From Bacteroidales bacterium (GTDB lineage Bacteria; Bacteroidota; Bacteroidia; Bacteroidales; VadinHA17): 64,000 bases of DNA. Positions within the stretch are counted from its first letter, which is position 1. Every line of letters begins with the position of its first letter. The position numbers and the translations under genes are program-made. A model generated the notes under the pieces. That model saw only the letters and a list, made by a program, of their open reading frames with translations, made no database searches and was not told where the DNA came from. This document shows positions 1-64,000 of this stretch, one piece after another. The DNA is taken from contig OY764960.1 in the NCBI GenBank assembly GCA_963668715.1, positions 2,959,602 through 3,023,601 on the forward strand, given 5' to 3'.

Positions 1-1894
1 TATAAAGTTGTGAAGCCGGATTCTTGATAATCTGGCTTTCATCAAGTACGATATAGTGAAAATGAAAGCCTGATATTATATCTATATCCTGTCTTATAGT
101 ATGATAGCTTGATAATATAATATCATGCTCAGGGAAGTATCTCGTAGTTTTCTTTCTTTGGTTGCCTTTATAACTATAAACATGAAGGGATGGTGTGAAC
201 CGTTTTATCTCATTTTCCCAGTTATAGATCAAGGAGGCCGGTACTATCAGCAGTGAAGTCTTTATATTATTATCAGGGGGGAACAGTGTTCCGTTTTCAG
301 GTTCCCTGGCAGTACTGTCTGTCCCGGTCTGGCTATTTATTTCTTTATTGTATTGCAATAAGGCAAGGGTCTGGAGTGTTTTGCCAAGCCCCATATCATC
401 GGCAAGACATCCGCCCAGCTTATTGTTCTGAAGGTAAGCCAGCCATTTCAGGCCTTCAACCTGGTAATCTCTCAGTTCAGCATTCAAACCCTTAGGTAAA
501 CAGAGATCAGGTATGTTATCGGGAACGACAAGTTTTTCAAGCGCAGGGCATATTTTACATTCCTCCTCGTTGAATATGGTATTCAGCAGGGAGAAATGTT
601 GTTTATGTAACCGCAATATGTCATTTGCTGTGTTGCCCAGTTCAAAAAGCTCCCTGTAACTGGCAAACCATTCTTCCGGTAGTATGACTACCGATCCGTC
701 ATCAAGAATAAATTCCCTGTTGCCTTCCAGTATATTTTTGCGAAACCTGATAAAAGGGATCCCGGCTCCGTTTATATATACTATTGCCTGAAGATCGAAC
801 CAGTCATTATCCGTCTCGTAATTGATCTCCAGTTTTAGCGGTTTAAGATTATATATTTTGTCGAGACTTCCGGTAGCAATAACAAATCCTTCCGAGACCA
901 GTTCGTTATATGTCTCATTCAGCCGTTCGACAAGTGAGTATATCTCTTCTTTTCTTTCACCTGATCTGCTCGCTACTGTGAAATTTATATTGTCTTCGCT
1001 GAAGAAACCCAGCTTATTCAGTGTACTGATACATGAAAGCTCCCATGCTATGTCTCTTTTTATCTTACTAAAGATGTACCTTTCATTTTCAAAGATCGTA
1101 TAAGAATTCGCACTATTGTTGTGAAAGAAATCTTTGTCTTTATATCTGAATTTAAGTATAAGGACAGGCAGGTTTAATATGCCCAGTTCCAGTGTAAGAA
1201 AGGCGGTTTTTTCAGGCACAACCTCTTTGATCTCAAATCCTGTTGCCTTAACCGTATGATTATTGATAATATTTTTTACAAAGCCCGAGAAATAATTATC
1301 AATATGTCTTTCGGGGATTATTATCTCATCCTTCGTCAGGAAAGGCAGTAATTTTTTACCTTCTATCTCATCTATCTGTATGAGTGCACCGTTATATCTG
1401 ATCAGACAGGGATAATTGGTCAGTATCTCGATATCATGACCGGCCAGGTTCATTTTATTTCCATCGTGTAGTATCTCAAGCTTGTATGAGTTTTTATCTG
1501 TATTTTTTTTAAATATAAAGACAGGTATGGTTTTACCATTACTTATTGTGAGCAGATCTTCCCGGTGAAGATTCCCTGAGCCGGTCTTATTCCTGTAAAC
1601 GGTTATTGAGTTCTTGTTTATTATTTCAAAACAACTGTACAGTTTTCTCTCAATATAGGGCTTAATATATTTCTCAAATCTGTCCTTATCAATTTTTTCA
1701 GTAAATTCAACAACGTTACGCTCCCTGGAGAACAACCTGAAAAGATGTCTGTCGGAATAACTATTGATCAGTTCTACAAGCTCGATCTGACTTTCAGTTA
1801 GTTCTGTTATGATTCCGGGACTGGCATATGGTGAAAGGCATTCGACAGGGCTGTAATAATCATTACCTTCTTCTTTTTCTATTATCCATGGCAT
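1..1894 (-). CDS. SNF2/RapA-like DEAD/DEAH-box helicase, N-terminal ~630 aa (3' end runs off the window)
   Basis: Absent from the ORF track because it is truncated. I translated the minus strand by hand from the ATG at 1894-1892, which has an in-frame TAA 12 codons upstream. The frame stays open to position 1. SNF2 motifs are near the window edge: LRDYQVEGLKWLAYL, LADDMGLGKTLQTLALL (motif I) and YIVLDESQIIKN (motif II). About 480 aa of unassigned N-terminal domain precede them. Confidence 0.8.
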   Translation of the reverse strand, partial: MPWIIEKEEGNDYYSPVECLSPYASPGIITELTESQIELVELINSYSDRHLFRLFSRERNVVEFTEKIDKDRFEKYIKPYIERKLYSCFEIINKNSITVYRNKTGSGNLHREDLLTISNGKTIPVFIFKKNTDKNSYKLEILHDGNKMNLAGHDIEILTNYPCLIRYNGALIQIDEIEGKKLLPFLTKDEIIIPERHIDNYFSGFVKNIINNHTVKATGFEIKEVVPEKTAFLTLELGILNLPVLILKFRYKDKDFFHNNSANSYTIFENERYIFSKIKRDIAWELSCISTLNKLGFFSEDNINFTVASRSGERKEEIYSLVERLNETYNELVSEGFVIATGSLDKIYNLKPLKLEINYETDNDWFDLQAIVYINGAGIPFIRFRKNILEGNREFILDDGSVVILPEEWFASYRELFELGNTANDILRLHKQHFSLLNTIFNEEECKICPALEKLVVPDNIPDLCLPKGLNAELRDYQVEGLKWLAYLQNNKLGGCLADDMGLGKTLQTLALLQYNKEINSQTGTDSTAREPENGTLFPPDNNIKTSLLIVPASLIYNWENEIKRFTPSLHVYSYKGNQRKKTTRYFPEHDIILSSYHTIRQDIDIISGFHFHYIVLDESQIIKNPASQLY

Positions 1895-2051
1895 AAAGAC
1901 GGGGCCCCATAGCCTGTGGTTACTTAATATTATAACAAAGACGCGATCAGATATTTTTTTCAAAATGTTCAAATCTTATAAAAATCTATATCATGCAATA
2001 ATGGTTAAGATATTACACTTTTCAAAGTAAGTTAAACCACTTTTTTAATTT

Positions 2052-2059
2052 TAATTTTG
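2052..2059 (+). promoter_or_regulatory. Bacteroidota -7 promoter-like box (TAATTTTG, matches TAnnTTTG)
   Basis: TAATTTTG lies 13 nt upstream of the dinB ATG. No clear -33 TTTG was seen. Confidence 0.35.
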
Positions 2060-2071
2060 CATATAAGTACT

Positions 2072-3136
2072 ATGGAAAGGAAAATACTGCATATCGACAT
2101 GGATGCTTTTTTTGCCTCTGTTGAGCAGAATGACAGACCCGGTCTGAAAGGAAAACCTGTTGTGGTTGGTTCACCTTCTGACAGAGGTGTTATAGCGGCA
2201 GCAAGTTATGAGGCCCGAAAATACGGTGTGAGATCTGCCATGCCAAGTACAACGGCGAAGAGGTTATGCCCGGGGCTTATATTTGTAAAACACAGGATGA
2301 GCCGATATAAAGAAGTTTCTGAAGAGGTGTTTGATATATTCCATTCATATACTTCTTATGTTGAAGCCTTGTCGCTTGATGAAGCATTCCTCGATGTCGG
2401 TATGCTTGCATCTGATATAGATGAAGCTGCCATAATAGCCGGAAAGATTAAGAGTAAGATACGTAATAAAACCGGATTGACCTGTTCCGCAGGTGTATCC
2501 GTTAACAAATTTCTTGCAAAGCTGGCATCGGAAATGGATAAGCCTGACGGATTATATATCATATATCCGTCGGATGTTGATCATCTTATCAGTGAGCTGC
2601 CGATAGAGCGTTTTTTCGGGATAGGCAGAGTAACAGCCGATAAGATGCACAGATTTGGTATTCACACCGGGGCCGATCTTAAAAAAGCCGACAGATCGTT
2701 TCTTGACAGGAATTTTGGAAAGGCAGGATGCTTTTTTTATGATATAGCCAGGGGGATAGATACCAGGGAAGTAGACCCCGGTAGGATACGCAAATCAATA
2801 GGCGCCGAACTGACATTTGAAAAAGATCTCATAACTTCTTTTGAAATAATTGCTGAATTGTACAAGCTTGAAAAGGAACTATGGTCAAGGATACAAAAAT
2901 ATGGAAAGACGGGCCGAACAGTAACAGTAAAGGCAAAATTTGACGATTTCACGCAGATTACAAGAAGTAACACTACTGATATCCTGATAGACAGCTTCGA
3001 TCTTCTTCATACCGAAACGGTAAAGCTGAGGAACCAGATAGATTTTAAAAGGAAAAAAGTAAGGTTGCTGGGTGTGACCGTTTCCGGACTGGAAGATGAA
3101 CATCATGATGATGAGCAGCTAAAGATATGGGAATGA
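2072..3136 (+). CDS. dinB: DNA polymerase IV (Y-family translesion polymerase)
   Basis: MERKILHIDMDAFFASVEQ, SLDEAFLDV and the length (~354 aa) are typical of DinB. I prefer the ATG at 2072 over the TTG at 2057 used in the ORF track. Confidence 0.9.
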   Translation: MERKILHIDMDAFFASVEQNDRPGLKGKPVVVGSPSDRGVIAAASYEARKYGVRSAMPSTTAKRLCPGLIFVKHRMSRYKEVSEEVFDIFHSYTSYVEALSLDEAFLDVGMLASDIDEAAIIAGKIKSKIRNKTGLTCSAGVSVNKFLAKLASEMDKPDGLYIIYPSDVDHLISELPIERFFGIGRVTADKMHRFGIHTGADLKKADRSFLDRNFGKAGCFFYDIARGIDTREVDPGRIRKSIGAELTFEKDLITSFEIIAELYKLEKELWSRIQKYGKTGRTVTVKAKFDDFTQITRSNTTDILIDSFDLLHTETVKLRNQIDFKRKKVRLLGVTVSGLEDEHHDDEQLKIWE

Positions 3137-3151
3137 TATATTGATTATAAT

Positions 3152-3209
3152 ATTTCACCACAGGGAAACACTTATTGTTACGGTGTTCCACTGTGGTGAA
3201 ATAGTTTTT
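3152..3209 (+). terminator. Rho-independent terminator hairpin between convergent dinB and the riboswitch-operon end
   Basis: ATTTCACCACAG (3152-3163) pairs with CTGTGGTGAAAT (3191-3202). An inner GGAAACAC/GTGTTCC extension is present, followed by AGTTTTT. Confidence 0.6.
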
Positions 3210-3231
3210 GTCTTGCTCTTTTCAGGCAGGG

Positions 3232-5301
3232 CTATTCGGATGTCCAGTGTCCGTCCAGCAGATCCTGGTATGTCGGATTATAGCTATTACCTGTTATAAC
3301 CCAGTCATCAGCCGTGAATGATGAAACGCAATTACTTAAACCCGAGTAATCAACAAGAGCTTCATTGTATTTTATTGTTATTCCTCCCGTGTTGGTTAAA
3401 GCAGAGAATCCGTCCAGATTAGTAATTGTTGTATTTGTACGGTAACTATCTGCCGATATTGTCAGTATGCCTTCAACGGTTGTCAGTGAAGGCAACTGGA
3501 TATCTGAAATATATCCCCTGTACAGTTGGGTTTTTATACTAAAGTCGCCATGTACTTTTTCAAGTGAAGACAGGCTGAAAACGCCCCCGTCTGCGAAACC
3601 GGTTTGGACCTCCATAGTCCCGACTTCTTTTAATACAGGTATATCAATTGTCGAGCTGTTTTGTAAATAAAATTTACCCCCAACTTCTTCAAGGTCAGGC
3701 AGACTGAATGTTCCTGAGATGTTGGATAAATACAGGCCAAGATCTTCTGTTACCCTGGTGAATCCCATTGTTAAGTCAGTAACATTGCTGTCTGTATTAT
3801 ATCCATATATTGTTACTTTGGTAACTTCTTTGAAACCTGTTATTTCCGCGTTGGAATAATAAAGGTACAGTGTGCCGTCAAATACATCATTGCCCTTAAG
3901 AGAGAAAGAGTTATATATATTTCTCAAATCAATGCTTTCCAGTCCGTCGAAACCTGTAACATCTATTTCTTCAATAGAAGTATTCTGACTATCGTTATAT
4001 ATATAAACTGAAGAAACAGAGCTTAAAGAACTAAAGTCTTCAAGATTGACAAATGGAGTCTGGTATATTGTTAATCCGCTAACTGAGACCAGTGAAGATA
4101 ATCCTGAAAAATTTTCAATAAGATATAAATATCTAAGAGTCAGTTCTTCTCCTACTGTTGTTACAGAATTCAGCCCGTCGAGATCGGCGAGAACAGAAAG
4201 ACTGCTGAGGTACATATTGCCGTAAACAGTTGTCAGTGATGACATATCCAGGCCTGTAAGTACATTCATATCGGATAGAGATACTTCATCAAGTACTATC
4301 TGAAGATTAGGCATGCTAATTGTTTTAACCGAATCCATCCTGGAGATGTCCACGGATGTTGCCATTGTCAGTTCAGGACAGGACAGACTGTTTACAAATG
4401 GCCAGTATGAGCAGGTAAGTACGCCTCCTACGTTTTTCAGGACCGGGAATTCAATCTCTGTCATACCTTTATTTTTGCTCGAACCATAGAAGTACAGATC
4501 TGAAACGACATTTTCCAGCTTGGGAAAATCGACAGATGCAAGTGAATCGGCATTTGAAATCCTAATGCCGTTGCCGACATCAGTCAGTTCGGGAAACTCA
4601 AGTGTTTTGATCCTTTTATTAGATACTGTCAGATCAGACATAATACTGACAAGTGCAGGGAATGATACATCTTCGAGATATTCAAGACTGTTAATATGAA
4701 CCGATCCTGCTTTTTCAAGATTTTCCAGTCCTGTCAGATCAGTCCCTTTGTAGGTCTGATTTATTATCAGGTCATAGTTTACTATTTTCAGTTCCGACAG
4801 GGAAGACAACGATGATATTGAATCTTCTCCCGTTGACATCCCTATTATAAGGTTCCCGTTTATCTCATTAATCTCAAGAGCAGCGAATGCTTCCACGTCG
4901 GCTTGCGTAATAAGTGTTACGTCACCATCATTAACCACGTTGGTCCTTTCAACAGAATAATAATAAACATGGGATGTTTTTTCATATGATGTTATTGTAA
5001 ATGTATATGGTTGATCCCAGTCTGTAACAGCAGAAGGGGAAGGCCTTACGATAGCATTCTCACTTATTGTAATGCTTACTTCAGCACCATCGAGAGACAG
5101 GTTGGCAGGAGCTTTTACTATAATGCTGTCTTCAGATATATGGCCATACAGAATAATATCACCCTGTGTCAGTTCAAAAGAAGAAATAAAATTATCATCT
5201 CCTGTAAAAATAATCTCATCGCGGCTACAGTTATAGAACAGGACAGCCATAAGCAATAAGACAACGAGCTTTTTTATATTATTATATTTCATGATTTCCA
5301 T
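3232..5301 (-). CDS. Predicted surface lipoprotein with leucine-rich / receptor-L-domain-like solenoid repeats (paralog 1)
   Basis: Signal peptide plus lipobox (LFYNCSRDE). An ~100-aa N-terminal beta domain is followed by ~20 degenerate repeats of about 22-24 aa (e.g. LxxLxxVxGxLxI). The C-terminal motif is GNSYNPTYQDLLDGHWT. It is a paralog of 5317..7407. Confidence 0.6.
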   Translation of the reverse strand: MEIMKYNNIKKLVVLLLMAVLFYNCSRDEIIFTGDDNFISSFELTQGDIILYGHISEDSIIVKAPANLSLDGAEVSITISENAIVRPSPSAVTDWDQPYTFTITSYEKTSHVYYYSVERTNVVNDGDVTLITQADVEAFAALEINEINGNLIIGMSTGEDSISSLSSLSELKIVNYDLIINQTYKGTDLTGLENLEKAGSVHINSLEYLEDVSFPALVSIMSDLTVSNKRIKTLEFPELTDVGNGIRISNADSLASVDFPKLENVVSDLYFYGSSKNKGMTEIEFPVLKNVGGVLTCSYWPFVNSLSCPELTMATSVDISRMDSVKTISMPNLQIVLDEVSLSDMNVLTGLDMSSLTTVYGNMYLSSLSVLADLDGLNSVTTVGEELTLRYLYLIENFSGLSSLVSVSGLTIYQTPFVNLEDFSSLSSVSSVYIYNDSQNTSIEEIDVTGFDGLESIDLRNIYNSFSLKGNDVFDGTLYLYYSNAEITGFKEVTKVTIYGYNTDSNVTDLTMGFTRVTEDLGLYLSNISGTFSLPDLEEVGGKFYLQNSSTIDIPVLKEVGTMEVQTGFADGGVFSLSSLEKVHGDFSIKTQLYRGYISDIQLPSLTTVEGILTISADSYRTNTTITNLDGFSALTNTGGITIKYNEALVDYSGLSNCVSSFTADDWVITGNSYNPTYQDLLDGHWTSE

Positions 5302-5316
5302 ATTTGTAGGTTAAAA

Positions 5317-7407
5317 TTATTCATGTGTCCAGCTTCCGGAGGTCATATCCTCGTATGTCGGGTTATATGCATTGTCAGATACATTCCATTCGAAAGAAGA
5401 AAAAGAGGAAATACAATTCTTAAGGCCTTCAAATGAAGCTAAAGCCGACTGATTGGTTATATTAACGCCTGCAACGCTGGTAAGTGCAAGAAAGCCGTCG
5501 AGATCATCCATAAGCGTATTGTACCTTGAATAATTGGGATATGACATAATCGTAAGTATCCCTCCTATTGATTCGAGTGATTCAAATAAAGCCGAAGAGA
5601 GGCTGGTTGCAGTATATCCTGTAGCGAGTGTAAAATTGCCGCTTACCGATTCAAGGGCAGGGAAGCTCAGGGTCTGAACATATTGTGATAATACCTTCAC
5701 ATCAAAATCACCGTCTATTGTCTTAAGCTTTGGAAATTCCATAGTTTCATCTGTTACCCTGTTAAAATGATTAATAATAAAATCTCCTCCGACTTCTTCA
5801 AGGTCGGGAAGGTAGAACCCTGTTTCATTACCGTTTGGCAGATGAAAACCTTTATTTATTTTTTTTATCCCCGCGACATTAACTGAAGTTGAAGTACTCA
5901 GATATCCGCCGAATGAAAGGGAGTCGACTGTACTAAAGCCTTCCAGTTCAGGGAATGCTACGATTATTCCACTGGACACTGATTCATACTGGATACATAA
6001 AGTGCCATGGAAGTCATCATCTCCGATTATTTTTACTCCTTCTGACAGAGCCGATCTTGCAAGGGTTAACTGTCCCAGATCAAGACCCTGTACATATATC
6101 TCAGAAGGTGGGGGAGAATTATAATTATAGAATTTAAGCTCACCTATGCTTGTAAGTGATGAAGGAGCGACAAATGTCTCCATATTAGTTAAGTTATAAA
6201 TAGTAAAAATTCCCCCCACTGAGGTAAGAGAAGGCAGGCAATCAAGATTCCTGATCTTCAGATATTGTAAATAAAGATCATTAGTAACACTGGTAAGTGC
6301 AGACAAGTCAAGATTTTGAAGGCCACTTGTTTCCAGGTCTATGCCTCCTGCCTGCGTTAAGGACGGGAAGCTTAGCTCGGGAATTGATGGTGAATAGATA
6401 TCAATTATTTCAGTGACTTCATGCAGCAAGGGGCAATGTAACAGCATAAGTGACGGCATGTAGTAGATATGTAATCTTGCTGTACTTTTCAGTTCCGGCA
6501 ATTTAAGCTTTGTCGCTTCAGGAAAGCGTGCGAAATATAATTCTCCGGCTTCTTCAAGCCATGGTAATGATACCTCAGAAATATCACCTTTCGAATATGC
6601 ATCGAGTATCTCCAGCCTGCCGCCTGTGTAATGAAGGTTATCGAGAGACAGACTACTCAGGGGGCAGTCTATTGTTGCATCGTTGGAAATACTTGTTAAT
6701 TCACTAAACTGTACTGATGTAATAACTTCGCTTTTGAGATAAATACCTCCCACTGTTTTAAGTCCGGGGAAAGAGACATCGGACAGTGTTTCGATATAAT
6801 CTATTCTTATTTCACCGCCGACTGCCTCAAGCTGGTCAAGTCCGGTAAAATCACTTCCCGAATAAGTAGGATTAATGATAACAGAATAGCCTACTGACTT
6901 TAACTCAGACAGAGCCGAGAGTGACGTAATAGAATCGGTACCAACGGTACGGCCGATAACAAGATTACCTGCTATCGATGTTTTGCCAAGCTCGCCGAAA
7001 GCATCAACTTCGTCCTGGGTTGATAAGACCACTGTCCCTTCGGCATTTATACTGTTTCTGTTTACAGAGTACTGATATAATTTACGGTTACCGTTATAGG
7101 AAGTTACTCCGAATAGTATTTCATCATCCCAGTCGGTTATTGTTTCGGGATCGGGATTAATAGATGCATTTTCGCTAATTGAATAGTTGACAGTTGCCCC
7201 GTCCAGTGATATGTCATCGGGAATGGTCACAATAAGGCTGTCGCCATAAAATGTAACGTTATATGTATTTCCATCCTTTTCAAGCTTAAAGGAAGTTATA
7301 TAATTATCCCGTCCGTCAAAGATAGACGGGTCTTCCGTACATCCTGTAAAAATAAGGCATACAGCAAGTATGGCAATTATAGTTTGTTTTAGTACTGACT
7401 TTTTCAT
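5317..7407 (-). CDS. Predicted surface lipoprotein with leucine-rich / receptor-L-domain-like solenoid repeats (paralog 2)
   Basis: Lipobox IFTGCTEDPS. The architecture and C-terminal motif (SDNAYNPTYEDMTSGSWT) match 3232..5301. The gap to that downstream paralog is 15 nt and the gap to the upstream gene is 21 nt. Confidence 0.6.
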   Translation of the reverse strand: MKKSVLKQTIIAILAVCLIFTGCTEDPSIFDGRDNYITSFKLEKDGNTYNVTFYGDSLIVTIPDDISLDGATVNYSISENASINPDPETITDWDDEILFGVTSYNGNRKLYQYSVNRNSINAEGTVVLSTQDEVDAFGELGKTSIAGNLVIGRTVGTDSITSLSALSELKSVGYSVIINPTYSGSDFTGLDQLEAVGGEIRIDYIETLSDVSFPGLKTVGGIYLKSEVITSVQFSELTSISNDATIDCPLSSLSLDNLHYTGGRLEILDAYSKGDISEVSLPWLEEAGELYFARFPEATKLKLPELKSTARLHIYYMPSLMLLHCPLLHEVTEIIDIYSPSIPELSFPSLTQAGGIDLETSGLQNLDLSALTSVTNDLYLQYLKIRNLDCLPSLTSVGGIFTIYNLTNMETFVAPSSLTSIGELKFYNYNSPPPSEIYVQGLDLGQLTLARSALSEGVKIIGDDDFHGTLCIQYESVSSGIIVAFPELEGFSTVDSLSFGGYLSTSTSVNVAGIKKINKGFHLPNGNETGFYLPDLEEVGGDFIINHFNRVTDETMEFPKLKTIDGDFDVKVLSQYVQTLSFPALESVSGNFTLATGYTATSLSSALFESLESIGGILTIMSYPNYSRYNTLMDDLDGFLALTSVAGVNITNQSALASFEGLKNCISSFSSFEWNVSDNAYNPTYEDMTSGSWTHE

Positions 7408-7428
7408 TATAACAGATTTTTTAGATTT

Positions 7429-9102
7429 TTAATAAAGATGATAGTCATAAGGTGTTCCGGCTTCGCATGATATCTCGCCGACAGCGCTTCCTTTGCCTAT
7501 CATTGCAGTATGTACCTTTACAAAATCGATATATTGCAGATCTATCTCACTGCCGTCTGCCTGAATGGCATTTTCTATAAAAAACAGTGAATTATCTGTT
7601 ACTCCGTCGCCGTAATTATCGACATAACCCCAGTCATAACCGGGAGAGCTTTCTATTTCATCCACCTGCATTGTTGAGGCCAGGCATGTTCCGCATAATG
7701 TATACGAATCTTCTTCGATGAACATAGGGAAATAATAATCCTGGGAATGATAACTGTTATAGTCGACAGAGCTTATTCTTCCGAGATTATCTGTCCACAA
7801 TACATTTTGTTTAGGCTCACCGGGTTTATAATAAGTAATAGCGTATCTCAGTTTTGTTTCTTCTTTACCCGACTCACTTCCTTTCAGTTCATACCATGTG
7901 TCGTTTGGCAGTCCGTCGCCGTTTTCATCCTGCATCACCCATACAATGCCGGGCTCAGACCATCCTGCAAAAGCATTTCCCGTAATTTTCAGGTCAGCGC
8001 CTTCCGAATTATCAACGCTATGGTCAAATCCTACAATATAGTAACCGCCATAAGCGCCAATCATAGCTACTGCCGGGATGGCATTCAGGTTGTTAAGCAC
8101 AGATTCCTTTGTTGTCCCTTCCTGGTAATTGATAAACTGTCCGGGGGCAGGTACAAAATCATATACATAATTTATTATTGAGGTACTGTTCTCATCCTTC
8201 GCGCGATAATATGTGCCTTCCTCATCCACACATTCTACATTAGCTGTGGTGCTGACTATTGATTCACCATCGGTTACCTTTACAGTAACCTCGTATGTTC
8301 CTTTTGCAGAGGGTGTAAAAGTGAAGCATTCACCTGTGGCACTTTGAACAGTGCCATCAACAGACCACTGGAAGCTTGCATTGTCGCTGATATTGCATAA
8401 TACAGGAGCCATCACCAGACTTTTCCCGTAGCAAACACTAAAACGCCGGATCTCATCTTTATTCGATTCAATCCTGTATCTGCCATTATCGAAGAATATC
8501 TCAGGCTCCGGACTTGGTAATACATTAATTGTAATCGCGACCATGTCGGCTCCGTCTTCGTTTTCAACCTTTAATGTCAGGTGATAAATGCCGACTTTGT
8601 CCCGGTTAAATACATAAGTGCTTTCTTCCCCGACCAGTTCCCCGTCGGATTTCCATTTATAGGAAGCATCGTCACTGTTCAAAACCGATTCAGGAGAAAT
8701 TTCGGTATCGGTACCAACGTAAGTGGCAATAACCGTATTAATTGTTATTTCAGGTTCAAGCTTATCGCTGACCGTCACTTTAACCTGATCTTCAGCCGAT
8801 CCGTTTTCAGCATCTACCCTGAATGTCAGGAAGTATTCGCCTATCCGTTCCGCGTTGAACAGATAAAAAGTATCAGTGGAAACTATATTACCGTCCAACT
8901 TCCATGAGTAAAAGGCATCAATAGCATTTGTTACACTAGCTCTTAGCGTATCCTGTTTTCCAACCTTGATACGGTATTCATCCATGGAAAAGCCTATCTC
9001 CGGATCCCCGACTTCGACCGGAGGCTCCTTGATACAGGATTGAATGAAAGCTATAGTCAAACCTGCCAACAACAGGATTTTCAGATTTAATAACTTTTTC
9101 AT
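7429..9102 (-). CDS. Lipoprotein with three to four PKD/Ig-like repeats plus a ~250-aa C-terminal domain of unknown function
   Basis: Lipobox IQSCIKEPP. It carries repeated ~85-aa units (YxWKLDG..., YKWKSDGELV..., FQWSVDGT...) typical of PKD-like Ig folds. The C-terminal domain (PAPGQFIN...GYYIVGFDH...PGIVWVMQDENGDG) is one I cannot name. Confidence 0.55.
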   Translation of the reverse strand: MKKLLNLKILLLAGLTIAFIQSCIKEPPVEVGDPEIGFSMDEYRIKVGKQDTLRASVTNAIDAFYSWKLDGNIVSTDTFYLFNAERIGEYFLTFRVDAENGSAEDQVKVTVSDKLEPEITINTVIATYVGTDTEISPESVLNSDDASYKWKSDGELVGEESTYVFNRDKVGIYHLTLKVENEDGADMVAITINVLPSPEPEIFFDNGRYRIESNKDEIRRFSVCYGKSLVMAPVLCNISDNASFQWSVDGTVQSATGECFTFTPSAKGTYEVTVKVTDGESIVSTTANVECVDEEGTYYRAKDENSTSIINYVYDFVPAPGQFINYQEGTTKESVLNNLNAIPAVAMIGAYGGYYIVGFDHSVDNSEGADLKITGNAFAGWSEPGIVWVMQDENGDGLPNDTWYELKGSESGKEETKLRYAITYYKPGEPKQNVLWTDNLGRISSVDYNSYHSQDYYFPMFIEEDSYTLCGTCLASTMQVDEIESSPGYDWGYVDNYGDGVTDNSLFFIENAIQADGSEIDLQYIDFVKVHTAMIGKGSAVGEISCEAGTPYDYHLY

Positions 9103-9163
9103 ATTTGTTTTATTTGATTAAAAATGATTTTGAAAATTATTTATGTGCTTTAGTATCAATTTT

Positions 9164-10354
9164 TTACAGACCGAGGAGTCTTTCCCTGGTAAAGACAATA
9201 TGAGCGGGGATATCACCTGTTACTGCCTCCCACTTTTTATTGCCTTCAGCATCGAAGCAGTAAACTGTCCCGGGAGTTAAATAATCACCGGCATCAGTAA
9301 CAAAGAATTCCCTGGTTTCAGGATTTACAGCAATACCATAAGGCGTTTCGATCATATCTTCCGTACCGTCTTTTATAAAGCTTCTGGATACAACATTTTG
9401 AGTCCCGGTATTAAAAAGAGTATAGGATACGGTTGTTGATCCTGTATCATAGTTGAACTCCGTGCTGCATATATATAATGAATCGCCGCACAGAGCAAGG
9501 TCACTGGCAGGTATGTTAAGTACATCTGAGACCCTGTCTTTATCAGGGTCAATAACATATATCTTAGACTCCGTATCATAATAGTCTCCCCGTGAGCTAA
9601 CATATATATTATCATAGTTGTCGATCTCCATACGGTGAAGATTAATACCGGCGATAATCTTGTTTGTCTCGGTGAAGGATTCAAGATCAATTACCGAAAC
9701 AGTATTATCATAGTCAGGCACCCTGTATCCTCCCGAGTTGGCTACATACAGTTTATTATTATAAATCACCATTTCTTCGGGTTGGTAGCCTACATTACAG
9801 GTGTCAATAATCTCATAAGTGGCAGTATCAATTTTAGCGACATAACCGAGCCTGGCATTTGGGTCGATAAGCACAGGCCCTGAATATGAGCTGACGTATG
9901 CATAATTTTTATCAAAGACTATGTAACGGCAGTTCGGGACTGTAATGGAAGTAATATGTTCTGCGGTATTAACATCCATTACCTCAATCAGGTTTGAGCA
10001 GTTTATGACTGCATATAGTTTATTTCCGTATATCTGTATGTCATTACCGACATCTCCAAGTTCATGTGTCACATAAGGATTCCTGTCTGCATAGATATTT
10101 TTATAATAGACCCCTGTTTCGTAGTCAAAATAATCCAGGCTTGCTTTATTACTCCCCATATTTCCCTCATTAAGAAGGAAAAAGCCTCTTACAGAGTCTG
10201 TTTCATTACTGCCGGCGCCTACATCTGTAGCATCCGGTTTAATGATGGGATCATCTTTCCGGCATGAATGGATAAGAATGAAAAGCGGAAATACCAATAA
10301 TATTACGATTGTTTCCGGTTTGGATCTGAAAAAATAATTTACACTGGTTTTCAT
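9164..10354 (-). CDS. YncE-like beta-propeller surface lipoprotein, BtuG-like candidate
   Basis: Lipobox LIHSCRKDD, whose K-D-D matches the Bacteroidota lipoprotein export signal. Repeated propeller-blade-like segments are present (LNEGNMGSN..., GDVGNDIQIYGNKLYAV..., LYVANSGG...). It lies immediately downstream of, and overlaps by 4 nt with, the riboswitch-controlled TonB-dependent receptor, as btuG does relative to btuB in Bacteroides. Confidence 0.6.
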   Translation of the reverse strand: MKTSVNYFFRSKPETIVILLVFPLFILIHSCRKDDPIIKPDATDVGAGSNETDSVRGFFLLNEGNMGSNKASLDYFDYETGVYYKNIYADRNPYVTHELGDVGNDIQIYGNKLYAVINCSNLIEVMDVNTAEHITSITVPNCRYIVFDKNYAYVSSYSGPVLIDPNARLGYVAKIDTATYEIIDTCNVGYQPEEMVIYNNKLYVANSGGYRVPDYDNTVSVIDLESFTETNKIIAGINLHRMEIDNYDNIYVSSRGDYYDTESKIYVIDPDKDRVSDVLNIPASDLALCGDSLYICSTEFNYDTGSTTVSYTLFNTGTQNVVSRSFIKDGTEDMIETPYGIAVNPETREFFVTDAGDYLTPGTVYCFDAEGNKKWEAVTGDIPAHIVFTRERLLGL

Positions 10355-12366
10355 ATTGTTACGGTAATAATGAATTTATAATTTATGCCAGGCATAGGAT
10401 AGCACTGAACAACTTCATATTGTTGGTTGAAAAGATTATTAACCTCGGCAGTAAGCCTTATATCATGGTTATTGCGTTTTGTTTTCCATGAGAGGGAAAG
10501 ATCGCTGGTATACCATGGCTGAGTATAGTTCTCGACTATATTGGCTTGCGACTCATACCGCTCGCCGGTATAAATGAAACTATAATTTAGTTCCCATTTT
10601 TTATAGCTGCTGTTAATTATCAGCGAACCGCTGTGCCAGGGAATGTAAGGTATTTGCCCTCCGTAATAATTACTTGCAGGATCAGTGAAATCCTGAGCTT
10701 TCTGGTATGTATAACTGATCCTTGCATCCAGTAAAAAATCATTACCAATATTAAAGCTATTCAAAGCAGAAAGATCAAACCCTCTTATTTCAACATACCC
10801 CAGGTTGACCATAGTCCATCTGAACTGGTTTGATGTGGGCATTGCTACAATTTTATCGGATACTGTGTTGTAATATGCATCGAGCTGTATCTCTATGTTT
10901 TTTAAGTGTTTAAGCGATGTCTCCGTGGAATATGTCATTCCCAGGTTATATTGAGTGGTATATTCAGGATCAAGGTCTGCGTTACCTATGAAAGTATAAT
11001 ACAGGTCATTCAGGGTAGGCATCCTGAAGATATGCTTATAAAAGGCACGCAGGTTAAAATCATGTGTTTTCCATGGTTTGAAGGAAGCAATGACTGTTGG
11101 AGTGAGCTTATTCTTATCGTCAGCAGCATTTTCTCCGGTAAGGGTTTCTTCGTGAACATAAGTGTCCAGAATACTTGCCTGAATTTTAAAACGGTCGAAA
11201 TGCAGGGCAGTTGCCAATGCAATCAGGCCGGTATACCTTCGGGGATAGACAAAGCCATACAGATCAGCATTGAGCAGGTTCCATTGAAAATCAGTTGAAA
11301 TGTTAACTTCCCAGAAGGGGAGGATAAAATAGCGATTGGCTGACGAAATGTATATTTCATGCTGATAATAATGATTATTTATGTACATGGTTGAGATATC
11401 CAGTTCGGGATCGGATAAGTAGTGCAGGTAATCGTATGCATACTTGCATTTGAACATGGTGCTGAACTTATTAAAGGATTTTTTGAAGGAAGACTGGAGG
11501 AAGATGTTGGTATCCCATTGTCTGTCCTGATTTTTAAAGCGTCCGGGTTCTTCTCTTACACAGGCTCCAGGGTATCCTCTTTCGGAGTTATAGAAATAAA
11601 GCTTAGCGTCCCAGTACCCATTGTTATTTAATTTGCCATTCAAGCCATATTCGACCCTTATTGCCTCAACGTCACCGTTCTGTCTTATTGCAGTTGTGTC
11701 ATAGCCATCCTTTTTTGTATAAGTAAATTTGTATTTGCCGTTGGTGTGCATGTATTCAGCATTTATTGAGCCTGACAATGATTCCCTGAGTTTTTTTTCG
11801 AAAAGGATTGATGGGTTGAAGACCCCGAAAGAACCTGTTTTTATTTTTGCCCGGAGATTGGTTGTTTTACAACTGTCAAAAGCAGGTTTCTTCGTCTGCA
11901 GATACAGGGCCCCTGCAGATCCGTAATCCCTGGCAGACTGAAATATTTTGCTTCTTTGCCCGTTATAGACCGAAACCGATTCCATATTATCAAGAGAGAA
12001 CCTGCCGAGATCAATGATACCGTTTTGGGCATTGCCCAATTGAACATCATCATAAAAAATACCTACATGCTGGCTTCCCATGCTTCTGATGTTCACTGTC
12101 TTTAAGCCTCCGATACCCCCGTAGTCCTTTATCTGTATTCCCGAAAAATATCTTATGGCATCGGAAACCGAGTGTACGCTTAGTTTTTGCAGTTCCTTTC
12201 CCTTAAGCATCTGGACAGGAATAACTTCTTTTTCAACCCGGCGGGCTGTTACCACAACTTCATCTATATGTTGTATACTGTCAAGCCTGCTTTGTGAGTT
12301 GGCAGGACATGACACAAAGAGTAAAAAAGCAATTATCAAAAAAATAACATATCCCCGGTCTAACAT
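10351..12366 (-). CDS. btuB: TonB-dependent outer-membrane receptor, cobalamin type (riboswitch-controlled)
   Basis: Signal peptide, plug-domain motifs (DEVVVTARR, VSDAIRYFSGIQIKDYGG, IRSMGSQHVGIFYDDV) and a 671-aa beta-barrel length. A cobalamin riboswitch lies ~140 nt upstream on the same strand. Confidence 0.8.
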   Translation of the reverse strand: MLDRGYVIFLIIAFLLFVSCPANSQSRLDSIQHIDEVVVTARRVEKEVIPVQMLKGKELQKLSVHSVSDAIRYFSGIQIKDYGGIGGLKTVNIRSMGSQHVGIFYDDVQLGNAQNGIIDLGRFSLDNMESVSVYNGQRSKIFQSARDYGSAGALYLQTKKPAFDSCKTTNLRAKIKTGSFGVFNPSILFEKKLRESLSGSINAEYMHTNGKYKFTYTKKDGYDTTAIRQNGDVEAIRVEYGLNGKLNNNGYWDAKLYFYNSERGYPGACVREEPGRFKNQDRQWDTNIFLQSSFKKSFNKFSTMFKCKYAYDYLHYLSDPELDISTMYINNHYYQHEIYISSANRYFILPFWEVNISTDFQWNLLNADLYGFVYPRRYTGLIALATALHFDRFKIQASILDTYVHEETLTGENAADDKNKLTPTVIASFKPWKTHDFNLRAFYKHIFRMPTLNDLYYTFIGNADLDPEYTTQYNLGMTYSTETSLKHLKNIEIQLDAYYNTVSDKIVAMPTSNQFRWTMVNLGYVEIRGFDLSALNSFNIGNDFLLDARISYTYQKAQDFTDPASNYYGGQIPYIPWHSGSLIINSSYKKWELNYSFIYTGERYESQANIVENYTQPWYTSDLSLSWKTKRNNHDIRLTAEVNNLFNQQYEVVQCYPMPGINYKFIITVTI

Positions 12367-12503
12367 TATCAGCCAGTTAAATAATATTCAACAGCTTGCC
12401 GAAAATAAGCACATGAAGAATTTTAAAGATGGCGGGATCGGTTATTGTCCCATATTCTTACGAGTCCTTCAGTTTTATTCCCCGAAAACCAAATAAAATA
12501 TTC

Positions 12504-12685
12504 ATTTTGGCAGGTTTTCTGACTTACTCTGTCTTTGAACGCCCTTCCCATCCCGGGTTTTCGGGACAGTGGATTGAGTATTGTTCAAAGATTTTGGAAG
12601 AGCTTACAGCAGCGGGTCTGTTCAGGATTTACACCTGATTCCCTTTTCACCATTTTTACGAAAATGTAAAATATGGCACCAAAAT
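12504..12685 (-). promoter_or_regulatory. Cobalamin (AdoCbl-type) riboswitch
   Basis: The minus strand reads GGGAATCAGGTGTAAATCCTGAACAGACCCGCTGCTGTAAGC (12643-12602). It continues CCACTGTCCCG...GGGATGGGAAGGGCG and ends with the B12 box AAGTCAGAAAACCTGCC (12525-12509). A P1 helix can form between ATTTTGG (12685-12679) and CCAAAAT (12510-12504). I matched this to the RF00174 consensus from memory only. Confidence 0.85.
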
Positions 12686-12691
12686 CTGTGA

Positions 12692-12699
12692 CAAAAATA
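12692..12699 (-). promoter_or_regulatory. Bacteroidota -7 promoter-like box (TATTTTTG) for the riboswitch operon
   Basis: TATTTTTG on the minus strand ends 6 nt before the predicted P1 5' arm of the riboswitch. Confidence 0.45.
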
Positions 12700-12821
12700 A
12701 TGGATTGCTGTAAACAAAAATATGTTTGATATCAGTTTTTATGAAAACAAAGGGTTTGAAAGTCTGAGGCTGGCAAAGTGCATAGTGAAAAGCCTACAGT
12801 ACACAATGTTAATTCGTTGAT

Positions 12822-12877
12822 TTGTTAAGTTGTTAAGTTGTTAAGTTGTTTAGTTGTTAAGTTGTTTAGTTGTTTAG
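12822..12877. repeat. Tandem 8-nt word array (TTGTTAAG/TTGTTTAG x7), word family D
   Basis: Read directly: ttgttaag x3, ttgtttag, ttgttaag, ttgtttag x2. The same words recur at 46242-46298. Confidence 0.9.
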
Positions 12878-12930
12878 GAGATTACATTCTGTTGGCATGG
12901 ACAGGGAAGCATTGATTGCCTGCTTATTTG

Positions 12931-13422
12931 TCACAATTTGAGTCCGTAGTATAAATGATCCCTCTCATTACCGTTGAAATCCGCGACCCGTGGCATCCTT
13001 CCCCATTCTTTGAACCCGAATTTATTGAGGAGTCTGATACTGGCTTCATTATGCGCAAGCAGAATAGCTATAAGAGTTCTGAAACTATAATAAGGAGCTT
13101 CTTTTATACCGTAGTCCATAAGGGTGGTTCCGATACCTTTTGACCTGTATTTTTCATGCACGTAATAACTGATCTCGGCAGTATATCTCATTGCCTGTCT
13201 GCGGGGACGGTAAGGGCTGAAGGAAAAATAGCCTGCCGTTTCTGCTGCATCGACTGCAACAAACACCGGGTATCTGGATCTGTCACAGGCATTCCACCAT
13301 TTTTCCCTTTCATCCATTGAATAGGGGACCATGTCGGCTGTCGAAGTTTCATATGGTATCACCTGGTTGTAAATATTATTAATGGCTTCCAGGTCGTTAG
13401 TATTTGCTTTACGGATAAACAT
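12931..13422 (-). CDS. GNAT family N-acetyltransferase (phosphinothricin acetyltransferase-like)
   Basis: MFIRKANTNDLEAINNIYNQVI..., acetyl-CoA motif RSKGIGTTLM, ~163 aa. I prefer the ATG at 13422 over the GTG at 13455 in the ORF track. Confidence 0.75.
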   Translation of the reverse strand: MFIRKANTNDLEAINNIYNQVIPYETSTADMVPYSMDEREKWWNACDRSRYPVFVAVDAAETAGYFSFSPYRPRRQAMRYTAEISYYVHEKYRSKGIGTTLMDYGIKEAPYYSFRTLIAILLAHNEASIRLLNKFGFKEWGRMPRVADFNGNERDHLYYGLKL

Positions 13423-13469
13423 GACTGCAAGATAAAAGGAAAAAGTACAAAGCACAAACAGACAGTCTC

Positions 13470-13504
13470 TTTATCTGCAATACTATGGCGGAGAGAGAGG
13501 GATT
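13470..13504. repeat. 35-nt direct-repeat copy of the tRNA-Ser 3' end plus its downstream flank (att-like)
   Basis: tttatctgCaatactatggcggagagagagggatt (13470-13504) versus tttatctgTaatactatggcggagagagagggatt (13812-13846). There is one mismatch and the offset is 342 bp. Confidence 0.9.
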
Positions 13505-13827
13505 AAGCTCCCCGTGGTCGGTTTTCCTGTTGGGGGCATAGTATTTATTTTTTTAACCTTCGGTTTTTATTTCAGTCATTCCCCCACTTTTAAAAGTAAG
13601 CTTTTAACAAAGCGGGGATTATTCGTCGCTTGCCCTGTCCGTTTGCGACGGAACAGGGCAAATCTCCTCATGATCCGCAGTAGGGAAGCTCCATAGTATT
13701 TCCAGATATACGCACCTGACGGTGCTACTATTTAAAAAGGCATACTCCCTTACAAAAGCAAGCTTTTGACGGGGTATGCCTTTTCAAACAGAAACCCACG
13801 CTTGCGTGGGTTTTATCTGTAATACTA

Positions 13828-13919
13828 TGGCGGAGAGAGAGGGATTCGAACCCTCGGTCCCGATTACTCAGGACAACGGTTTTCGAGACCGCCCCGTTCG
13901 ACCACTCCGGCATCTCTCC
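13828..13919 (-). tRNA. tRNA-Ser (anticodon CGA), CCA encoded
   Basis: The minus strand reads GGAGAGATGCCGGAGTGGTCGAACGGGGCGGTCTCGAAAACCGTTGTCCTGAGTAATCGGGACCGAGGGTTCGAATCCCTCTCTCTCCGCCA. It folds as a cloverleaf with a long variable arm, anticodon loop CUCGAAA and T-loop GTTCGAATC. Confidence 0.9.
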
Positions 13920-14074
13920 GTTAACAGGGTGCAAATCTACAAAATATTAATCCTAATACACACGGGATTAGCCTGAAAATATTATTTTAATTATTGAATG
14001 GAGTTTGCTTAAAACTTGTTATTTTGTAAATTCTTTGAACCCAAAAATTAATATAAATAAAAATATCAAAGGTC

Positions 14075-16177
14075 ATGAGAAAGCTTATACCAATACTATT
14101 ATTGCTTCTGGTTACAATAGTTTCATGTAATCAGGATAAGGCAGGCGGGGATAAAGGAAACCCGTTTTTTTCGGAATATGACACACCCTTCGGTGTGCCT
14201 CCATTCGATCTGATAAAGTACGAACATTATATTCCGGCATTTGAGAAAGGAATGGAAGAAGAAAAGACAGAAGTTGAAGCAATCCTGAGCAACAGCGAAG
14301 AGCCTACATTTGAGAATACAATTACGGCTCTGGACAATGCCGGTAAACTTCTGAATAAAGTGTTATATGTGTTTTCCGGACTAAGCAGTGCCAATACCGG
14401 GACTGAATTGCAGGAGATACAGATGGATATATCACCGAAGCTGGCACAGCACAGTGATGAGATAAATCTTGACCCCAGGTTGTTTGACAGGGTTAAGGCT
14501 GTATATGATAACAAGGAAAAATTCGGGCTTACAAATGAGGAAGAGTTCATTCTTGAGAATATATATAAAAATCTCGTAAGAAATGGCGCTGCTCTGGACC
14601 CGGAAGATAAGGAAGAACTGAAAAAGATGAACCAGAGGCTTTCTGTTTTGCAGGTTGAGTTTGACCAGAATGTACTGGCCGAAACTAATAATTATATCCT
14701 GGAGATAAGTAAAGAAGAAGATCTCGCAGGTTTGCCCGAAGCAGTTATAAGCGCAGCAGCAGAGGCTGCCCAGGCACGGGGTTTGGAAGGTGAATGGGTG
14801 TTTACTACACAAAAACCCAGTATGTTACCCTTACTTCAGTATTCTGTTAATCCGAAACTGAGAGAAAGACTATATAATGCATATCTGAACAGGGCTAACA
14901 ATAATAATGATTATGACAATAAGGAGATTCTGGCGGATATAATGGAGATAAGGGCTGACAGGGCTAATCTTTTGGGTTATAAGACACATTCACACCTTGT
15001 GCTTGAACCCAGGATGGCCGGGAATCCGGATAATGTTTACGATCTGTTGAATACTTTGTGGAATGCAGCGCTGCCTGCAGCAAAAAAGGATCTTGCAGAA
15101 ATGCAAAAGATAGCAGACAGGGAAGGCAATGGTTATAAAATAAAGGCCAGCGACTGGTGGTACTATGCAGAAAAGCTGCGCAAGGAAAAATATGATCTTG
15201 ATGATAATGAACTAAGACCTTATTTCATGCTTGAAAATGTTAAACAGGGAGCATTTACCCTGGCTAATAAACTGTATGGTGTTACATTTACAGAGATAGC
15301 AGATATACCGAAGCCTCATGAAGAAGCCTCAGCCTATGAGGTGAAAGAAGAAAACGGAGATCATCTCGGTGTCTTATATATGGATTTCCATCCGCGTGAA
15401 AGTAAAAGTCAGGGTGCATGGTGCGGCTCATACAGGGATCACAAGATTGAGAACGGGAAGGTAGTCTCACCCGTGGTGACAATGGTGATGAATTTTACCA
15501 GGTCCAGCGGGGATAAGCCTTCATTACTGTCGCTTGACGAGGTAAGCACCCTTTTTCATGAGTTCGGACATGCACTTGACGGGCTGTTTTCTAAAAAAAC
15601 ATATGGCTATGAGTTCATTGCATGGGACTTTGTTGAACTGCCCAGCCAGATAATGGAACACTGGGTAACGGAGCCGGAAATGCTTAAGACTTATGCATTA
15701 CATTATGAAACAGGCGAACCGATGCCGGATGTACTTATTGAAAAAATAAAGAACAGTAGCTTTTTTAATCAGGGCTTCATAAAAGGAGAATATCTTGCCG
15801 CTTGTTACCTCGACATGGCTTATCATACAATAGGTCAGGATACTGAAGTTAATGTTCCTGAATTTGAAAAGAGCACTATGGAAGCGATAGGACTGATACC
15901 GGAAATAGAACCAAGGTACAGAAGTACCTACTTTGCGCATATAATAGGAGGCTATGATTCGGGATATTATTCATATGACTGGGCTGCTGTACTGGATAAC
16001 GATGCATATGAGGCATTTAAAGAAAAGGGAATTTTTGACAAGGAGACAGCCGGATCATTCAGGGAAAATGTCCTGGAAAAGAATGGGGTAATGGATGCTA
16101 TGGAAATGTACGTTAATTTCAGGGGAAGAAAACCTGACCGTACAGCATTTCTAAGAAACCTGGGTTTCCTGAATTAA
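14075..16177 (+). CDS. dcp: M3 family peptidyl-dipeptidase (Dcp / oligopeptidase A-like), lipoprotein
   Basis: HEFGHALD zinc motif, ~700 aa, lipobox IVSCNQD. Confidence 0.85.
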   Translation: MRKLIPILLLLLVTIVSCNQDKAGGDKGNPFFSEYDTPFGVPPFDLIKYEHYIPAFEKGMEEEKTEVEAILSNSEEPTFENTITALDNAGKLLNKVLYVFSGLSSANTGTELQEIQMDISPKLAQHSDEINLDPRLFDRVKAVYDNKEKFGLTNEEEFILENIYKNLVRNGAALDPEDKEELKKMNQRLSVLQVEFDQNVLAETNNYILEISKEEDLAGLPEAVISAAAEAAQARGLEGEWVFTTQKPSMLPLLQYSVNPKLRERLYNAYLNRANNNNDYDNKEILADIMEIRADRANLLGYKTHSHLVLEPRMAGNPDNVYDLLNTLWNAALPAAKKDLAEMQKIADREGNGYKIKASDWWYYAEKLRKEKYDLDDNELRPYFMLENVKQGAFTLANKLYGVTFTEIADIPKPHEEASAYEVKEENGDHLGVLYMDFHPRESKSQGAWCGSYRDHKIENGKVVSPVVTMVMNFTRSSGDKPSLLSLDEVSTLFHEFGHALDGLFSKKTYGYEFIAWDFVELPSQIMEHWVTEPEMLKTYALHYETGEPMPDVLIEKIKNSSFFNQGFIKGEYLAACYLDMAYHTIGQDTEVNVPEFEKSTMEAIGLIPEIEPRYRSTYFAHIIGGYDSGYYSYDWAAVLDNDAYEAFKEKGIFDKETAGSFRENVLEKNGVMDAMEMYVNFRGRKPDRTAFLRNLGFLN

Positions 16178-16199
16178 AAGTATATCAGGTAATAAATAC

Positions 16200-16247
16200 A
16201 ATAACCTGCCACTCTTCAGAACGAAAGGATAGCAGGTTATTTTGTTT
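16200..16247 (+). terminator. Hairpin terminator between convergent dcp and the TonB-dependent receptor
   Basis: AATAACCTGC (16200-16209) pairs with GCAGGTTATT (16232-16241), followed by TTGTTT. The loop is rather large (22 nt). Confidence 0.45.
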
Positions 16248-16256
16248 ATGATATAT

Positions 16257-18662
16257 TTAGAAATTTGCTCTCAGAGATAAAATGAAATTTCTTCCGGGTC
16301 CTGATATACCCGAACTGTACGGACGGTAACGCTGGTCCGTCAGGTTTTCTATACCTGCGGAAATTGAAAGAGCATCACTAAGCTCATACATGGCTTTGAT
16401 ATTTAAGGTATGCCATGCAGGAGCATAGTTATTACCGTTAGGATCTTTGGCATAGATCTCATCTTTTCCCTTTTCTTCTTCAGGCATGTCTTCATAGCTT
16501 TTCTCGCCCTGATAGACAGCATAGAACTGTATATTCAGCCTGCCCGACTGATAATTAAGACGTGATATGCCAAACAGCGGTGCGGCATGACGTGAAGGGC
16601 TCGTTGTGCCGTCGTCAAGCTCTTCTTCTCCTTTCTGGTAATTCAGATCGGATGAGATGCTGAAGCCTGCAGGCAGTTTTATTTCAAGCCCGGCCTGTAC
16701 TCCGTACACCTTAGCTACTGCAGCATTCTGAATAGCCTGTATCTGGCTCATAACTCCTTTATACATAATACTGTCCTGTCCATTAAGCTGAAAGTCTCTT
16801 CTGACAAGTGCATTCTGTAATATGGTGTAATAACCTGTAAGGTCGAGTTTTAGAACATCGTCGAAAACCTTGCTTATCCCAAGGTCAAAATTGTAAGCAT
16901 ATTCGGCTTCCAGATCAGGATTAGGTACCACTACTGAACCTGCTTCTGAATCAAATACCTTGCCCACATCATCAACATTTGGTGAACGGAAGGCTGTTCC
17001 GAAGTTTGCACTCAGCACCAGTGTTTCCGAAGGACGTAACACTCCGCCTATACTTCCTGTAAGTGCTCCGTTATTAATATTTGCTGTTGTGAAAGGGAAT
17101 TCAAAGGAGGGGTTGGTAAACTCAGCATCAAGAATGAACTGGTTGTACCTTAATCCGGCCTGCAGGGTGAACTTATCAGACAGCTTTAATTCATCATTAA
17201 TATATGCTGCTATTGACGACCAGGTTGACTGAGGGTATCTTGACGAACTTATTTCACTTGTTGCTGTAGAGATATCTTCCTCGATCCCAGTGGAAGTAAC
17301 ATCATTAATTACATATTCCAGTCCGTAATAGAGAGAGTTCTTGCTCCCTGTATTTTTCATCATATCGAGGTTGATTGAATATGCCTCAACATTTTCAGTC
17401 TGGATACTGCGGGTGTCTTTATTCAGGGAACGGTCTATGCGGCTTTCTTCAAAAGATTGCTGTGCCAGTCGCAGTACGGCATTGTCGTACAGGACATTGT
17501 TTGAATTATGATTAATGGTAAGGTTGTTCATGAGCCATTTCTGAGGCCCGTAATTCCATTCGGCATACCGGGCTGTGCCGTTTCGCATCCTGTTATGTCT
17601 GTCATATCTTCCGTAAGGGGATGTTTCCGAATAATGAAATCCATATTGTATATCCCATTTTTCATTAGGTCTGAAGCGTACCTTCTGCATCAGGTTGACC
17701 TGTGAATATGCCGAGGGTATCTGTAACAAGGGGTCGTCCTGGGTAACCACCCTGTCTATGCTGTCCTGCCTCTGAACATAGTAGTCTTTTATATAATCGT
17801 CCGGACCATGACTCCCCTGACGCAGGTTATCATAGTCCCAACTGCTGAAGCTTGTTGTCAGTGCCCATTTTTTCCAGCCTATATTGACATCGAAGTGTCC
17901 TGTTTTTTCGTTATTGGCAGAAGAATAGCGTGTTACGGCTTTCCCCGTTACTAAAGGCTTGTCATCTAATGAAAATACAGGGTTCAATGTCTGAAAGCTC
18001 ATCACACCGCCTATGGCGTCACTTCCGTAGATCACCGAGCCGGGACCGAAGAGTACCTCGGTATTTTCCACTGCAAACGGATCAATATTTATAACGTTCT
18101 GAATATTACCGCCACGGAAGATAGCAGTATTCATTCTGACACCATCAACTGTGTACAATAGTCTGTTTGTTGCGAAACCTCTTATCATAGGGCTTCCACC
18201 TCCCTGCTGACTTTTTTGGACATAGACCATGCCGGAAATGCCAAGCAGATCGGCGGCTGTCTGACTGTTTTGTAAACTTATGTCTGCCGGCGATACGGAT
18301 ACTACCCTGGCTGGCACCTCGCTTGTCGATTGCCTCCATCTGGTGGCTGAAACAACCACCTCATCGAGGTTAATATTCGACACATCAAGGAAAAGGATAA
18401 ATGATCCGGCTTCAAGATCGCTGTAGCTTAATGTTAAGGTTTTGTATCCGAGGGTGCGTATATCAATCCTGTCAGATCCTATGAATGCCGACACATCGGC
18501 CTGACCTTTTGCATTCGTGATTGCAAATGCGGCAGGGTTCTCGCTTGTCAGGGTTGCCAGTTCCAGTGGTTTCTGGCTATCCCTGTCTTTGATGGTTATG
18601 GTTTGGGCGTTTGTAATAATAAAACTCAAACCCAATATCCATAAGAAAAATATTTTTTTCAT
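16257..18662 (-). CDS. TonB-dependent receptor with an N-terminal carboxypeptidase-regulatory-like domain
   Basis: Signal peptide, N-terminal beta-sandwich (ITIKDRDSQKPLELATL), plug motifs (DEVVVSATR, IRGFATNRLLYTVDGVRMN, GPGSVIYGSDAIGGV) and a terminal F. The substrate is unknown. The plug resembles heme/hemoglobin-type receptors. Confidence 0.8.
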   Translation of the reverse strand: MKKIFFLWILGLSFIITNAQTITIKDRDSQKPLELATLTSENPAAFAITNAKGQADVSAFIGSDRIDIRTLGYKTLTLSYSDLEAGSFILFLDVSNINLDEVVVSATRWRQSTSEVPARVVSVSPADISLQNSQTAADLLGISGMVYVQKSQQGGGSPMIRGFATNRLLYTVDGVRMNTAIFRGGNIQNVINIDPFAVENTEVLFGPGSVIYGSDAIGGVMSFQTLNPVFSLDDKPLVTGKAVTRYSSANNEKTGHFDVNIGWKKWALTTSFSSWDYDNLRQGSHGPDDYIKDYYVQRQDSIDRVVTQDDPLLQIPSAYSQVNLMQKVRFRPNEKWDIQYGFHYSETSPYGRYDRHNRMRNGTARYAEWNYGPQKWLMNNLTINHNSNNVLYDNAVLRLAQQSFEESRIDRSLNKDTRSIQTENVEAYSINLDMMKNTGSKNSLYYGLEYVINDVTSTGIEEDISTATSEISSSRYPQSTWSSIAAYINDELKLSDKFTLQAGLRYNQFILDAEFTNPSFEFPFTTANINNGALTGSIGGVLRPSETLVLSANFGTAFRSPNVDDVGKVFDSEAGSVVVPNPDLEAEYAYNFDLGISKVFDDVLKLDLTGYYTILQNALVRRDFQLNGQDSIMYKGVMSQIQAIQNAAVAKVYGVQAGLEIKLPAGFSISSDLNYQKGEEELDDGTTSPSRHAAPLFGISRLNYQSGRLNIQFYAVYQGEKSYEDMPEEEKGKDEIYAKDPNGNNYAPAWHTLNIKAMYELSDALSISAGIENLTDQRYRPYSSGISGPGRNFILSLRANF

Positions 18663-18734
18663 CTTGAAAAATCTGGTTTTTGTTAATAATCGCCCGTTAT
18701 AACGGGCTGAAAAGGATTTGGAACTTTAGGGTTT

Positions 18735-19265
18735 TCAGACTGCCTGAGGGGGAGGATAAGGTGGAGGGATAGTTGGGGAGAGATAAAAAAAGTCACTTAA
18801 AACAGGTCTGCTCACATTCAGGCTCTTTATATTAACCGGCCATTCACCGGGAGTATGAAAGAAGAGTGTCTTGAACCAGTTATTAAGGTGCTCCTTATTA
18901 TCGTTTTTTTGTTGCTCATTATCAACCGAGTATTTTCCAAGATCACTTATCTGTTTATTCAGCAGTGTTTCGGCAATGTCCCACCAGCACCAGTAATATA
19001 TACTGTCATTTACAGTCTTCAACTCAACGATATCATACATCTGATGGTTATACTCAAATTCCCTTGAATGTCCCCAGCGTAATTCTGTTTGTGTTTCTTC
19101 AATTGTAAACCCAAGTAATACCAGATCCACTTCTTCAATTCCGCTTTCAATATTCCTCCCGACACTGATCTTAACCATCGATTTTTTATATTGTAACCAG
19201 TAATAGGCTACCGTAGGTGAGAGCAGAATAAAAATAAATAATATGGAGATGACTTTTTTTTTCAA
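18735..19265 (-). CDS. Hypothetical membrane-anchored protein (N-terminal TM, Pro-rich C-terminus)
   Basis: MKKKVISILFIFILLSPTVAYYW hydrophobic N-terminus, WCWWD motif, C-terminal PTIPPPYPPPQAV. It lies 72 nt upstream of the TonB-dependent receptor on the same strand. I recognise no family. Confidence 0.45.
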   Translation of the reverse strand: MKKKVISILFIFILLSPTVAYYWLQYKKSMVKISVGRNIESGIEEVDLVLLGFTIEETQTELRWGHSREFEYNHQMYDIVELKTVNDSIYYWCWWDIAETLLNKQISDLGKYSVDNEQQKNDNKEHLNNWFKTLFFHTPGEWPVNIKSLNVSRPVLSDFFYLSPTIPPPYPPPQAV

Positions 19266-19446
19266 AACCCAGGTTGCTAAACAAGCAAATTTAGAAAATA
19301 ATAGGAGGTAACGGAATATTATTTAACACATGAAGTTTTTTTTAACTATTTATAACACTTTTTTTGAACTTGCAGAAGTATTTCTGAAGAATGTAAATAA
19401 TGTTTGCCGTATGTTTATTCAACGGATCGATTTCATTTTCAGTATT

Positions 19447-19761
19447 TTATTTCAGTTTAACGGCTGTGCCGTAAACAAGTATCTCTGAGCATCCCTGCAT
19501 TATCATTGAAGTGTGCATCCTGATGTTAATAACAGCATCTGCTCCAAGATTTTTAGCATCCTCTATCATCCTTTGCAGGGCCTGTTCCCTTGCCTGTGCC
19601 TGTAGTTCCGTATATTCATGTATTTCACCGCCTACTATGTTTTTCAGTCCTGCAAAAAAATCTTTGCCAAGGTTACGGGCCCTTACAGTGCTTCCGCGTG
19701 ATATACCAATAATTTCAATTATTTCCTTACCCGGAATCGAATCAGTTGTTGTTGTTATCAT
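19447..19761 (-). CDS. YbjQ/UPF0145 family protein
   Basis: 104 aa containing GKEIIEIIGISRGSTVRARNLGKDFFAGLKNIVGGEI...QAREQALQRMIEDAKNLGADAVI, typical of the YbjQ family. Confidence 0.8.
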   Translation of the reverse strand: MITTTTDSIPGKEIIEIIGISRGSTVRARNLGKDFFAGLKNIVGGEIHEYTELQAQAREQALQRMIEDAKNLGADAVINIRMHTSMIMQGCSEILVYGTAVKLK

Positions 19762-19950
19762 GATGTGTTTTTGTTTTAAAAGTACGAATTATGGTGAAAT
19801 ATATTATTTATGTATTGATTATTACTTATATAAATAAGTATCCCGCATTTATTTATACTGTTATTAAGATGCCGGCTTTTACCTGCTGATAAACATTTTA
19901 TTACATTTAGGAATAAGTTACCTTTATGAAAACAACAAATACCTCTCAAA

Positions 19951-21225
19951 ATGAAGAATACCCGTCGCGAGTTTATTAAAATCGGAGGATTAACCATAGC
20001 AGGTACCGGTTTTGTAAGCCCTTTCCTGAAATCATGTGTCGAAAATAGCACCGGTAGTACTGACCATGGCCTTGTAAGCGAGGTTGGAAATATTGAACCT
20101 CTGAACGAGCAGGATTATAGAAGGAGATATGAGAAGTTACTCGAGTTGATGATTCAGCAGGATATCGAAGCTTTGTTTATCGAGGGTAGTACGAACCTTT
20201 CTTACTTTTTCAATTTGTCGTGGTGGCTGAGTGAAAGGACCTTCGGACCCGTTATTAATGTGAAGAAAGAACCTGTATGGATCTGTCCTGAATTTGAGCT
20301 TGAAAGGGCAAAAGAACAGATACCGGAGGGTCATGAGATAAGGACATGGGCCGAACATGAATCCCCATACACTGTTATGGCCGGTATTGTCGCGGATCTT
20401 AATATAGACAAGAGGAAAGTAGCGGTTGGGCCTTCCGTAAGAAGCTTTATCTCAGAAGGATTTCAAAGATCTCTGCGAACAGATATACTTGATGGCAGCT
20501 TGGCTGTAAACATGGTAAGGGCTGTTAAGTCGGAAAAAGAGATAGGCTTTATGGAACTGGCAAATAATATTACCAAGAAGGCTTACAAATACGGATTCAG
20601 CCGGTTGGAGGAAGGGATGACAAAAGAACAGCTTGCAGAACATATAAGGTTTGCACATTCGGAAATGGGAACCAGCGGTAGTGGCGGCCCCAGTTTCGGT
20701 TTCACTTCTGCTTTCCCGCATGGTACCAATCAGGTGAGGAATCTGCACGAAGGGGATATTGTGCTGGTTGACGGAGGTTGTATTATCGAAGGCTTCAGGA
20801 GTGATGTTACCCGTACCATAGTATTTGGAAAACCCAGTGACAGGCAGAGGGAGGTTTTTAATGTTGTTCTGGAAGCCAAGCATGAGGCTCATAATGCAAT
20901 AAAGCCAGGAATACAGGCAGGAGAAATAGACAAAGCGGCAAGAAAGGTGATAGAGGGTGCAGGTTTCGGTCCCGGTTATAAATATTTTGCTCACAGGCTG
21001 GGTCATGGTATAGGAATGGACTATCATGAATATCCATATCTTGTTAAGGATAATCCCTTCATATTACAACCCGGGATGATATTCAGTAATGAACCGGGTA
21101 TATATATTTACGGGGAATTCGGTATAAGGATTGAAGATTGTTTTGTTGTAACTGAAGATGGAGCAAGAATGCTGGGAGGGATGGTTACTACGGATATTGA
21201 ACATCCTTTCGGGATGACGGACTGA
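19951..21225 (+). CDS. M24 family Xaa-Pro peptidase with a twin-arginine signal
   Basis: Tat-like RREFIKIGGLTIAG, plus M24 metal-ligand motifs (VLVDGG, HRLGHGIGMDYHE, SNEPGIY, IRIED). Confidence 0.8.
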   Translation: MKNTRREFIKIGGLTIAGTGFVSPFLKSCVENSTGSTDHGLVSEVGNIEPLNEQDYRRRYEKLLELMIQQDIEALFIEGSTNLSYFFNLSWWLSERTFGPVINVKKEPVWICPEFELERAKEQIPEGHEIRTWAEHESPYTVMAGIVADLNIDKRKVAVGPSVRSFISEGFQRSLRTDILDGSLAVNMVRAVKSEKEIGFMELANNITKKAYKYGFSRLEEGMTKEQLAEHIRFAHSEMGTSGSGGPSFGFTSAFPHGTNQVRNLHEGDIVLVDGGCIIEGFRSDVTRTIVFGKPSDRQREVFNVVLEAKHEAHNAIKPGIQAGEIDKAARKVIEGAGFGPGYKYFAHRLGHGIGMDYHEYPYLVKDNPFILQPGMIFSNEPGIYIYGEFGIRIEDCFVVTEDGARMLGGMVTTDIEHPFGMTD

Positions 21226-21736
21226 TTATCTGGTAAAGTAGTTCATTGCTGAAGCCATCTTTTTCTCTGAGCCAGTCTTTTTTAACACCTATTTTAATGA
21301 AGCCCAGTTTTTCGAACAGGGAAACGGAAGGTTTATTCTCCTCGGTAATATTGCAATAAACCTGGTGAAGCTTAAGATGGTTAAAGCAATAGTCCAGAAC
21401 ACATTGCAAAGCCATTCTTGCAAAGCCTTTTCTCCTCTCATCCTTTTCAGCAATAAGTATGCCTACTCCTGCACGCAGATTAAACGGATCGAAATCAAAG
21501 ATATCGACGGTTCCGATCGTCTTTCCGCTGTCTCCGATAATTATCATGAATCTTATCTGGCCTGTCTCAAAAACGGATTTATTCGAATTTTCTATATATT
21601 TTCTGAGTGTATACTTTGAAAACGGGCTAAGTGTGCTACTTACCAGCCATGTCTCAGGGTCGTTTTCCCAATCATAAAGAAGATCAAGGTCTTCAGGTTC
21701 GGGAGCCCTTAATTTTATTTTATCGCAGATCATCAT
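21188..21736 (-). CDS. GNAT family N-acetyltransferase (RimJ/RimL-like)
   Basis: KLRAPEPEDLDLLYDWEND, RRKGFARMALQCVLDYCF. I chose the ATG at 21736 (or 21733), which overlaps the stop of the upstream gene. The 3' end overlaps the convergent M24 gene by 38 nt. Confidence 0.75.
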   Translation of the reverse strand: MMICDKIKLRAPEPEDLDLLYDWENDPETWLVSSTLSPFSKYTLRKYIENSNKSVFETGQIRFMIIIGDSGKTIGTVDIFDFDPFNLRAGVGILIAEKDERRKGFARMALQCVLDYCFNHLKLHQVYCNITEENKPSVSLFEKLGFIKIGVKKDWLREKDGFSNELLYQIISPSSRKDVQYP

Positions 21737-24230
21737 GTCTATCCTGAAGTGTTTGTTTTTCAAGTATATCAATTGCCTTAATAAAAGCTGATCCGTAACC
21801 GGCATCATGTATCACGGAAAGAGCCTGTCTTGCCCTTGAATAACCCTGGTATTCACCAATGATATAACGGTAGAAACCATCTGCACTTTTTACTTCCCTG
21901 ACATTTTCAAGTCCTCTGAAATCTCCTGATGCTTTATTCTTAAGAGCATGGATCTGAATAGTATAAAGCTCAGGCAGTTCTTTCCGCGGGGCTGATGATT
22001 CGGGAAGGTCATATTCGGTTATTATATATGAATTTTTGAATCCTTTATCTGTGAGATCGGTCAGGCAGGAGAGAGCATCAAGTCTTGTCCTGAATCCGCC
22101 GAGAGCATATATATAATTGTTATTTAGCCGGTATTCGTTGATGAATGAGAACTGGCTTATCCCGAAGGTACTGAAGAATCCGGCTGAAAGCGGAGTGGCG
22201 GATTCCTTTATAACCACATAGAAACCGTAGTTATAAGGCTTCTTAAGATGGACAGGTACATTGAGATATGATTCAACAGGCAACAGATAACCGTTATTTT
22301 TAATATTGATGCTTACTCTGCGGTTGTATATGCGTCCGGTGGGATTGTCTTTTCCATTGGGTGTGAAATTGTCAGTAATAAAGTTCACTTCACCAGGCGC
22401 TTTTGTACTGAGTCTGTTTATATCAATACCCGCCTTAACCAGATAATCCCTTACTTTTACCGCTCTTTCCATGGAGAGCTTTTTATTATATGAAGCGCTT
22501 CCGATAGCATCGGCATATCCTTCGATTATGATATTCAGGTCGGGGTGGGAGAGAAGAACAGGTATAATTTTTTCAATTTCAATTTTGGCTTCTCTTTTAA
22601 GTCCGGTACTGTCGAAGCCGAAGAGAATATTCCTGATAGCAAGAAATTCACCGCTTGCAACCTTTTCAGGTATCAGATTACCGGTAATATATATATCCTT
22701 TTGTTCATATGACTCCGGAATACACAAGTTCACCGTATCAGTAATATATCCCGGGTATCTGAAGATAAAGTCAAACATTCCTTTTTGCAATTCTGAACTG
22801 AAGCTTCCTGATGAGTCGGCTCTGACAGATGCAAGCAGGGAGTCTTTTCCTGCGGCATATACTGATATTTCCAGTTGTGAAGGAATTATATCCAGTCCGT
22901 CTTCAAGAGACACATTCCCCATGGCAGTAATATGTCCGGATACGGCTTTTCCCAGTATACCCACAATATATATATTACTGAATGAAGAAGTGTCATCAGG
23001 GGGTATGCTTAATATTCCGGACCCTTCTGCACGTGGTACAAAATTAAGATCGTCCGATGTGGTATTAATTGGATATGGTATATGTACGGGATATGACCAG
23101 GTCCTGTCTTTACGGGAGTAGAAGATATCGTAACCGCCAAAGCCTTCGTGACCGGTAGAACTAAAATAGAGTGTTCCGGTTTTACTGTCATAATACGGGG
23201 TATTTTCTTCGAGAGAGGTGTTTATGACAGGGCCCAGATTTACGGGCTGAGATGCATTGAATTTATCATCAAGCTCTGCACTGTATATATCCAGACTGCC
23301 GTAGCCGCCGGGCATGTTGCTTGCAAAATACAGCATGGTACCATCGTTACTGATGCAGGCATGAGACTCCCAGTATTTTGTGTTCACATTCTTTCCAAAT
23401 TTATCAAGTCGGCTCCAGTTACCGTTTATCCGGTGCGACAGGTAAATATCTCCTCTGATACCGTTATTACGGGATATAACCAGTGTTTTACCATCTTTGG
23501 TTATCGAATTGGTATACATATCCTTATAATTACCGAGGTCGTCACTGATATTTTCAGGCACTGACCATGAGCCCGTATTTTTATATGAGCAATATATCCT
23601 GTTCTCATACTTCTCTTTTACAGTAAAGACAAATACAGAATCATTACCTGAGATAACCGGATTTATGGCATTACGGAAATCTGTTAGCCATGGCGCCAGC
23701 AGTTCTCTGGAGATCATCATGCTGGTGTCGGCTGACAGCAGAGTAAGACATGCTTTTATCTGTATATCTATATACTCAATTTCCCCTGCCTTCGTGACTT
23801 TTAGAAGGTTACGGTATTTTTTATAGCTTTCAACAGCTTTTTCGAGTTCCATGTTTACCTGATATGCAAATGCCAGGTAATAGTTTACATCAATAGGTGA
23901 TTTATCGCCAAGAGTTGAATAAGCAGGATCGTCAACCCATGATGATGAAGCATATTCGAGCAGTTCAAGTGCTTTTTTCTTTTTGCCCGTCATATTGAGG
24001 TAGCATACTCCCAGCTTATAATTCAGATTATGATTGCCGGGTTGTGTCTCCATAAGCTTCTCATATATACTGGCAGCTTCAGTGTAGTTTTCATCATATA
24101 TGAAATATCCGTCTGCCTCATTTGTCAGTCTTGTAATAAGTCTGATGTCGGACAATTCATCCTGGGCAGTAATATTAAGTATGCAAATAGAAAGAAAAAC
24201 AGTAATTATAGAGAACCTGACGGCATTCAT
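21720..24230 (-). CDS. TPR + TolB-like PD40 beta-propeller + OmpA-like + two SPOR-like domains (paralog D)
   Basis: Signal peptide and TPR-like helices (YKLGVCYLNMTGKKKKALELLE). PD40-like blades (YWESHACISNDGTMLYFASNMPGGYGSLDIY, YFSSTGHEGFGGYDIFYS). OmpA_C motif (NIIIEGYADAIGSASYNKKLSMERAVKVRDYL). C-terminal SPOR-like segments (YTIQIHALKN...GFYRYIIGEYQGYSRARQAL). Confidence 0.7.
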   Translation of the reverse strand: MNAVRFSIITVFLSICILNITAQDELSDIRLITRLTNEADGYFIYDENYTEAASIYEKLMETQPGNHNLNYKLGVCYLNMTGKKKKALELLEYASSSWVDDPAYSTLGDKSPIDVNYYLAFAYQVNMELEKAVESYKKYRNLLKVTKAGEIEYIDIQIKACLTLLSADTSMMISRELLAPWLTDFRNAINPVISGNDSVFVFTVKEKYENRIYCSYKNTGSWSVPENISDDLGNYKDMYTNSITKDGKTLVISRNNGIRGDIYLSHRINGNWSRLDKFGKNVNTKYWESHACISNDGTMLYFASNMPGGYGSLDIYSAELDDKFNASQPVNLGPVINTSLEENTPYYDSKTGTLYFSSTGHEGFGGYDIFYSRKDRTWSYPVHIPYPINTTSDDLNFVPRAEGSGILSIPPDDTSSFSNIYIVGILGKAVSGHITAMGNVSLEDGLDIIPSQLEISVYAAGKDSLLASVRADSSGSFSSELQKGMFDFIFRYPGYITDTVNLCIPESYEQKDIYITGNLIPEKVASGEFLAIRNILFGFDSTGLKREAKIEIEKIIPVLLSHPDLNIIIEGYADAIGSASYNKKLSMERAVKVRDYLVKAGIDINRLSTKAPGEVNFITDNFTPNGKDNPTGRIYNRRVSINIKNNGYLLPVESYLNVPVHLKKPYNYGFYVVIKESATPLSAGFFSTFGISQFSFINEYRLNNNYIYALGGFRTRLDALSCLTDLTDKGFKNSYIITEYDLPESSAPRKELPELYTIQIHALKNKASGDFRGLENVREVKSADGFYRYIIGEYQGYSRARQALSVIHDAGYGSAFIKAIDILEKQTLQDRHDDLR

Positions 24231-26152
24231 TCCCTGTTCCCCCTGAAGACGGTTTTTACAAATATTTCTTCAGGGTAACCCTGCCTGATAAGCTCATCCC
24301 TTCTTGTGTAAGCTTCACCCTTAGTCTCGAACTGGCCGGTTGTATATCTGTAGAAACGGTCGTCATCGTTATACACTACAGTTACCCTGGTATTCTTAAA
24401 GAAGCTCACATCGACAGGATTATAAAGAGCCATAAGCTGAATGGTGTAATACAGAACATCAGCATTGGTTGAGTCGGAATCACTTACATCTTTTATAATA
24501 ACATCGGTAACCAGTATTGATGAGTCTATCTCATCTATAACAGTGACTTTGGAAAAATCAAGTTTTTCAAATTCTTCAGGTATTTCGGCCACATAGTTAG
24601 TGTCGGGTTCAAGTGTAATGTTGATTATTTCCTCTTTTGAAGGGTGATCCTCAAGTATAGTAAGTTCCCTGGTAACAGGTATGTATGCAGGTCCTTCATA
24701 GGTAAGGCTGTAGATATCAGGTTTAACAAGGAAGCTGTAATGCCCGGATGTTTTGTTGGGATAACCGACGTCCAGGGTATCTTCAGATGAATTACTGTAC
24801 AGTATTATCCTGTAGTCATCAGTAAATTCTATTATTGTATCACTCAGGCTGAGCACTCCCTTTATTTCAAAAGTAGGTATTGACTGCTTCTCACCCAGAT
24901 TGATATAATAAATATCTTTTTCCTTATATCCTGTTACCATTGAATAAAAGGCATTTTGCCCGTTAATATATGGAAAGAAGAACAGGTCATCGTCAGGTGT
25001 ATTGACAGGGTAGCCGATATTGGAAGGGCTTTTCCATATACCACCTATGAGTCTTGATCTGAAGATATCATATCCCCCTATATTAGTGTGGCCTTCGGAG
25101 CTGAAGAACAGGATGGAGTCATTATTGGTTATAAAGGGTGTGTCTTCATTAAAAGGAGTATTTATTGCTGATCCCAGGTTTCTGGGATTTCCCCATTCTC
25201 CCTTACTGTCTTTTTCGGATACATATATATCCAGGCCTCCTTCTCCACCGTCCCTGTTTGATGTAAAATACAGTTTGTCTCCGCCGGATGATATTGAAGC
25301 ATGGGATTCATAGAACTTTGTATTTATATTCCTGTTCAGTTTTTGTACTCTTGACCATGACCCGTTTTCAAATGTCGACATATATATGTTTCCGTCGAAA
25401 TTATCATTTTTGTACAGGTATAGTTCAGTGCCGTCATAATTCAGCGAGTTGGAACTGCAGTCGGTATCCCCGCCGAGTTGTGCTGTAATATCTACAGGTT
25501 CGCCCCATTCACCTCTTTCTTTCTTAACATAATATATAGTATTTTCAAGACCTCTTTTTTCAGTATAGACCAGTGTGTTCCCGTCGCCGCTGACAGTTGG
25601 GTTAATATTAACCGAGCCCAGGTTTATGTCCGGACCCAGGCTTTCCTTACTGAAGTCAACGGGTTTTTCAACGGATGTCATAGCATTTCTGCATGCGCGT
25701 ATCTGCTGGTCGATAAAGTCTGCATTTTCCAGTTCTCCTTTGTCGGGCATCAGTTCATTGAGTTTAGCATATGTGCCCAGTGCTTTTTCAAATTCATAAT
25801 TGATCCTGTATGCAGAGGCAAGCGCAAAATATGCTTCAAGCGGAGCTCTGGTTTCCCTGAAAGATTCGGAGTTGGCATCATAGCTGGAATTCTTCACCGC
25901 ATCTTCAAGGTATGGTATGGCTTTTGTTTTTTCATCGGGAATATGCAGATAACAATTACCTATTTTAAATTTGATATTGGCATTTCCCGGCATATATTCG
26001 TCAAGAATGATGTAGAGCGGGTTTGCCAGTTCATATTCTCCGTACAGGTAATGTGATTCAGCCTCCACAAATATTTCGCGGAGATCGTCATTCTGCCCAT
26101 TGATATTAACAGCAATCAGGAGAATTATGACAGTAATAAGACTTCTATGCAT
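24227..26152 (-). CDS. TPR + TolB-like PD40 beta-propeller + SPOR-like domain (paralog C)
   Basis: The N-terminal TPR/PD40 architecture matches its neighbours (FYESHASISSGGDKLYFTSNRDGGEGGLDIY, FFSSEGHTNIGGYDIFRS). The C-terminus YYTIQLMALYN...RFYRYTTGQFETKGEAYTRRDELIRQGY is SPOR-like. It overlaps paralog D by 4 nt. Confidence 0.7.
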   Translation of the reverse strand: MHRSLITVIILLIAVNINGQNDDLREIFVEAESHYLYGEYELANPLYIILDEYMPGNANIKFKIGNCYLHIPDEKTKAIPYLEDAVKNSSYDANSESFRETRAPLEAYFALASAYRINYEFEKALGTYAKLNELMPDKGELENADFIDQQIRACRNAMTSVEKPVDFSKESLGPDINLGSVNINPTVSGDGNTLVYTEKRGLENTIYYVKKERGEWGEPVDITAQLGGDTDCSSNSLNYDGTELYLYKNDNFDGNIYMSTFENGSWSRVQKLNRNINTKFYESHASISSGGDKLYFTSNRDGGEGGLDIYVSEKDSKGEWGNPRNLGSAINTPFNEDTPFITNNDSILFFSSEGHTNIGGYDIFRSRLIGGIWKSPSNIGYPVNTPDDDLFFFPYINGQNAFYSMVTGYKEKDIYYINLGEKQSIPTFEIKGVLSLSDTIIEFTDDYRIILYSNSSEDTLDVGYPNKTSGHYSFLVKPDIYSLTYEGPAYIPVTRELTILEDHPSKEEIINITLEPDTNYVAEIPEEFEKLDFSKVTVIDEIDSSILVTDVIIKDVSDSDSTNADVLYYTIQLMALYNPVDVSFFKNTRVTVVYNDDDRFYRYTTGQFETKGEAYTRRDELIRQGYPEEIFVKTVFRGNRE

Positions 26153-26159
26153 AGCAGGC

Positions 26160-27437
26160 TTACTTAAATGTTATTTTATATATATCCTCCTTACCAAAAC
26201 CTTTTCCTTCCCTGAGCACTGAAATATAACCTGTACTTCCGTCCCCTACAGGCATAAAGAAATAGTCGTCATCCGAACTGTTGAGGGGGTAACCCAGGTT
26301 TTCCGGTTTTGACCATTTCCCGTTATCAAGCATGTCAGACCTGAAGAGGTCAAATCCACCCATATTATAATGACCCTGTGAGCAGAAAAACAGTTGCTTC
26401 CCGTTATTAACAAGAAAAGCCCTGTCTTCATTAAACGGTGTATTTATTTCAGGCCCCAGATTAATTGCTTTTCCCCATTCCCCTTTCTCGTTCCTGTAAC
26501 ATACATACAGATCAAGACCTCCCATTCCTCCTGGTCTGTCGGATGAAAAGATCATTGCTGACCCGTCGTCAGAAACAGTAGCATGAGATTCCCAGTAGTT
26601 TGTATTTATATTTCCGGATAGAGGCTCTGCAGCCGACCATTTAATGCCGTCGTAGCGGCTTAGATATATGTCGCTTTGGTCATTATTGTCTTTCGACATA
26701 TAAAGTGTGTTACCATTATCGGCAAGGCAGGATATATAAAGGTCACCGTCGGATTTCAGATCAGGGGTGATATTAACAGGAGGGCTCCATCTTCCTTTCT
26801 CCCTGAACGAAAAAAAGACGGCATCGTAAAACTTGAGAGAAGACATATACACAAACCGTAGTCCGTCGGCTGATATCACAGGATTAAAGTTACTGTTTGA
26901 GTCGTTAAACTGTTCCCCGATATTTTCCTCATCATATTTTACGGGTTTGCTCATCAGGTTTTTAGCATTATCGCAGACATCGATCTGATGTTCAATGAAC
27001 AATATATTATCGGTGTCATCATCGAGTAATGTTTCCCTGTATTTCTTATATGCTTCTTTGGCTTTGTCGAACTGGTAGTTTATTCTGTATGCGTTACCCA
27101 GGAAATACCAGGCCGTATAGGGTGAGGTTGCCTGACGCAGCGACCCTTCCTTATACGATGCGCCGGAGTATTTTGCAGCATCTTCAAGATACTCTATAGC
27201 TTTGTTTTTTTGTCCGGCTATTCCCATGTAACATATTCCAATCCTGTAGGAAAGGTTATGATTATCCGGATAGGCTTTAAATAGTTCCAGATAGTAAGGC
27301 AGAGCATCGGTATAATCTTCAAACATAAGAAAGTACTCAGCTTCCAGAAATGTTTCCTGATCTTTCTTAAAATTCTGGGAGTAAATGTTACTGCCAATGA
27401 TTGTAAAAAGAATCAGACTTGTTAATATTCGAGTCAT
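26160..27437 (-). CDS. TPR + TolB-like PD40 beta-propeller protein (paralog B, no C-terminal extension)
   Basis: Signal peptide, TPR-like region (YRIGICYMGIAGQKNKAIEYLE) and PD40 blades (YWESHATVSDDGSAMIFSSDRPGGMGGLDLY, FFCSQGHYNMGGFDLFRS). The gap to paralog C is 7 nt. Confidence 0.7.
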   Translation of the reverse strand: MTRILTSLILFTIIGSNIYSQNFKKDQETFLEAEYFLMFEDYTDALPYYLELFKAYPDNHNLSYRIGICYMGIAGQKNKAIEYLEDAAKYSGASYKEGSLRQATSPYTAWYFLGNAYRINYQFDKAKEAYKKYRETLLDDDTDNILFIEHQIDVCDNAKNLMSKPVKYDEENIGEQFNDSNSNFNPVISADGLRFVYMSSLKFYDAVFFSFREKGRWSPPVNITPDLKSDGDLYISCLADNGNTLYMSKDNNDQSDIYLSRYDGIKWSAAEPLSGNINTNYWESHATVSDDGSAMIFSSDRPGGMGGLDLYVCYRNEKGEWGKAINLGPEINTPFNEDRAFLVNNGKQLFFCSQGHYNMGGFDLFRSDMLDNGKWSKPENLGYPLNSSDDDYFFMPVGDGSTGYISVLREGKGFGKEDIYKITFK

Positions 27438-27534
27438 ATCCCGGGAGATTTGATTATAACAAAAATATTAAATTAATAAGAATATAAAAACCTGAATTAA
27501 TATATATAAAGCCAGACATTCATATTGTTATTAT

Positions 27535-30036
27535 TTAATCATTTTTTTTCTTTTTTTTTCCGGCTCCGAAAATTATTACAGTAACAGCCACTCCTCCCAG
27601 GATTATCCACAGAACCCACAGCTTTCTTCCTTTACCGGACTGGATATAGTCAACAATTTCTTCTGCCGTCTTATCGGTAGCGTTTATTATTTTCGAGAAT
27701 GCTTCAAATACTTCGTCCTTTGTATAGCCAAGCCTGTCTGTATTGCTTAGGAGGTAGCTGATTATTTCCTCGGGGCTGTGTTTTTTAAGTTCATCGAGAT
27801 CTATCTTTTCCAGTGATGCTTTCAGGTTATGATCTGCATACTGTACAAGCCTGTCCAGATATTCTTCGGCGCTGTTTCCAGACTCGGCAGACATAGCAGC
27901 GATAAGCTTTGTAAGAAGTTCTTTTTCAGCACCGTCCTCTATTGCCACCGAATACAATGATTCAAGCCATTCTCCTGCTTTCTTGATCTGTTTTTCATTT
28001 GTTTTCAGAATAGCTTCTTTAATTGTATTATCTGTTTCACTTACTTCAGTTATGATCTGACCCATGCGGTCGATAGATTCAGTCTCTTTTGTCTGAGTTG
28101 CCTTAAGACTGTCAAGAGCTCTCTGTTGAGCAAGCAGTACCTGTGGATCGGGTTCAGTAACCGGTTCTGTAATCTCCGGCTTAATTTCAGGTTCACTGGC
28201 AAGGAACTCAAAATCTTTTATAGTGACATTGTTGAACCGGTCCCTGATAGTAAATTTAAGTTTGTTATCACCTGTGACTGCTTCAGTTTTATAGTTAAAT
28301 GACGGTTCGTTAATATAGAATTCTTCTGTTTTAATCAGGCTGTCGCCCTGCCAGTGTTCAACGGTCAGTATTGAATTGGGTTCAAGTGTAAGGTCAAACA
28401 TGGCAGTATCACCCCGGCTGTATATAAGTGAGTCGAATACAACCGGTATTTCTATTTCAGCAATGAAGTCTGTTTTATGTAGTTGTTCTTCAGGCATCAG
28501 AATGCTGTCGGAGGGGTGTATCAGATCTATTCTCAGGTCTTTTTCAATTTTTTCGGAACCATCAGACTGATATACAACTTTATAATCCCCTTGTGGTATT
28601 TCGAACTCATACCGGCCGGTACGGGGATCAGAGTATACAGCTACCAGTGTATCCATGTTAGACTTTTCGAGTGCATAAATTTTCACGCTGTCGCTGTACT
28701 GGCTTAAAAGGTCCTTAAGTTTTACCATTCCTCTGACATAGAATTTTCTCGGATGTTCTTCGGAGAATACTTCCACCCTGTAAATATCCTCCATCCCAAA
28801 ACCATTAGGGTCAAACATTGAAACATATGCCAGATATCCCTCGCCTACAGGTGAGAAAAACACATCATCATCAGTAGTATTAACCGGGTATCCCATATTG
28901 ACAGGGACAGACCACTGGCCGTTTTCCATTTTTGTTGAATAGAAAATATCATGGCCTCCCATGTTAAAGTGCCCTCTGGAGCTAAAGAACAGAACGTTGT
29001 CGCTGCTGCCGAGGAAAGGTGTCTCTTCGTTAAACGGCGTATTGATAACAGGCCCCATGTTCACGGCCGGTCCCCAGTTGTCCAGGCTGTCTTTTTCGGA
29101 TACATAAATATCCAGCCCGCCGTAGCTGTCTTTACGGTTGCTTGTAAAGTAAAGTTTCTTGCCGTCGTTTGAGATGCATGCATGCGATTCCCAGTATTTG
29201 GTGTTTATGTTTTCGTTAAGTTTTTCAGCCGGCGTCCATCGTCCGTCAACGTAGTTACTGACGTAAATATTTCCGTCATAGCCGTCGTCCCTGTAGATAT
29301 ACAACTCTGTTCCGTCATGTGACAGGCACGTTGAATAACCGTCGTCAATCAGCAACTCTTCCTGTATCTGTACGGGAGGAGACCATACCGAATCAACTTT
29401 TTTTGAATAGAATATACCTTCATAAAAGGGCAATTCCCGTGTAAACACTATTGTTTTTTCATCGGCTGATACTACCGGACTGACATCTGATCTCTGGTCG
29501 TTTATAAATTCCCCCTGGTTCTCACGCTTGAGGTAAAGGGGGGTTTTCATAAGCTCTTTTGCATTTCTGCAGGCTTCAATTTGCAGCTTTACGATTGTTG
29601 AATCATACATTTTATGATCCATGCCCCTGTAGAAGGAACCGTATGTTTCAATTGCCTTATCCAGTTGGTTTGTTATTCTGTATGCTGTTGCGAGGTAGAA
29701 CAGGGCATCATAGGGGGCCTCTGTTTCTTTGAAACGGCCTTCCTTGTATTTCAGGTTAATATGTTGAACAGCACCCTGCAGATATGGTAATGCTTTTTCT
29801 TTTTCTCCCGGTGTATTAAGATAGCAGACCCCGATCCTGTATTTATAGTTATAGTTTTCAGGGTAGATATCCAGCAGATCCAGGTAAAGAGGGAGCGCTT
29901 CGGGGTATTCCTCGAACAACATCCAGGACTCGGCCTCAAAAAACATATCCTTGATTTCCCTCCTGCTTTGCGCTGATATTGTAGCTGAACTTAATAATAG
30001 GGCAATCAGTAGGAGTTTAATAGCCTGTCTGTTCAT
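27535..30036 (-). CDS. TPR + TolB-like PD40 beta-propeller + Ig-like/helical extension + C-terminal TM tail anchor (paralog A)
   Basis: Signal peptide and the same TPR/PD40 core (YWESHACISNDGKKLYFTSNRKDSYGGLDIY, FFSSRGHFNMGGHDIFYS). A ~400-aa extension ends in LWVLWIILGGVAVTVIIFGAGKKKKKND. Confidence 0.7.
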   Translation of the reverse strand: MNRQAIKLLLIALLLSSATISAQSRREIKDMFFEAESWMLFEEYPEALPLYLDLLDIYPENYNYKYRIGVCYLNTPGEKEKALPYLQGAVQHINLKYKEGRFKETEAPYDALFYLATAYRITNQLDKAIETYGSFYRGMDHKMYDSTIVKLQIEACRNAKELMKTPLYLKRENQGEFINDQRSDVSPVVSADEKTIVFTRELPFYEGIFYSKKVDSVWSPPVQIQEELLIDDGYSTCLSHDGTELYIYRDDGYDGNIYVSNYVDGRWTPAEKLNENINTKYWESHACISNDGKKLYFTSNRKDSYGGLDIYVSEKDSLDNWGPAVNMGPVINTPFNEETPFLGSSDNVLFFSSRGHFNMGGHDIFYSTKMENGQWSVPVNMGYPVNTTDDDVFFSPVGEGYLAYVSMFDPNGFGMEDIYRVEVFSEEHPRKFYVRGMVKLKDLLSQYSDSVKIYALEKSNMDTLVAVYSDPRTGRYEFEIPQGDYKVVYQSDGSEKIEKDLRIDLIHPSDSILMPEEQLHKTDFIAEIEIPVVFDSLIYSRGDTAMFDLTLEPNSILTVEHWQGDSLIKTEEFYINEPSFNYKTEAVTGDNKLKFTIRDRFNNVTIKDFEFLASEPEIKPEITEPVTEPDPQVLLAQQRALDSLKATQTKETESIDRMGQIITEVSETDNTIKEAILKTNEKQIKKAGEWLESLYSVAIEDGAEKELLTKLIAAMSAESGNSAEEYLDRLVQYADHNLKASLEKIDLDELKKHSPEEIISYLLSNTDRLGYTKDEVFEAFSKIINATDKTAEEIVDYIQSGKGRKLWVLWIILGGVAVTVIIFGAGKKKKKND

Positions 30037-30085
30037 CTGCGTTAGGTTTCATTTTCCCAAAACTACTAAATATTAAGAGAATTAT

Positions 30086-30119
30086 AAAAAAAAATGGGTC
30101 AAGAAAAATTCGACCCATT
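30086..30119 (-). terminator. Rho-independent terminator downstream of the E2 acyltransferase gene
   Basis: The minus strand reads AATGGGTCgaatttttcttGACCCATT followed by a T9 run. Confidence 0.7.
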
Positions 30120-30143
30120 ATTTGTTTTTTCATGGGCTACAGG

Positions 30144-31475
30144 TTAAAGTGCCAGGTCCTGTATTGATTTGTTCTGCACAAATCCTTCCAGGTTCTCCTT
30201 TAATACTTTAAGAAATAATCCGCCCAGCGCCCCGTCAATTACACGATGGTCATAGCTTAGCGAAAGGTATACAATGGTACGGATACCTATGAGATCGCCT
30301 GAGGGGGATTCAATTACTACCGGCATTTTTCTTGCGGCACCGATACCAAGAATTGCTGCCTGCGGCTGATTGATAATGGGTGATCCCATAAGAGTGCCGG
30401 CAGTACCATAATTAGTTACCGAGAATGTTCCACCCGTTATTTCCTCCGGCTTCAGCTTATTGTTTCTGGCTCTTACGGCAAGGTCATTTACCTCGCGGGC
30501 AAGCCCCAGGATGCTTTTCTCATCAGCCTTTTTTATGACCGGTACGATGAGGTTGCCTCCGGGCAGAGCTGTTGCCATTCCTATGTTTATATTTTTCTTC
30601 TTTATTATTCTGTCTCCGTCTACTGAAACATTGATCATGGGTACCTGTCTGACAGCACGTGCCGTAGCTTCAATAAATATCGGGGTAAGCGTGAGTTTTA
30701 TCCCTTCGCGGTCATGGAATTTATCCTTTACTTTTTCTCTCCATTTGACTATATCGGTAATATCCACATCAATATATGATGTAACGTGAGGTGATGTATG
30801 TTTGGATCTGACCATATGTTCGGCAATAATTTTGCGCACACGGTCCATCTCAATGATCTCATCTCCTTCAGCAGTCATTGGCGGAGCCTCAGATACGGCT
30901 GTTTTTGCTACGGACTTATCCTCAACTTCCTCCCTTACCGGTTTAGCCTGGCTATAACGCGATGCTATGTAGCTCAGCACATCATCCTTTGTTATTCTTC
31001 CATCCATCCCCGTCCCTTTGACCTTATCCAGTTCATTATAACTCAGGTTCTCTGTTTCTGCTATCTTCCTGACCAACGGGGACAGGAATTTATCGCCTGG
31101 CGTTCTGCTTTTTAGTCCTTCGGCTGTTTTTTTCTCTTCATCCTTTTGTGTAATGAAAGCAGAGGATGCTTTTTTTACTTCTCTGAAATCCTTTTCAACC
31201 TCCGGTGCCGATTTCTCAGATGATGTTTCGAGTGAATCACTCTCAATATAAGCCAGTACATCGCCCACCTTTGGAATATCGCCTTCTTTAAAGGCTATAT
31301 CCCTAAGTATTCCTGAGGCCGGAGCAGGTATTTCAGTATCTACCTTATCAGTTGCCACTTCCACCACCGGGTCGTCTTCTTCGACCTTGCTTCCTTCACT
31401 GATAAGCCATTTGGTTATAGTTGCTTCGATCACACCTTCACCCATTGCCGGTAAAAAAATCTCGATTTTTCCCAT
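30144..31475 (-). CDS. 2-oxoacid dehydrogenase complex E2 component (dihydrolipoamide acyltransferase)
   Basis: Lipoyl domain with VATDKVDTEIPAP, a peripheral subunit-binding segment and the catalytic motif SYDHRVIDGA. Confidence 0.85.
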   Translation of the reverse strand: MGKIEIFLPAMGEGVIEATITKWLISEGSKVEEDDPVVEVATDKVDTEIPAPASGILRDIAFKEGDIPKVGDVLAYIESDSLETSSEKSAPEVEKDFREVKKASSAFITQKDEEKKTAEGLKSRTPGDKFLSPLVRKIAETENLSYNELDKVKGTGMDGRITKDDVLSYIASRYSQAKPVREEVEDKSVAKTAVSEAPPMTAEGDEIIEMDRVRKIIAEHMVRSKHTSPHVTSYIDVDITDIVKWREKVKDKFHDREGIKLTLTPIFIEATARAVRQVPMINVSVDGDRIIKKKNINIGMATALPGGNLIVPVIKKADEKSILGLAREVNDLAVRARNNKLKPEEITGGTFSVTNYGTAGTLMGSPIINQPQAAILGIGAARKMPVVIESPSGDLIGIRTIVYLSLSYDHRVIDGALGGLFLKVLKENLEGFVQNKSIQDLAL

Positions 31476-31528
31476 TTTACGTATTAAATTCAGTGTCTAA
31501 ATATAAAACAAATAAAAAAGAAAATGTT

Positions 31529-33136
31529 TCAATAAATTCTACCTACTTCCAATGAATATATCTCGCCCTTGAGAAGTTTTGAATTGCTCCCGATCACATA
31601 TTCGGATTCTGTTCGGGCAATTTTCTTCAATACCGGCGATTCGGCCAGTTTTTTCATAGTCTCTATTATCTCTCCTGTACTTAGATCGTTTGAGCTGAAA
31701 ATAATCTCGTCAATACTATTGATCCTTATAACCTCATCAATATTTCCGGGGTTACCCAGCGTGTCGGGTCCGGCTTCAGTATTGGACGGGCTTACGCGGC
31801 CTGAAATATTATAAGCCTCATTACAGGATTCAATGATCCTTTTTATTTTTATATATTCGTCTTCTTTGCTGATAATCAATACGTTCCTGGGTCTCTTACT
31901 TATTCCTTTTACATCTGCCCATCCTGTTATTCCTGCAATAGCACGTATAGCTGTTGATAGCAGGAGTGCCATAACCGTACCAAGCATTATAAGGGCTCTC
32001 GAGAATCTCAATTCAAGAGGGAGCAAGGCATAAATAACAAGAATGAGAACCGATCCTGTAAATATACCTTTGTAAGCGGCAGGGATGCTTAGCGGTTTAT
32101 TGTATCCTTTGAAAAGAGCTGTAGCAACTATCCATACCAGTGTATAAACCGGAAGGATGATATGCCTCAGTACCGGGGGATAGTCATATTCAGTATTAAA
32201 TGAATATGTTTCCCAGAATCCTGTAAGCATCAGATATGATAATAAATATGCAGTATATTCAATAACCGGCAATATGGTTTTCCTTATTACAGATATTATA
32301 TAAGACAGGGAAGCCCTTAAAAAGATGGCAATATTCATAATCCAGATCAGCAGTTTGATATTCTTCCCTGAAAAATGTTTCCGGATGAATATCATCATTG
32401 CCCTGTAGAAGTGGATTACGTAATTCAGGGTTCCTTTACTGGTGCTCTCTCCTTTATAGTGTATAATAGAAGGTTCGGGAAGGTAATAGATGCTGTAGCC
32501 TTCTTTTAGTATTCTGTAACTCAGATCTATATCTTCGCCATACATAAAGAATGACTCATCAAAGAATCCGACCTTGTCAAGTATTTCTTTACGTGTAAAA
32601 AAGAAGGCCCCCGTTAATACCTCAATTTTCTGAATAACATCTTCCGACAGGTTACCAAGGTAATATTTGTTAAACCTGCCTGAATGAGGGAAGACCCTGC
32701 TGATTCCGAAAATTTTGTAAAAAGCGGTTGCCGGATCGGGAAGGGCTCTTTTTGATTCGGGCAGGAATCTGCCTTTCCCGTCAATCATTTTTACGCCTGC
32801 CGCACCTGCGTCAGGATGTTCCTCCATAAAATCCACACACTGGCGAATAGTCGATTCTTCTATAACAGTATCGGGATTGAGCAACAGTATATACCGTCCT
32901 TTAGCGATCTTCAATGCCTTATTATTGGCTGCTCCAAAGCCTATATTCTCCCTGTTGACTATAAGCTTAACCTCAGGGAATTTTCTTTTTATCAGCGATA
33001 CGGAGCCGTCGGTTGAGTTGTTGTCTACGACAATAACTTCATGATCAATATCTTCCAACGCCCTGAATACTGAAACAAGGCATTGTTCCAGGAAATGTCT
33101 TACATTATAGTTTACTATAATTACCGATATTCCCAT
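31529..33136 (-). CDS. Family 2 glycosyltransferase fused to a multi-TM region and a C-terminal Rossmann-like module
   Basis: N-terminus ISVIIVNYNVRHFLEQC...VVDNNSTDGS...NPDT (GT2). Several hydrophobic helices span about aa 240-400. The C-terminus is RNVLIISKEDEYIKIK...IDEIIFSS. Confidence 0.7.
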   Translation of the reverse strand: MGISVIIVNYNVRHFLEQCLVSVFRALEDIDHEVIVVDNNSTDGSVSLIKRKFPEVKLIVNRENIGFGAANNKALKIAKGRYILLLNPDTVIEESTIRQCVDFMEEHPDAGAAGVKMIDGKGRFLPESKRALPDPATAFYKIFGISRVFPHSGRFNKYYLGNLSEDVIQKIEVLTGAFFFTRKEILDKVGFFDESFFMYGEDIDLSYRILKEGYSIYYLPEPSIIHYKGESTSKGTLNYVIHFYRAMMIFIRKHFSGKNIKLLIWIMNIAIFLRASLSYIISVIRKTILPVIEYTAYLLSYLMLTGFWETYSFNTEYDYPPVLRHIILPVYTLVWIVATALFKGYNKPLSIPAAYKGIFTGSVLILVIYALLPLELRFSRALIMLGTVMALLLSTAIRAIAGITGWADVKGISKRPRNVLIISKEDEYIKIKRIIESCNEAYNISGRVSPSNTEAGPDTLGNPGNIDEVIRINSIDEIIFSSNDLSTGEIIETMKKLAESPVLKKIARTESEYVIGSNSKLLKGEIYSLEVGRIY

Positions 33137-33152
33137 TATAACCGCCTCATTA

Positions 33153-34361
33153 TTATTTTATGAATCCGGATATTACATCCGACAGTCGCCTGACGCCCCT
33201 GGTGATTTCGTCCTTGTCGCAATATGAAAAATTGATTCTCATGGTATTTTTTCCGCAATCATTGCAGTAAAAAACCGAGCCTTTTACAAATGCCACGTTA
33301 TTTTCTACAGCTTTTTCGAACACTTCATCGGCATCTATTTCTTCAGGCAGTGTAAGGAAAAGGAACAATCCTCCTTCAGGCCTTGTCCATTTGACGCCTT
33401 CCGGCATGTATTTTTTGAAGGCTTCCAGCATGTGATCCCGGCGTGCCTTATAGAGCCTTATGGTATTAATAAGATTTTTTTCCAGCAGCCCTCTCTTCAT
33501 ATATTCGGCTATGATCTTTTGCACGAGAACAGGTGAGCAGATATCAGCCGACTGTTTGGCCATAATGAATTTATTTATTATTTCGGGGCTGGCTATCAGC
33601 CAGGCGATCCTGAAGCCCGGGGCAAGAATCTTTGAAAAGGTGAACAGAGTGATAACCCTTCCGTCATTGTCAAGCTCATAAATGAGTTTCATGGCCTTTC
33701 CTTCAAAACGAATATCCCTGTAAGGGCTGTCCTCAACAACCAGCACGTCGTATTCAGATGCCAGTTGCAGTATTTCAGTCCTTCGGGATTCAGGCATAGT
33801 GATTCCTGCAGGGTTCTGGAAATCCGGAATGGTATAAATGAATTTTACCTTTTTATTACTGTCTCTGAGATCCCTGAGTGTTTTTTCCATCTCATCGGGC
33901 CTCATTCCGTTCTCATCGAACCTGATCCCGTGCATTTCAGCCCCATATACATTAAAAGAGGAAATTCCCCCGAGATAAGAGGGTAATCCGCAAATAATAC
34001 AATCACCGGGATCAATGAACAGTTTTGATAATATATCAAGGGCCTGCTGTGACCCGGTACTTATGGCAAGATTTTCATTCCCGACCTTAAGCCCCTGTTC
34101 ACTGTGTCTTTTTATGATCATTTCCCTGAGTTCTGCAACGCCTTCCGTTGTTCCATACTGAAGAGCTGAGGCGCCATCGGTATCAAGTATCATGTCTGTA
34201 ATTTCTTTTACTTCAGCTACCGGAAAAGAGTCAGGTGAAGGTAATCCGCCTGCAAAGGAAATCATTTCAGGATTCTGCAACAGTTTTAATATTTCCCTTA
34301 TTGCCGAACGTTTCATTGCTTTGGCTGAGCGCGAAAGCTTACTGTCGATATCATGTAACAT
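33153..34361 (-). CDS. PLP-dependent aminotransferase (class I/II, 2-aminoadipate/MocR-like catalytic domain)
   Basis: ISFAGGLPSP..., TGSQQALD, TFSKILAPGFRIAW (PLP lysine motif), 402 aa. Confidence 0.8.
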   Translation of the reverse strand: MLHDIDSKLSRSAKAMKRSAIREILKLLQNPEMISFAGGLPSPDSFPVAEVKEITDMILDTDGASALQYGTTEGVAELREMIIKRHSEQGLKVGNENLAISTGSQQALDILSKLFIDPGDCIICGLPSYLGGISSFNVYGAEMHGIRFDENGMRPDEMEKTLRDLRDSNKKVKFIYTIPDFQNPAGITMPESRRTEILQLASEYDVLVVEDSPYRDIRFEGKAMKLIYELDNDGRVITLFTFSKILAPGFRIAWLIASPEIINKFIMAKQSADICSPVLVQKIIAEYMKRGLLEKNLINTIRLYKARRDHMLEAFKKYMPEGVKWTRPEGGLFLFLTLPEEIDADEVFEKAVENNVAFVKGSVFYCNDCGKNTMRINFSYCDKDEITRGVRRLSDVISGFIK

Positions 34362-34409
34362 TTTGAATATATTTTAGGTTATTAATTGGGTATCTTTTTT
34401 CTCCTTCGC

Positions 34410-34465
34410 CTTTAGTCTTTTGTCTTTAGTCTTTAGTCTTTTGTCTTTAGTCTTTAGTCTTTTGT
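34410..34465. repeat. Tandem 7-nt word array (CTTTAGT/CTTTTGT x8), word family A
   Basis: Read directly: ctttagt cttttgt ctttagt ctttagt cttttgt ctttagt ctttagt cttttgt. A degenerate cttcttc unit follows. Confidence 0.9.
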
Positions 34466-34476
34466 CTTCTTCTACA

Positions 34477-35097
34477 TCATTCCCCGCTATCAAAAGGCGT
34501 CCTGTTGACTATTGACCTGCCCAGGGTTACCTCATCAGTATATTCAAGCTCGTCTCCAACAGCCACTCCCCTTGAAAGAGATGTGATCTTTATATTATAT
34601 GGTAATAATCTGCGGTAAATATAATAGTTGGTCGTATCTCCTTCCATAGTGGTGCTTAATGCGAATATGACCTCATCGACCCCCCTTTTTTTTACTTTGT
34701 CCTCAAGCTGATCGATATTAAGGTCGGAAGGACCAATGCCATCCATAGGAGAAATTATCCCGCCAAGGACATGATACAGACCTCTGTATTGTCCTGTATT
34801 TTCAACTGCTATAACGTCTCTGATGTTTTCTACAACACATATTGTTGCTTTGTCCCTGGATCTGTCACTACATATATCGCATACTTCGTTATCAGAAATA
34901 TTAAAACATATTTTACAGTATTTGATCTCTTTCTTAAGCTTTATGATACTTTCCCCGAATCTTTCTACGTCGGAATCTTTCTGTCTGAGTAAATGCATTA
35001 CCAGTCTGAATGCTGTTTTTTTGCCTACTCCCGGCAGGGATGCAAATTCATTTACAGCACTTTCAAGAAGTTTTGATGGATAATCTGAAAAAGTCAT
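34477..35097 (-). CDS. recR: Recombination protein RecR
   Basis: HhH N-terminus ([12 protein letters not shown]), C4 zinc finger [18 protein letters not shown], Toprim region, 206 aa. Confidence 0.9.
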
Positions 35098-35194
35098 ATG
35101 TTTCTATACTGTAATTGATAAAATTAACATATTAAATTAATAATTATTATTTTTTCTCTCTCCTGTTTTTATTATCCTTACCAAAAAAAATAAT

Positions 35195-36643
35195 ATGAGT
35201 CCGGTACTTATCCTGGTAATTATCCTGCTATATTTCAGCCTTCTATTACTAATAGGCTGGTATACAGGCCGTAAGGCCGATAGTGAAAGTTTTTTCATAG
35301 GTAACCGGAAGTCTCCATGGTTTGTCGTGGCTGTCGGGATGATAGGAGCTTCTCTTTCCGGTGTAACATTCATATCGGTTCCCGGGTGGGTTATAGACAG
35401 TCAGTTTTCCTATATGCAGATGGTACTGGGTTACCTGGTTGGCTATGCAGTAATTGCAGAGATCTTGCTACCCCTGTATTACAGGCTGAAATTAACATCA
35501 ATATACACTTATTTGTCCGGCAGGTTTGGTACATATTCATACAAGACCGGAGCATCCTTTTTCCTGTTGTCAAGAACGATAGGCGCTTCATTCAGGTTGT
35601 TTCTTGTAGCTATGGTTCTACAGTACACAATATTTGATTCATGGAATGTTCCTTTTATAATAACCGTTGCCATAACCCTGGGACTGATCTGGCTTTATAC
35701 TTACAGGGGCGGGATCAGGACTATTATATGGACTGATACCCTTCAGACAATACTGATGCTTACTGCTGTTATTCTGACAGTTGTTTTTATTACCAGGGAA
35801 ATGGATCTTGATTTCGGATCAATGGTTACAGCGGTCAGGGAGAGCAGTTTTTCAAAGACTTTCTTTTTTAGTGATTTTAATGATGAGAGGCATTTTGTGA
35901 AACAGTTTCTGGGAGGGATGTTCATTACGATTGTCATGACAGGTCTTGATCAGGATATGATGCAGAAAAATATCAGTTGCCGGACACTGAAGGATGCCAA
36001 AAAGAATGTATATACTTACAGCCTTGCATTTGTGCCCGTGAATATAGTATTTCTTGTTTTGGGTGTTCTTCTTGTCATCTATACGGGCTTTGCCGGGATG
36101 TCATTACCCGCTCAGGCTGATAACCTGTTTCCTATGGTTGCTACAAGGGGAGGTCTTGCACCCTTAGTAAGCATATTCTTTATACTCGGACTGATTGCTG
36201 CAGCCTATTCAAGTGCCGACTCTGCGCTGACTGCACTTACAACTTCCTTCACAGTCGATATTCTGGGAAAAGGGAATGAGGATGAACCTGTATTGAAGAA
36301 GATCCGCTTCAGGGTTCATATAATGTTTTCCGTTATACTGATGATAGTTATTCTGGTATTCCGTCTTATCAATGACCAGAGTGTAATAAGCGCACTTTTC
36401 ACAGTAGCAGGATATACATATGGTCCTTTACTGGGTATGTATTCGTTCGGTCTTTTAACAAGGTGGGAAGTTAAAGACAGGCTGGTGCCTTATGTGGCTG
36501 TGCTTTCTCCTCTTTTGTGTATATTGTTGAATGCCTTCTCAGAAGAATTGTTCAGCGGATACAGGTTTGGTTTTGAGTTACTGATTGTGAATGGTATCAT
36601 AACATTTCTGGGAATGATGCTTATTCGCCGGAGGAATGTCTGA
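35195..36643 (+). CDS. Sodium:solute symporter (SSF) family transporter
   Basis: 482 aa, ~13 hydrophobic helices, N-terminal FFIGNRKSPWFVVAVGMIGASLSGVTFISVPG typical of SSF. Confidence 0.75.
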   Translation: MSPVLILVIILLYFSLLLLIGWYTGRKADSESFFIGNRKSPWFVVAVGMIGASLSGVTFISVPGWVIDSQFSYMQMVLGYLVGYAVIAEILLPLYYRLKLTSIYTYLSGRFGTYSYKTGASFFLLSRTIGASFRLFLVAMVLQYTIFDSWNVPFIITVAITLGLIWLYTYRGGIRTIIWTDTLQTILMLTAVILTVVFITREMDLDFGSMVTAVRESSFSKTFFFSDFNDERHFVKQFLGGMFITIVMTGLDQDMMQKNISCRTLKDAKKNVYTYSLAFVPVNIVFLVLGVLLVIYTGFAGMSLPAQADNLFPMVATRGGLAPLVSIFFILGLIAAAYSSADSALTALTTSFTVDILGKGNEDEPVLKKIRFRVHIMFSVILMIVILVFRLINDQSVISALFTVAGYTYGPLLGMYSFGLLTRWEVKDRLVPYVAVLSPLLCILLNAFSEELFSGYRFGFELLIVNGIITFLGMMLIRRRNV

Positions 36644-37298
36644 AAGGAATACGGTATATAATATAATATGATACTGCAGGCGAGAGGAAAGCATCAGTCC
36701 CGCCCATGCCGGGAATATAGACGGCTCCCTCACCGTTCTTGCCGGAGCAATAAATAAGTGTTCTTAGTTTTACAGCCCAGCCGATAAGCAGGTTATCGAA
36801 TATTTCAGCTTTGATACTTCCCTGCAGTTCCAGAAAATGAGCGGTAGCCCTGTTACTTTCAACTGAAGTAACTACTTCCCCCCAGTAGCTGTCCATGCTT
36901 ATAAAAGGAGTCTCCTGCTGAAAAACTGCTAATCCGTACCTTAGACCTATACCTGCAAAATGATTGATCTTCGTGGCAACAGGCTGAAGCATGCTTATAT
37001 CGGTCCCAAATCTCATAAAGTAACCCTTACACGAATATTCATAGTTGTAATTGTCAGTATTAAAACTTCCATATCCGGGTTCCAGTACGATAAAATACTT
37101 GTAATTCAGCCTGTAACTGAGATACCCTTCAAAATCAGATCTCGAATTGTCAATAGAGTAGAGGACAGGTCCTGTAACATCAAATCCCAGACTTACGGAT
37201 TTGCGTGCCTTAACGGTATCGGCCTGCTGCTGTGCTGAAGTATTAAAAAATATCAGCAGCAATAAAATGCTAAAAGAATATTTCAATATTCTCTTCAT
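36621..37298 (-). CDS. Predicted outer-membrane beta-barrel protein (hypothetical)
   Basis: Signal peptide (FFNTSAQQQ), alternating amphipathic beta-strand pattern, aromatic-rich strands. It overlaps the upstream lipoprotein gene by 29 nt and the convergent SSF gene by 23 nt. Confidence 0.5.
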   Translation of the reverse strand: MKRILKYSFSILLLLIFFNTSAQQQADTVKARKSVSLGFDVTGPVLYSIDNSRSDFEGYLSYRLNYKYFIVLEPGYGSFNTDNYNYEYSCKGYFMRFGTDISMLQPVATKINHFAGIGLRYGLAVFQQETPFISMDSYWGEVVTSVESNRATAHFLELQGSIKAEIFDNLLIGWAVKLRTLIYCSGKNGEGAVYIPGMGGTDAFLSPAVSYYIIYRIPFRHSSGE

Positions 37299-37725
37299 CT
37301 GAAGGATTAACGGAATTACTTGTTATTATTATATTTTTTATATCATCACCTGAGAAGTCCGCTTCCTCCAGTTCATAAAGGAAGATATATCCGCAGGCCT
37401 GTGACAGGAACTCAAGTTTCGCTTTGTAATATACTGATATGGTGTCAGTCCGCGTTCCGTTCTTAAAAATGAACGAGCAGGATGTCGATGAAGGATTGAG
37501 CGGCAGGCTTATACCGCTTTGCTTTCCCATTGAAACAATAAGAGAGTCAGGTATCTCCGTCCCGTATACCGTTAAGCTGTCAATAGTATACTGGTCACCT
37601 GATCCGCTTAAATAGAATCCTGCATTCATGTAAACTTCAGTATCCAGATCGCATGCTTCTCTGGTGCATGAACTTCCGTAAATGACAGCTAATACTATCA
37701 ACAGCCGGATAAATGTTTTTTCCAT
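37270..37725 (-). CDS. Small predicted lipoprotein (hypothetical)
   Basis: Signal peptide with lipobox (IYGSSCTRE), 151 aa. It appears translationally coupled to the beta-barrel gene downstream. Confidence 0.5.
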   Translation of the reverse strand: MEKTFIRLLIVLAVIYGSSCTREACDLDTEVYMNAGFYLSGSGDQYTIDSLTVYGTEIPDSLIVSMGKQSGISLPLNPSSTSCSFIFKNGTRTDTISVYYKAKLEFLSQACGYIFLYELEEADFSGDDIKNIIITSNSVNPSDEENIEIFF

Positions 37726-37796
37726 ATGTATAATACAAAACCGATGTCAAAAGTATGAAAAATGACTGTCCTAAAAAAGCCATGTTATACGATGAA

Positions 37797-38131
37797 GGGC
37801 AAAAGACAAAAGACTAAAGGAATGGAATGATGGAGTAAAGGAATAAAGGAATAATGGAATGATGGAATGATGGAATGATGGAATGATGGAATAATGGAAT
37901 AATGGAATGATGGAATGATGGAATGATGGAATGATGGAATGATGGAATGATGGAATGATGGAATGATGGAATGATGGAATGATGGGTCTTAAAAAGTAAA
38001 TAACATGAGACAGAATGCATACTGTCCGTTTGTCGTTAGTCGTTAGTCGTTTGCCCTTAGTCTGAACAACCCATTTAAACTCATTCTCAATCTTTTAAAC
38101 CCTTTTGTCTTTAGTCTTTAGTCTTTTGTCG
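37797..38131. repeat. Composite intergenic word-repeat element (modules A', B array, spacer, A variant, C', A)
   Basis: gggcaaaagacaaaagactaaag (37797-37819), then (ggaatgat)n, a 40-nt unique spacer and tttgtcgttagtcgttagtcgtttgcccttagtc. Next comes tgaacaacccatttaaactcattctcaatcttttaaaccc, then ttttgtctttagtctttagtcttttgtcg. The end arms are inverted complements. Confidence 0.9.
37819..37985. repeat. Tandem 8-nt array, about 20 copies of GGAATGAT (variants GGAATAAT, GGAATAAA, GGAGTAAA), word family B
   Basis: I counted units directly from 37824 to 37983: 20 full units plus partial units at both ends. Confidence 0.95.
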
Positions 38132-38136
38132 TACAA

Positions 38137-40773
38137 TCAGCCGGTTATGTCTTTTACCAGTTCCCTGACTCTGTCGAGAGCTGCTTTAATACCTCCGGGA
38201 TCACTTCCTCCGGCAACCGCCATAAACGGCTGGCCTCCTCCTCCTCCTTTTATCCGGCTGGCGGCATCACGCACGATATTTCCTGCATGGATATTCTTTC
38301 CTTTAACAAGATCATCACTAATCATTATCAGCAGGTGAGCCTTGTCTTCAATTTGTGTCCCGACAGCAAGAATGATGTTTTTATGTGCCGTTCTTATCAT
38401 CTGGGCGATCTTTTTCAAAATATCAACCGAGTCGACATCTATCTGTTCAGCTATAAAATTAATCCCTCCGATCTCTTCTGATTTATTAATCAGTTCAGTT
38501 CGTAAAGTTGCAGATATTCCGGATTCCAGTCTTTCAACTCTTTTATTAAGGTCATTGACCTGTTTAATGATCCTTGATACTGATTCTGTTATATCAGTAT
38601 TGCCCGGAAGCATATTTTCTATTTCTTCCAGTGTGGCGAGCTTGTTGTTTATATAGTCCAGGGCATGAGCGGAAGTGACAGCTTCTATTCTTCTTATACC
38701 TGCTGCAACAGCAGTTTCGGAAATAATTTTGAACATACCTATCTGCCCTGTATTTGAAACATGCGTACCGCCGCATAATTCAAGCGATTCCCCGAACCCG
38801 ACCACACGTACCTTTTCGTCATATTTTTCACCGAACAGGGCAATTGCTCCTTTTTCAAGTGCTTCATTCACCGGCATGTCTTCAATAATGCTGGCAGGAA
38901 TGTTTTTCCCTATAATTTCGTTAACAAGGTTTTCAATTTTCCTGATATCTTCGGGACTTATTTTTCCAAAATGGCTGAAGTCGAAACGTAGTTTTTTATC
39001 TGTAACCAGTGAGCCTTTCTGTTCAACATGCCTGCCAAGTATTTTTCTTAAAGCGTAATGCAGCAGGTGCGTTGCGGTATGGTTTCTGGCAGTTGCTTCC
39101 CTTTTACCGGTATCTACGAATGCCCTGTATATTTCATGAGGTTTTGCAGGTATTTTATTACTGATATGGATAATAAGGTTATTTTCTTTGACCGTATCGG
39201 TAATTATTATCTTCTCTTCACCGTTTGTTATGTATCCTGTATCGCCTGCCTGCCCTCCCGATTCGGCATAAAAAGGTGTTTTATCGAAGACCATCTGATA
39301 CAGTTCCTTTCCTTTTGCCTTAATTATACGGTATCGTGTAAGTCTGACTTCATCCATGGTTGTTTTGTAGCCGGTAAATTCCGTCCCCAGGTGTTCCTTT
39401 ACGATAGTCCAGTCGCCTGTTTCTTTTTCAGCATCGGTCTTTGATCTTTGCTTTTGTTTTTTCATCTCCCTTTCAAAACCTGACGTATCTACCTCTATTG
39501 AGCTTTCTCTAAGTATAAGTTGGGTAAGGTCAAGAGGAAATCCGTAGGTATCGTAAAGGACAAAGGCATCTTCTCCGGGAAAAATATTGGTCTCTGATTT
39601 TTTTATTTCAGGTAAACGCTTTTCTATAAGCTTAATACCCTTCCCTAAAGTATTGAGAAAGGCAATTTCTTCCTGTTTGATGGTTGTTGTAATATGTTGT
39701 TCCTGTGATCTCAGTTCCGGGAAGTATTCTCCCATGGTTTTTACGAGAACGGGAACGAGCCTGTAAATAAAGGGTTCATCCTGTCCAAGATAGTTATACC
39801 CGTATCTTATAGCCCTTCTGAGTATTCTTCTGATTACATAACCGGCCTTGTTATTTGAAGGTATCTGTCCGTCGGCCACTGAAAACGACACAGCCCTGAG
39901 GTGATCTGCCACCACCCTCAATGCTATATCGGTTTCTTCCCTTACATTGTATTTTATTCCTGTAATTGATGATATTTCGGTTATAAGCGACTGGAAAATG
40001 TCAGTATCGTAATTGGACTTTTTCCCCTGTACTGCCATACACAGCCTCTCAAAGCCCATCCCCGTATCGACATGCTTGTCGGGAAGCAATTCGAGCGATC
40101 CGTCTGCCTTCCTGTTATATTGAATAAACACAAGGTTCCATATCTCAATAACCAGAGGATGATTTTTATTTACGAGTGTATGTCCCGGAACATTCTTTCT
40201 TTCATCATTATCCCTGAGATCAAGATGTATCTCCGAGCACGGACCGCAAGGTCCCGTATCGCCCATTTCCCAGAAATTATCTTTTTTCGACCCGTTCAGT
40301 ATCCTGTTCCCGGTATCTCCCAGGTGCAAAGCCCAGTACCGGGCCGATTCGTTATCCCGTTCAAGTCCTTCTTCACTGCTGCCTTCAAATACCGTTGCAT
40401 AGATCCTGTCGGGAGAAATATTTAGTACTGAAGTAAGGAACTCCCAGGCCCATTCAATGGCTTCTTTCTTAAAATAATCCCCGAATGACCAGTTGCCCAG
40501 CATTTCAAACATTGTATGATGATAGGTGTCACGGCCAACTTCTTCGAGATCGTTATGCTTACCGGAAACCCTCAGACATTTCTGGCTGTCTGCCAGTCGT
40601 TTGCTTACCGGCTTTTCGTTTCCCAGAAAAATATCCTTAAACTGGTTCATCCCGGCATTTGTGAACATCAGTGTGGGGTCGTTCTTAAGCACCATGGGGG
40701 CTGATTTGACAATACTGTGTCCCTTTTCGCTGAAAAAATCAAAAAATGCCTTTCTTAGTTCTCTGGAATACAT
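38137..40773 (-). CDS. alaS: Alanine--tRNA ligase
   Basis: 878 aa, N-terminal FFDFFSEKGH, editing-domain HTATHLLH and CGGTH, C-terminal DHHA1-like GGGGGQPFMA. Confidence 0.95.
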   Translation of the reverse strand: MYSRELRKAFFDFFSEKGHSIVKSAPMVLKNDPTLMFTNAGMNQFKDIFLGNEKPVSKRLADSQKCLRVSGKHNDLEEVGRDTYHHTMFEMLGNWSFGDYFKKEAIEWAWEFLTSVLNISPDRIYATVFEGSSEEGLERDNESARYWALHLGDTGNRILNGSKKDNFWEMGDTGPCGPCSEIHLDLRDNDERKNVPGHTLVNKNHPLVIEIWNLVFIQYNRKADGSLELLPDKHVDTGMGFERLCMAVQGKKSNYDTDIFQSLITEISSITGIKYNVREETDIALRVVADHLRAVSFSVADGQIPSNNKAGYVIRRILRRAIRYGYNYLGQDEPFIYRLVPVLVKTMGEYFPELRSQEQHITTTIKQEEIAFLNTLGKGIKLIEKRLPEIKKSETNIFPGEDAFVLYDTYGFPLDLTQLILRESSIEVDTSGFEREMKKQKQRSKTDAEKETGDWTIVKEHLGTEFTGYKTTMDEVRLTRYRIIKAKGKELYQMVFDKTPFYAESGGQAGDTGYITNGEEKIIITDTVKENNLIIHISNKIPAKPHEIYRAFVDTGKREATARNHTATHLLHYALRKILGRHVEQKGSLVTDKKLRFDFSHFGKISPEDIRKIENLVNEIIGKNIPASIIEDMPVNEALEKGAIALFGEKYDEKVRVVGFGESLELCGGTHVSNTGQIGMFKIISETAVAAGIRRIEAVTSAHALDYINNKLATLEEIENMLPGNTDITESVSRIIKQVNDLNKRVERLESGISATLRTELINKSEEIGGINFIAEQIDVDSVDILKKIAQMIRTAHKNIILAVGTQIEDKAHLLIMISDDLVKGKNIHAGNIVRDAASRIKGGGGGQPFMAVAGGSDPGGIKAALDRVRELVKDITG

Positions 40774-40836
40774 ATAAAAATAAGGTTCTTTAACATGATG
40801 AAATACTAACGGTTTGTAAAATTAGTTTATTTAAAT

Positions 40837-40844
40837 TAGATTTG
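40837..40844 (+). promoter_or_regulatory. Bacteroidota -7 promoter-like box (TAGATTTG)
   Basis: Matches TAnnTTTG, 38 nt upstream of the M23 peptidase ATG at 40882. Confidence 0.3.
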
Positions 40845-40881
40845 CTCCAACTGATAACAAAAATCAATTTGTTTTAGCCTG

Positions 40882-41844
40882 ATGCTTAGACGGAGGTATT
40901 TGCTTGATAAAAACCAACTGGTCTTTAAAGAATACAGACTTTCATTTGGTCAGAAGCTTTTCAGGTTCAGCATGATCTTGATTGTATCAATAATACTGGC
41001 AGGGGCATATGGTCTTGCTTTCAAGCATTTTTTCGGTTCGCCAAAGGAAAACAGGCTTCAGGCCGAACTGGATGAGATTCGTTACAAATACAGGTTACTG
41101 GAAACCGACTTCGACCATATCAGCGATGAGCTTAAAGAGATTGCCTCGGCTGAGGATAATGTGTACAGGCCTGTCTTCAGTATGGAGATGATCCCACAGT
41201 CATTCAGACAGTCAGGCTTCGGAGGTACAAGAAAGTATACAGAGCTGGAAGGTTATATGAATTCAGACCTGCTTATTTCTGCAACCAGAAAAGTGGATGA
41301 ATTGCTTCGTAAAACATATATCCAGTCAAAATCATTCGAAGAAATTATACCTGTGGCCTCCGATTGGAAGAATATGTGGGAACACCTGCCTGCCATCAGA
41401 CCTGTTACAGTTAATATACCTCTGGGTGATGGTTTGAAATTCAGGGAAAAACATCCGGTGCTCGGAAGTCCGAGGTGGCATTACGGCCAGGATTTTTCAG
41501 CGCCTGTAGGTACTGAGGTCTTTGCAACAGGAGCAGGTGTTGTGTCAAGGGCGGGATGGAGTCCTTACGGTTTCGGCAGAATGGTTGAGATTGACCACGG
41601 TTATGGCTTTACTACTATCTATGGTCATTTAAGTAAGGTAAAGGTAACCGTGGGACAGCAGGTTGTAAGAGGAGATCCTGTCGGGCTGTCGGGCAGTACC
41701 GGTATTTCTTCAGGCCCTCATCTGCATTACGAGATACATCACGACGGGAAAGTGGAGAATCCGCTGCATTTCTTCGGCGATGACCTGAGCCTTGAAGAAT
41801 ATGATCATATGATTGATGTACTTAACGGCAACCCCGTGGATTAA
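40882..41844 (+). CDS. M23 family metallopeptidase with an N-terminal TM and coiled coil (paralog 1)
   Basis: HYGQDFSAPVGTEVFA and GPHLHYEIH motifs, with an N-terminal TM helix. Confidence 0.85.
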   Translation: MLRRRYLLDKNQLVFKEYRLSFGQKLFRFSMILIVSIILAGAYGLAFKHFFGSPKENRLQAELDEIRYKYRLLETDFDHISDELKEIASAEDNVYRPVFSMEMIPQSFRQSGFGGTRKYTELEGYMNSDLLISATRKVDELLRKTYIQSKSFEEIIPVASDWKNMWEHLPAIRPVTVNIPLGDGLKFREKHPVLGSPRWHYGQDFSAPVGTEVFATGAGVVSRAGWSPYGFGRMVEIDHGYGFTTIYGHLSKVKVTVGQQVVRGDPVGLSGSTGISSGPHLHYEIHHDGKVENPLHFFGDDLSLEEYDHMIDVLNGNPVD

Positions 41845-41926
41845 CAATTCCTGAAAATATTTGTTTTATGTTGGTAATTATATTGGCCATTACTTTTGTA
41901 ATTAATTATATTTAATATATTTATGC

Positions 41927-41934
41927 TATATTTG
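41927..41934 (+). promoter_or_regulatory. Bacteroidota -7 promoter-like box (TATATTTG)
   Basis: Matches TAnnTTTG, 17 nt upstream of the ATG at 41951. Confidence 0.35.
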
Positions 41935-41950
41935 CGCAATATTTCAGGAT

Positions 41951-42925
41951 ATGGCAAAGGTAAAATATAAATATAACCCCGAATCATTATCCTTCGATAG
42001 AATTAACGTCACATTCAGAGAGCGCTTCCTGAGGTTTCTGGCTTACTTTACGGGATCACTGCTTCTTGCCGTAATTTATGGGCTGATATTTACATATCTC
42101 TTCGACTCACCCAAGGAGAAAGTTCTGAAGAGGGAGAATGCACAGATGAGGCTTCAGTATGAGTTGCTGAACAAGGACCTTGAGAAAGTAGAAAAGGTCC
42201 TTGCTCACCTGCAGGAGACCGATGATAATCTATACAGGACGGTTTTTGAGGCAGAACCGATACCCAAGTCCCTGAGGGAAGGAGGTATCGGAGGCGTGAA
42301 CAGGTACGAGGAACTGGAAGGATATGATAACTCACGTATAGTTATTGAAACGGCTGTAAGGCTTGACAGGATAAAAAAGAAAACATATGTTCAGTCAAAA
42401 TCATTTGATGAACTCATTAAAATGGCCGGGGAGAAGGAAGAAATGCTGAGGAGCATACCTGCCATTATGCCCATTTCCAACAAAGACCTTACACGTACGG
42501 CATCGGGCTGGGGATACAGGATACATCCTATCTACAAGATAAGAAAAATGCATTATGGGATGGACTTTACAGCGCCTACAGGCACGGAGATTTATTCGAC
42601 GGGAGATGGCAGGGTTGCCCGCATAACCAGCAGTAAACGGGGACTGGGGAATCATATTGTGATCGATCATGGCTTCGGATATCAGACTGTATATGCTCAC
42701 ATGAGCCGGTTTAACAATCTCAGGGTCGGACAGGAAGTGAAGAGGGGTGATGTGATCGGATTTGTTGGAAGTACAGGCCTCTCAACTGCACCACATCTGC
42801 ATTATGAGGTTCATCTGAATTCAAAAAAGGTCGATCCTGCCAATTATTACTTCAACGACCTGACCGCCGATGAATATGAGAAAATGATTGAACTTGCAAT
42901 GAGAAGTGGGCAATCGTTTGATTAA
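41951..42925 (+). CDS. M23 family metallopeptidase with an N-terminal TM and coiled coil (paralog 2)
   Basis: HYGMDFTAPTGTEIYS and APHLHYEVH motifs. Same architecture as 40882..41844. Confidence 0.85.
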   Translation: MAKVKYKYNPESLSFDRINVTFRERFLRFLAYFTGSLLLAVIYGLIFTYLFDSPKEKVLKRENAQMRLQYELLNKDLEKVEKVLAHLQETDDNLYRTVFEAEPIPKSLREGGIGGVNRYEELEGYDNSRIVIETAVRLDRIKKKTYVQSKSFDELIKMAGEKEEMLRSIPAIMPISNKDLTRTASGWGYRIHPIYKIRKMHYGMDFTAPTGTEIYSTGDGRVARITSSKRGLGNHIVIDHGFGYQTVYAHMSRFNNLRVGQEVKRGDVIGFVGSTGLSTAPHLHYEVHLNSKKVDPANYYFNDLTADEYEKMIELAMRSGQSFD

Positions 42926-42950
42926 GATCATAATACAAAAAACTTACTCT

Positions 42951-44045
42951 ATGCGCTACCTGTTTGCCGCGCATTCATTGATATTTTTTTTCCTTATAAC
43001 CGTACCTTTCAATATTCTACATTCACAGGATACGATAGCCGGGCATAACCGTATTAGCACCTTTACTGTTGCAGCCGCAGGAGATATTATGTTAGGCACT
43101 TCTTTCCCGGGTAAACGTTATCTGCCATCGGGTGATAACCCTTATCCGCTTATGACTGATCTTTTCGGCGATCTTTCAGGTGCAGATATTACTTTCGGAA
43201 ACCTGGAAGGCCCGTTCTCCGACGATGCTGATCTTACAAAGAAATGCAGGGACACAACCACCTGTTATGCTTTCAGGGTCCCTGAAAGATATGCGGGGGT
43301 ACTGGATAGCGCCGGATTTGATTTCATAAGCCTGGCAAATAATCATATAGGTGATTTTGGCTATGAAGCCAAAGAAACAACGGCAAAGATCCTTGATTCC
43401 CTTGGTATCAGTTATGCCGGTACCGTTGAATATCCGTGGGCTGTCAGGAAGATAAGAGACAGCCTGCTGATAGGCTTCTGTGCCTTTGCTCCAAACAAGG
43501 GAACCGTAAATATGCATGACAGTATTGCCGTGAGCAGGATCATGCGCTTCCTGGAAGATACCTGCGATATCGTTATAGCTTCTGTGCATGGCGGAGGAGA
43601 GGGGGCAGAACACCAGAACATATTGAGAGAAGAAGAGTTCTATTTTGGTGAAAACAGGGGTAATATGTATAAGTTTACACATGAACTGATTGATATGGGA
43701 GCTGATATAGTACTGGGACACGGACCTCATGTAAGCAGGGCGATTGAAGTATACAGGGGACGATTAATAGCTTACAGCCTCGGGAATTTTTGTACATACA
43801 GACGATTTAATCTTAACGGACCAAATGGATATGCGCCATTGATAATTGTCGAAATGAACATGAGCGGTGAATTAATTTCAGGCCGGATAATACCTGTTTA
43901 CCAAAATAATGACGGTCATGTCAGGCATGATACACGCAAAAGGGCTGTTTTTAAAATACGTGACCTCGTAAGAGAAGATTTCCCTGAATCGGAGATAGAT
44001 ATTGATGATGATGGTAATATAATTTTAAACCTTGATTATGAATAA
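42951..44045 (+). CDS. CapA family protein (PGA_cap metallophosphatase-like)
   Basis: AAGDIMLG..., LANNHIGDFG, SVHGGGEGAEHQ, GHGPHV motifs. I prefer the ATG at 42951 over the GTG at 42906. Confidence 0.7.
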   Translation: MRYLFAAHSLIFFFLITVPFNILHSQDTIAGHNRISTFTVAAAGDIMLGTSFPGKRYLPSGDNPYPLMTDLFGDLSGADITFGNLEGPFSDDADLTKKCRDTTTCYAFRVPERYAGVLDSAGFDFISLANNHIGDFGYEAKETTAKILDSLGISYAGTVEYPWAVRKIRDSLLIGFCAFAPNKGTVNMHDSIAVSRIMRFLEDTCDIVIASVHGGGEGAEHQNILREEEFYFGENRGNMYKFTHELIDMGADIVLGHGPHVSRAIEVYRGRLIAYSLGNFCTYRRFNLNGPNGYAPLIIVEMNMSGELISGRIIPVYQNNDGHVRHDTRKRAVFKIRDLVREDFPESEIDIDDDGNIILNLDYE

Positions 44046-44046
44046 G

Positions 44047-44373
44047 ATGACCGACAATAAAGACAAACTGTACTATTCGATAGGTGAAGTGGCGGAAATG
44101 CTTGGAGAACAAACCTCGGCAGTAAGGTACTGGGAGAAGGAATTTGATATTATCAAACCTCATAAGAACAAAAAAGGAAACAGGATGTTCACTTCTGAAG
44201 ATATTGAAAACCTGAAGATCATACACTACCTTCTGAAAGAAAAAGGCATGACTATCGCCGGTGCGAGAAAAAAGATGGCAGATAATCCCGAGAGTGTCCG
44301 TAAGAATCATGAGGTAATAAAATCACTGAAAAGAATAAGGAAACTGCTGATCAAAATAAAAGATGAACTTTAA
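44047..44373 (+). CDS. MerR family transcriptional regulator
   Basis: YSIGEVAEMLGEQTSAVRYWEKEF helix-turn-helix. The start could be the ATG at 44047 or at 44038. Confidence 0.8.
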   Translation: MTDNKDKLYYSIGEVAEMLGEQTSAVRYWEKEFDIIKPHKNKKGNRMFTSEDIENLKIIHYLLKEKGMTIAGARKKMADNPESVRKNHEVIKSLKRIRKLLIKIKDEL

Positions 44374-44384
44374 TTAGTACTAAC

Positions 44385-45494
44385 ATGAAATTAGCCGGGT
44401 TGACAGGATATCTTGAATCCGTAGTACCTCTTTCCTTCCAGGAGTCATATGATAATACGGGAATACAGGTTGGTGATTTTGAAAAAGATGTGGAATCGGT
44501 ACTTCTTTCACTTGATATAACCGAAGAAGTAGTGGATGAAGCTGCTGAAAACAGGTGTGATTTAATAATCTCACATCATCCTCTTATTTTCAAGCCTTTG
44601 AGGAGTGTCAGTGATAATACGGTGACAGGCAGAATTATCAGGAAGCTGATAGAAAAGGATATATGTGTTTACAGCATGCATACCAACCTTGATATTATTA
44701 AGGGGGGAGTCAGCTACCGCATGGCAGAGAAAGCAGGCCTTTCCGGGGTATACCCTATGGTGCCGCTGACAGGTAAACTGCTTAAGCTTGTTGTGTTCGT
44801 ACCCGGGGATCATGCACCGAAGCTCAGGGATGCTGTCTTTAATGCCGGAGCAGGATATATCGGTAATTATGACAGGTGCAGTTATAACGTATCAGGCGAG
44901 GGAACATTCAGGGCGGGGCCGGGAACCCATCCGTATAAAGGAAAACAGGGCGTTGAACATACAGAGGCAGAAATAAGAATTGAGACTGTATTCCCTGAAT
45001 ATTTAAAGAATAATGTAGTCAGGGCCATGATTGATGCTCATCCCTACGAGGAGGTTGCATATGATCTGTACAGCCTGGAAAATGAAATTCCGGGAGCCGG
45101 CCTCGGATGCGTAGGCGAACTGGATGAGCCTGTAAGGGATTCGGAATTTATCGAATATATAAGCGGTATATTTGAGGCAAAAGGAATAAGACATTCCGGC
45201 TTAACAGGTAATATGATCAAAAAAATAGCCATGATGGGAGGGTCGGGGGGAGCTTATGTTGACAGGGCAAGGCTGGCAGGTGCCGATGCTTATATTACTG
45301 CCGACATAAAGTACCATTCATTCTTTGATGCAGGTAAGAGCCTGCTGCTGGCTGATATAGGACATTATGAGAGCGAAAAACCGGCTCTTGAGGTTATACA
45401 TGAATTAATTATAAAAAAATTCCCTAAATTTGCAATCCGGTTTTCGGAAATAAGTACAAATCCAGTTAACTATTTACAGGCATGGAAAAAGTGA
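44385..45494 (+). CDS. Nif3-like dinuclear metal-centre protein (GTP cyclohydrolase I type 2 homolog)
   Basis: DNTGIQVG, ISHHPLIF, MHTNLD, with an inserted PII-like domain, 369 aa. Confidence 0.85.
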   Translation: MKLAGLTGYLESVVPLSFQESYDNTGIQVGDFEKDVESVLLSLDITEEVVDEAAENRCDLIISHHPLIFKPLRSVSDNTVTGRIIRKLIEKDICVYSMHTNLDIIKGGVSYRMAEKAGLSGVYPMVPLTGKLLKLVVFVPGDHAPKLRDAVFNAGAGYIGNYDRCSYNVSGEGTFRAGPGTHPYKGKQGVEHTEAEIRIETVFPEYLKNNVVRAMIDAHPYEEVAYDLYSLENEIPGAGLGCVGELDEPVRDSEFIEYISGIFEAKGIRHSGLTGNMIKKIAMMGGSGGAYVDRARLAGADAYITADIKYHSFFDAGKSLLLADIGHYESEKPALEVIHELIIKKFPKFAIRFSEISTNPVNYLQAWKK

Positions 45495-46249
45495 AAGCAG
45501 GCGGGAAAGAAATGACCGTTGAGGAAAAACTAAAAGCCTTGTACAGGCTGCAGGTTGTAGATTCAGAAATAGATAAAATAAAGACACTCAGGGGTGAACT
45601 TCCGCTTGAGGTACAGGACCTTGAGGATGATGTTGAAGGTCTCGAGACCAGAATAACCAAACTTAAGGAAGAATTGGCTGATCTCGAAAATGCTGCCAGG
45701 GGCAAGCAAAACGAAATAGTGGATGCTGAGAACCTTATTAAAAAATATGAGGAACAGCAAAACAATGTGCGTAACAACAGGGAATATGATTCCCTTTCAA
45801 AGGAAATAGAATACCAGACCCTCGAGATAGAGTTGTGCAATAAAAAAATAAAGGAATATACGGGTCTGAAGGAAGAAAAGACAGTCGTCATTGAAGACTC
45901 GAAGAAGAATCTGGAAGAGTTGAAAGGTGATCTGGAGAATAAGAAATCGGAGCTTGACTCAATAATTGCCGACACAAGGAAAGAAGAAGAAGCTCTTGTG
46001 AAAGATTCTGATAATATTGGCAAGGTCATAGAAGACAGACTGTTAACAGCATATAAACGTATACGGCAGAACGCAAGGAACGGACTGGCAGTAGTTCCTG
46101 TCCAAAGAGATGCCTGTGGGGGCTGTTTTAACCAGATACCGCCGCAACGACAGCTTGATATTAAATCAAGAAAAAAAATAATAGTGTGTGAGTACTGCGG
46201 ACGTATACTGGTTGACGATGAAATACTTGGTGAAGAAAAAGCTGTTTAG
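45482..46249 (+). CDS. Coiled-coil protein with a C-terminal C4 zinc ribbon (DUF164-like Nif3 partner)
   Basis: E/K-rich coiled coil, then CGGCFNQIPPQ...CEYCGRIL. This pairing with nif3 is conserved. An alternative start is the ATG at 45512. Confidence 0.75.
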   Translation: MEKVKAGGKEMTVEEKLKALYRLQVVDSEIDKIKTLRGELPLEVQDLEDDVEGLETRITKLKEELADLENAARGKQNEIVDAENLIKKYEEQQNNVRNNREYDSLSKEIEYQTLEIELCNKKIKEYTGLKEEKTVVIEDSKKNLEELKGDLENKKSELDSIIADTRKEEEALVKDSDNIGKVIEDRLLTAYKRIRQNARNGLAVVPVQRDACGGCFNQIPPQRQLDIKSRKKIIVCEYCGRILVDDEILGEEKAV

Positions 46250-46337
46250 TTGTTAAGCTGTTTAGTTGTTAAGCTGTTAAGGCTGTTAAGCTGTTGATGG
46301 CCTTTAGCCTTTTGTCTTTAGCCTTTTGTCGTTTGCC
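46242..46337. repeat. Word-repeat locus: D-type 8-mers (CTGTTTAG/TTGTTAAG) followed by A-type 7-mers (CCTTTAG/CCTTTTG)
   Basis: ctgtttag ttgttaag ctgtttag ttgttaag ctgttaag gctgttaag ctgttgat, then cctttag ccttttg tctttag ccttttg tcgtttg. The TAG stop of the upstream gene (46247-46249) lies inside the first unit. Confidence 0.9.
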
Positions 46338-46442
46338 GTATCGTGAATTCCCTTCGTAACATTCGGTGTTATTTTAGCTGCCGGCCTTGTACTTTTTTTG
46401 TAACTTAGTCGGAACATCACAGCAATAAAATTAGCAGATACT

Positions 46443-48458
46443 ATGAATGAGTTCCATAAACAAATTCTGGAGGGTATTCCTGATGTGCTTCCGGCAGTTA
46501 AGCCATATGACAGCAATGTCAATCATGCACCGAAACGTAAAGATATACTTACAGCAAAAGAAAAACGTCTTGCAGTAAGAAATGCCCTGAGGTATTTTCC
46601 TGAAAATATGCATGAGCAACTGGCTGGTGAGTTTGCCGGTGAACTGAAAAAGTACGGCAGGATATATATGTACAGGTTCAGGCCTGATTATGTGATCAAG
46701 GCAAGGCATATCGATGATTTTCCACACAGATCAAGGCAGGCAGCTGCCATCATGTTAATGATAAGTAACAACCTGGATGATGCGGTGGCCCAGCACCCCC
46801 ATGAACTGATTACTTATGGCGGTAACGGGGCTGTATTCCAGAACTGGGCGCAATACAGGCTTGTTATGAAGTACCTGGCTACAATGACAGACCGTCAGAC
46901 CCTGGTTATGTATTCGGGTCATCCGCTAGGGCTTTTCCCTTCACATACAGAAGCTCCGCGTGTTGTTGTAACAAACGGAATGGTCATTCCTAATTATTCC
47001 AGCAGTGATCACTGGGAGAAGTTCAATGCGCTGGGAGTGAGTCAGTACGGACAGATGACGGCAGGTTCATATATGTATATCGGACCTCAGGGTATAGTGC
47101 ACGGTACAACAATAACGATCCTGAATGCTGCCAGGAGTATATCAGTCTCTGATACTGATAAAAGGTTAAAGCTGTTTGTTTCTTCCGGATTAGGGGGAAT
47201 GTCGGGGGCGCAGCCCAAAGCAGCAAGTATAGCAGGCGTAATATCCGTGATAGCAGAGGTTAATCCGAAAGCTATTGAAAAAAGGTATTCGCAGGGCTGG
47301 GTTGATGAGGTTATTGAAGATACCGCCGGCCTGGTTAAAAGAGTGAAGGAACTCAGAGAAGGAGATGAACCTGTTTCACTTGCATATCACGGAAATATAG
47401 TGGATGTATGGGAAGCTTTTGCTGAAGAAAGTATCATGGTCGATATAGGTTCAGATCAGACATCCCTTCATAATCCATGGTCAGGAGGATATTATCCGGC
47501 AGGCATAAGTTTTGAAAAAGCCAACAGCATGATGTCGGAGGATCCCGGTCAATTCAGGAAACTGGTACAGCAGTCATTGAAGAGACAGGTAAAGGCTATT
47601 AACAGACATACTGCCGCCGGAACATATTTTTTTGATTATGGTAATGCATTTTTACTTGAAGCATCCAGGGCAGGGGCAGATATTCTTAATTCTGATGGTA
47701 GCTTCAGGTATCCAAGTTATGTTCAGGACATTATGGGACCTGTTTGCTTTGACTATGGCTTCGGTCCTTTCAGGTGGGTATGTTGTTCAAACAGAAATGA
47801 AGATCTTGTTGTCACAGATGATATTGCCTGCGGTGTGCTTGAAGAAATATCGGCACACTCGCCGGAACGGATAAAGCAACAGATGCTTGACAATATTAAA
47901 TGGATCCGTGAGGCAGGTAAGAATAATCTGGTAGTAGGATCACAGGCAAGAATACTTTATGCTGATGCAGAGGGCAGGATAGAGATAGCTTCAGCCTTCA
48001 ACAGGGCTATAAGGGACGGAAGGATAAGTGCTCCTGTAGTGCTGGGCAGAGATCACCATGACGTGTCGGGCACGGACTCACCATTCAGGGAGACATCAAA
48101 TATTTATGACGGGTCGTGTTTTACAGCCGACATGGCAATACAGAATGTTATAGGTGATTCTTTCAGAGGCGCTACCTGGGTAAGTATTCATAATGGCGGC
48201 GGAGTAGGATGGGGTGAGGTCATAAACGGAGGGTTCGGACTTCTGCTTGATGGCTCGGATGATGTTGACAGACGATTGAAAACAATGCTCCACTGGGATG
48301 TTAATAATGGAATTGCGAGGAGAAGCTGGGCAAGAAATGATGAAGCTATGTTTACTGCAATCAGGGAGATGGAAAGAACGCCTGAACTGAAAGTGACAAT
48401 GCCTTATATAGCGGATGATAAGCTGATCGAAAATTTGTTCAGGGAAAAGGACGACTAA
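46443..48458 (+). CDS. hutU: Urocanate hydratase
   Basis: 671 aa, GLGGMSGAQPKA NAD-binding segment, YGGNGAVFQNW, GRDHHD; overall urocanase-like. Confidence 0.85.
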   Translation: MNEFHKQILEGIPDVLPAVKPYDSNVNHAPKRKDILTAKEKRLAVRNALRYFPENMHEQLAGEFAGELKKYGRIYMYRFRPDYVIKARHIDDFPHRSRQAAAIMLMISNNLDDAVAQHPHELITYGGNGAVFQNWAQYRLVMKYLATMTDRQTLVMYSGHPLGLFPSHTEAPRVVVTNGMVIPNYSSSDHWEKFNALGVSQYGQMTAGSYMYIGPQGIVHGTTITILNAARSISVSDTDKRLKLFVSSGLGGMSGAQPKAASIAGVISVIAEVNPKAIEKRYSQGWVDEVIEDTAGLVKRVKELREGDEPVSLAYHGNIVDVWEAFAEESIMVDIGSDQTSLHNPWSGGYYPAGISFEKANSMMSEDPGQFRKLVQQSLKRQVKAINRHTAAGTYFFDYGNAFLLEASRAGADILNSDGSFRYPSYVQDIMGPVCFDYGFGPFRWVCCSNRNEDLVVTDDIACGVLEEISAHSPERIKQQMLDNIKWIREAGKNNLVVGSQARILYADAEGRIEIASAFNRAIRDGRISAPVVLGRDHHDVSGTDSPFRETSNIYDGSCFTADMAIQNVIGDSFRGATWVSIHNGGGVGWGEVINGGFGLLLDGSDDVDRRLKTMLHWDVNNGIARRSWARNDEAMFTAIREMERTPELKVTMPYIADDKLIENLFREKDD

Positions 48459-48795
48459 AGACCAAAGGCTAACGACGAAAGGCAAAAGGATTTAAAAGGT
48501 TGAGAATGAGTTGAGAATGAGTTTAAATGGATTGTTCGGACTAAAGGCTAACGACGAACGACTAAAGGGTTGAGAAAAGTTTATAAAAGTTGAATGAGTT
48601 TAGATGACTCCTAATTAACTAATCACCCAATATACAAATTAACATTGTGGATTGTGGACTGCGGATTGAGGACGAAAGGCAGAAGGGTTTAATAGGTTGA
48701 GAATGAGTTGAGAATGAGTTTAAAATGTCATCATTCCAGTACTCCAGTATTCCAGCATTCCACTCCTTTAGTCTTTTGTCTTTCGTCGTCAGTCC
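48445..48795. repeat. Composite intergenic word-repeat element (A', C, A', C-like, unique, E words, A', C, B', A)
   Basis: It is colinear with the reverse complement of 37797-38131. For example, caaaaggatttaaaaggttgagaatgagttgagaatgagtttaaatggattgttcggactaaaggctaacgac matches caaaagggtttaaaagattgagaatgagtttaaatgggttgttcagactaagggcaaacgac. The right end is tcatcattccagtactccagtattccagcattccactcctttagtcttttgtctttcg. Confidence 0.9.
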
Positions 48796-48804
48796 TGTAT
48801 GTAA

Positions 48805-49170
48805 TCAAAAATTGCTGTTGTTCAGCATTATAAGCATACAATCCTCAATTACCTCAATACCCTGTGAACGAGCCATGTCGGCAAAGACCGGATTGCGTGT
48901 GCCGGGATTAAATATAATACGTCTGGGCTCAAGCGACAGGATATAATCGTAATATTCCTCCTGGTTCTTAGGGTTAAGATAAAGGCTTACCGTATGTACC
49001 GGACCTATATTATCAGGCTTGCCCTGCCTTATTTTTATCCCGTCAAGGTCAGCATCTTTCCTTCCGATAGCTATTACAGGTATATTCCTTCTTTGAAGGC
49101 TTCTGACAGCCTTATAGGCGAACCTGTCGGGTTTGTGGCTTGCTCCCAGGACTAATGTGGTTTTTTCCAT
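48805..49170 (-). CDS. CoA-binding domain protein
   Basis: 121 aa, TTLVLGASHKPDRFAYKAVRSLQRRNIPVIAIG Rossmann-like CoA-binding motif. Confidence 0.75.
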   Translation of the reverse strand: MEKTTLVLGASHKPDRFAYKAVRSLQRRNIPVIAIGRKDADLDGIKIRQGKPDNIGPVHTVSLYLNPKNQEEYYDYILSLEPRRIIFNPGTRNPVFADMARSQGIEVIEDCMLIMLNNSNF

Positions 49171-49220
49171 TTGGCTTTTCTTACAAATTTAAAAAAAAAG
49201 ACCACAAAAAGAATTATCAG

Positions 49221-49700
49221 CTATTTTTTTTGGAGAAGCACTGACGATACAGCCATAACACCTTCCCCGCGCCCTGTAAAGCCCATCTTCTCCGTGGTTG
49301 TGGCTTTGACAGATATTCTTTCTGTTTCAATACGGCATATGCCGGCCAGACACTTACGTATTTCTTCTATATACGGTGATATTTTTGGTTCTTCAAGGCA
49401 AACGGTACTGTCGATATTAATGATTTCATATCCTGCGGAGTTTATCATATCTATGCTTTCCTTCAGAAGTATCTTACTGTCTATTTGCAGGTATTTATCA
49501 TCATTATCCGGGAAATGGAATCCGATGTCCCTTAATCCTGCAGCGCCTAAGATGGCATCACAGATAGCATGAATAAGCACATCGCCGTCGGAATGAGCCA
49601 GACATCCCTTTTCTGACGGAATTTGTATTCCCCCAAGCCAGAAAGGCTTTCCTTTGACCAGTTGATGAAAGTCAATACCCTGACCTATCCGTATGTTCAT
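49221..49700 (-). CDS. ispF: 2-C-methyl-D-erythritol 2,4-cyclodiphosphate synthase
   Basis: MNIRIGQGIDFHQL and HSDGDVLIHAICDAILGA. The ATG at 49700 directly abuts the porV stop at 49702. Confidence 0.9.
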   Translation of the reverse strand: MNIRIGQGIDFHQLVKGKPFWLGGIQIPSEKGCLAHSDGDVLIHAICDAILGAAGLRDIGFHFPDNDDKYLQIDSKILLKESIDMINSAGYEIINIDSTVCLEEPKISPYIEEIRKCLAGICRIETERISVKATTTEKMGFTGRGEGVMAVSSVLLQKK

Positions 49701-49701
49701 A

Positions 49702-50859
49702 TTATGATGATCTGACATTCCTGAAAGCATCAAAATCGAATGACAAAGAAAACCTGAGGGTACGTGCCATAGGATGGTTATTGACCAGAGGCATCAGGTA
49801 TGAAAAATCAAGCGAAAAAACATTCATCCTGAACCCTGCTCCGGCAGTGAAATATTTTCTGTTACCCTTGCTTGCATGTTCATGGAAATACCCCCCCCTG
49901 ATTGCAAATTGTTTGTTATACCAGTATTCAAGCCCGAACGAATAGCTGATCTCGTTAAGTTCTTCCTTCAGTCCTCCCGGTGCATCAGCGAATGACTGGA
50001 ATATTGCAACAGGCATTGAAACATCAGGATTTTTTCCGGCTATAATGGAATCGCCATCCATTAGAGGCGGGGTGGGAACAAGAAGTTTGTTAAGGTCTAA
50101 TGATACATTTATTTTATTGTAATTATCAAGGAAAACGGATGCTGAACCTCCAAGCCTCATATTCATTGGAATGAAATCTCTGGTGTCATCATCAGTATAT
50201 TCCATCTTTGATCCCAGGTTGGACAGATTAGTTCCGAAGGCTATATCACCGTCTTTACTGCCAAAAGAAATTTGTTTGTAATAATAAAAGGAGATATCTG
50301 CCGCTAATGACAGTCCGGGTTTGGTTTCCGTAGCTCCATCATAATAACCGCCGGTCAGATTTGAATAGATAAACCGGAAAGCAATACCCCCGGAAATATT
50401 TTCAGATAATTTCCTGGAGTAGGCAGCATCAAGACTGAATTCATTTGCCCTGAAGATTAACATTTCATTTCCAAAGTTATCGGTGAACTGAATATCTCCC
50501 AGGCTGGAATAAAGAAGGCTGGTGCTGAACACCTGTTTGTCGTCAATTCTGAAGTAACTGGTTAAGTAGGCAATATTAATATCGGGAACAAGAGCTCTCA
50601 GCCAGGGTGAGTATGAAATACCAAGTCCTCCCTCCCCGTCAATAAAAGCATATTTTGCAGGGTTCCAGTGCATGCTGTACAGGTCGGGTGTTGTTGCCAC
50701 CCCCACGTCTCCCATTGCACCTGCCCTCGAGTCAGGTGCTATAAGAAGAAACGGGACCACGTAATGTATGGCGTTCAACTCATCCGTATCCTGTGCCTTT
50801 ATTAGCTGTGGCAGGATCATACATATAATTACAAAGGCAGTTGTTAATCTTATTTTCAT
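49702..50859 (-). CDS. porV: Type IX secretion outer-membrane shuttle/channel protein PorV (FadL-like barrel)
   Basis: Signal peptide (QLIKAQD), APDSRAGAMGDVGVATTPD motif and ~385 aa beta-barrel pattern. It is immediately downstream of porU, the conserved arrangement in Bacteroidota. Confidence 0.8.
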   Translation of the reverse strand: MKIRLTTAFVIICMILPQLIKAQDTDELNAIHYVVPFLLIAPDSRAGAMGDVGVATTPDLYSMHWNPAKYAFIDGEGGLGISYSPWLRALVPDINIAYLTSYFRIDDKQVFSTSLLYSSLGDIQFTDNFGNEMLIFRANEFSLDAAYSRKLSENISGGIAFRFIYSNLTGGYYDGATETKPGLSLAADISFYYYKQISFGSKDGDIAFGTNLSNLGSKMEYTDDDTRDFIPMNMRLGGSASVFLDNYNKINVSLDLNKLLVPTPPLMDGDSIIAGKNPDVSMPVAIFQSFADAPGGLKEELNEISYSFGLEYWYNKQFAIRGGYFHEHASKGNRKYFTAGAGFRMNVFSLDFSYLMPLVNNHPMARTLRFSLSFDFDAFRNVRSS

Positions 50860-50920
50860 TAAAATTTTTTTAGCAAACAAATATATAAACAATTTATACT
50901 ACTCTTTATTGTGCCCCGGG

Positions 50921-53900
50921 CTATAAAATGACCATGCGCCCGGTTATGCGTGCTGTTTCTTCACCCGATTTGAATAATACCGTATACAGATAAACACCGG
51001 CTGCAACCCTGTTACCGTAATTATCTCTTGCATCCCATACTACAGGACTTAATCTGTAACCGTCTGATATTTCCGTTGTCATAATGGTTTTTACCAGTTG
51101 GCCATTCCTTCCGTATATATTGATTATTATCTCGATAGAGGAACCCGGCCTGTTATGTTCAAGGCAGATATTTGTATGGCTGCTGAACGGATTAGGATAG
51201 TTAAACAGCCTGTTAAGGACAAGACCTTCTTCATCCCTGACGAAGAAGACCAGGGAAGCAACAGATGAATTATTATAGCTATCCCATGCTTTCAGGAATA
51301 ATTTGTGTTCCCCCTTGTCAAGGTTATAGAAGGGATAAGTAATGTTTCCCGATTTGTAAGTGCCGAGATCATTTTCATAATAGTTATTCAGGATAATTGA
51401 ATTTCCGATATCCCCGTCCATGAAGGCTACAATGTCATGTCCTATCCCGGTACCTGTTGTGTTGATACTGCCAGGATCACTAAGGCGTGCGAGCAATACA
51501 GGGTCGGTATCTGTAATCCCTCCGTCTTTGAACAGGGTATCGTTCATATAAAGATCTATAACCGGACCTGTTGTGTCGGTAATAATTGTATTACTGAAAC
51601 CTCCTATCGTCAGGGTATCGAAATATCCCTTATAATCGATATTCCCGTCATCGGCGTAATAGCTTATTTTGCCGTTTCCGTATGTATAATCGATATCACG
51701 CGGGATTAGTAATGATATCCTGAACCTGCCGCCGGTAACCTCGGCTTTCCCCCTGAATAAAACCCGTTCGCGTGTATTGTAGCTGAAAGGTAATCCGCCG
51801 TCATTTGCCATTGTTGTAAGTTCGTACTCCTTATCATAAATCTTCGGGTAAATAAATCCGTTGAAAGACTCTGCCAGGTTGCCGTTTACATCACTTATAT
51901 GGCCTGCTATTGTCAGTTCTGAGAGAGCTCTGACGGTATCATTAAAAGAGTAAACATCCGTACCGTTCAAAGAGTCTGTTATTATATTTCCATGCCAGGG
52001 ATAAGCCAGCCTCAGGGCAGGGTCGCCCAGAAGTGTGAAATTTCTTTTGTTCTCTCCTCCGGTATTTACCTTTGCAAACCTTATTATTTCACCCAGTGTA
52101 AGCCCCTTGCCGTCAGGAGTAAGAGAAAATGCATTTTCATATAATTTTGATGCGAGATTATAATTATGCGAGGCAAACACTATTCTTGTGGTTGTCATTA
52201 ATGCAATAGCTCCCCCTTCCGGATTCAATAATACAAGCTCCCCGGCTGATGATTTTTGCGTGATCTCACCTGTTCCTGCTTCAATATCGATATCTTCAAA
52301 ACGTGAAAATTCACATGTAGCAGTAATAAATAAAGGATATTTCCCTTTGTTAGACCATGAATTTATATTTTCAACAGACAGTACCCTTTCATGAGCAAGC
52401 CCCAGTTCATTGCCATGGCCGGCATAATTAAGGATGAGGCATCCGTCATTTATCCTGTCATTAATTGCCCTTGTTGCGTCGGGGTATGAGTCGCCGTTAA
52501 CCGAAGTGACCTGTTTGTAAAGGTCAAGGTATATTTTTTCAATATTAAATGACGGTTCTGCCTCGCTTATTATCTTTGCCAGGTTGTCGGAGTCATTCAT
52601 ATGGATATTACTGTCTTCGTCATCTGCAACCATTGCAATGATATTTCTCCATGGCCCGTTATATTCAGGGCTGATATAATCTTTTATCTTGGTCAGAATT
52701 GCAGCAGCCTGTACTGTATCCGAAACAGGGATCCTTCCTATTCCTATATCCAGTAATCCTTCGTATTCACCTTCGCCTTCGTCCAGCAGCCCGAAAAAAT
52801 CGTCAGATGTGAATGATGAAATACTGATATTGGAGTTCTGTGTCTGGTATGTAGGTATGAAATTCGGATTTTCAGGCGGGAGTTTTTTGTTATCAAACGA
52901 GCCGTCTCCAAAGAGGATCAGGTAACTGAGGGGTTTGTTGCTTCCTTTGTTCCTGTTATAAACCATGCGGATATAGTTTCTTATGGCGCTGATATCAGGT
53001 ATTCCACCTGAAAATTCGTTATAGATCTCTTCCGGGCTTACGATCTTGCTGATATATGAATCATTGGTATAGTGTATTTCTGCAAGCTGGCCGGCATAAT
53101 TACTGAATAACGGATGACTGAGTATTATCATATCGTATTGTTCATCCTGATGCAGGTTCTGGTTTGGCACCGGTTTGTTTTCCAAAACCGGTTTATGTGC
53201 ATCCTGTAGCCTGAATGCAATAAAAGTTCTCAGGCTGTCTGTTTTTGCAATAAACCTGTACTCACCCCGGGAGTATACTTTCTGAATTTCCCTGATCACA
53301 TTATCACCGGTAATATCCCAGATAAACAGGTCGTCATAGCCTGACTGAATACTGAACTCAGTTATATATCCTTCATGTACGGTATTTTTATCCCTGATCA
53401 AAAAGAATCCATCATCAGGGCTCAGGTAGGTATTTTTTATTTTTGTTTTCAATATCAGGTAATCGAGCCATGCCTTTGCATTTGCATCCCCGTTATTATA
53501 AAACGTAACTGATATATCCTGATCCTGTGAGGTCATATTCATTATACCATGTTCCTCTACGATCCTGGCATAGGTGCCTGAAGTATTATAGATATTTACC
53601 TCCGGTATCATTAGCGAACTTATAAGTTCATCATTGTTATAAAGCCTCATTACCGTCTGGTTCTCCGATCTGCCCAGAACTCTGATGTCATACTCCGTAT
53701 CTGCTCCTTCATCTCTTATATAGGAGCCGGCAGATAAATCAATGCTGAATACGGTTCCCGGAGGCACAGGCTGATACCATTCGCGTCCCGACCTTAATAT
53801 ATTATTTTCTTCTTCCTCGTGTATGTCCATGTAGTCGGAAACATCTGAGAAATAATCAGGGGACCCCTCATTATCCATGAGGCTTATCTCCAGGGGAGGT

Positions 53901-54331
53901 TCGTTCAGTTTGATAAAATATACTGCCGTATCAGAATAATAATGTCTTTTGAAATAGTAATCGTTTGCAGTCGGATCGTAAATCCATCTGTGAGTCGACC
54001 TGCCGTAGAACAGAATATAATCGCCATTATTGAATATCCCGTCCTGCCCTCTGTTGACATAGACAGTAGTTTTCAGCAGGTCGTCCGGAGCAGAATCGTC
54101 ATTATAGTATGACAGGAGGCCGAAGTTGTTACTGTAAACAGCTACCTCGTTCCCGGCATTGAGACCAATACCGGCGAGATCCTCAAAGTCGATCCTGTAA
54201 ATACCGTCTTTTGTTATTTTTGCTTTATACCACAACCCGGAAGAGAGAGCAGATGAGGATGTATAATCCTGAGCCTGTACCAAAAACGGTATAGTAACTA
54301 TTGCGGTCAGTATATAAAGCAGCTTCTTCAA
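50921..54331 (-). CDS. porU: Type IX secretion C-terminal signal peptidase PorU (C25 gingipain-like)
   Basis: 1136 aa, C25-like catalytic region (LNYAGHGNE..., FITATCEFSRF), C-terminal T9SS sorting-domain-like NYPNPFSSHT. It shows porU-porV-gldJ synteny. Confidence 0.85.
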   Translation of the reverse strand: MKKLLYILTAIVTIPFLVQAQDYTSSSALSSGLWYKAKITKDGIYRIDFEDLAGIGLNAGNEVAVYSNNFGLLSYYNDDSAPDDLLKTTVYVNRGQDGIFNNGDYILFYGRSTHRWIYDPTANDYYFKRHYYSDTAVYFIKLNEPPLEISLMDNEGSPDYFSDVSDYMDIHEEEENNILRSGREWYQPVPPGTVFSIDLSAGSYIRDEGADTEYDIRVLGRSENQTVMRLYNNDELISSLMIPEVNIYNTSGTYARIVEEHGIMNMTSQDQDISVTFYNNGDANAKAWLDYLILKTKIKNTYLSPDDGFFLIRDKNTVHEGYITEFSIQSGYDDLFIWDITGDNVIREIQKVYSRGEYRFIAKTDSLRTFIAFRLQDAHKPVLENKPVPNQNLHQDEQYDMIILSHPLFSNYAGQLAEIHYTNDSYISKIVSPEEIYNEFSGGIPDISAIRNYIRMVYNRNKGSNKPLSYLILFGDGSFDNKKLPPENPNFIPTYQTQNSNISISSFTSDDFFGLLDEGEGEYEGLLDIGIGRIPVSDTVQAAAILTKIKDYISPEYNGPWRNIIAMVADDEDSNIHMNDSDNLAKIISEAEPSFNIEKIYLDLYKQVTSVNGDSYPDATRAINDRINDGCLILNYAGHGNELGLAHERVLSVENINSWSNKGKYPLFITATCEFSRFEDIDIEAGTGEITQKSSAGELVLLNPEGGAIALMTTTRIVFASHNYNLASKLYENAFSLTPDGKGLTLGEIIRFAKVNTGGENKRNFTLLGDPALRLAYPWHGNIITDSLNGTDVYSFNDTVRALSELTIAGHISDVNGNLAESFNGFIYPKIYDKEYELTTMANDGGLPFSYNTRERVLFRGKAEVTGGRFRISLLIPRDIDYTYGNGKISYYADDGNIDYKGYFDTLTIGGFSNTIITDTTGPVIDLYMNDTLFKDGGITDTDPVLLARLSDPGSINTTGTGIGHDIVAFMDGDIGNSIILNNYYENDLGTYKSGNITYPFYNLDKGEHKLFLKAWDSYNNSSVASLVFFVRDEEGLVLNRLFNYPNPFSSHTNICLEHNRPGSSIEIIINIYGRNGQLVKTIMTTEISDGYRLSPVVWDARDNYGNRVAAGVYLYTVLFKSGEETARITGRMVIL

Positions 54332-54436
54332 TTTTCAGGCTTATTTATTAAGTTTGTCATATATGATCACAATAATAAACGTATCATAATTGTTCATATT
54401 GCGATAATAAAACATCAAATATCCGTTTATCTGTTA

Positions 54437-55411
54437 ATGATCAGAGATGTAAAAATACTTATTCTTGTCTTATGTTTTGCACCTGTTGCTTATCATGCTG
54501 AAGGACAGGATACGGAGTATTTATCATTTTATTATAATCCGGTCAGGTCCAACCCTGCCATGACAGGTTCCGAAGGGGTCGGAAAACTGAGAATGGTGTA
54601 CAGGGATTATTATCCGGGGAGGGGGCTGGATCTTTTTAGTATAGATTGTTCATATGATACCTATATAGACAGGATTCACGGGGGGCTGGGCTTTTTTGTG
54701 TCCGAAAATATGCCGGGCACCGTTTTAAATGACCTCAGGGCAGGCGCCGGGTATTCTTACCACCTGAGGGCAAGCAGGGATCTGTATGTAAATGCCGGGT
54801 TTATGGCTTCTGTAATTTACAGGGGGCTTAATGCCCGGGGAATAATCTTACCTGAACAGATCGACCCTCTGCAGGGTATTGTCTTTCCTGCTTCTGAGAT
54901 TATCAGTTCAGGAGCACATACTTCGTTTGATGCAGGTGTGGGCTTTCTGTTCAGCTATATGAATTATCATGCAGGTATATCCGTCAGCCATCTTTTTAAG
55001 CCTGCTCTGGGAAACAACGGAGTTGATGAATCAAGGCTGGACAGGAGATACTCTTTTCATGGATCGGCGGTTTTCTTACAGGGAGCAGGGGATATAAGCC
55101 TTATTCCCGGATTCCTGTTTAATATTCAGGGTAATAGTACAACAGGCGCTGCCGGACTGAGCTGCCTGTATAAAAACTTTACAGCTAATATAATGCCATT
55201 TGTAAACACAGGGCAGGGATTGATTTTTGTACAATCCGGTATAGGCTTTATAAAAGGACAGGTTGAGATTGGATATAATTATAATTTTGTACCCGTGGCA
55301 GGAAGCGGACTTCAACCATTCACTCTTTCAAATCAGGTGTATGTTTCAATAGGTTTAAATAATGTTGAAAAAAGAGATATTATTAAGGCAATAATATATC
55401 CTAAAATGTAG
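54437..55411 (+). CDS. PorP/SprF family type IX secretion membrane protein
   Basis: 324 aa with a signal peptide, YYNPVRSNPAMTG motif and beta-barrel pattern typical of PorP/SprF. Confidence 0.75.
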   Translation: MIRDVKILILVLCFAPVAYHAEGQDTEYLSFYYNPVRSNPAMTGSEGVGKLRMVYRDYYPGRGLDLFSIDCSYDTYIDRIHGGLGFFVSENMPGTVLNDLRAGAGYSYHLRASRDLYVNAGFMASVIYRGLNARGIILPEQIDPLQGIVFPASEIISSGAHTSFDAGVGFLFSYMNYHAGISVSHLFKPALGNNGVDESRLDRRYSFHGSAVFLQGAGDISLIPGFLFNIQGNSTTGAAGLSCLYKNFTANIMPFVNTGQGLIFVQSGIGFIKGQVEIGYNYNFVPVAGSGLQPFTLSNQVYVSIGLNNVEKRDIIKAIIYPKM

Positions 55412-55450
55412 TTATATTTGAGAAATAATCACACTTTTATCAAAAAGTGT

Positions 55451-55458
55451 TATATTTG
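55451..55458 (+). promoter_or_regulatory. Bacteroidota -7 promoter-like box (TATATTTG)
   Basis: Matches TAnnTTTG, 12 nt before the ATG at 55471 and 33 nt before the ATG at 55492. Confidence 0.35.
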
Positions 55459-55470
55459 ACTTTAATTAAT

Positions 55471-56970
55471 ATGATCAAAACCTTTCGTATTATGTATAAA
55501 ATTGCATCCTCACTGATGGTCGCTATTGCAGTTATACTGCTTGCTTCCTGTAACCGTGGTGATAATCCGAATGTATCACCTACAACAGGCTGGGCATATA
55601 ACGATCCTGATAATGGTGGGTTCGAAGTTGTTATCGGGGCTGAGCAGGAAACAGGACCCGGCCTTGTACTTATCGAAGGAGGTACTTTTACCATGGGCCG
55701 TGTGCAGGAAGATGTTATGTATGACTGGAATAATCCCATACGCAGAGTAACAGTGTCTTCGTTCTACATGGATGAAACCGAAGTACGGAATGTTGATTAC
55801 AAGATGTATCTCTGGTGGCTTAAAAGGGTTTATGCTGACTATCCCGAGGTTCATATGAGAGCTCTGCCAGATACACTGGTGTGGCGCTCGCCCCTGGGTT
55901 TTAACGAGCCATATGTCCAGTACTATTTCCGTCATCCTTCCTATAATAACTATCCGGTGGTCGGTGTCAACTGGTTGCAGGCCAATGACTACTGCATGTG
56001 GCGTACCGACAGGGTGAACGAACAGATACTTATTGATGAAGGGATACTAAACTATGACCCGAATCAGGTAAATGAAAATAATTTCAACACCGATGCATAT
56101 CTGGCAGGTCAGTATGAAGGTGTGGTCAACCAGAATCTTCCAAGCCTTGATCCCAATAAGGAAACAAGAAGGGTTATGATAGAAGACGGAATACTTTTAC
56201 CTAAATACAGGCTTCCAACAGAGGCAGAATGGGAATTTGCAGCTTATGCCCTGAAAGGGAACACTTTCGAAGAGAGAATATTTGAAAGAAGAGAATATCC
56301 ATGGGACGGACATAATGTGCGTAATGCAAATAAGAAAAGTCGTGGTGAATTCATGGCTAATTTTGTCAGGGGAAGGGGTGACCTGATGGGTGTTGCCGGG
56401 AGCCTGAATGATAACGGATCGGTTACAGTGGATGTGAAATCATACTGGCCTAACGACTATGGCCTCTACTGCATGGCCGGAAATGTGAATGAATGGGTAC
56501 AGGACGTATACAGGCCTATGAGCTCAGAAGATGTGGATGCGTTTAATCCTTTCAGGGGTAACGTTTATACCGATCTTGCCCGTGATGCCAATGGTAACCT
56601 CCTGACAAAAGATGAACTTGGCAAGATGCAGGTTGATACTGTTAGTGCTGAGGATGTGGCAAACAGGTATAATTATCAGAAAGGCGATTACAGAAACTAC
56701 CTTGACGGTGATTACCTTTCAACCATACAGGAGAGCGGACAGTGGACAGGCGAGCAAACCGAAGGTACAGAGTCGATGTACCTGCAAAACGAAGAACAGT
56801 ATGTTTCTCTTATTAACGACAGAGCCAGGGTAATAAAAGGCGGTTCCTGGAAAGACAGGGCTTACTGGCTTAACCCTTCTACCAGGAGATTCCTCGATCA
56901 GGAAGCTGCCCGTGATGACCTGGGCTTTCGCTGTGCTATGATAAGAGTAGGAAGTCCTTCAGGATTATAA
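55471..56970 (+). CDS. gldJ: Gliding-motility/T9SS lipoprotein GldJ (FGE-sulfatase fold)
   Basis: Lipobox LLASCNRGD. FGE/SUMF1-like motifs are present (GGTFTMG, NYPVVGVNWLQANDYCMW, LPTEAEWEFAA, GGSWKDRAYW, LGFRCA). It is adjacent to porU and followed by murF, as in Flavobacterium. The start is the ATG at 55471 or 55492. Confidence 0.85.
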   Translation: MIKTFRIMYKIASSLMVAIAVILLASCNRGDNPNVSPTTGWAYNDPDNGGFEVVIGAEQETGPGLVLIEGGTFTMGRVQEDVMYDWNNPIRRVTVSSFYMDETEVRNVDYKMYLWWLKRVYADYPEVHMRALPDTLVWRSPLGFNEPYVQYYFRHPSYNNYPVVGVNWLQANDYCMWRTDRVNEQILIDEGILNYDPNQVNENNFNTDAYLAGQYEGVVNQNLPSLDPNKETRRVMIEDGILLPKYRLPTEAEWEFAAYALKGNTFEERIFERREYPWDGHNVRNANKKSRGEFMANFVRGRGDLMGVAGSLNDNGSVTVDVKSYWPNDYGLYCMAGNVNEWVQDVYRPMSSEDVDAFNPFRGNVYTDLARDANGNLLTKDELGKMQVDTVSAEDVANRYNYQKGDYRNYLDGDYLSTIQESGQWTGEQTEGTESMYLQNEEQYVSLINDRARVIKGGSWKDRAYWLNPSTRRFLDQEAARDDLGFRCAMIRVGSPSGL

Positions 56971-56990
56971 AATATAATTGCAAAATATTG

Positions 56991-57027
56991 AACCTCATTA
57001 TGGACAACCATAATGAGGTTTTTTTTG
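56991..57027 (+). terminator. Strong rho-independent terminator after gldJ
   Basis: AACCTCATTATGG acaa CCATAATGAGGTT (13-bp perfect stem) followed by TTTTTTT. The T-run ends 1 nt before the murF ATG. Confidence 0.8.
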
Positions 57028-57028
57028 A

Positions 57029-58324
57029 ATGAAAAGCATAGATCTGTATAAAATATTAAGGGACAATAATTTCAAATTGTCAACAGATTCCAGGAAAATT
57101 ACCGGGGGAGAGGTGTTCTTTGCAATTAAGGGAGATAATTTTGACGGAAACAGCTTTGCAGGCGAAGCACTGAAAAAAGGAGCAGAGATAGCCGTGATTG
57201 ATGACCCTTCCTGTAAAAGGGAAGGAGCTTACCTCGTCTCTGATGTTATGAAAGCACTTCAGTCTGTCGCTGCCGAACACAGGAAACATCTTGATATTCC
57301 TGTGATGGCTGTCACAGGAAGTAACGGTAAGACAACAACAAAAGAATTAATGGCAAGGGTTCTTGCAAAGGACTATAACGTACATTATACAAGAGGTAAC
57401 CTCAATAATCATATAGGTGTACCCCTGACTATACTCTCGGCCCCCGAAGAAGTACAGTTTATGATAGTGGAAATGGGCGCCAGTCATAAAGGAGAGATAA
57501 GAGATCTTTGTGAAATTGCTCAGCCGGGTTATGGCTTGATAACAAATATAGGCAAAGCTCATCTTGAAGGGTTCGGCTCGTTGGGATCGGTAATAGAGGC
57601 AAAATCGGAAATGTATGATTATATAGCTGCAAAAGGAGGATCCGTCTTTTATAATGATGATAACAGTATTCTGACAGACCTGGTCACCGGCAGGGATATA
57701 AATGCCATCCCGTACTCAAAGCCGGGAAAACATGAGGTTGAGGTCAGACAGGTGCGGCAGAACCCGCAACTGGAATTGATAACTGAGATCGACGGACAGG
57801 AATATAGCTTCGATACTAACCTGTTTGGATACCATAACATGGAAAATGTGGTTGCAGCCATTGCAACAGGCCTTTACTTCGGTCTGGTTCCTGAACGTAT
57901 GCAGAGGGCTGTTGAATCGTATATGCCGGATAATAACAGGTCACAAATATTCAGGACCGGTAAAAATGTCCTGATATGTGATTCCTATAATGCAAACCCG
58001 GTAAGTATGAACAGGGCAATAGGATCTTTTGTTGATTATCCTTCGGAAAAGAAGACGGTAATACTGGGCGACATGCTTGAACTGGGCGGGTATGAGCAGG
58101 AGGAACATGAGATGCTGCTAAAGAAACTGGCAGATAATAAGGATATTAACGTAATACTTGTAGGGAGAGTATTTCATTCTCTGGCACATAAATATAATAT
58201 GCTGTCTTTCGAATCCAGGGAGGAACTGATAAGGTATCTTATCGCTAATCCGTTAAGGGATAGCCTGGTCCTTATTAAGGCTTCAAGAGCGCTCGGACTG
58301 GAGAAGATATATGGGTTGATGTAA
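57029..58324 (+). CDS. murF: UDP-N-acetylmuramoyl-tripeptide--D-alanyl-D-alanine ligase
   Basis: VTGSNGKTTTKE P-loop, Mur ligase middle and C-terminal domains, 431 aa. Confidence 0.9.
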   Translation: MKSIDLYKILRDNNFKLSTDSRKITGGEVFFAIKGDNFDGNSFAGEALKKGAEIAVIDDPSCKREGAYLVSDVMKALQSVAAEHRKHLDIPVMAVTGSNGKTTTKELMARVLAKDYNVHYTRGNLNNHIGVPLTILSAPEEVQFMIVEMGASHKGEIRDLCEIAQPGYGLITNIGKAHLEGFGSLGSVIEAKSEMYDYIAAKGGSVFYNDDNSILTDLVTGRDINAIPYSKPGKHEVEVRQVRQNPQLELITEIDGQEYSFDTNLFGYHNMENVVAAIATGLYFGLVPERMQRAVESYMPDNNRSQIFRTGKNVLICDSYNANPVSMNRAIGSFVDYPSEKKTVILGDMLELGGYEQEEHEMLLKKLADNKDINVILVGRVFHSLAHKYNMLSFESREELIRYLIANPLRDSLVLIKASRALGLEKIYGLM

Positions 58325-58353
58325 TAGCACCGAATAATTTTAACCTGAATACT

Positions 58354-59025
58354 ATGTATGATAAATTAATGGATCCTATAGGACGTTTGATGGGATTGCG
58401 ATATAAATCTCATCCCTGGCATGGAATTGATATTGGCGATAATGCCCCTGATATTGTTACCTGTTTTATTGAAATGGTGCCATCTGATACTGTTAAATAT
58501 GAAGTTGACAAGGTAAGCGGCTATCTCAGGCTGGACAGGCCGCAGAAGTACTCGAATGTGGTCCCGGCCCTTTACGGGTTCCTTCCTCTTACCTATAGCG
58601 GGGAAAAGGTGGCGGAGTTCAGCCGGGAAAAAACCGGAAGACAGTCTATCGTTGGGGATAAAGATCCTGTTGATATCTGTGTTCTTACCGAGAAAGAGAT
58701 AACTCATGGTAATATACTTGTCAGGGCCAGGCCGATAGGAGGATTCAGGATGCTTGACGGTAATGAGGCCGATGATAAGCTTATAGCAGTACTCTATAAT
58801 GATGCTGTGTATGCACAGTTCAAGGATATTGCTGATTTGCCTGAGGTGGTGACAAACAGGCTCAAACATTATTTTCTTACATATAAGGATCTTCCGGGCA
58901 ATGTGGCTGATGTGGAGATAACGCATGTTTACGGGGCTGATGAGGCAAAGGAAGTCATAAACCGTTCGCTTGAAGACTACCGTAAGAAATTTGAGCCTTT
59001 GAATGATGCAGTATCTTCGGTTTAG
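58354..59025 (+). CDS. ppa: Inorganic pyrophosphatase (family I, long form)
   Basis: CFIEMVPSDTVKYEVDK, GDKDPVDICVL, DDKLIAV motifs. Confidence 0.8.
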   Translation: MYDKLMDPIGRLMGLRYKSHPWHGIDIGDNAPDIVTCFIEMVPSDTVKYEVDKVSGYLRLDRPQKYSNVVPALYGFLPLTYSGEKVAEFSREKTGRQSIVGDKDPVDICVLTEKEITHGNILVRARPIGGFRMLDGNEADDKLIAVLYNDAVYAQFKDIADLPEVVTNRLKHYFLTYKDLPGNVADVEITHVYGADEAKEVINRSLEDYRKKFEPLNDAVSSV

Positions 59026-60161
59026 TCTTTGAAAGTAAGTGTGATATCAAGTATCTCCGCTTTGCTGCCAATCCTTACCCTCGGGCCCCAACTCCCGAAG
59101 CCTGACGACACAATATAATGTGATCCGTTAATTATTTTATGTCCGTATTTTATCTTGTATAACCTGCCGGTCAGATAGTTTAAAGGCCACATTTGCCCGT
59201 TATGGGTATGGCCTGATAACATCAGGTCAAAATCAGCGCTGATATCTTCTTTCCTGTACGGTGGTTGATGATCAAGAATAATAACAGGCCTGGTATGGTC
59301 ACAATTTTTTAACAGTTCATCGAGATCCTTCCTTTTTCTGCCTGTATACCTTTCCGAATCCCTGTCTGTTCTGCCGGCAATCTGTATGCCTTCTTCCAGG
59401 TCCTTTACCTCATCCTGCAAAACAGGTATCCCGTTAGCCTCAATATATGGGATTGTCTTTGAGCTTCCTCCTATATATTCGTGATTTCCGGTAACAGCAT
59501 AAATATATTTTGCAGTTGCGGGGAGTCGAAGCGATTTCAGGAGGTCATCCCTCAGCACGGGATTTATTTCACCATCTACAATATCGCCCAAAAGTAATAC
59601 GATATCAGGCTTTACAGAGTCGAGTTTTCCTGATAATAAACGCATGCTTCTTCTTCTGATAACACTCCCCAGATGTATATCCGATACGGCTGCGATCCTT
59701 ATACTTCTGACAGATGCTTTCTTACTGATCTGAATATTGTATCTTCTTACAACCGAGAAGATGGTATTTAAGAAACCTGCTGTTATCAGCAACAGGGCAA
59801 AGCAGAAAGCTGAAAGATAAATTATCTGTTTTACCCTAATATTAATTTCATAAATACCTGTTGCATTTATAATCAGAATTACAAGATCTGAGAGTATTAT
59901 AACTATAAAAGAGTATAGCATAAATGACAGCCAGAATCCCCCTATGAGGTTGAGTCCGTCGGCTATTATCAATGATGAATTTCTCTCAAGTATCTTTCCT
60001 GCCGGGAACGATAATGACAGTAAAAGGAATAATATTGTATATACATTTTTGTCTGTTACCCCCTCAAAAGCCGATGCTCCTCTGAAAAACAGGAATATGT
60101 TGACAGCCGAATATATTATCAGTATAACTGAAAAAAAGATAATTAAATCCCTTGACCTCAT
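59022..60161 (-). CDS. Membrane-anchored metallophosphoesterase (YkuE-like)
   Basis: N-terminal TM helices followed by VSDIHLG, GDIVDG, GNHE and GHTHNGQ calcineurin-like motifs. Confidence 0.8.
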   Translation of the reverse strand: MRSRDLIIFFSVILIIYSAVNIFLFFRGASAFEGVTDKNVYTILFLLLSLSFPAGKILERNSSLIIADGLNLIGGFWLSFMLYSFIVIILSDLVILIINATGIYEINIRVKQIIYLSAFCFALLLITAGFLNTIFSVVRRYNIQISKKASVRSIRIAAVSDIHLGSVIRRRSMRLLSGKLDSVKPDIVLLLGDIVDGEINPVLRDDLLKSLRLPATAKYIYAVTGNHEYIGGSSKTIPYIEANGIPVLQDEVKDLEEGIQIAGRTDRDSERYTGRKRKDLDELLKNCDHTRPVIILDHQPPYRKEDISADFDLMLSGHTHNGQMWPLNYLTGRLYKIKYGHKIINGSHYIVSSGFGSWGPRVRIGSKAEILDITLTFKD

Positions 60162-60173
60162 ATAATCAATTTT

Positions 60174-61199
60174 TTATCTGGCATGGAGCTGAATAAATGT
60201 CTTTTTACCTTTTATATAGAAATTAAAAACAAGGCTTTTATCCAGTACCAGCCCGGACGCATATGTGTTTTCTTTCTCCGGTATCAATGATCTTTTCATT
60301 CTCAGTGTTTTCTTATGCCTGTAAAAATGAATATGTGCTTTAAACACGTTCAGGAATGCTTTTGTTTTGAACATTAACAGAAAATGCAGGGCCGCTATCC
60401 CGTCCATTATCTTCCTTATGAACATTATTTTAGCCAGTTTGCTCTCAGGCAGGTTCTTATACAGCATAAACAGGTTATTCCTGAAATTATAATACACTTT
60501 TGAAGGAGAGTTGTACGAGAGAGTGCCTCCCCCCAGGTGGTAAACATATGACTGAGGTATGACCATGATTTTTCTGCCCGCATTGTTAAGCCTCCAGCAC
60601 AGGTCAATCTCTTCCATATGTGTAAAAAAAACGGGATCGAAGCCACCGGCAGACTTCCAGTCGGACGAACGTATAAAGAGGCATGCACCGGTTGCCCAGA
60701 ATACCTGTTTTATATCATCATACTGTCCATAGTCATTCTCCGCAATATTGAACACCCTTCCCCGGCAATACGGATAACCGTACCTGTCGATGAAACCTCC
60801 GGATGCTCCTGCGTATTCAAATTTATCAGGATTGTTCAGGCTTAGTATCTTGGGTTGACAGGCAGCTACATCCGGATTTTTGTCCATATATTCTGCAAGA
60901 GGGTCAAGCCAGTTTTTTTCAACCCTTACATCAGAGTTCAGCAGTACATAATACTCCGATTCTATCCTTTCCAGGGCCTTATTATACCCCCCTGCGAAGC
61001 CATAATTATTATCCAGTTCTATGATATTCACTTTCGTATGATAATCTCTGACATAATCTACAGAGTCATCGGTACTGCCATTATCGGCAAGGTAAACACT
61101 ACAGCAGTCCGATGCTGAGTTTTCGACGGTTGAGCCCAGGAAATCCTCCAGGTATTTCTTACCGTTCCAGTTAAGTATGACAACCGATATTTTTGTCAT
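60174..61199 (-). CDS. Family 2 glycosyltransferase
   Basis: MTKISVVILNWNGKKYLE, DNGSTDDS, NSDV. Its ATG overlaps the upstream stop codon (ATGA at 61199-61196). Confidence 0.8.
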   Translation of the reverse strand: MTKISVVILNWNGKKYLEDFLGSTVENSASDCCSVYLADNGSTDDSVDYVRDYHTKVNIIELDNNYGFAGGYNKALERIESEYYVLLNSDVRVEKNWLDPLAEYMDKNPDVAACQPKILSLNNPDKFEYAGASGGFIDRYGYPYCRGRVFNIAENDYGQYDDIKQVFWATGACLFIRSSDWKSAGGFDPVFFTHMEEIDLCWRLNNAGRKIMVIPQSYVYHLGGGTLSYNSPSKVYYNFRNNLFMLYKNLPESKLAKIMFIRKIMDGIAALHFLLMFKTKAFLNVFKAHIHFYRHKKTLRMKRSLIPEKENTYASGLVLDKSLVFNFYIKGKKTFIQLHAR

Positions 61200-62080
61200 T
61201 TGCCATCCGGTTTCTTGTGTTTCCATCTTTTATGCGTCCACATCCAGAGCTCAGGCCTGCGTTTTATCTGTTCTTCCAGCATCTTTACATGCTTTTCTGT
61301 TACCTCGTAGGGTGCAAGCTTTGAAGGATCATCTGTAACCAGTTCGGCTTTCAGCTCATAGTATCCTCTGCGTACCTTTTCTATTTTGAAAAAAATTACT
61401 GCCATATTGAATTTATGAGACAGTTTTTCTATTCCAAGATATACAGGTGTGTCCTGATTAAGAAATTTTGTCCAGTATTGTATTTCGCCGTTTGGGGGAG
61501 TCTGGTCGGCAACCAGTCCTGTTAGTGTGTTTATTCCGGCCTTTTCGTAACGGAAGACTGTCCTGCCGGTTTTGATCATTGGGATAAGCTCCAGGCCGTA
61601 CTGCGAACGGAAGTCAAAGAAGTACTTATCAAAGTATTTATTGGCAAGCGGTTTATATACGGTAACACATTTATATTCTATACTCAGAGGGAGGCTTATT
61701 ATCCATTCCCAGTTACCATAATGCCCAAACACGGCTATTGTGCTTTTCCCTTCTTTTTTAAGGTTGTTGAGCAGTTCCGGGTTCGTGACCCTGTATCTTC
61801 TTTTTATCTCCGATGGCTTCATGTGCTGAAGCTTCATTATTTCTAAAAAGACATCAGCCAGATGTTTGTAAAACTTTTTTGCTATAGTTTTCAGGTCTTC
61901 TTCTTTTTTGTCGGGGAATGAATTACGGAGATTTTTCATAACAACATTTTTCCTGTACCCCGGCACATAATAAAGTACAAAGAAGAACAGGGGAGAGAAG
62001 ATAACAAATAAAACTGACAGGGGCAGAAGTGTTATTATCCAGTTTATTGCTTTGAATATGTTAAATAAGACAGCTTTCAT
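61196..62080 (-). CDS. Lysophospholipid / lipid A biosynthesis (LpxL-HtrB family) acyltransferase
   Basis: N-terminal TM, FGHYGNWEW active-site region, 294 aa. Confidence 0.75.
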   Translation of the reverse strand: MKAVLFNIFKAINWIITLLPLSVLFVIFSPLFFFVLYYVPGYRKNVVMKNLRNSFPDKKEEDLKTIAKKFYKHLADVFLEIMKLQHMKPSEIKRRYRVTNPELLNNLKKEGKSTIAVFGHYGNWEWIISLPLSIEYKCVTVYKPLANKYFDKYFFDFRSQYGLELIPMIKTGRTVFRYEKAGINTLTGLVADQTPPNGEIQYWTKFLNQDTPVYLGIEKLSHKFNMAVIFFKIEKVRRGYYELKAELVTDDPSKLAPYEVTEKHVKMLEEQIKRRPELWMWTHKRWKHKKPDGK

Positions 62081-62880
62081 TTAAGGTCCGGTATCATATG
62101 TTTTTGTACTTCATCCCTGAAGATATTAAATAATTTATTATTGGAAGCCACTATTTCCGAGCCGTTAATGTTTTCATGTTTCCCGTAAAAGTCAGACACT
62201 ATACCTCCGGCTTCTCTTATTATTATTGTTCCGGCTGAAACATCCCAGCTATTAAGTCCGTATTCAAAGAATCCGTCAAATCTTCCGCATGCCACATAGG
62301 CAAGGTCTATAGCAGCGGATCCCATTCTCCTCACGCCATGTGTATTTTTGATAAAGAATTTCAGACAATCCATATAACTGTCAAGCTTGTTGTAGTACCT
62401 GTAAGGGAAGCCTGTAGCTATCAGGCTGTCTTCCAGCCTGTCTGTTTCAGTGACATATATCCTTTCGCCATTTAGCCATGCTCCTCCTTTCTCATATGCA
62501 TAGAAAAGTTCTTTACCTTTAATATCGAGGATAACGCCAAGTATTATTTTTCCTTTATTGGAAAGAGCAATACTTATTGAATAAACGGGTACGCCGTGTA
62601 TAAAATTTGTTGTTCCGTCAAGCGGATCAATGATCCATTTTAAGTCTGTTTCCGATTCCAGTGCCGTTTTTTCTTCAGTCAGGAAGCCTGATTCAGGCAG
62701 TAACACAGCCAGGTCGGCAACAAGTTTTTTTTCCGCTTCCAGATCAACATAAGATACAAAATCATGCTTCCCTTTAACTTGTATATCATTGATCCTGAAA
62801 TTTTGTGACTCCTTCAGAATAAAATCACCTTTTTCAACAGCTATTCCGCATACTTTCTCACATAAGGTTTTCAGATCCAT
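62077..62880 (-). CDS. Inositol monophosphatase family protein (SuhB-like)
   Basis: WIIDPLDGTTNF and WDVSAG motifs, 267 aa. Confidence 0.85.
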   Translation of the reverse strand: MDLKTLCEKVCGIAVEKGDFILKESQNFRINDIQVKGKHDFVSYVDLEAEKKLVADLAVLLPESGFLTEEKTALESETDLKWIIDPLDGTTNFIHGVPVYSISIALSNKGKIILGVILDIKGKELFYAYEKGGAWLNGERIYVTETDRLEDSLIATGFPYRYYNKLDSYMDCLKFFIKNTHGVRRMGSAAIDLAYVACGRFDGFFEYGLNSWDVSAGTIIIREAGGIVSDFYGKHENINGSEIVASNNKLFNIFRDEVQKHMIPDLK

Positions 62881-62891
62881 AAAAGCAGATT

Positions 62892-64000
62892 TTATACTAT
62901 AAAATTACCATTTTCGTCGGTGTCATGTAATATATGACTTGTTATTTGTCCCTCCAGCCGGCTGTCATAAGCTGTATATACTCTTATATAATTCTCCGTA
63001 AATCCGCCTGTCATGCCTGGCTTGTCTTCTCTCTCCCATAATATATTAACACTTGAACCTGTACATTTATTTTTAAAAGCCGTTCTTTTTTTATCCGACA
63101 GCGCCTGAAGCTTTTTGCTTCTGATCTGCCTGGTCATGCTATCAACATGGTTCCCCATTTCAGCAGCGTCTGTTCCTTTTCTACGTGAATAATTAAATAC
63201 ATGAAGATAAGAAATATCCAGGGAGTCCAGGAAATTATAAGTGTCATTAAAATCTTCTTCTGTTTCACCCGGGAACCCTGCAATAACATCAGCTCCGATA
63301 CCTGCCAGCGGCATATATTCCCTTATTTTTTCTACTTTTGATCTGAAGAGTTCTCTCCTGTATCTCCTTCGCATTGTGGCAAGTATTTTATCCGACCCGC
63401 TCTGAAGAGGTATATGAAAATGAGGAAGTAATTTCTCACCGGATGCAACCAGTTTGATTATTTCGTCACTGAGGAGATTGGGTTCGACTGATGATATGCG
63501 GTATCTTTCTATTCCTCTTACTGTTGTGAGTTCTTTAAGCAGGTCATAAAACGATTCGTCGGTTGTTTTTCCGAAGTCTCCTATATTGACACCTGTAAGT
63601 ACTATTTCTTTAATACCTTCTGACGCGATTTCATTTGCTTCTTTTATGCAGTCGGCTATTGTCTGGTTCCTGCTTTTGCCTCTTGCTACAGGTATTGTAC
63701 AATATGAACAGTTATAGTCGCATCCATCCTGTATTTTCAGGAATGATCTTGTCCGGTCGGTTCCCGAGTATGAGGGGTTGAACAATATCATGTCATTCTT
63801 TTCGCAATTATGTATTTCGGGTACCGGTCTTTTTTTTATGTTCTGCAGATATTCCCTGATATTAAATTTTTCATTTGTTCCGAGTATGAGGTCGACGCCG
63901 GGTATTTTTGCAATTTCATTATATCTTAATTGTGCATAACAGCCGGCAACTACAATAAGGGCATCCGGAGCTCGTCTGACGGTTCTTTTTATCATCTGCC
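62892..64000 (-). CDS. mtaB: Radical-SAM methylthiotransferase, MtaB-like (5' end beyond the window)
   Basis: CDYNCSYCTIP radical-SAM cluster motif and a C-terminal TRAM-like domain. The reading frame is still open at 64000, so the N-terminal UPF0004 domain is cut off. Confidence 0.8.
   Translation of the reverse strand, partial: QMIKRTVRRAPDALIVVAGCYAQLRYNEIAKIPGVDLILGTNEKFNIREYLQNIKKRPVPEIHNCEKNDMILFNPSYSGTDRTRSFLKIQDGCDYNCSYCTIPVARGKSRNQTIADCIKEANEIASEGIKEIVLTGVNIGDFGKTTDESFYDLLKELTTVRGIERYRISSVEPNLLSDEIIKLVASGEKLLPHFHIPLQSGSDKILATMRRRYRRELFRSKVEKIREYMPLAGIGADVIAGFPGETEEDFNDTYNFLDSLDISYLHVFNYSRRKGTDAAEMGNHVDSMTRQIRSKKLQALSDKKRTAFKNKCTGSSVNILWEREDKPGMTGGFTENYIRVYTAYDSRLEGQITSHILHDTDENGNFIV

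Follow-up and report, generated by a model that had tools for sequence, protein, structure and literature searches.

Directly behind hutU, the gene for urocanate hydratase (46443..48458, plus strand; Pfam Urocanase domains), lies a block of short repeated words, and this raises the question of what kind of DNA it is, how it came to be there and whether it serves the genes on either side. An initial annotation had described it as a composite element sharing its module order with another one behind alaS, and had read their common orientation relative to the upstream genes as a sign of a functional or insertion-polarity constraint. In the window, by which we mean the whole 64-kb stretch of DNA analysed, we found the described sequence and module order after hutU, and the identities of hutU and alaS were upheld by precomputed Pfam domains and source names. 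On balance, the region after hutU is probably a copy of a lineage-specific, non-autonomous mosaic interspersed repeat, similar in kind to BOX and BIME sequences, which may act as a 3' hairpin.

Anatomy of the hutU element and its alaS sister

The DNA that is new with respect to related genomes measures about 358 nt (48447..48804, plus strand) and comprises the composite element and a 9-nt tail, TGTATGTAA; 9 nt separate its right end from the stop codon of the convergent CoA_binding_2 gene (48805..49170, minus strand). Alignment with relatives is regained at TTCAGnGA in the left flank and at TnAAAAnTT...GCTGTT in the right flank. The last codons of hutU and its TAA (..GAA AAG GAC GAC TAA) sit within the first repeat words of the element, and the C-terminus of the protein reads LFREKDD* in the window vs. 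LF[SGK]D* in relatives. This location of the stop codon within the first repeat word was absent from the earlier description.

On the plus strand, the element starts with A' array 1 (48450..48489), a run of purine-rich heptamers (GACGACT AAAGACC AAAGGCT AACGACG AAAGGCA AAAGG) that forms the left inverted-repeat arm. It is followed at 48490..48538 by the linker ATTTAAAAG, an array of 2.3 copies of the 11-mer GTTGAGAATGA and the junction GTTTAAATGGATTGTTCG, which together make up the conserved core that is also present in the alaS copy; across the family's core, the junction reads GTTTAAATGGrTTGTTC. The next stretch (48539..48606) is a degenerate A'-plus-11-mer unit, second in position, consisting of GACTAAAGGCTAACGACGAACGACTAAAGG and then GTTGAGAAAAG..GTTGAATGAGTTTAGATG, and is 79% identical to 48460-48529 by BLASTN (direct-repeat family D1). 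Here, a C-like segment had been proposed; the repeat is present, but it is really a degenerate third copy of the A'-plus-11-mer unit. An AT-rich unique spacer (48607..48643), matchless elsewhere in the window, leads to 4.1 copies of ATTGTGG-type heptamers (48644..48672), the 3' portion of which pairs with the bases immediately past the right arm.

The remainder forms a compact long hairpin (48663..48795), in which a third A' arm (GACGAAAGGCAGAAGGG), 2.3 11-mers, the loop TTTAAAATG, degenerate 8-mers and the A arm follow one another. Its third A'/11-mer unit contains direct repeat D3, 54 nt with 94% identity to 48474-48527. The "second A'-C unit" of the initial annotation (48671-48724) corresponds to this repeat, although only the A'-plus-11-mer part is there and the C junction is absent. 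The 8-mers comprise about four units (TCATCATTCC AGTACTCC AGTATTCC AGCATTCC ACT; 48728..48764, direct-repeat family D2), and the A array of pyrimidine-rich heptamers CCTTTAGTCTTTTGTCTTTCGTCGTCAGTCC (48765..48795; inverted repeats I1-I4) constitutes the right inverted-repeat arm.

The sister element (37787..38136, minus strand, about 350 nt) lies 3' of alaS (38137..40773, minus strand), whose stop codon is 6 nt ahead of it. Read along the minus strand, it consists of an A' array (38130-38101), the linker with one 11-mer and the junction (38100-38063), a GACTAAC-type heptamer array (38062-38024), a small stem-loop (38027-38008), an AT-rich stretch, 20.5 copies of CATCATTC (37985-37822) and the A arm (37820-37797).

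Alignment of both elements with MAFFT and BLASTN, the latter with the low-complexity filter off, revealed two colinear blocks in the same relative orientation, as had been proposed. The left block (48460-48565 vs. 38130-38036) covers 106 columns at 78% identity, including one 11-nt indel that equals one 11-mer copy (E = 1.8e-21); with the indel ignored, identity rises to about 92% by manual count. The right block (48729-48783 vs. 37856-37802) spans 55 nt at 84% identity (E = 3.8e-11). Furthermore, the 64-kb window contains exactly two occurrences of the non-repetitive 35-mer GTTTAAATGGRTTGTTCRGACTAARGGCWAACGAC and three of a 25-mer at the A'-to-11-mer junction, with none expected in either case (100 shuffles for the 35-mer). 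The two loci thus have homologous, colinear and partly non-repetitive sequence in common, in agreement with the earlier statement that this is not random low-complexity DNA, and the similarity is not limited to short words lacking a conserved order. A description as nothing but a simple array likewise fails on these 25- and 35-nt non-repetitive junctions, which are conserved between the loci. Internal copy numbers differ: the 8-mers are indeed fewer at hutU (3.9 vs. 20.5 copies) and the 11-mers number 2.3 there vs. 1 at alaS.

Besides these two full copies and the internal partial units, the window harbors simple arrays, giving five array-bearing intergenic regions in total. One array of the same A words (CTTTAGT/CTTTTGT, 8.4 copies) follows RecR at 34410..34468; arrays of (AAGCTGTT TAGTTGTT)n and then (CTTTAGCCTTTTGT)n lie between a Zn_ribbon_9 gene and hutU (46239..46330), with the stop codon of the upstream gene falling within the first unit; and 8.5 copies of TTGTTAAG-type words are found at 12807..12874. 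Tandem Repeats Finder reported period-7 arrays at 48455-48488, 48644-48672, 48766-48787, 38102-38130, 38027-38062 and 34410-34468, that is, head-to-tail 7-nt tandem units in non-coding DNA, as in heptamer simple-sequence arrays.

The element was added to this lineage's genome

In three related lineages (L036, L040, L049), hutU and CoA_binding_2 overlap by 4 nt (TTAA), and therefore the entire hutU element is added DNA. Even in a more distant one (L047), only 27 nt separate hutU from ispF. At the sequence level, these comparisons establish that the element was added at the extreme end of hutU. A 592-aa AMP-binding gene stands behind alaS in two related lineages (L043/L044 and L045/L046) and is missing from the window; there, about 2 kb of the relatives' DNA is replaced by the ~350-nt element, and the sequences do not become similar again until the DUF6452 promoter region (37786-37697). 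The deletion took away the left half of the terminator belonging to the AMP-binding gene, leaving the remnant GGCTTTTTT, so that the element is the only structure between alaS and the next promoter. No 7-, 8- or 11-mer arrays were detected in about 68 kb of the relatives' syntenic DNA. The elements are accordingly missing from the orthologous sites of relatives, a presence/absence comparison made between lineages. No direct repeat indicative of a target-site duplication was evident at either locus against the relatives' empty sites, where protein identities of 73–83% could hide a short one.

Related sequences were present on metagenome contigs. Two loci, L006 and L008/L009 (the latter one locus assembled from two samples), are mosaics with the same A words and the GAGAATGAGTTTAAwATG junction (GAGAATGAGTTTAA) beside a stop codon. 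A further locus, L027, carries A words and a related skeleton without the 11-mer array and without this junction. The array itself provides the stop codon at hutU, L007, L009, L025, L027 and L035. In the metagenome loci, the same words also often occur 8-38 nt upstream of start codons, and they were seen in both orientations and in several different contexts. The core 25-mer had no match in the metagenome collection, and an exact search with a core 20-mer across 185,579 species genomes gave one match, a chance one within a SusC-type gene. BLASTN of the element against plasmids returned no match; in viral contigs, the double 11-mer was unmatched and the A words gave one chance match in coding sequence. 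A Pfam scan of the open reading frames in the 64-kb window found no transposase or RAYT encoded.

Inverted ends, predicted folding and orientation

Both copies start with purine-rich heptamers and end with complementary ones, an inverted-repeat relation of the two ends that was absent from the earlier description. The left-end words are GACTAAAG/GACAAAAG/GACGAAAG, the right end is their complement, and the resulting stem measures about 16–20 bp. Inverted repeat I3 of the hutU copy joins 48469-48488 to 48773-48792 (20 nt, 90% complementary), while 19 of the 20 arm positions pair in the alaS copy; the inverted-partner scores were z = 6.3 and z = 11.3, respectively. A change on both sides preserves pairing, with GACGAAAG/CTTTCGTC at hutU vs. 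GACAAAAG/CTTTTG at alaS.

With regard to predicted folding, region 48660-48800 reached -52.1 kcal/mol (z = -5.9) on the plus strand and -35.5 kcal/mol (z = -3.9) on the minus strand. Six G-U pairs render the hutU-sense strand 16.6 kcal/mol more stable than the antisense strand. We rejected this asymmetry as evidence for an RNA strand: the better-folding strand is the sense strand at hutU and the antisense strand at alaS, so that no consistent signature of RNA-level selection emerges. Taken whole, the elements gave unremarkable energies against shuffled controls (z = -1.2 to -2.7), with only the 48660-48800 hairpin standing out; for the left A'-11-mer-junction unit, less structure was predicted than for such controls (z = +1.2 and +1.8).

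A U-tract was absent after either stem, and terminator-like sites were not found at the outer stems, the only matches lying at the internal stem-loop 38027-38008 and inside the CoA_binding_2 gene. The combination of a short GC-rich stem and a U-tract that defines an intrinsic (Rho-independent) terminator is thus lacking. No Rfam family matched at gathering scores, nor was there a meaningful match at permissive thresholds; the lone match, a plant microRNA precursor at 19.7 bits, is meaningless and mirrors the long hairpin. In view of the rut-like, C-rich and G-poor character of the 8-mer array, a Rho-dependent terminator was also weighed, and set aside because pairing is predicted for the pyrimidine arm.

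The constraint that had been deduced from the shared orientation found no statistical support, given that two copies agree by chance with a probability of 0.5. Moreover, the hutU copy is placed between convergent genes, hutU (+) and CoA_binding_2 (-), which makes its "upstream gene" ambiguous, and since the ends of the element are inverted repeats, the first arm that a transcript reaches is purine-rich whichever side it comes from. Both orientations relative to the upstream gene are seen among the simple arrays built from these words (34410-34468 vs. 46300-46330, and 12807-12874 vs. 46239-46295). On the other hand, the order of stop codon, A' and 11-mer recurs at four independent loci, namely the two in the window, L006 and L008/L009 (chance probability about 0.06-0.12), and this recurrence is a weak hint in favour of an orientation rule. 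A general rule of the purine arm coming first was also tried on the hairpin-type loci and discarded: it holds at five of six, with L021 presenting its pyrimidine arm first, and is not significant.

Resemblance to known repeats and possible origin

BOX and SPRITE (Croucher et al. 2011, PMC3049150) and BIME/REP (PMC2817692) are published precedents for modular repeats that fold into stem-loops, contain a tandem module of variable size and are enriched behind genes. BOX of Streptococcus pneumoniae and S. suis is arranged as boxA-(boxB)n-boxC (PMC3049150), and a corresponding architecture, two distinct pairing terminal modules around a variable tandem module, was found here. Like BOX, the element is a composite interspersed repeat whose terminal modules pair with each other, whose internal arrays (8-mers and 11-mers) vary in copy number and for which a stem-loop is predicted upon transcription; it is also lineage-specific, missing from relatives and mostly located downstream of genes, the ends of which it can modify. 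Unlike BOX, whose modules are unique 45-50-nt blocks, it is made of arrays of 7-, 8- and 11-nt words and resides in a different phylum, Bacteroidota; given these differences, sequence homology to boxA, boxB or boxC is not expected.

BIMEs and REP/REPIN sequences are mobilised by RAYT transposases (Nunvar 2010, PMC2817692; Bertels and Rainey 2011, PMC3116915; Di Nocera 2013, PMC3733652). The element resembles them as an extragenic mosaic at gene 3' ends, with palindromic units in alternating orientation and variable linkers, and the roles proposed for BIME/REP, termination and mRNA stability, were considered for it as well. It lacks, however, the 20-40-bp palindrome with a GTAG or CGTC tag that marks REP: its repeat units are 7-11-nt direct words, not palindromes, and CGTC appears only as part of a GACGAAA word. 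In further contrast to BIME/REP, the arms are tandem heptamers and the stems are 90-300 nt apart; no RAYT was seen in the 64-kb window.

Intergenic tandem repeats of heptamers reportedly also constitute the cyanobacterial STRR sequences (Mazel et al. 1990), and the long simple sequence repeats of Mrazek 2007 belong to the same group. TAACTGA repeats are known from Beggiatoaceae, Cyanobacteria and five Bacteroidetes, with a protein-binding role proposed in Beggiatoaceae (MacGregor 2015, PMC4679880), and "larger assemblages of heptamer repeats" occur in near-identical intergenic regions of Elizabethkingia (PMC4679880). In common with these, the element has tandem 7-nt words mixed with other heptamers, varies in length by 7-nt steps and is missing from the same intergenic regions of close relatives. 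Its words are different, and its arrays are ordered into one colinear element, which has inverted ends, contains a non-repetitive core and is found at more than one locus.

MITEs, such as the Correia elements of Neisseria, offer another comparison. Small size (~350 bp), a non-coding nature, an intergenic position or one overlapping a gene end, and presence/absence between lineages are all shared with them, as are terminal inverted repeats, which were found in both copies. In contrast to MITEs, the terminal repeats are low-complexity arrays. No target-site duplication is detectable (a short one could be hidden at the relatives' divergence), and the element is not known to have a cognate insertion sequence.

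Several other explanations of the region were weighed. It could be a selected cis-acting element, either a bidirectional terminator/insulator or an mRNA-stabilising 3' stem-loop, in which case the similarity of the copies would stem from functional constraint instead of mobility. The location directly after stop codons, in one copy between convergent genes, would suit such a role, as would the stable hairpin at hutU with its favoured sense strand and the fact that nothing else structured remains between alaS and the next promoter; the pneumococcal SPRITE, a repeat possibly co-opted as a terminator, provides a precedent (PMC3049150). We nevertheless regard it as unlikely, because the same junctions exist without the element in all relatives examined, internal content is highly variable, neither stem has a U-tract, the better fold of the alaS copy belongs to the antisense strand and no Rfam family matches. 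An even less likely alternative is a binding platform for a protein recognising tandem heptamers in RNA or DNA, with the purine-rich unstructured 5' half as the ligand. The low predicted structure of the left unit is compatible with this, and the words upstream of start codons in metagenome loci recall the position of TAACTGA repeats (PMC4679880), but we identified no candidate for such a protein, the words turn up in either orientation and in several different contexts, and relatives retain the same genes while missing the arrays.

The new DNA could also be filler from the repair of a double-strand break: words would have been copied from other arrays through template switching and fold-back synthesis, with the 2-kb deletion arising at alaS. 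That locus does combine a deletion with an insertion, the two loci gained near-equal lengths of new DNA (358 nt at hutU, 350 nt at alaS), snap-back synthesis would produce both inverted arms and internal duplications, and a possible microhomology exists at the hutU stop, where the ancestral sequence, GATTAAAA, is similar to the word GACTAAAG. Colinearity of about 160 nt over two loci and over species (L006, L008), however, fits whole-element copying better, and we hold an origin as filler to be quite improbable. We know of no template-switch filler mechanism documented in Bacteroidota. Least credible of all, and very improbable in our judgement, is independent slippage in place at each locus, with the likeness arising only from a common genomic vocabulary of short words. 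Lone simple arrays of the same words at 34410, 46239 and 12807 speak for it, and heptamers are the commonest long simple repeats in prokaryotes according to Mrazek 2007, as quoted in PMC4679880; set against it are the shared non-repetitive 35-mer and 25-mer junctions, the two colinear BLAST blocks and the hutU junction, which had no intergenic DNA from which to start.

For the mosaic interspersed repeat that we favour, the copies would go back to a shared template and have arisen from it through transposition in trans or through recombination/templated copying. Replication slippage would then have lengthened or shortened the internal arrays (8-mers, 4 vs. 20 units; 11-mers, 2 vs. 1) and may also account for the triplication of the A'-plus-11-mer unit at hutU. 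Insertions would survive at gene ends owing to a stop codon in every word on both strands, with the 7- and 8-nt periods expected to place stops in all three frames; because of this, insertion into the last codons would only swap a few C-terminal residues. As a 3' UTR, the element would fold into a long stem-loop, and its effect on the flanking genes would most likely be that of a transcriptional block/insulator or of protection against 3'-exonucleases, although it could equally be neutral. Relatives do without any spacer between hutU and its neighbour, which means that no function is needed at the hutU site.

A bolder and rather doubtful possibility is that these sequences represent an undescribed class in uncultured Bacteroidota: self-complementary mosaics of stop-codon-rich 7-, 8- and 11-nt word arrays. 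Such elements would have a preference for insertion into stop codons or sites a few bases away from them, often giving a stop and a short K/D/E-rich tail, would be mobilised by an as yet undescribed mechanism, would spread between genomes, would promote the loss of neighbouring genes, e.g., the AMP-binding gene by alaS, and might serve as terminators or insulators in either direction.

Genome-wide confirmation of the family would add Bacteroidota to the hosts of small mosaic interspersed repeats of the BOX/BIME type and link these repeats to the poorly understood heptamer arrays of cyanobacteria, Beggiatoaceae and a few Bacteroidetes. The two loci offer unusually clean before/after pictures, with about 350 nt wedged between neighbours that overlap at their stops in relatives in one case and an element exactly at the site of a lost gene in the other, which makes repeat arrival, the driving of deletions and terminator action testable. 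In practice, gene 3' ends are altered by the arrays, which are also likely to disrupt short-read assembly and gene calling for metagenome-assembled genomes.

Layout and homology of the hutU and alaS elements

The hutU (46443-48458, plus strand) and alaS (38137-40773, minus strand) genes, both assigned by Pfam domains and homologues, are each followed by a composite repeat element. On the plus strand, the hutU element opens with purine-rich heptamer words (48450-48489), followed by a linker (ATTTAAAAG), 2.3 copies of the 11-mer GTTGAGAATGA and the junction GTTTAAATGGATTGTTCG. The purine-heptamer-plus-11-mer combination then recurs in degenerate form (48539-48606). An AT-rich spacer of unique sequence and ATTGTGG-type heptamers separate this second unit from a third (48671-48727), after which come about four degenerate 8-mers and the right end, CCTTTAGTCTTTTGTCTTTCGTCGTCAGTCC (48765-48795). 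The TAA stop of hutU falls within the first repeat word (..GAA AAG GAC GAC TAA AGA..), and the element fills the entire 346 nt between the stop codons of hutU and the CoA_binding_2 gene. Read on the minus strand, the alaS element shows the same module order with a single 11-mer, and also holds a GACTAAC-type heptamer run, a small stem-loop and 20.5 copies of CATCATTC before its right end, CCTTTAGTCTTTTGTCTTTTGCCC; the smaller number of 8-mers after hutU had been recognized in the initial annotation. The added DNA is nearly equal in length (358 nt at 48447-48804 and 350 nt at 37787-38136), with a very different inner composition.

The resemblance between both elements exceeds chance. BLASTN without low-complexity masking returned two colinear blocks in identical relative orientation, namely a left block of 106 columns (78% identity including an 11-nt indel, E = 1.8e-21) and a right block of 55 nt (84% identity, E = 3.8e-11). 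In a MAFFT alignment, the left core was approximately 92% identical when the single 11-mer indel was set aside. Within the window, a 35-nt pattern spanning the non-repetitive junction had exactly two matches and a 25-nt pattern spanning the heptamer-to-11-mer junction had three; 100 shuffles gave an expected count of 0 for both patterns. The initial observation of a shared module order is thus confirmed, with similarity that extends beyond the short words.

The remaining BLAST matches of either element were confined to three other intergenic arrays, two with shared words (34410-34468 and 46239-46330) and one with a related word (12807-12874). The first, a CTTTAGT/CTTTTGT array of 8.4 copies, separates RecR (34477-35097, minus strand) from an aminotransferase gene, and the RecR stop TGA falls inside a GAATGATG word, the complement of the alaS element 8-mer. 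The second comprises (AAGCTGTT TAGTTGTT)n and (CTTTAGCCTTTTGT)n between a Zn_ribbon_9 gene and hutU, with the stop TAG of the upstream gene inside the first array unit; in relatives this gap is a short spacer, and contig L036 has an ordinary intrinsic terminator. A gene for a TonB-dependent receptor (10351-12366) has a cobalamin riboswitch upstream (104.9 bits; 12492-12698, minus strand), and this riboswitch is preceded by the third array, a TTGTTAAG-type array of 8.5 copies.

Inverted ends, orientation and related arrays

The ends of each element are inverted repeats of each other, a feature overlooked in the initial annotation. At hutU, 48469-48488 and 48773-48792 are 90% complementary, and at alaS 19 of 20 positions pair; inverted-partner scores against shuffled flanks were z = 6.3 and z = 11.3, respectively. 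Partial complementarity also exists between the 11-mer (GAGAATGAG) and the 8-mers (CATCATTCC), which makes the whole element an imperfect, nested palindrome. The compact hairpin predicted at hutU is formed by the third unit and the right arm (48660-48800), with -52.1 kcal/mol (z = -5.9) on the plus strand and -35.5 kcal/mol (z = -3.9) on the minus strand. Taken by itself, the left unit has no predicted structure (z > 0). These features, like the place of the hutU stop codon, had also gone unnoticed in the initial annotation.

An exact 19-mer of the right arm matched 34 metagenome contigs, many of which carry true intergenic arrays. In one sample series, contig L006 and contigs L008 and L009 (one locus from two samples) harbor mosaics that start with a stop codon, purine heptamers, hexamers and a small palindromic core, and continue with (GAGTTTGAATGA / GTTGAGAATGA)n and then GAGTTTAAtATG; the 11-mer and its 3' junction are common to these mosaics and the window elements, and L027 has the same skeleton without 11-mers. 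The Ga0102925/Ga0102926 sample series has its own colinear mosaic family (L008 2630-3026, L006 2100-2260, L027 2900-3300), in which a small palindrome is conserved (ATATGCA..TGCATAT) and the 11-mer array has GC-rich hairpins within it. Several unrelated genes of the metagenome contigs take their stop codon from the array: AAAGACAAAAGACTAA encodes the tail ..KTKD* in three unrelated ORFs (L007, L009, L035), with comparable ends in L027 (..KKTKG*) and L025 (TAA of TAAAGAC). The L009 ORF, in addition, runs through an (AAGGCT)n hexamer array, read as AKAKAK, so that its C-terminal tail is rich in K, E, D and A. An inverted partner is found in a minority of such arrays (L012, L021, L032 and the two window copies). 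Adjoining the heptamer arrays of L004, L020 and L024 is a shared module, GGGCCGAGCGTTnAGAA...GCCCGG, possibly a further dispersed repeat of the organisms concerned.

The initial annotation had interpreted the two copies as evidence of a functional or insertion-polarity constraint, a reading that is partly supported. The element itself proved real and homologous, as judged from the aligned blocks and shared junctions, but the constraint on orientation is unproven: both copies do share one polarity with respect to hutU and alaS, yet two copies would agree by chance with a probability of 0.5, and the hutU copy lies between convergent genes, so that its "upstream gene" is a matter of choice. Because the ends are inverted repeats, transcripts from either side first run into a purine arm. 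Relative to the gene upstream, the window's simple arrays point either way. Of the metagenome heptamer arrays, about nine lie at a stop codon in purine-sense orientation and about nine lie 8-38 nt before a start codon in pyrimidine-sense orientation. Among hairpin-type loci, the purine arm comes first in five and the pyrimidine arm in one (L021). The order stop, purine heptamers, 11-mer was present in 4/4 independent mosaics having the 11-mer (p ~0.06-0.12), which is a hint of an orientation rule and not a result.

Comparison with relatives

The relatives are all uncultured Bacteroidota or Bacteroidales, with the nearest hutU 82-83% and the nearest alaS 73-74% identical; despite this divergence, they keep the gene order. 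The convergent genes hutU and CoA_binding_2 share 4 nt (TTAA) in three related lineages (L036-L039, L040-L042 and L049), and in a more distant one (L047) hutU and ispF are 27 nt apart. The flanks of the hutU element realign with these relatives at TTCAGnGA to the left and, to the right, where the CoA gene ends in NS(S/N)(K/N)F*, and the hutU C-terminus changes from LF[SGK]D* in relatives to LFREKDD* in the window.

In two related lineages (L043/L044 and L045/L046), alaS is followed by approximately 165 nt, a 592-aa AMP-binding gene and DUF6452. No trace of the AMP-binding gene was found in the window by tblastn, and similarity does not resume until the promoter region of DUF6452 (37786-37697); about 350 nt of element thus stand in place of about 2 kb. 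This acyl-CoA ligase-like gene is present in 4/4 related contigs (L043 7638-9661, L045 7638-9662); the alaS element sits exactly at its deletion, and the lost gene has left behind in the window the 3' half of its terminator (GGCTTTTTT). Five intergenic regions of the 64-kb window bear arrays, and no intergenic 7-, 8- or 11-mer array was detected in ~68 kb of syntenic DNA of relatives. Given this absence, also from the orthologous sites, the element is derived and lineage-specific and came in as added DNA. Its insertion between genes that overlap in relatives, and its coincidence with gene loss, make a neat and testable case.

Possible mechanism and place among known repeats

The copies would go back to one shared template, spread either by transposition in trans or through recombination or templated copying, and slippage would subsequently have altered the lengths of the variable inner arrays. 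Insertions at gene ends would be tolerated, and survive, because the words hold stop codons on both strands and the 7- and 8-nt periods would place one in every frame. The transcript is predicted to fold into a long 3' stem-loop that may act as a block to transcription, as an insulator or as protection of the 3' end. Evidence for such a function is weak: the stems lack a following U-tract at either element, strand preference of folding was not consistent across the two copies, no Rfam family matched the elements, and relatives do without a spacer at the hutU junction.

We regard the element as a mosaic interspersed repeat made from simple-sequence arrays in Bacteroidota, a familiar class of object. 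Its architecture is nearest to that of pneumococcal BOX elements, with BIMEs (PMC2817692) also close. BOX elements combine pairing terminal modules with a variable tandem inner module, would form a stem-loop if transcribed, are mostly gene-distal, and were judged parasitic, with co-option possible (PMC3049150); the window element shares the pairing ends and the inner tandem array of variable length. As in MITEs, its ends are terminal inverted repeats, but a target-site duplication and a cognate transposase could not be demonstrated, and the case for mobility is incomplete: no duplication was found at the hutU or alaS junctions relative to the empty sites of relatives, no transposase gene is encoded in the 64-kb window, and no further copies were retrieved with a core 20-mer (185,579 species genomes) or a core 25-mer (metagenome collection). 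REP was rejected, as the element has no tagged palindrome, and an intrinsic terminator was also rejected on its defining test. The building blocks belong to the known intergenic heptamer arrays, described in five Bacteroidetes and missing from the same intergenic regions of close relatives by MacGregor 2015 (PMC4679880), where Mrazek 2007 is also summarized.

Elsewhere in the window, four consecutive paralogous genes with PD40 beta-propeller repeats occupy 21720-30036 (minus strand); TPR repeats are encoded by two of them and an OmpA domain by one. In a simple gene map, the long gaps between called ORFs at 1104-2056 and 21226-21719 are coding-like with no long ORF, and may be genes with unusual starts or frameshifts.
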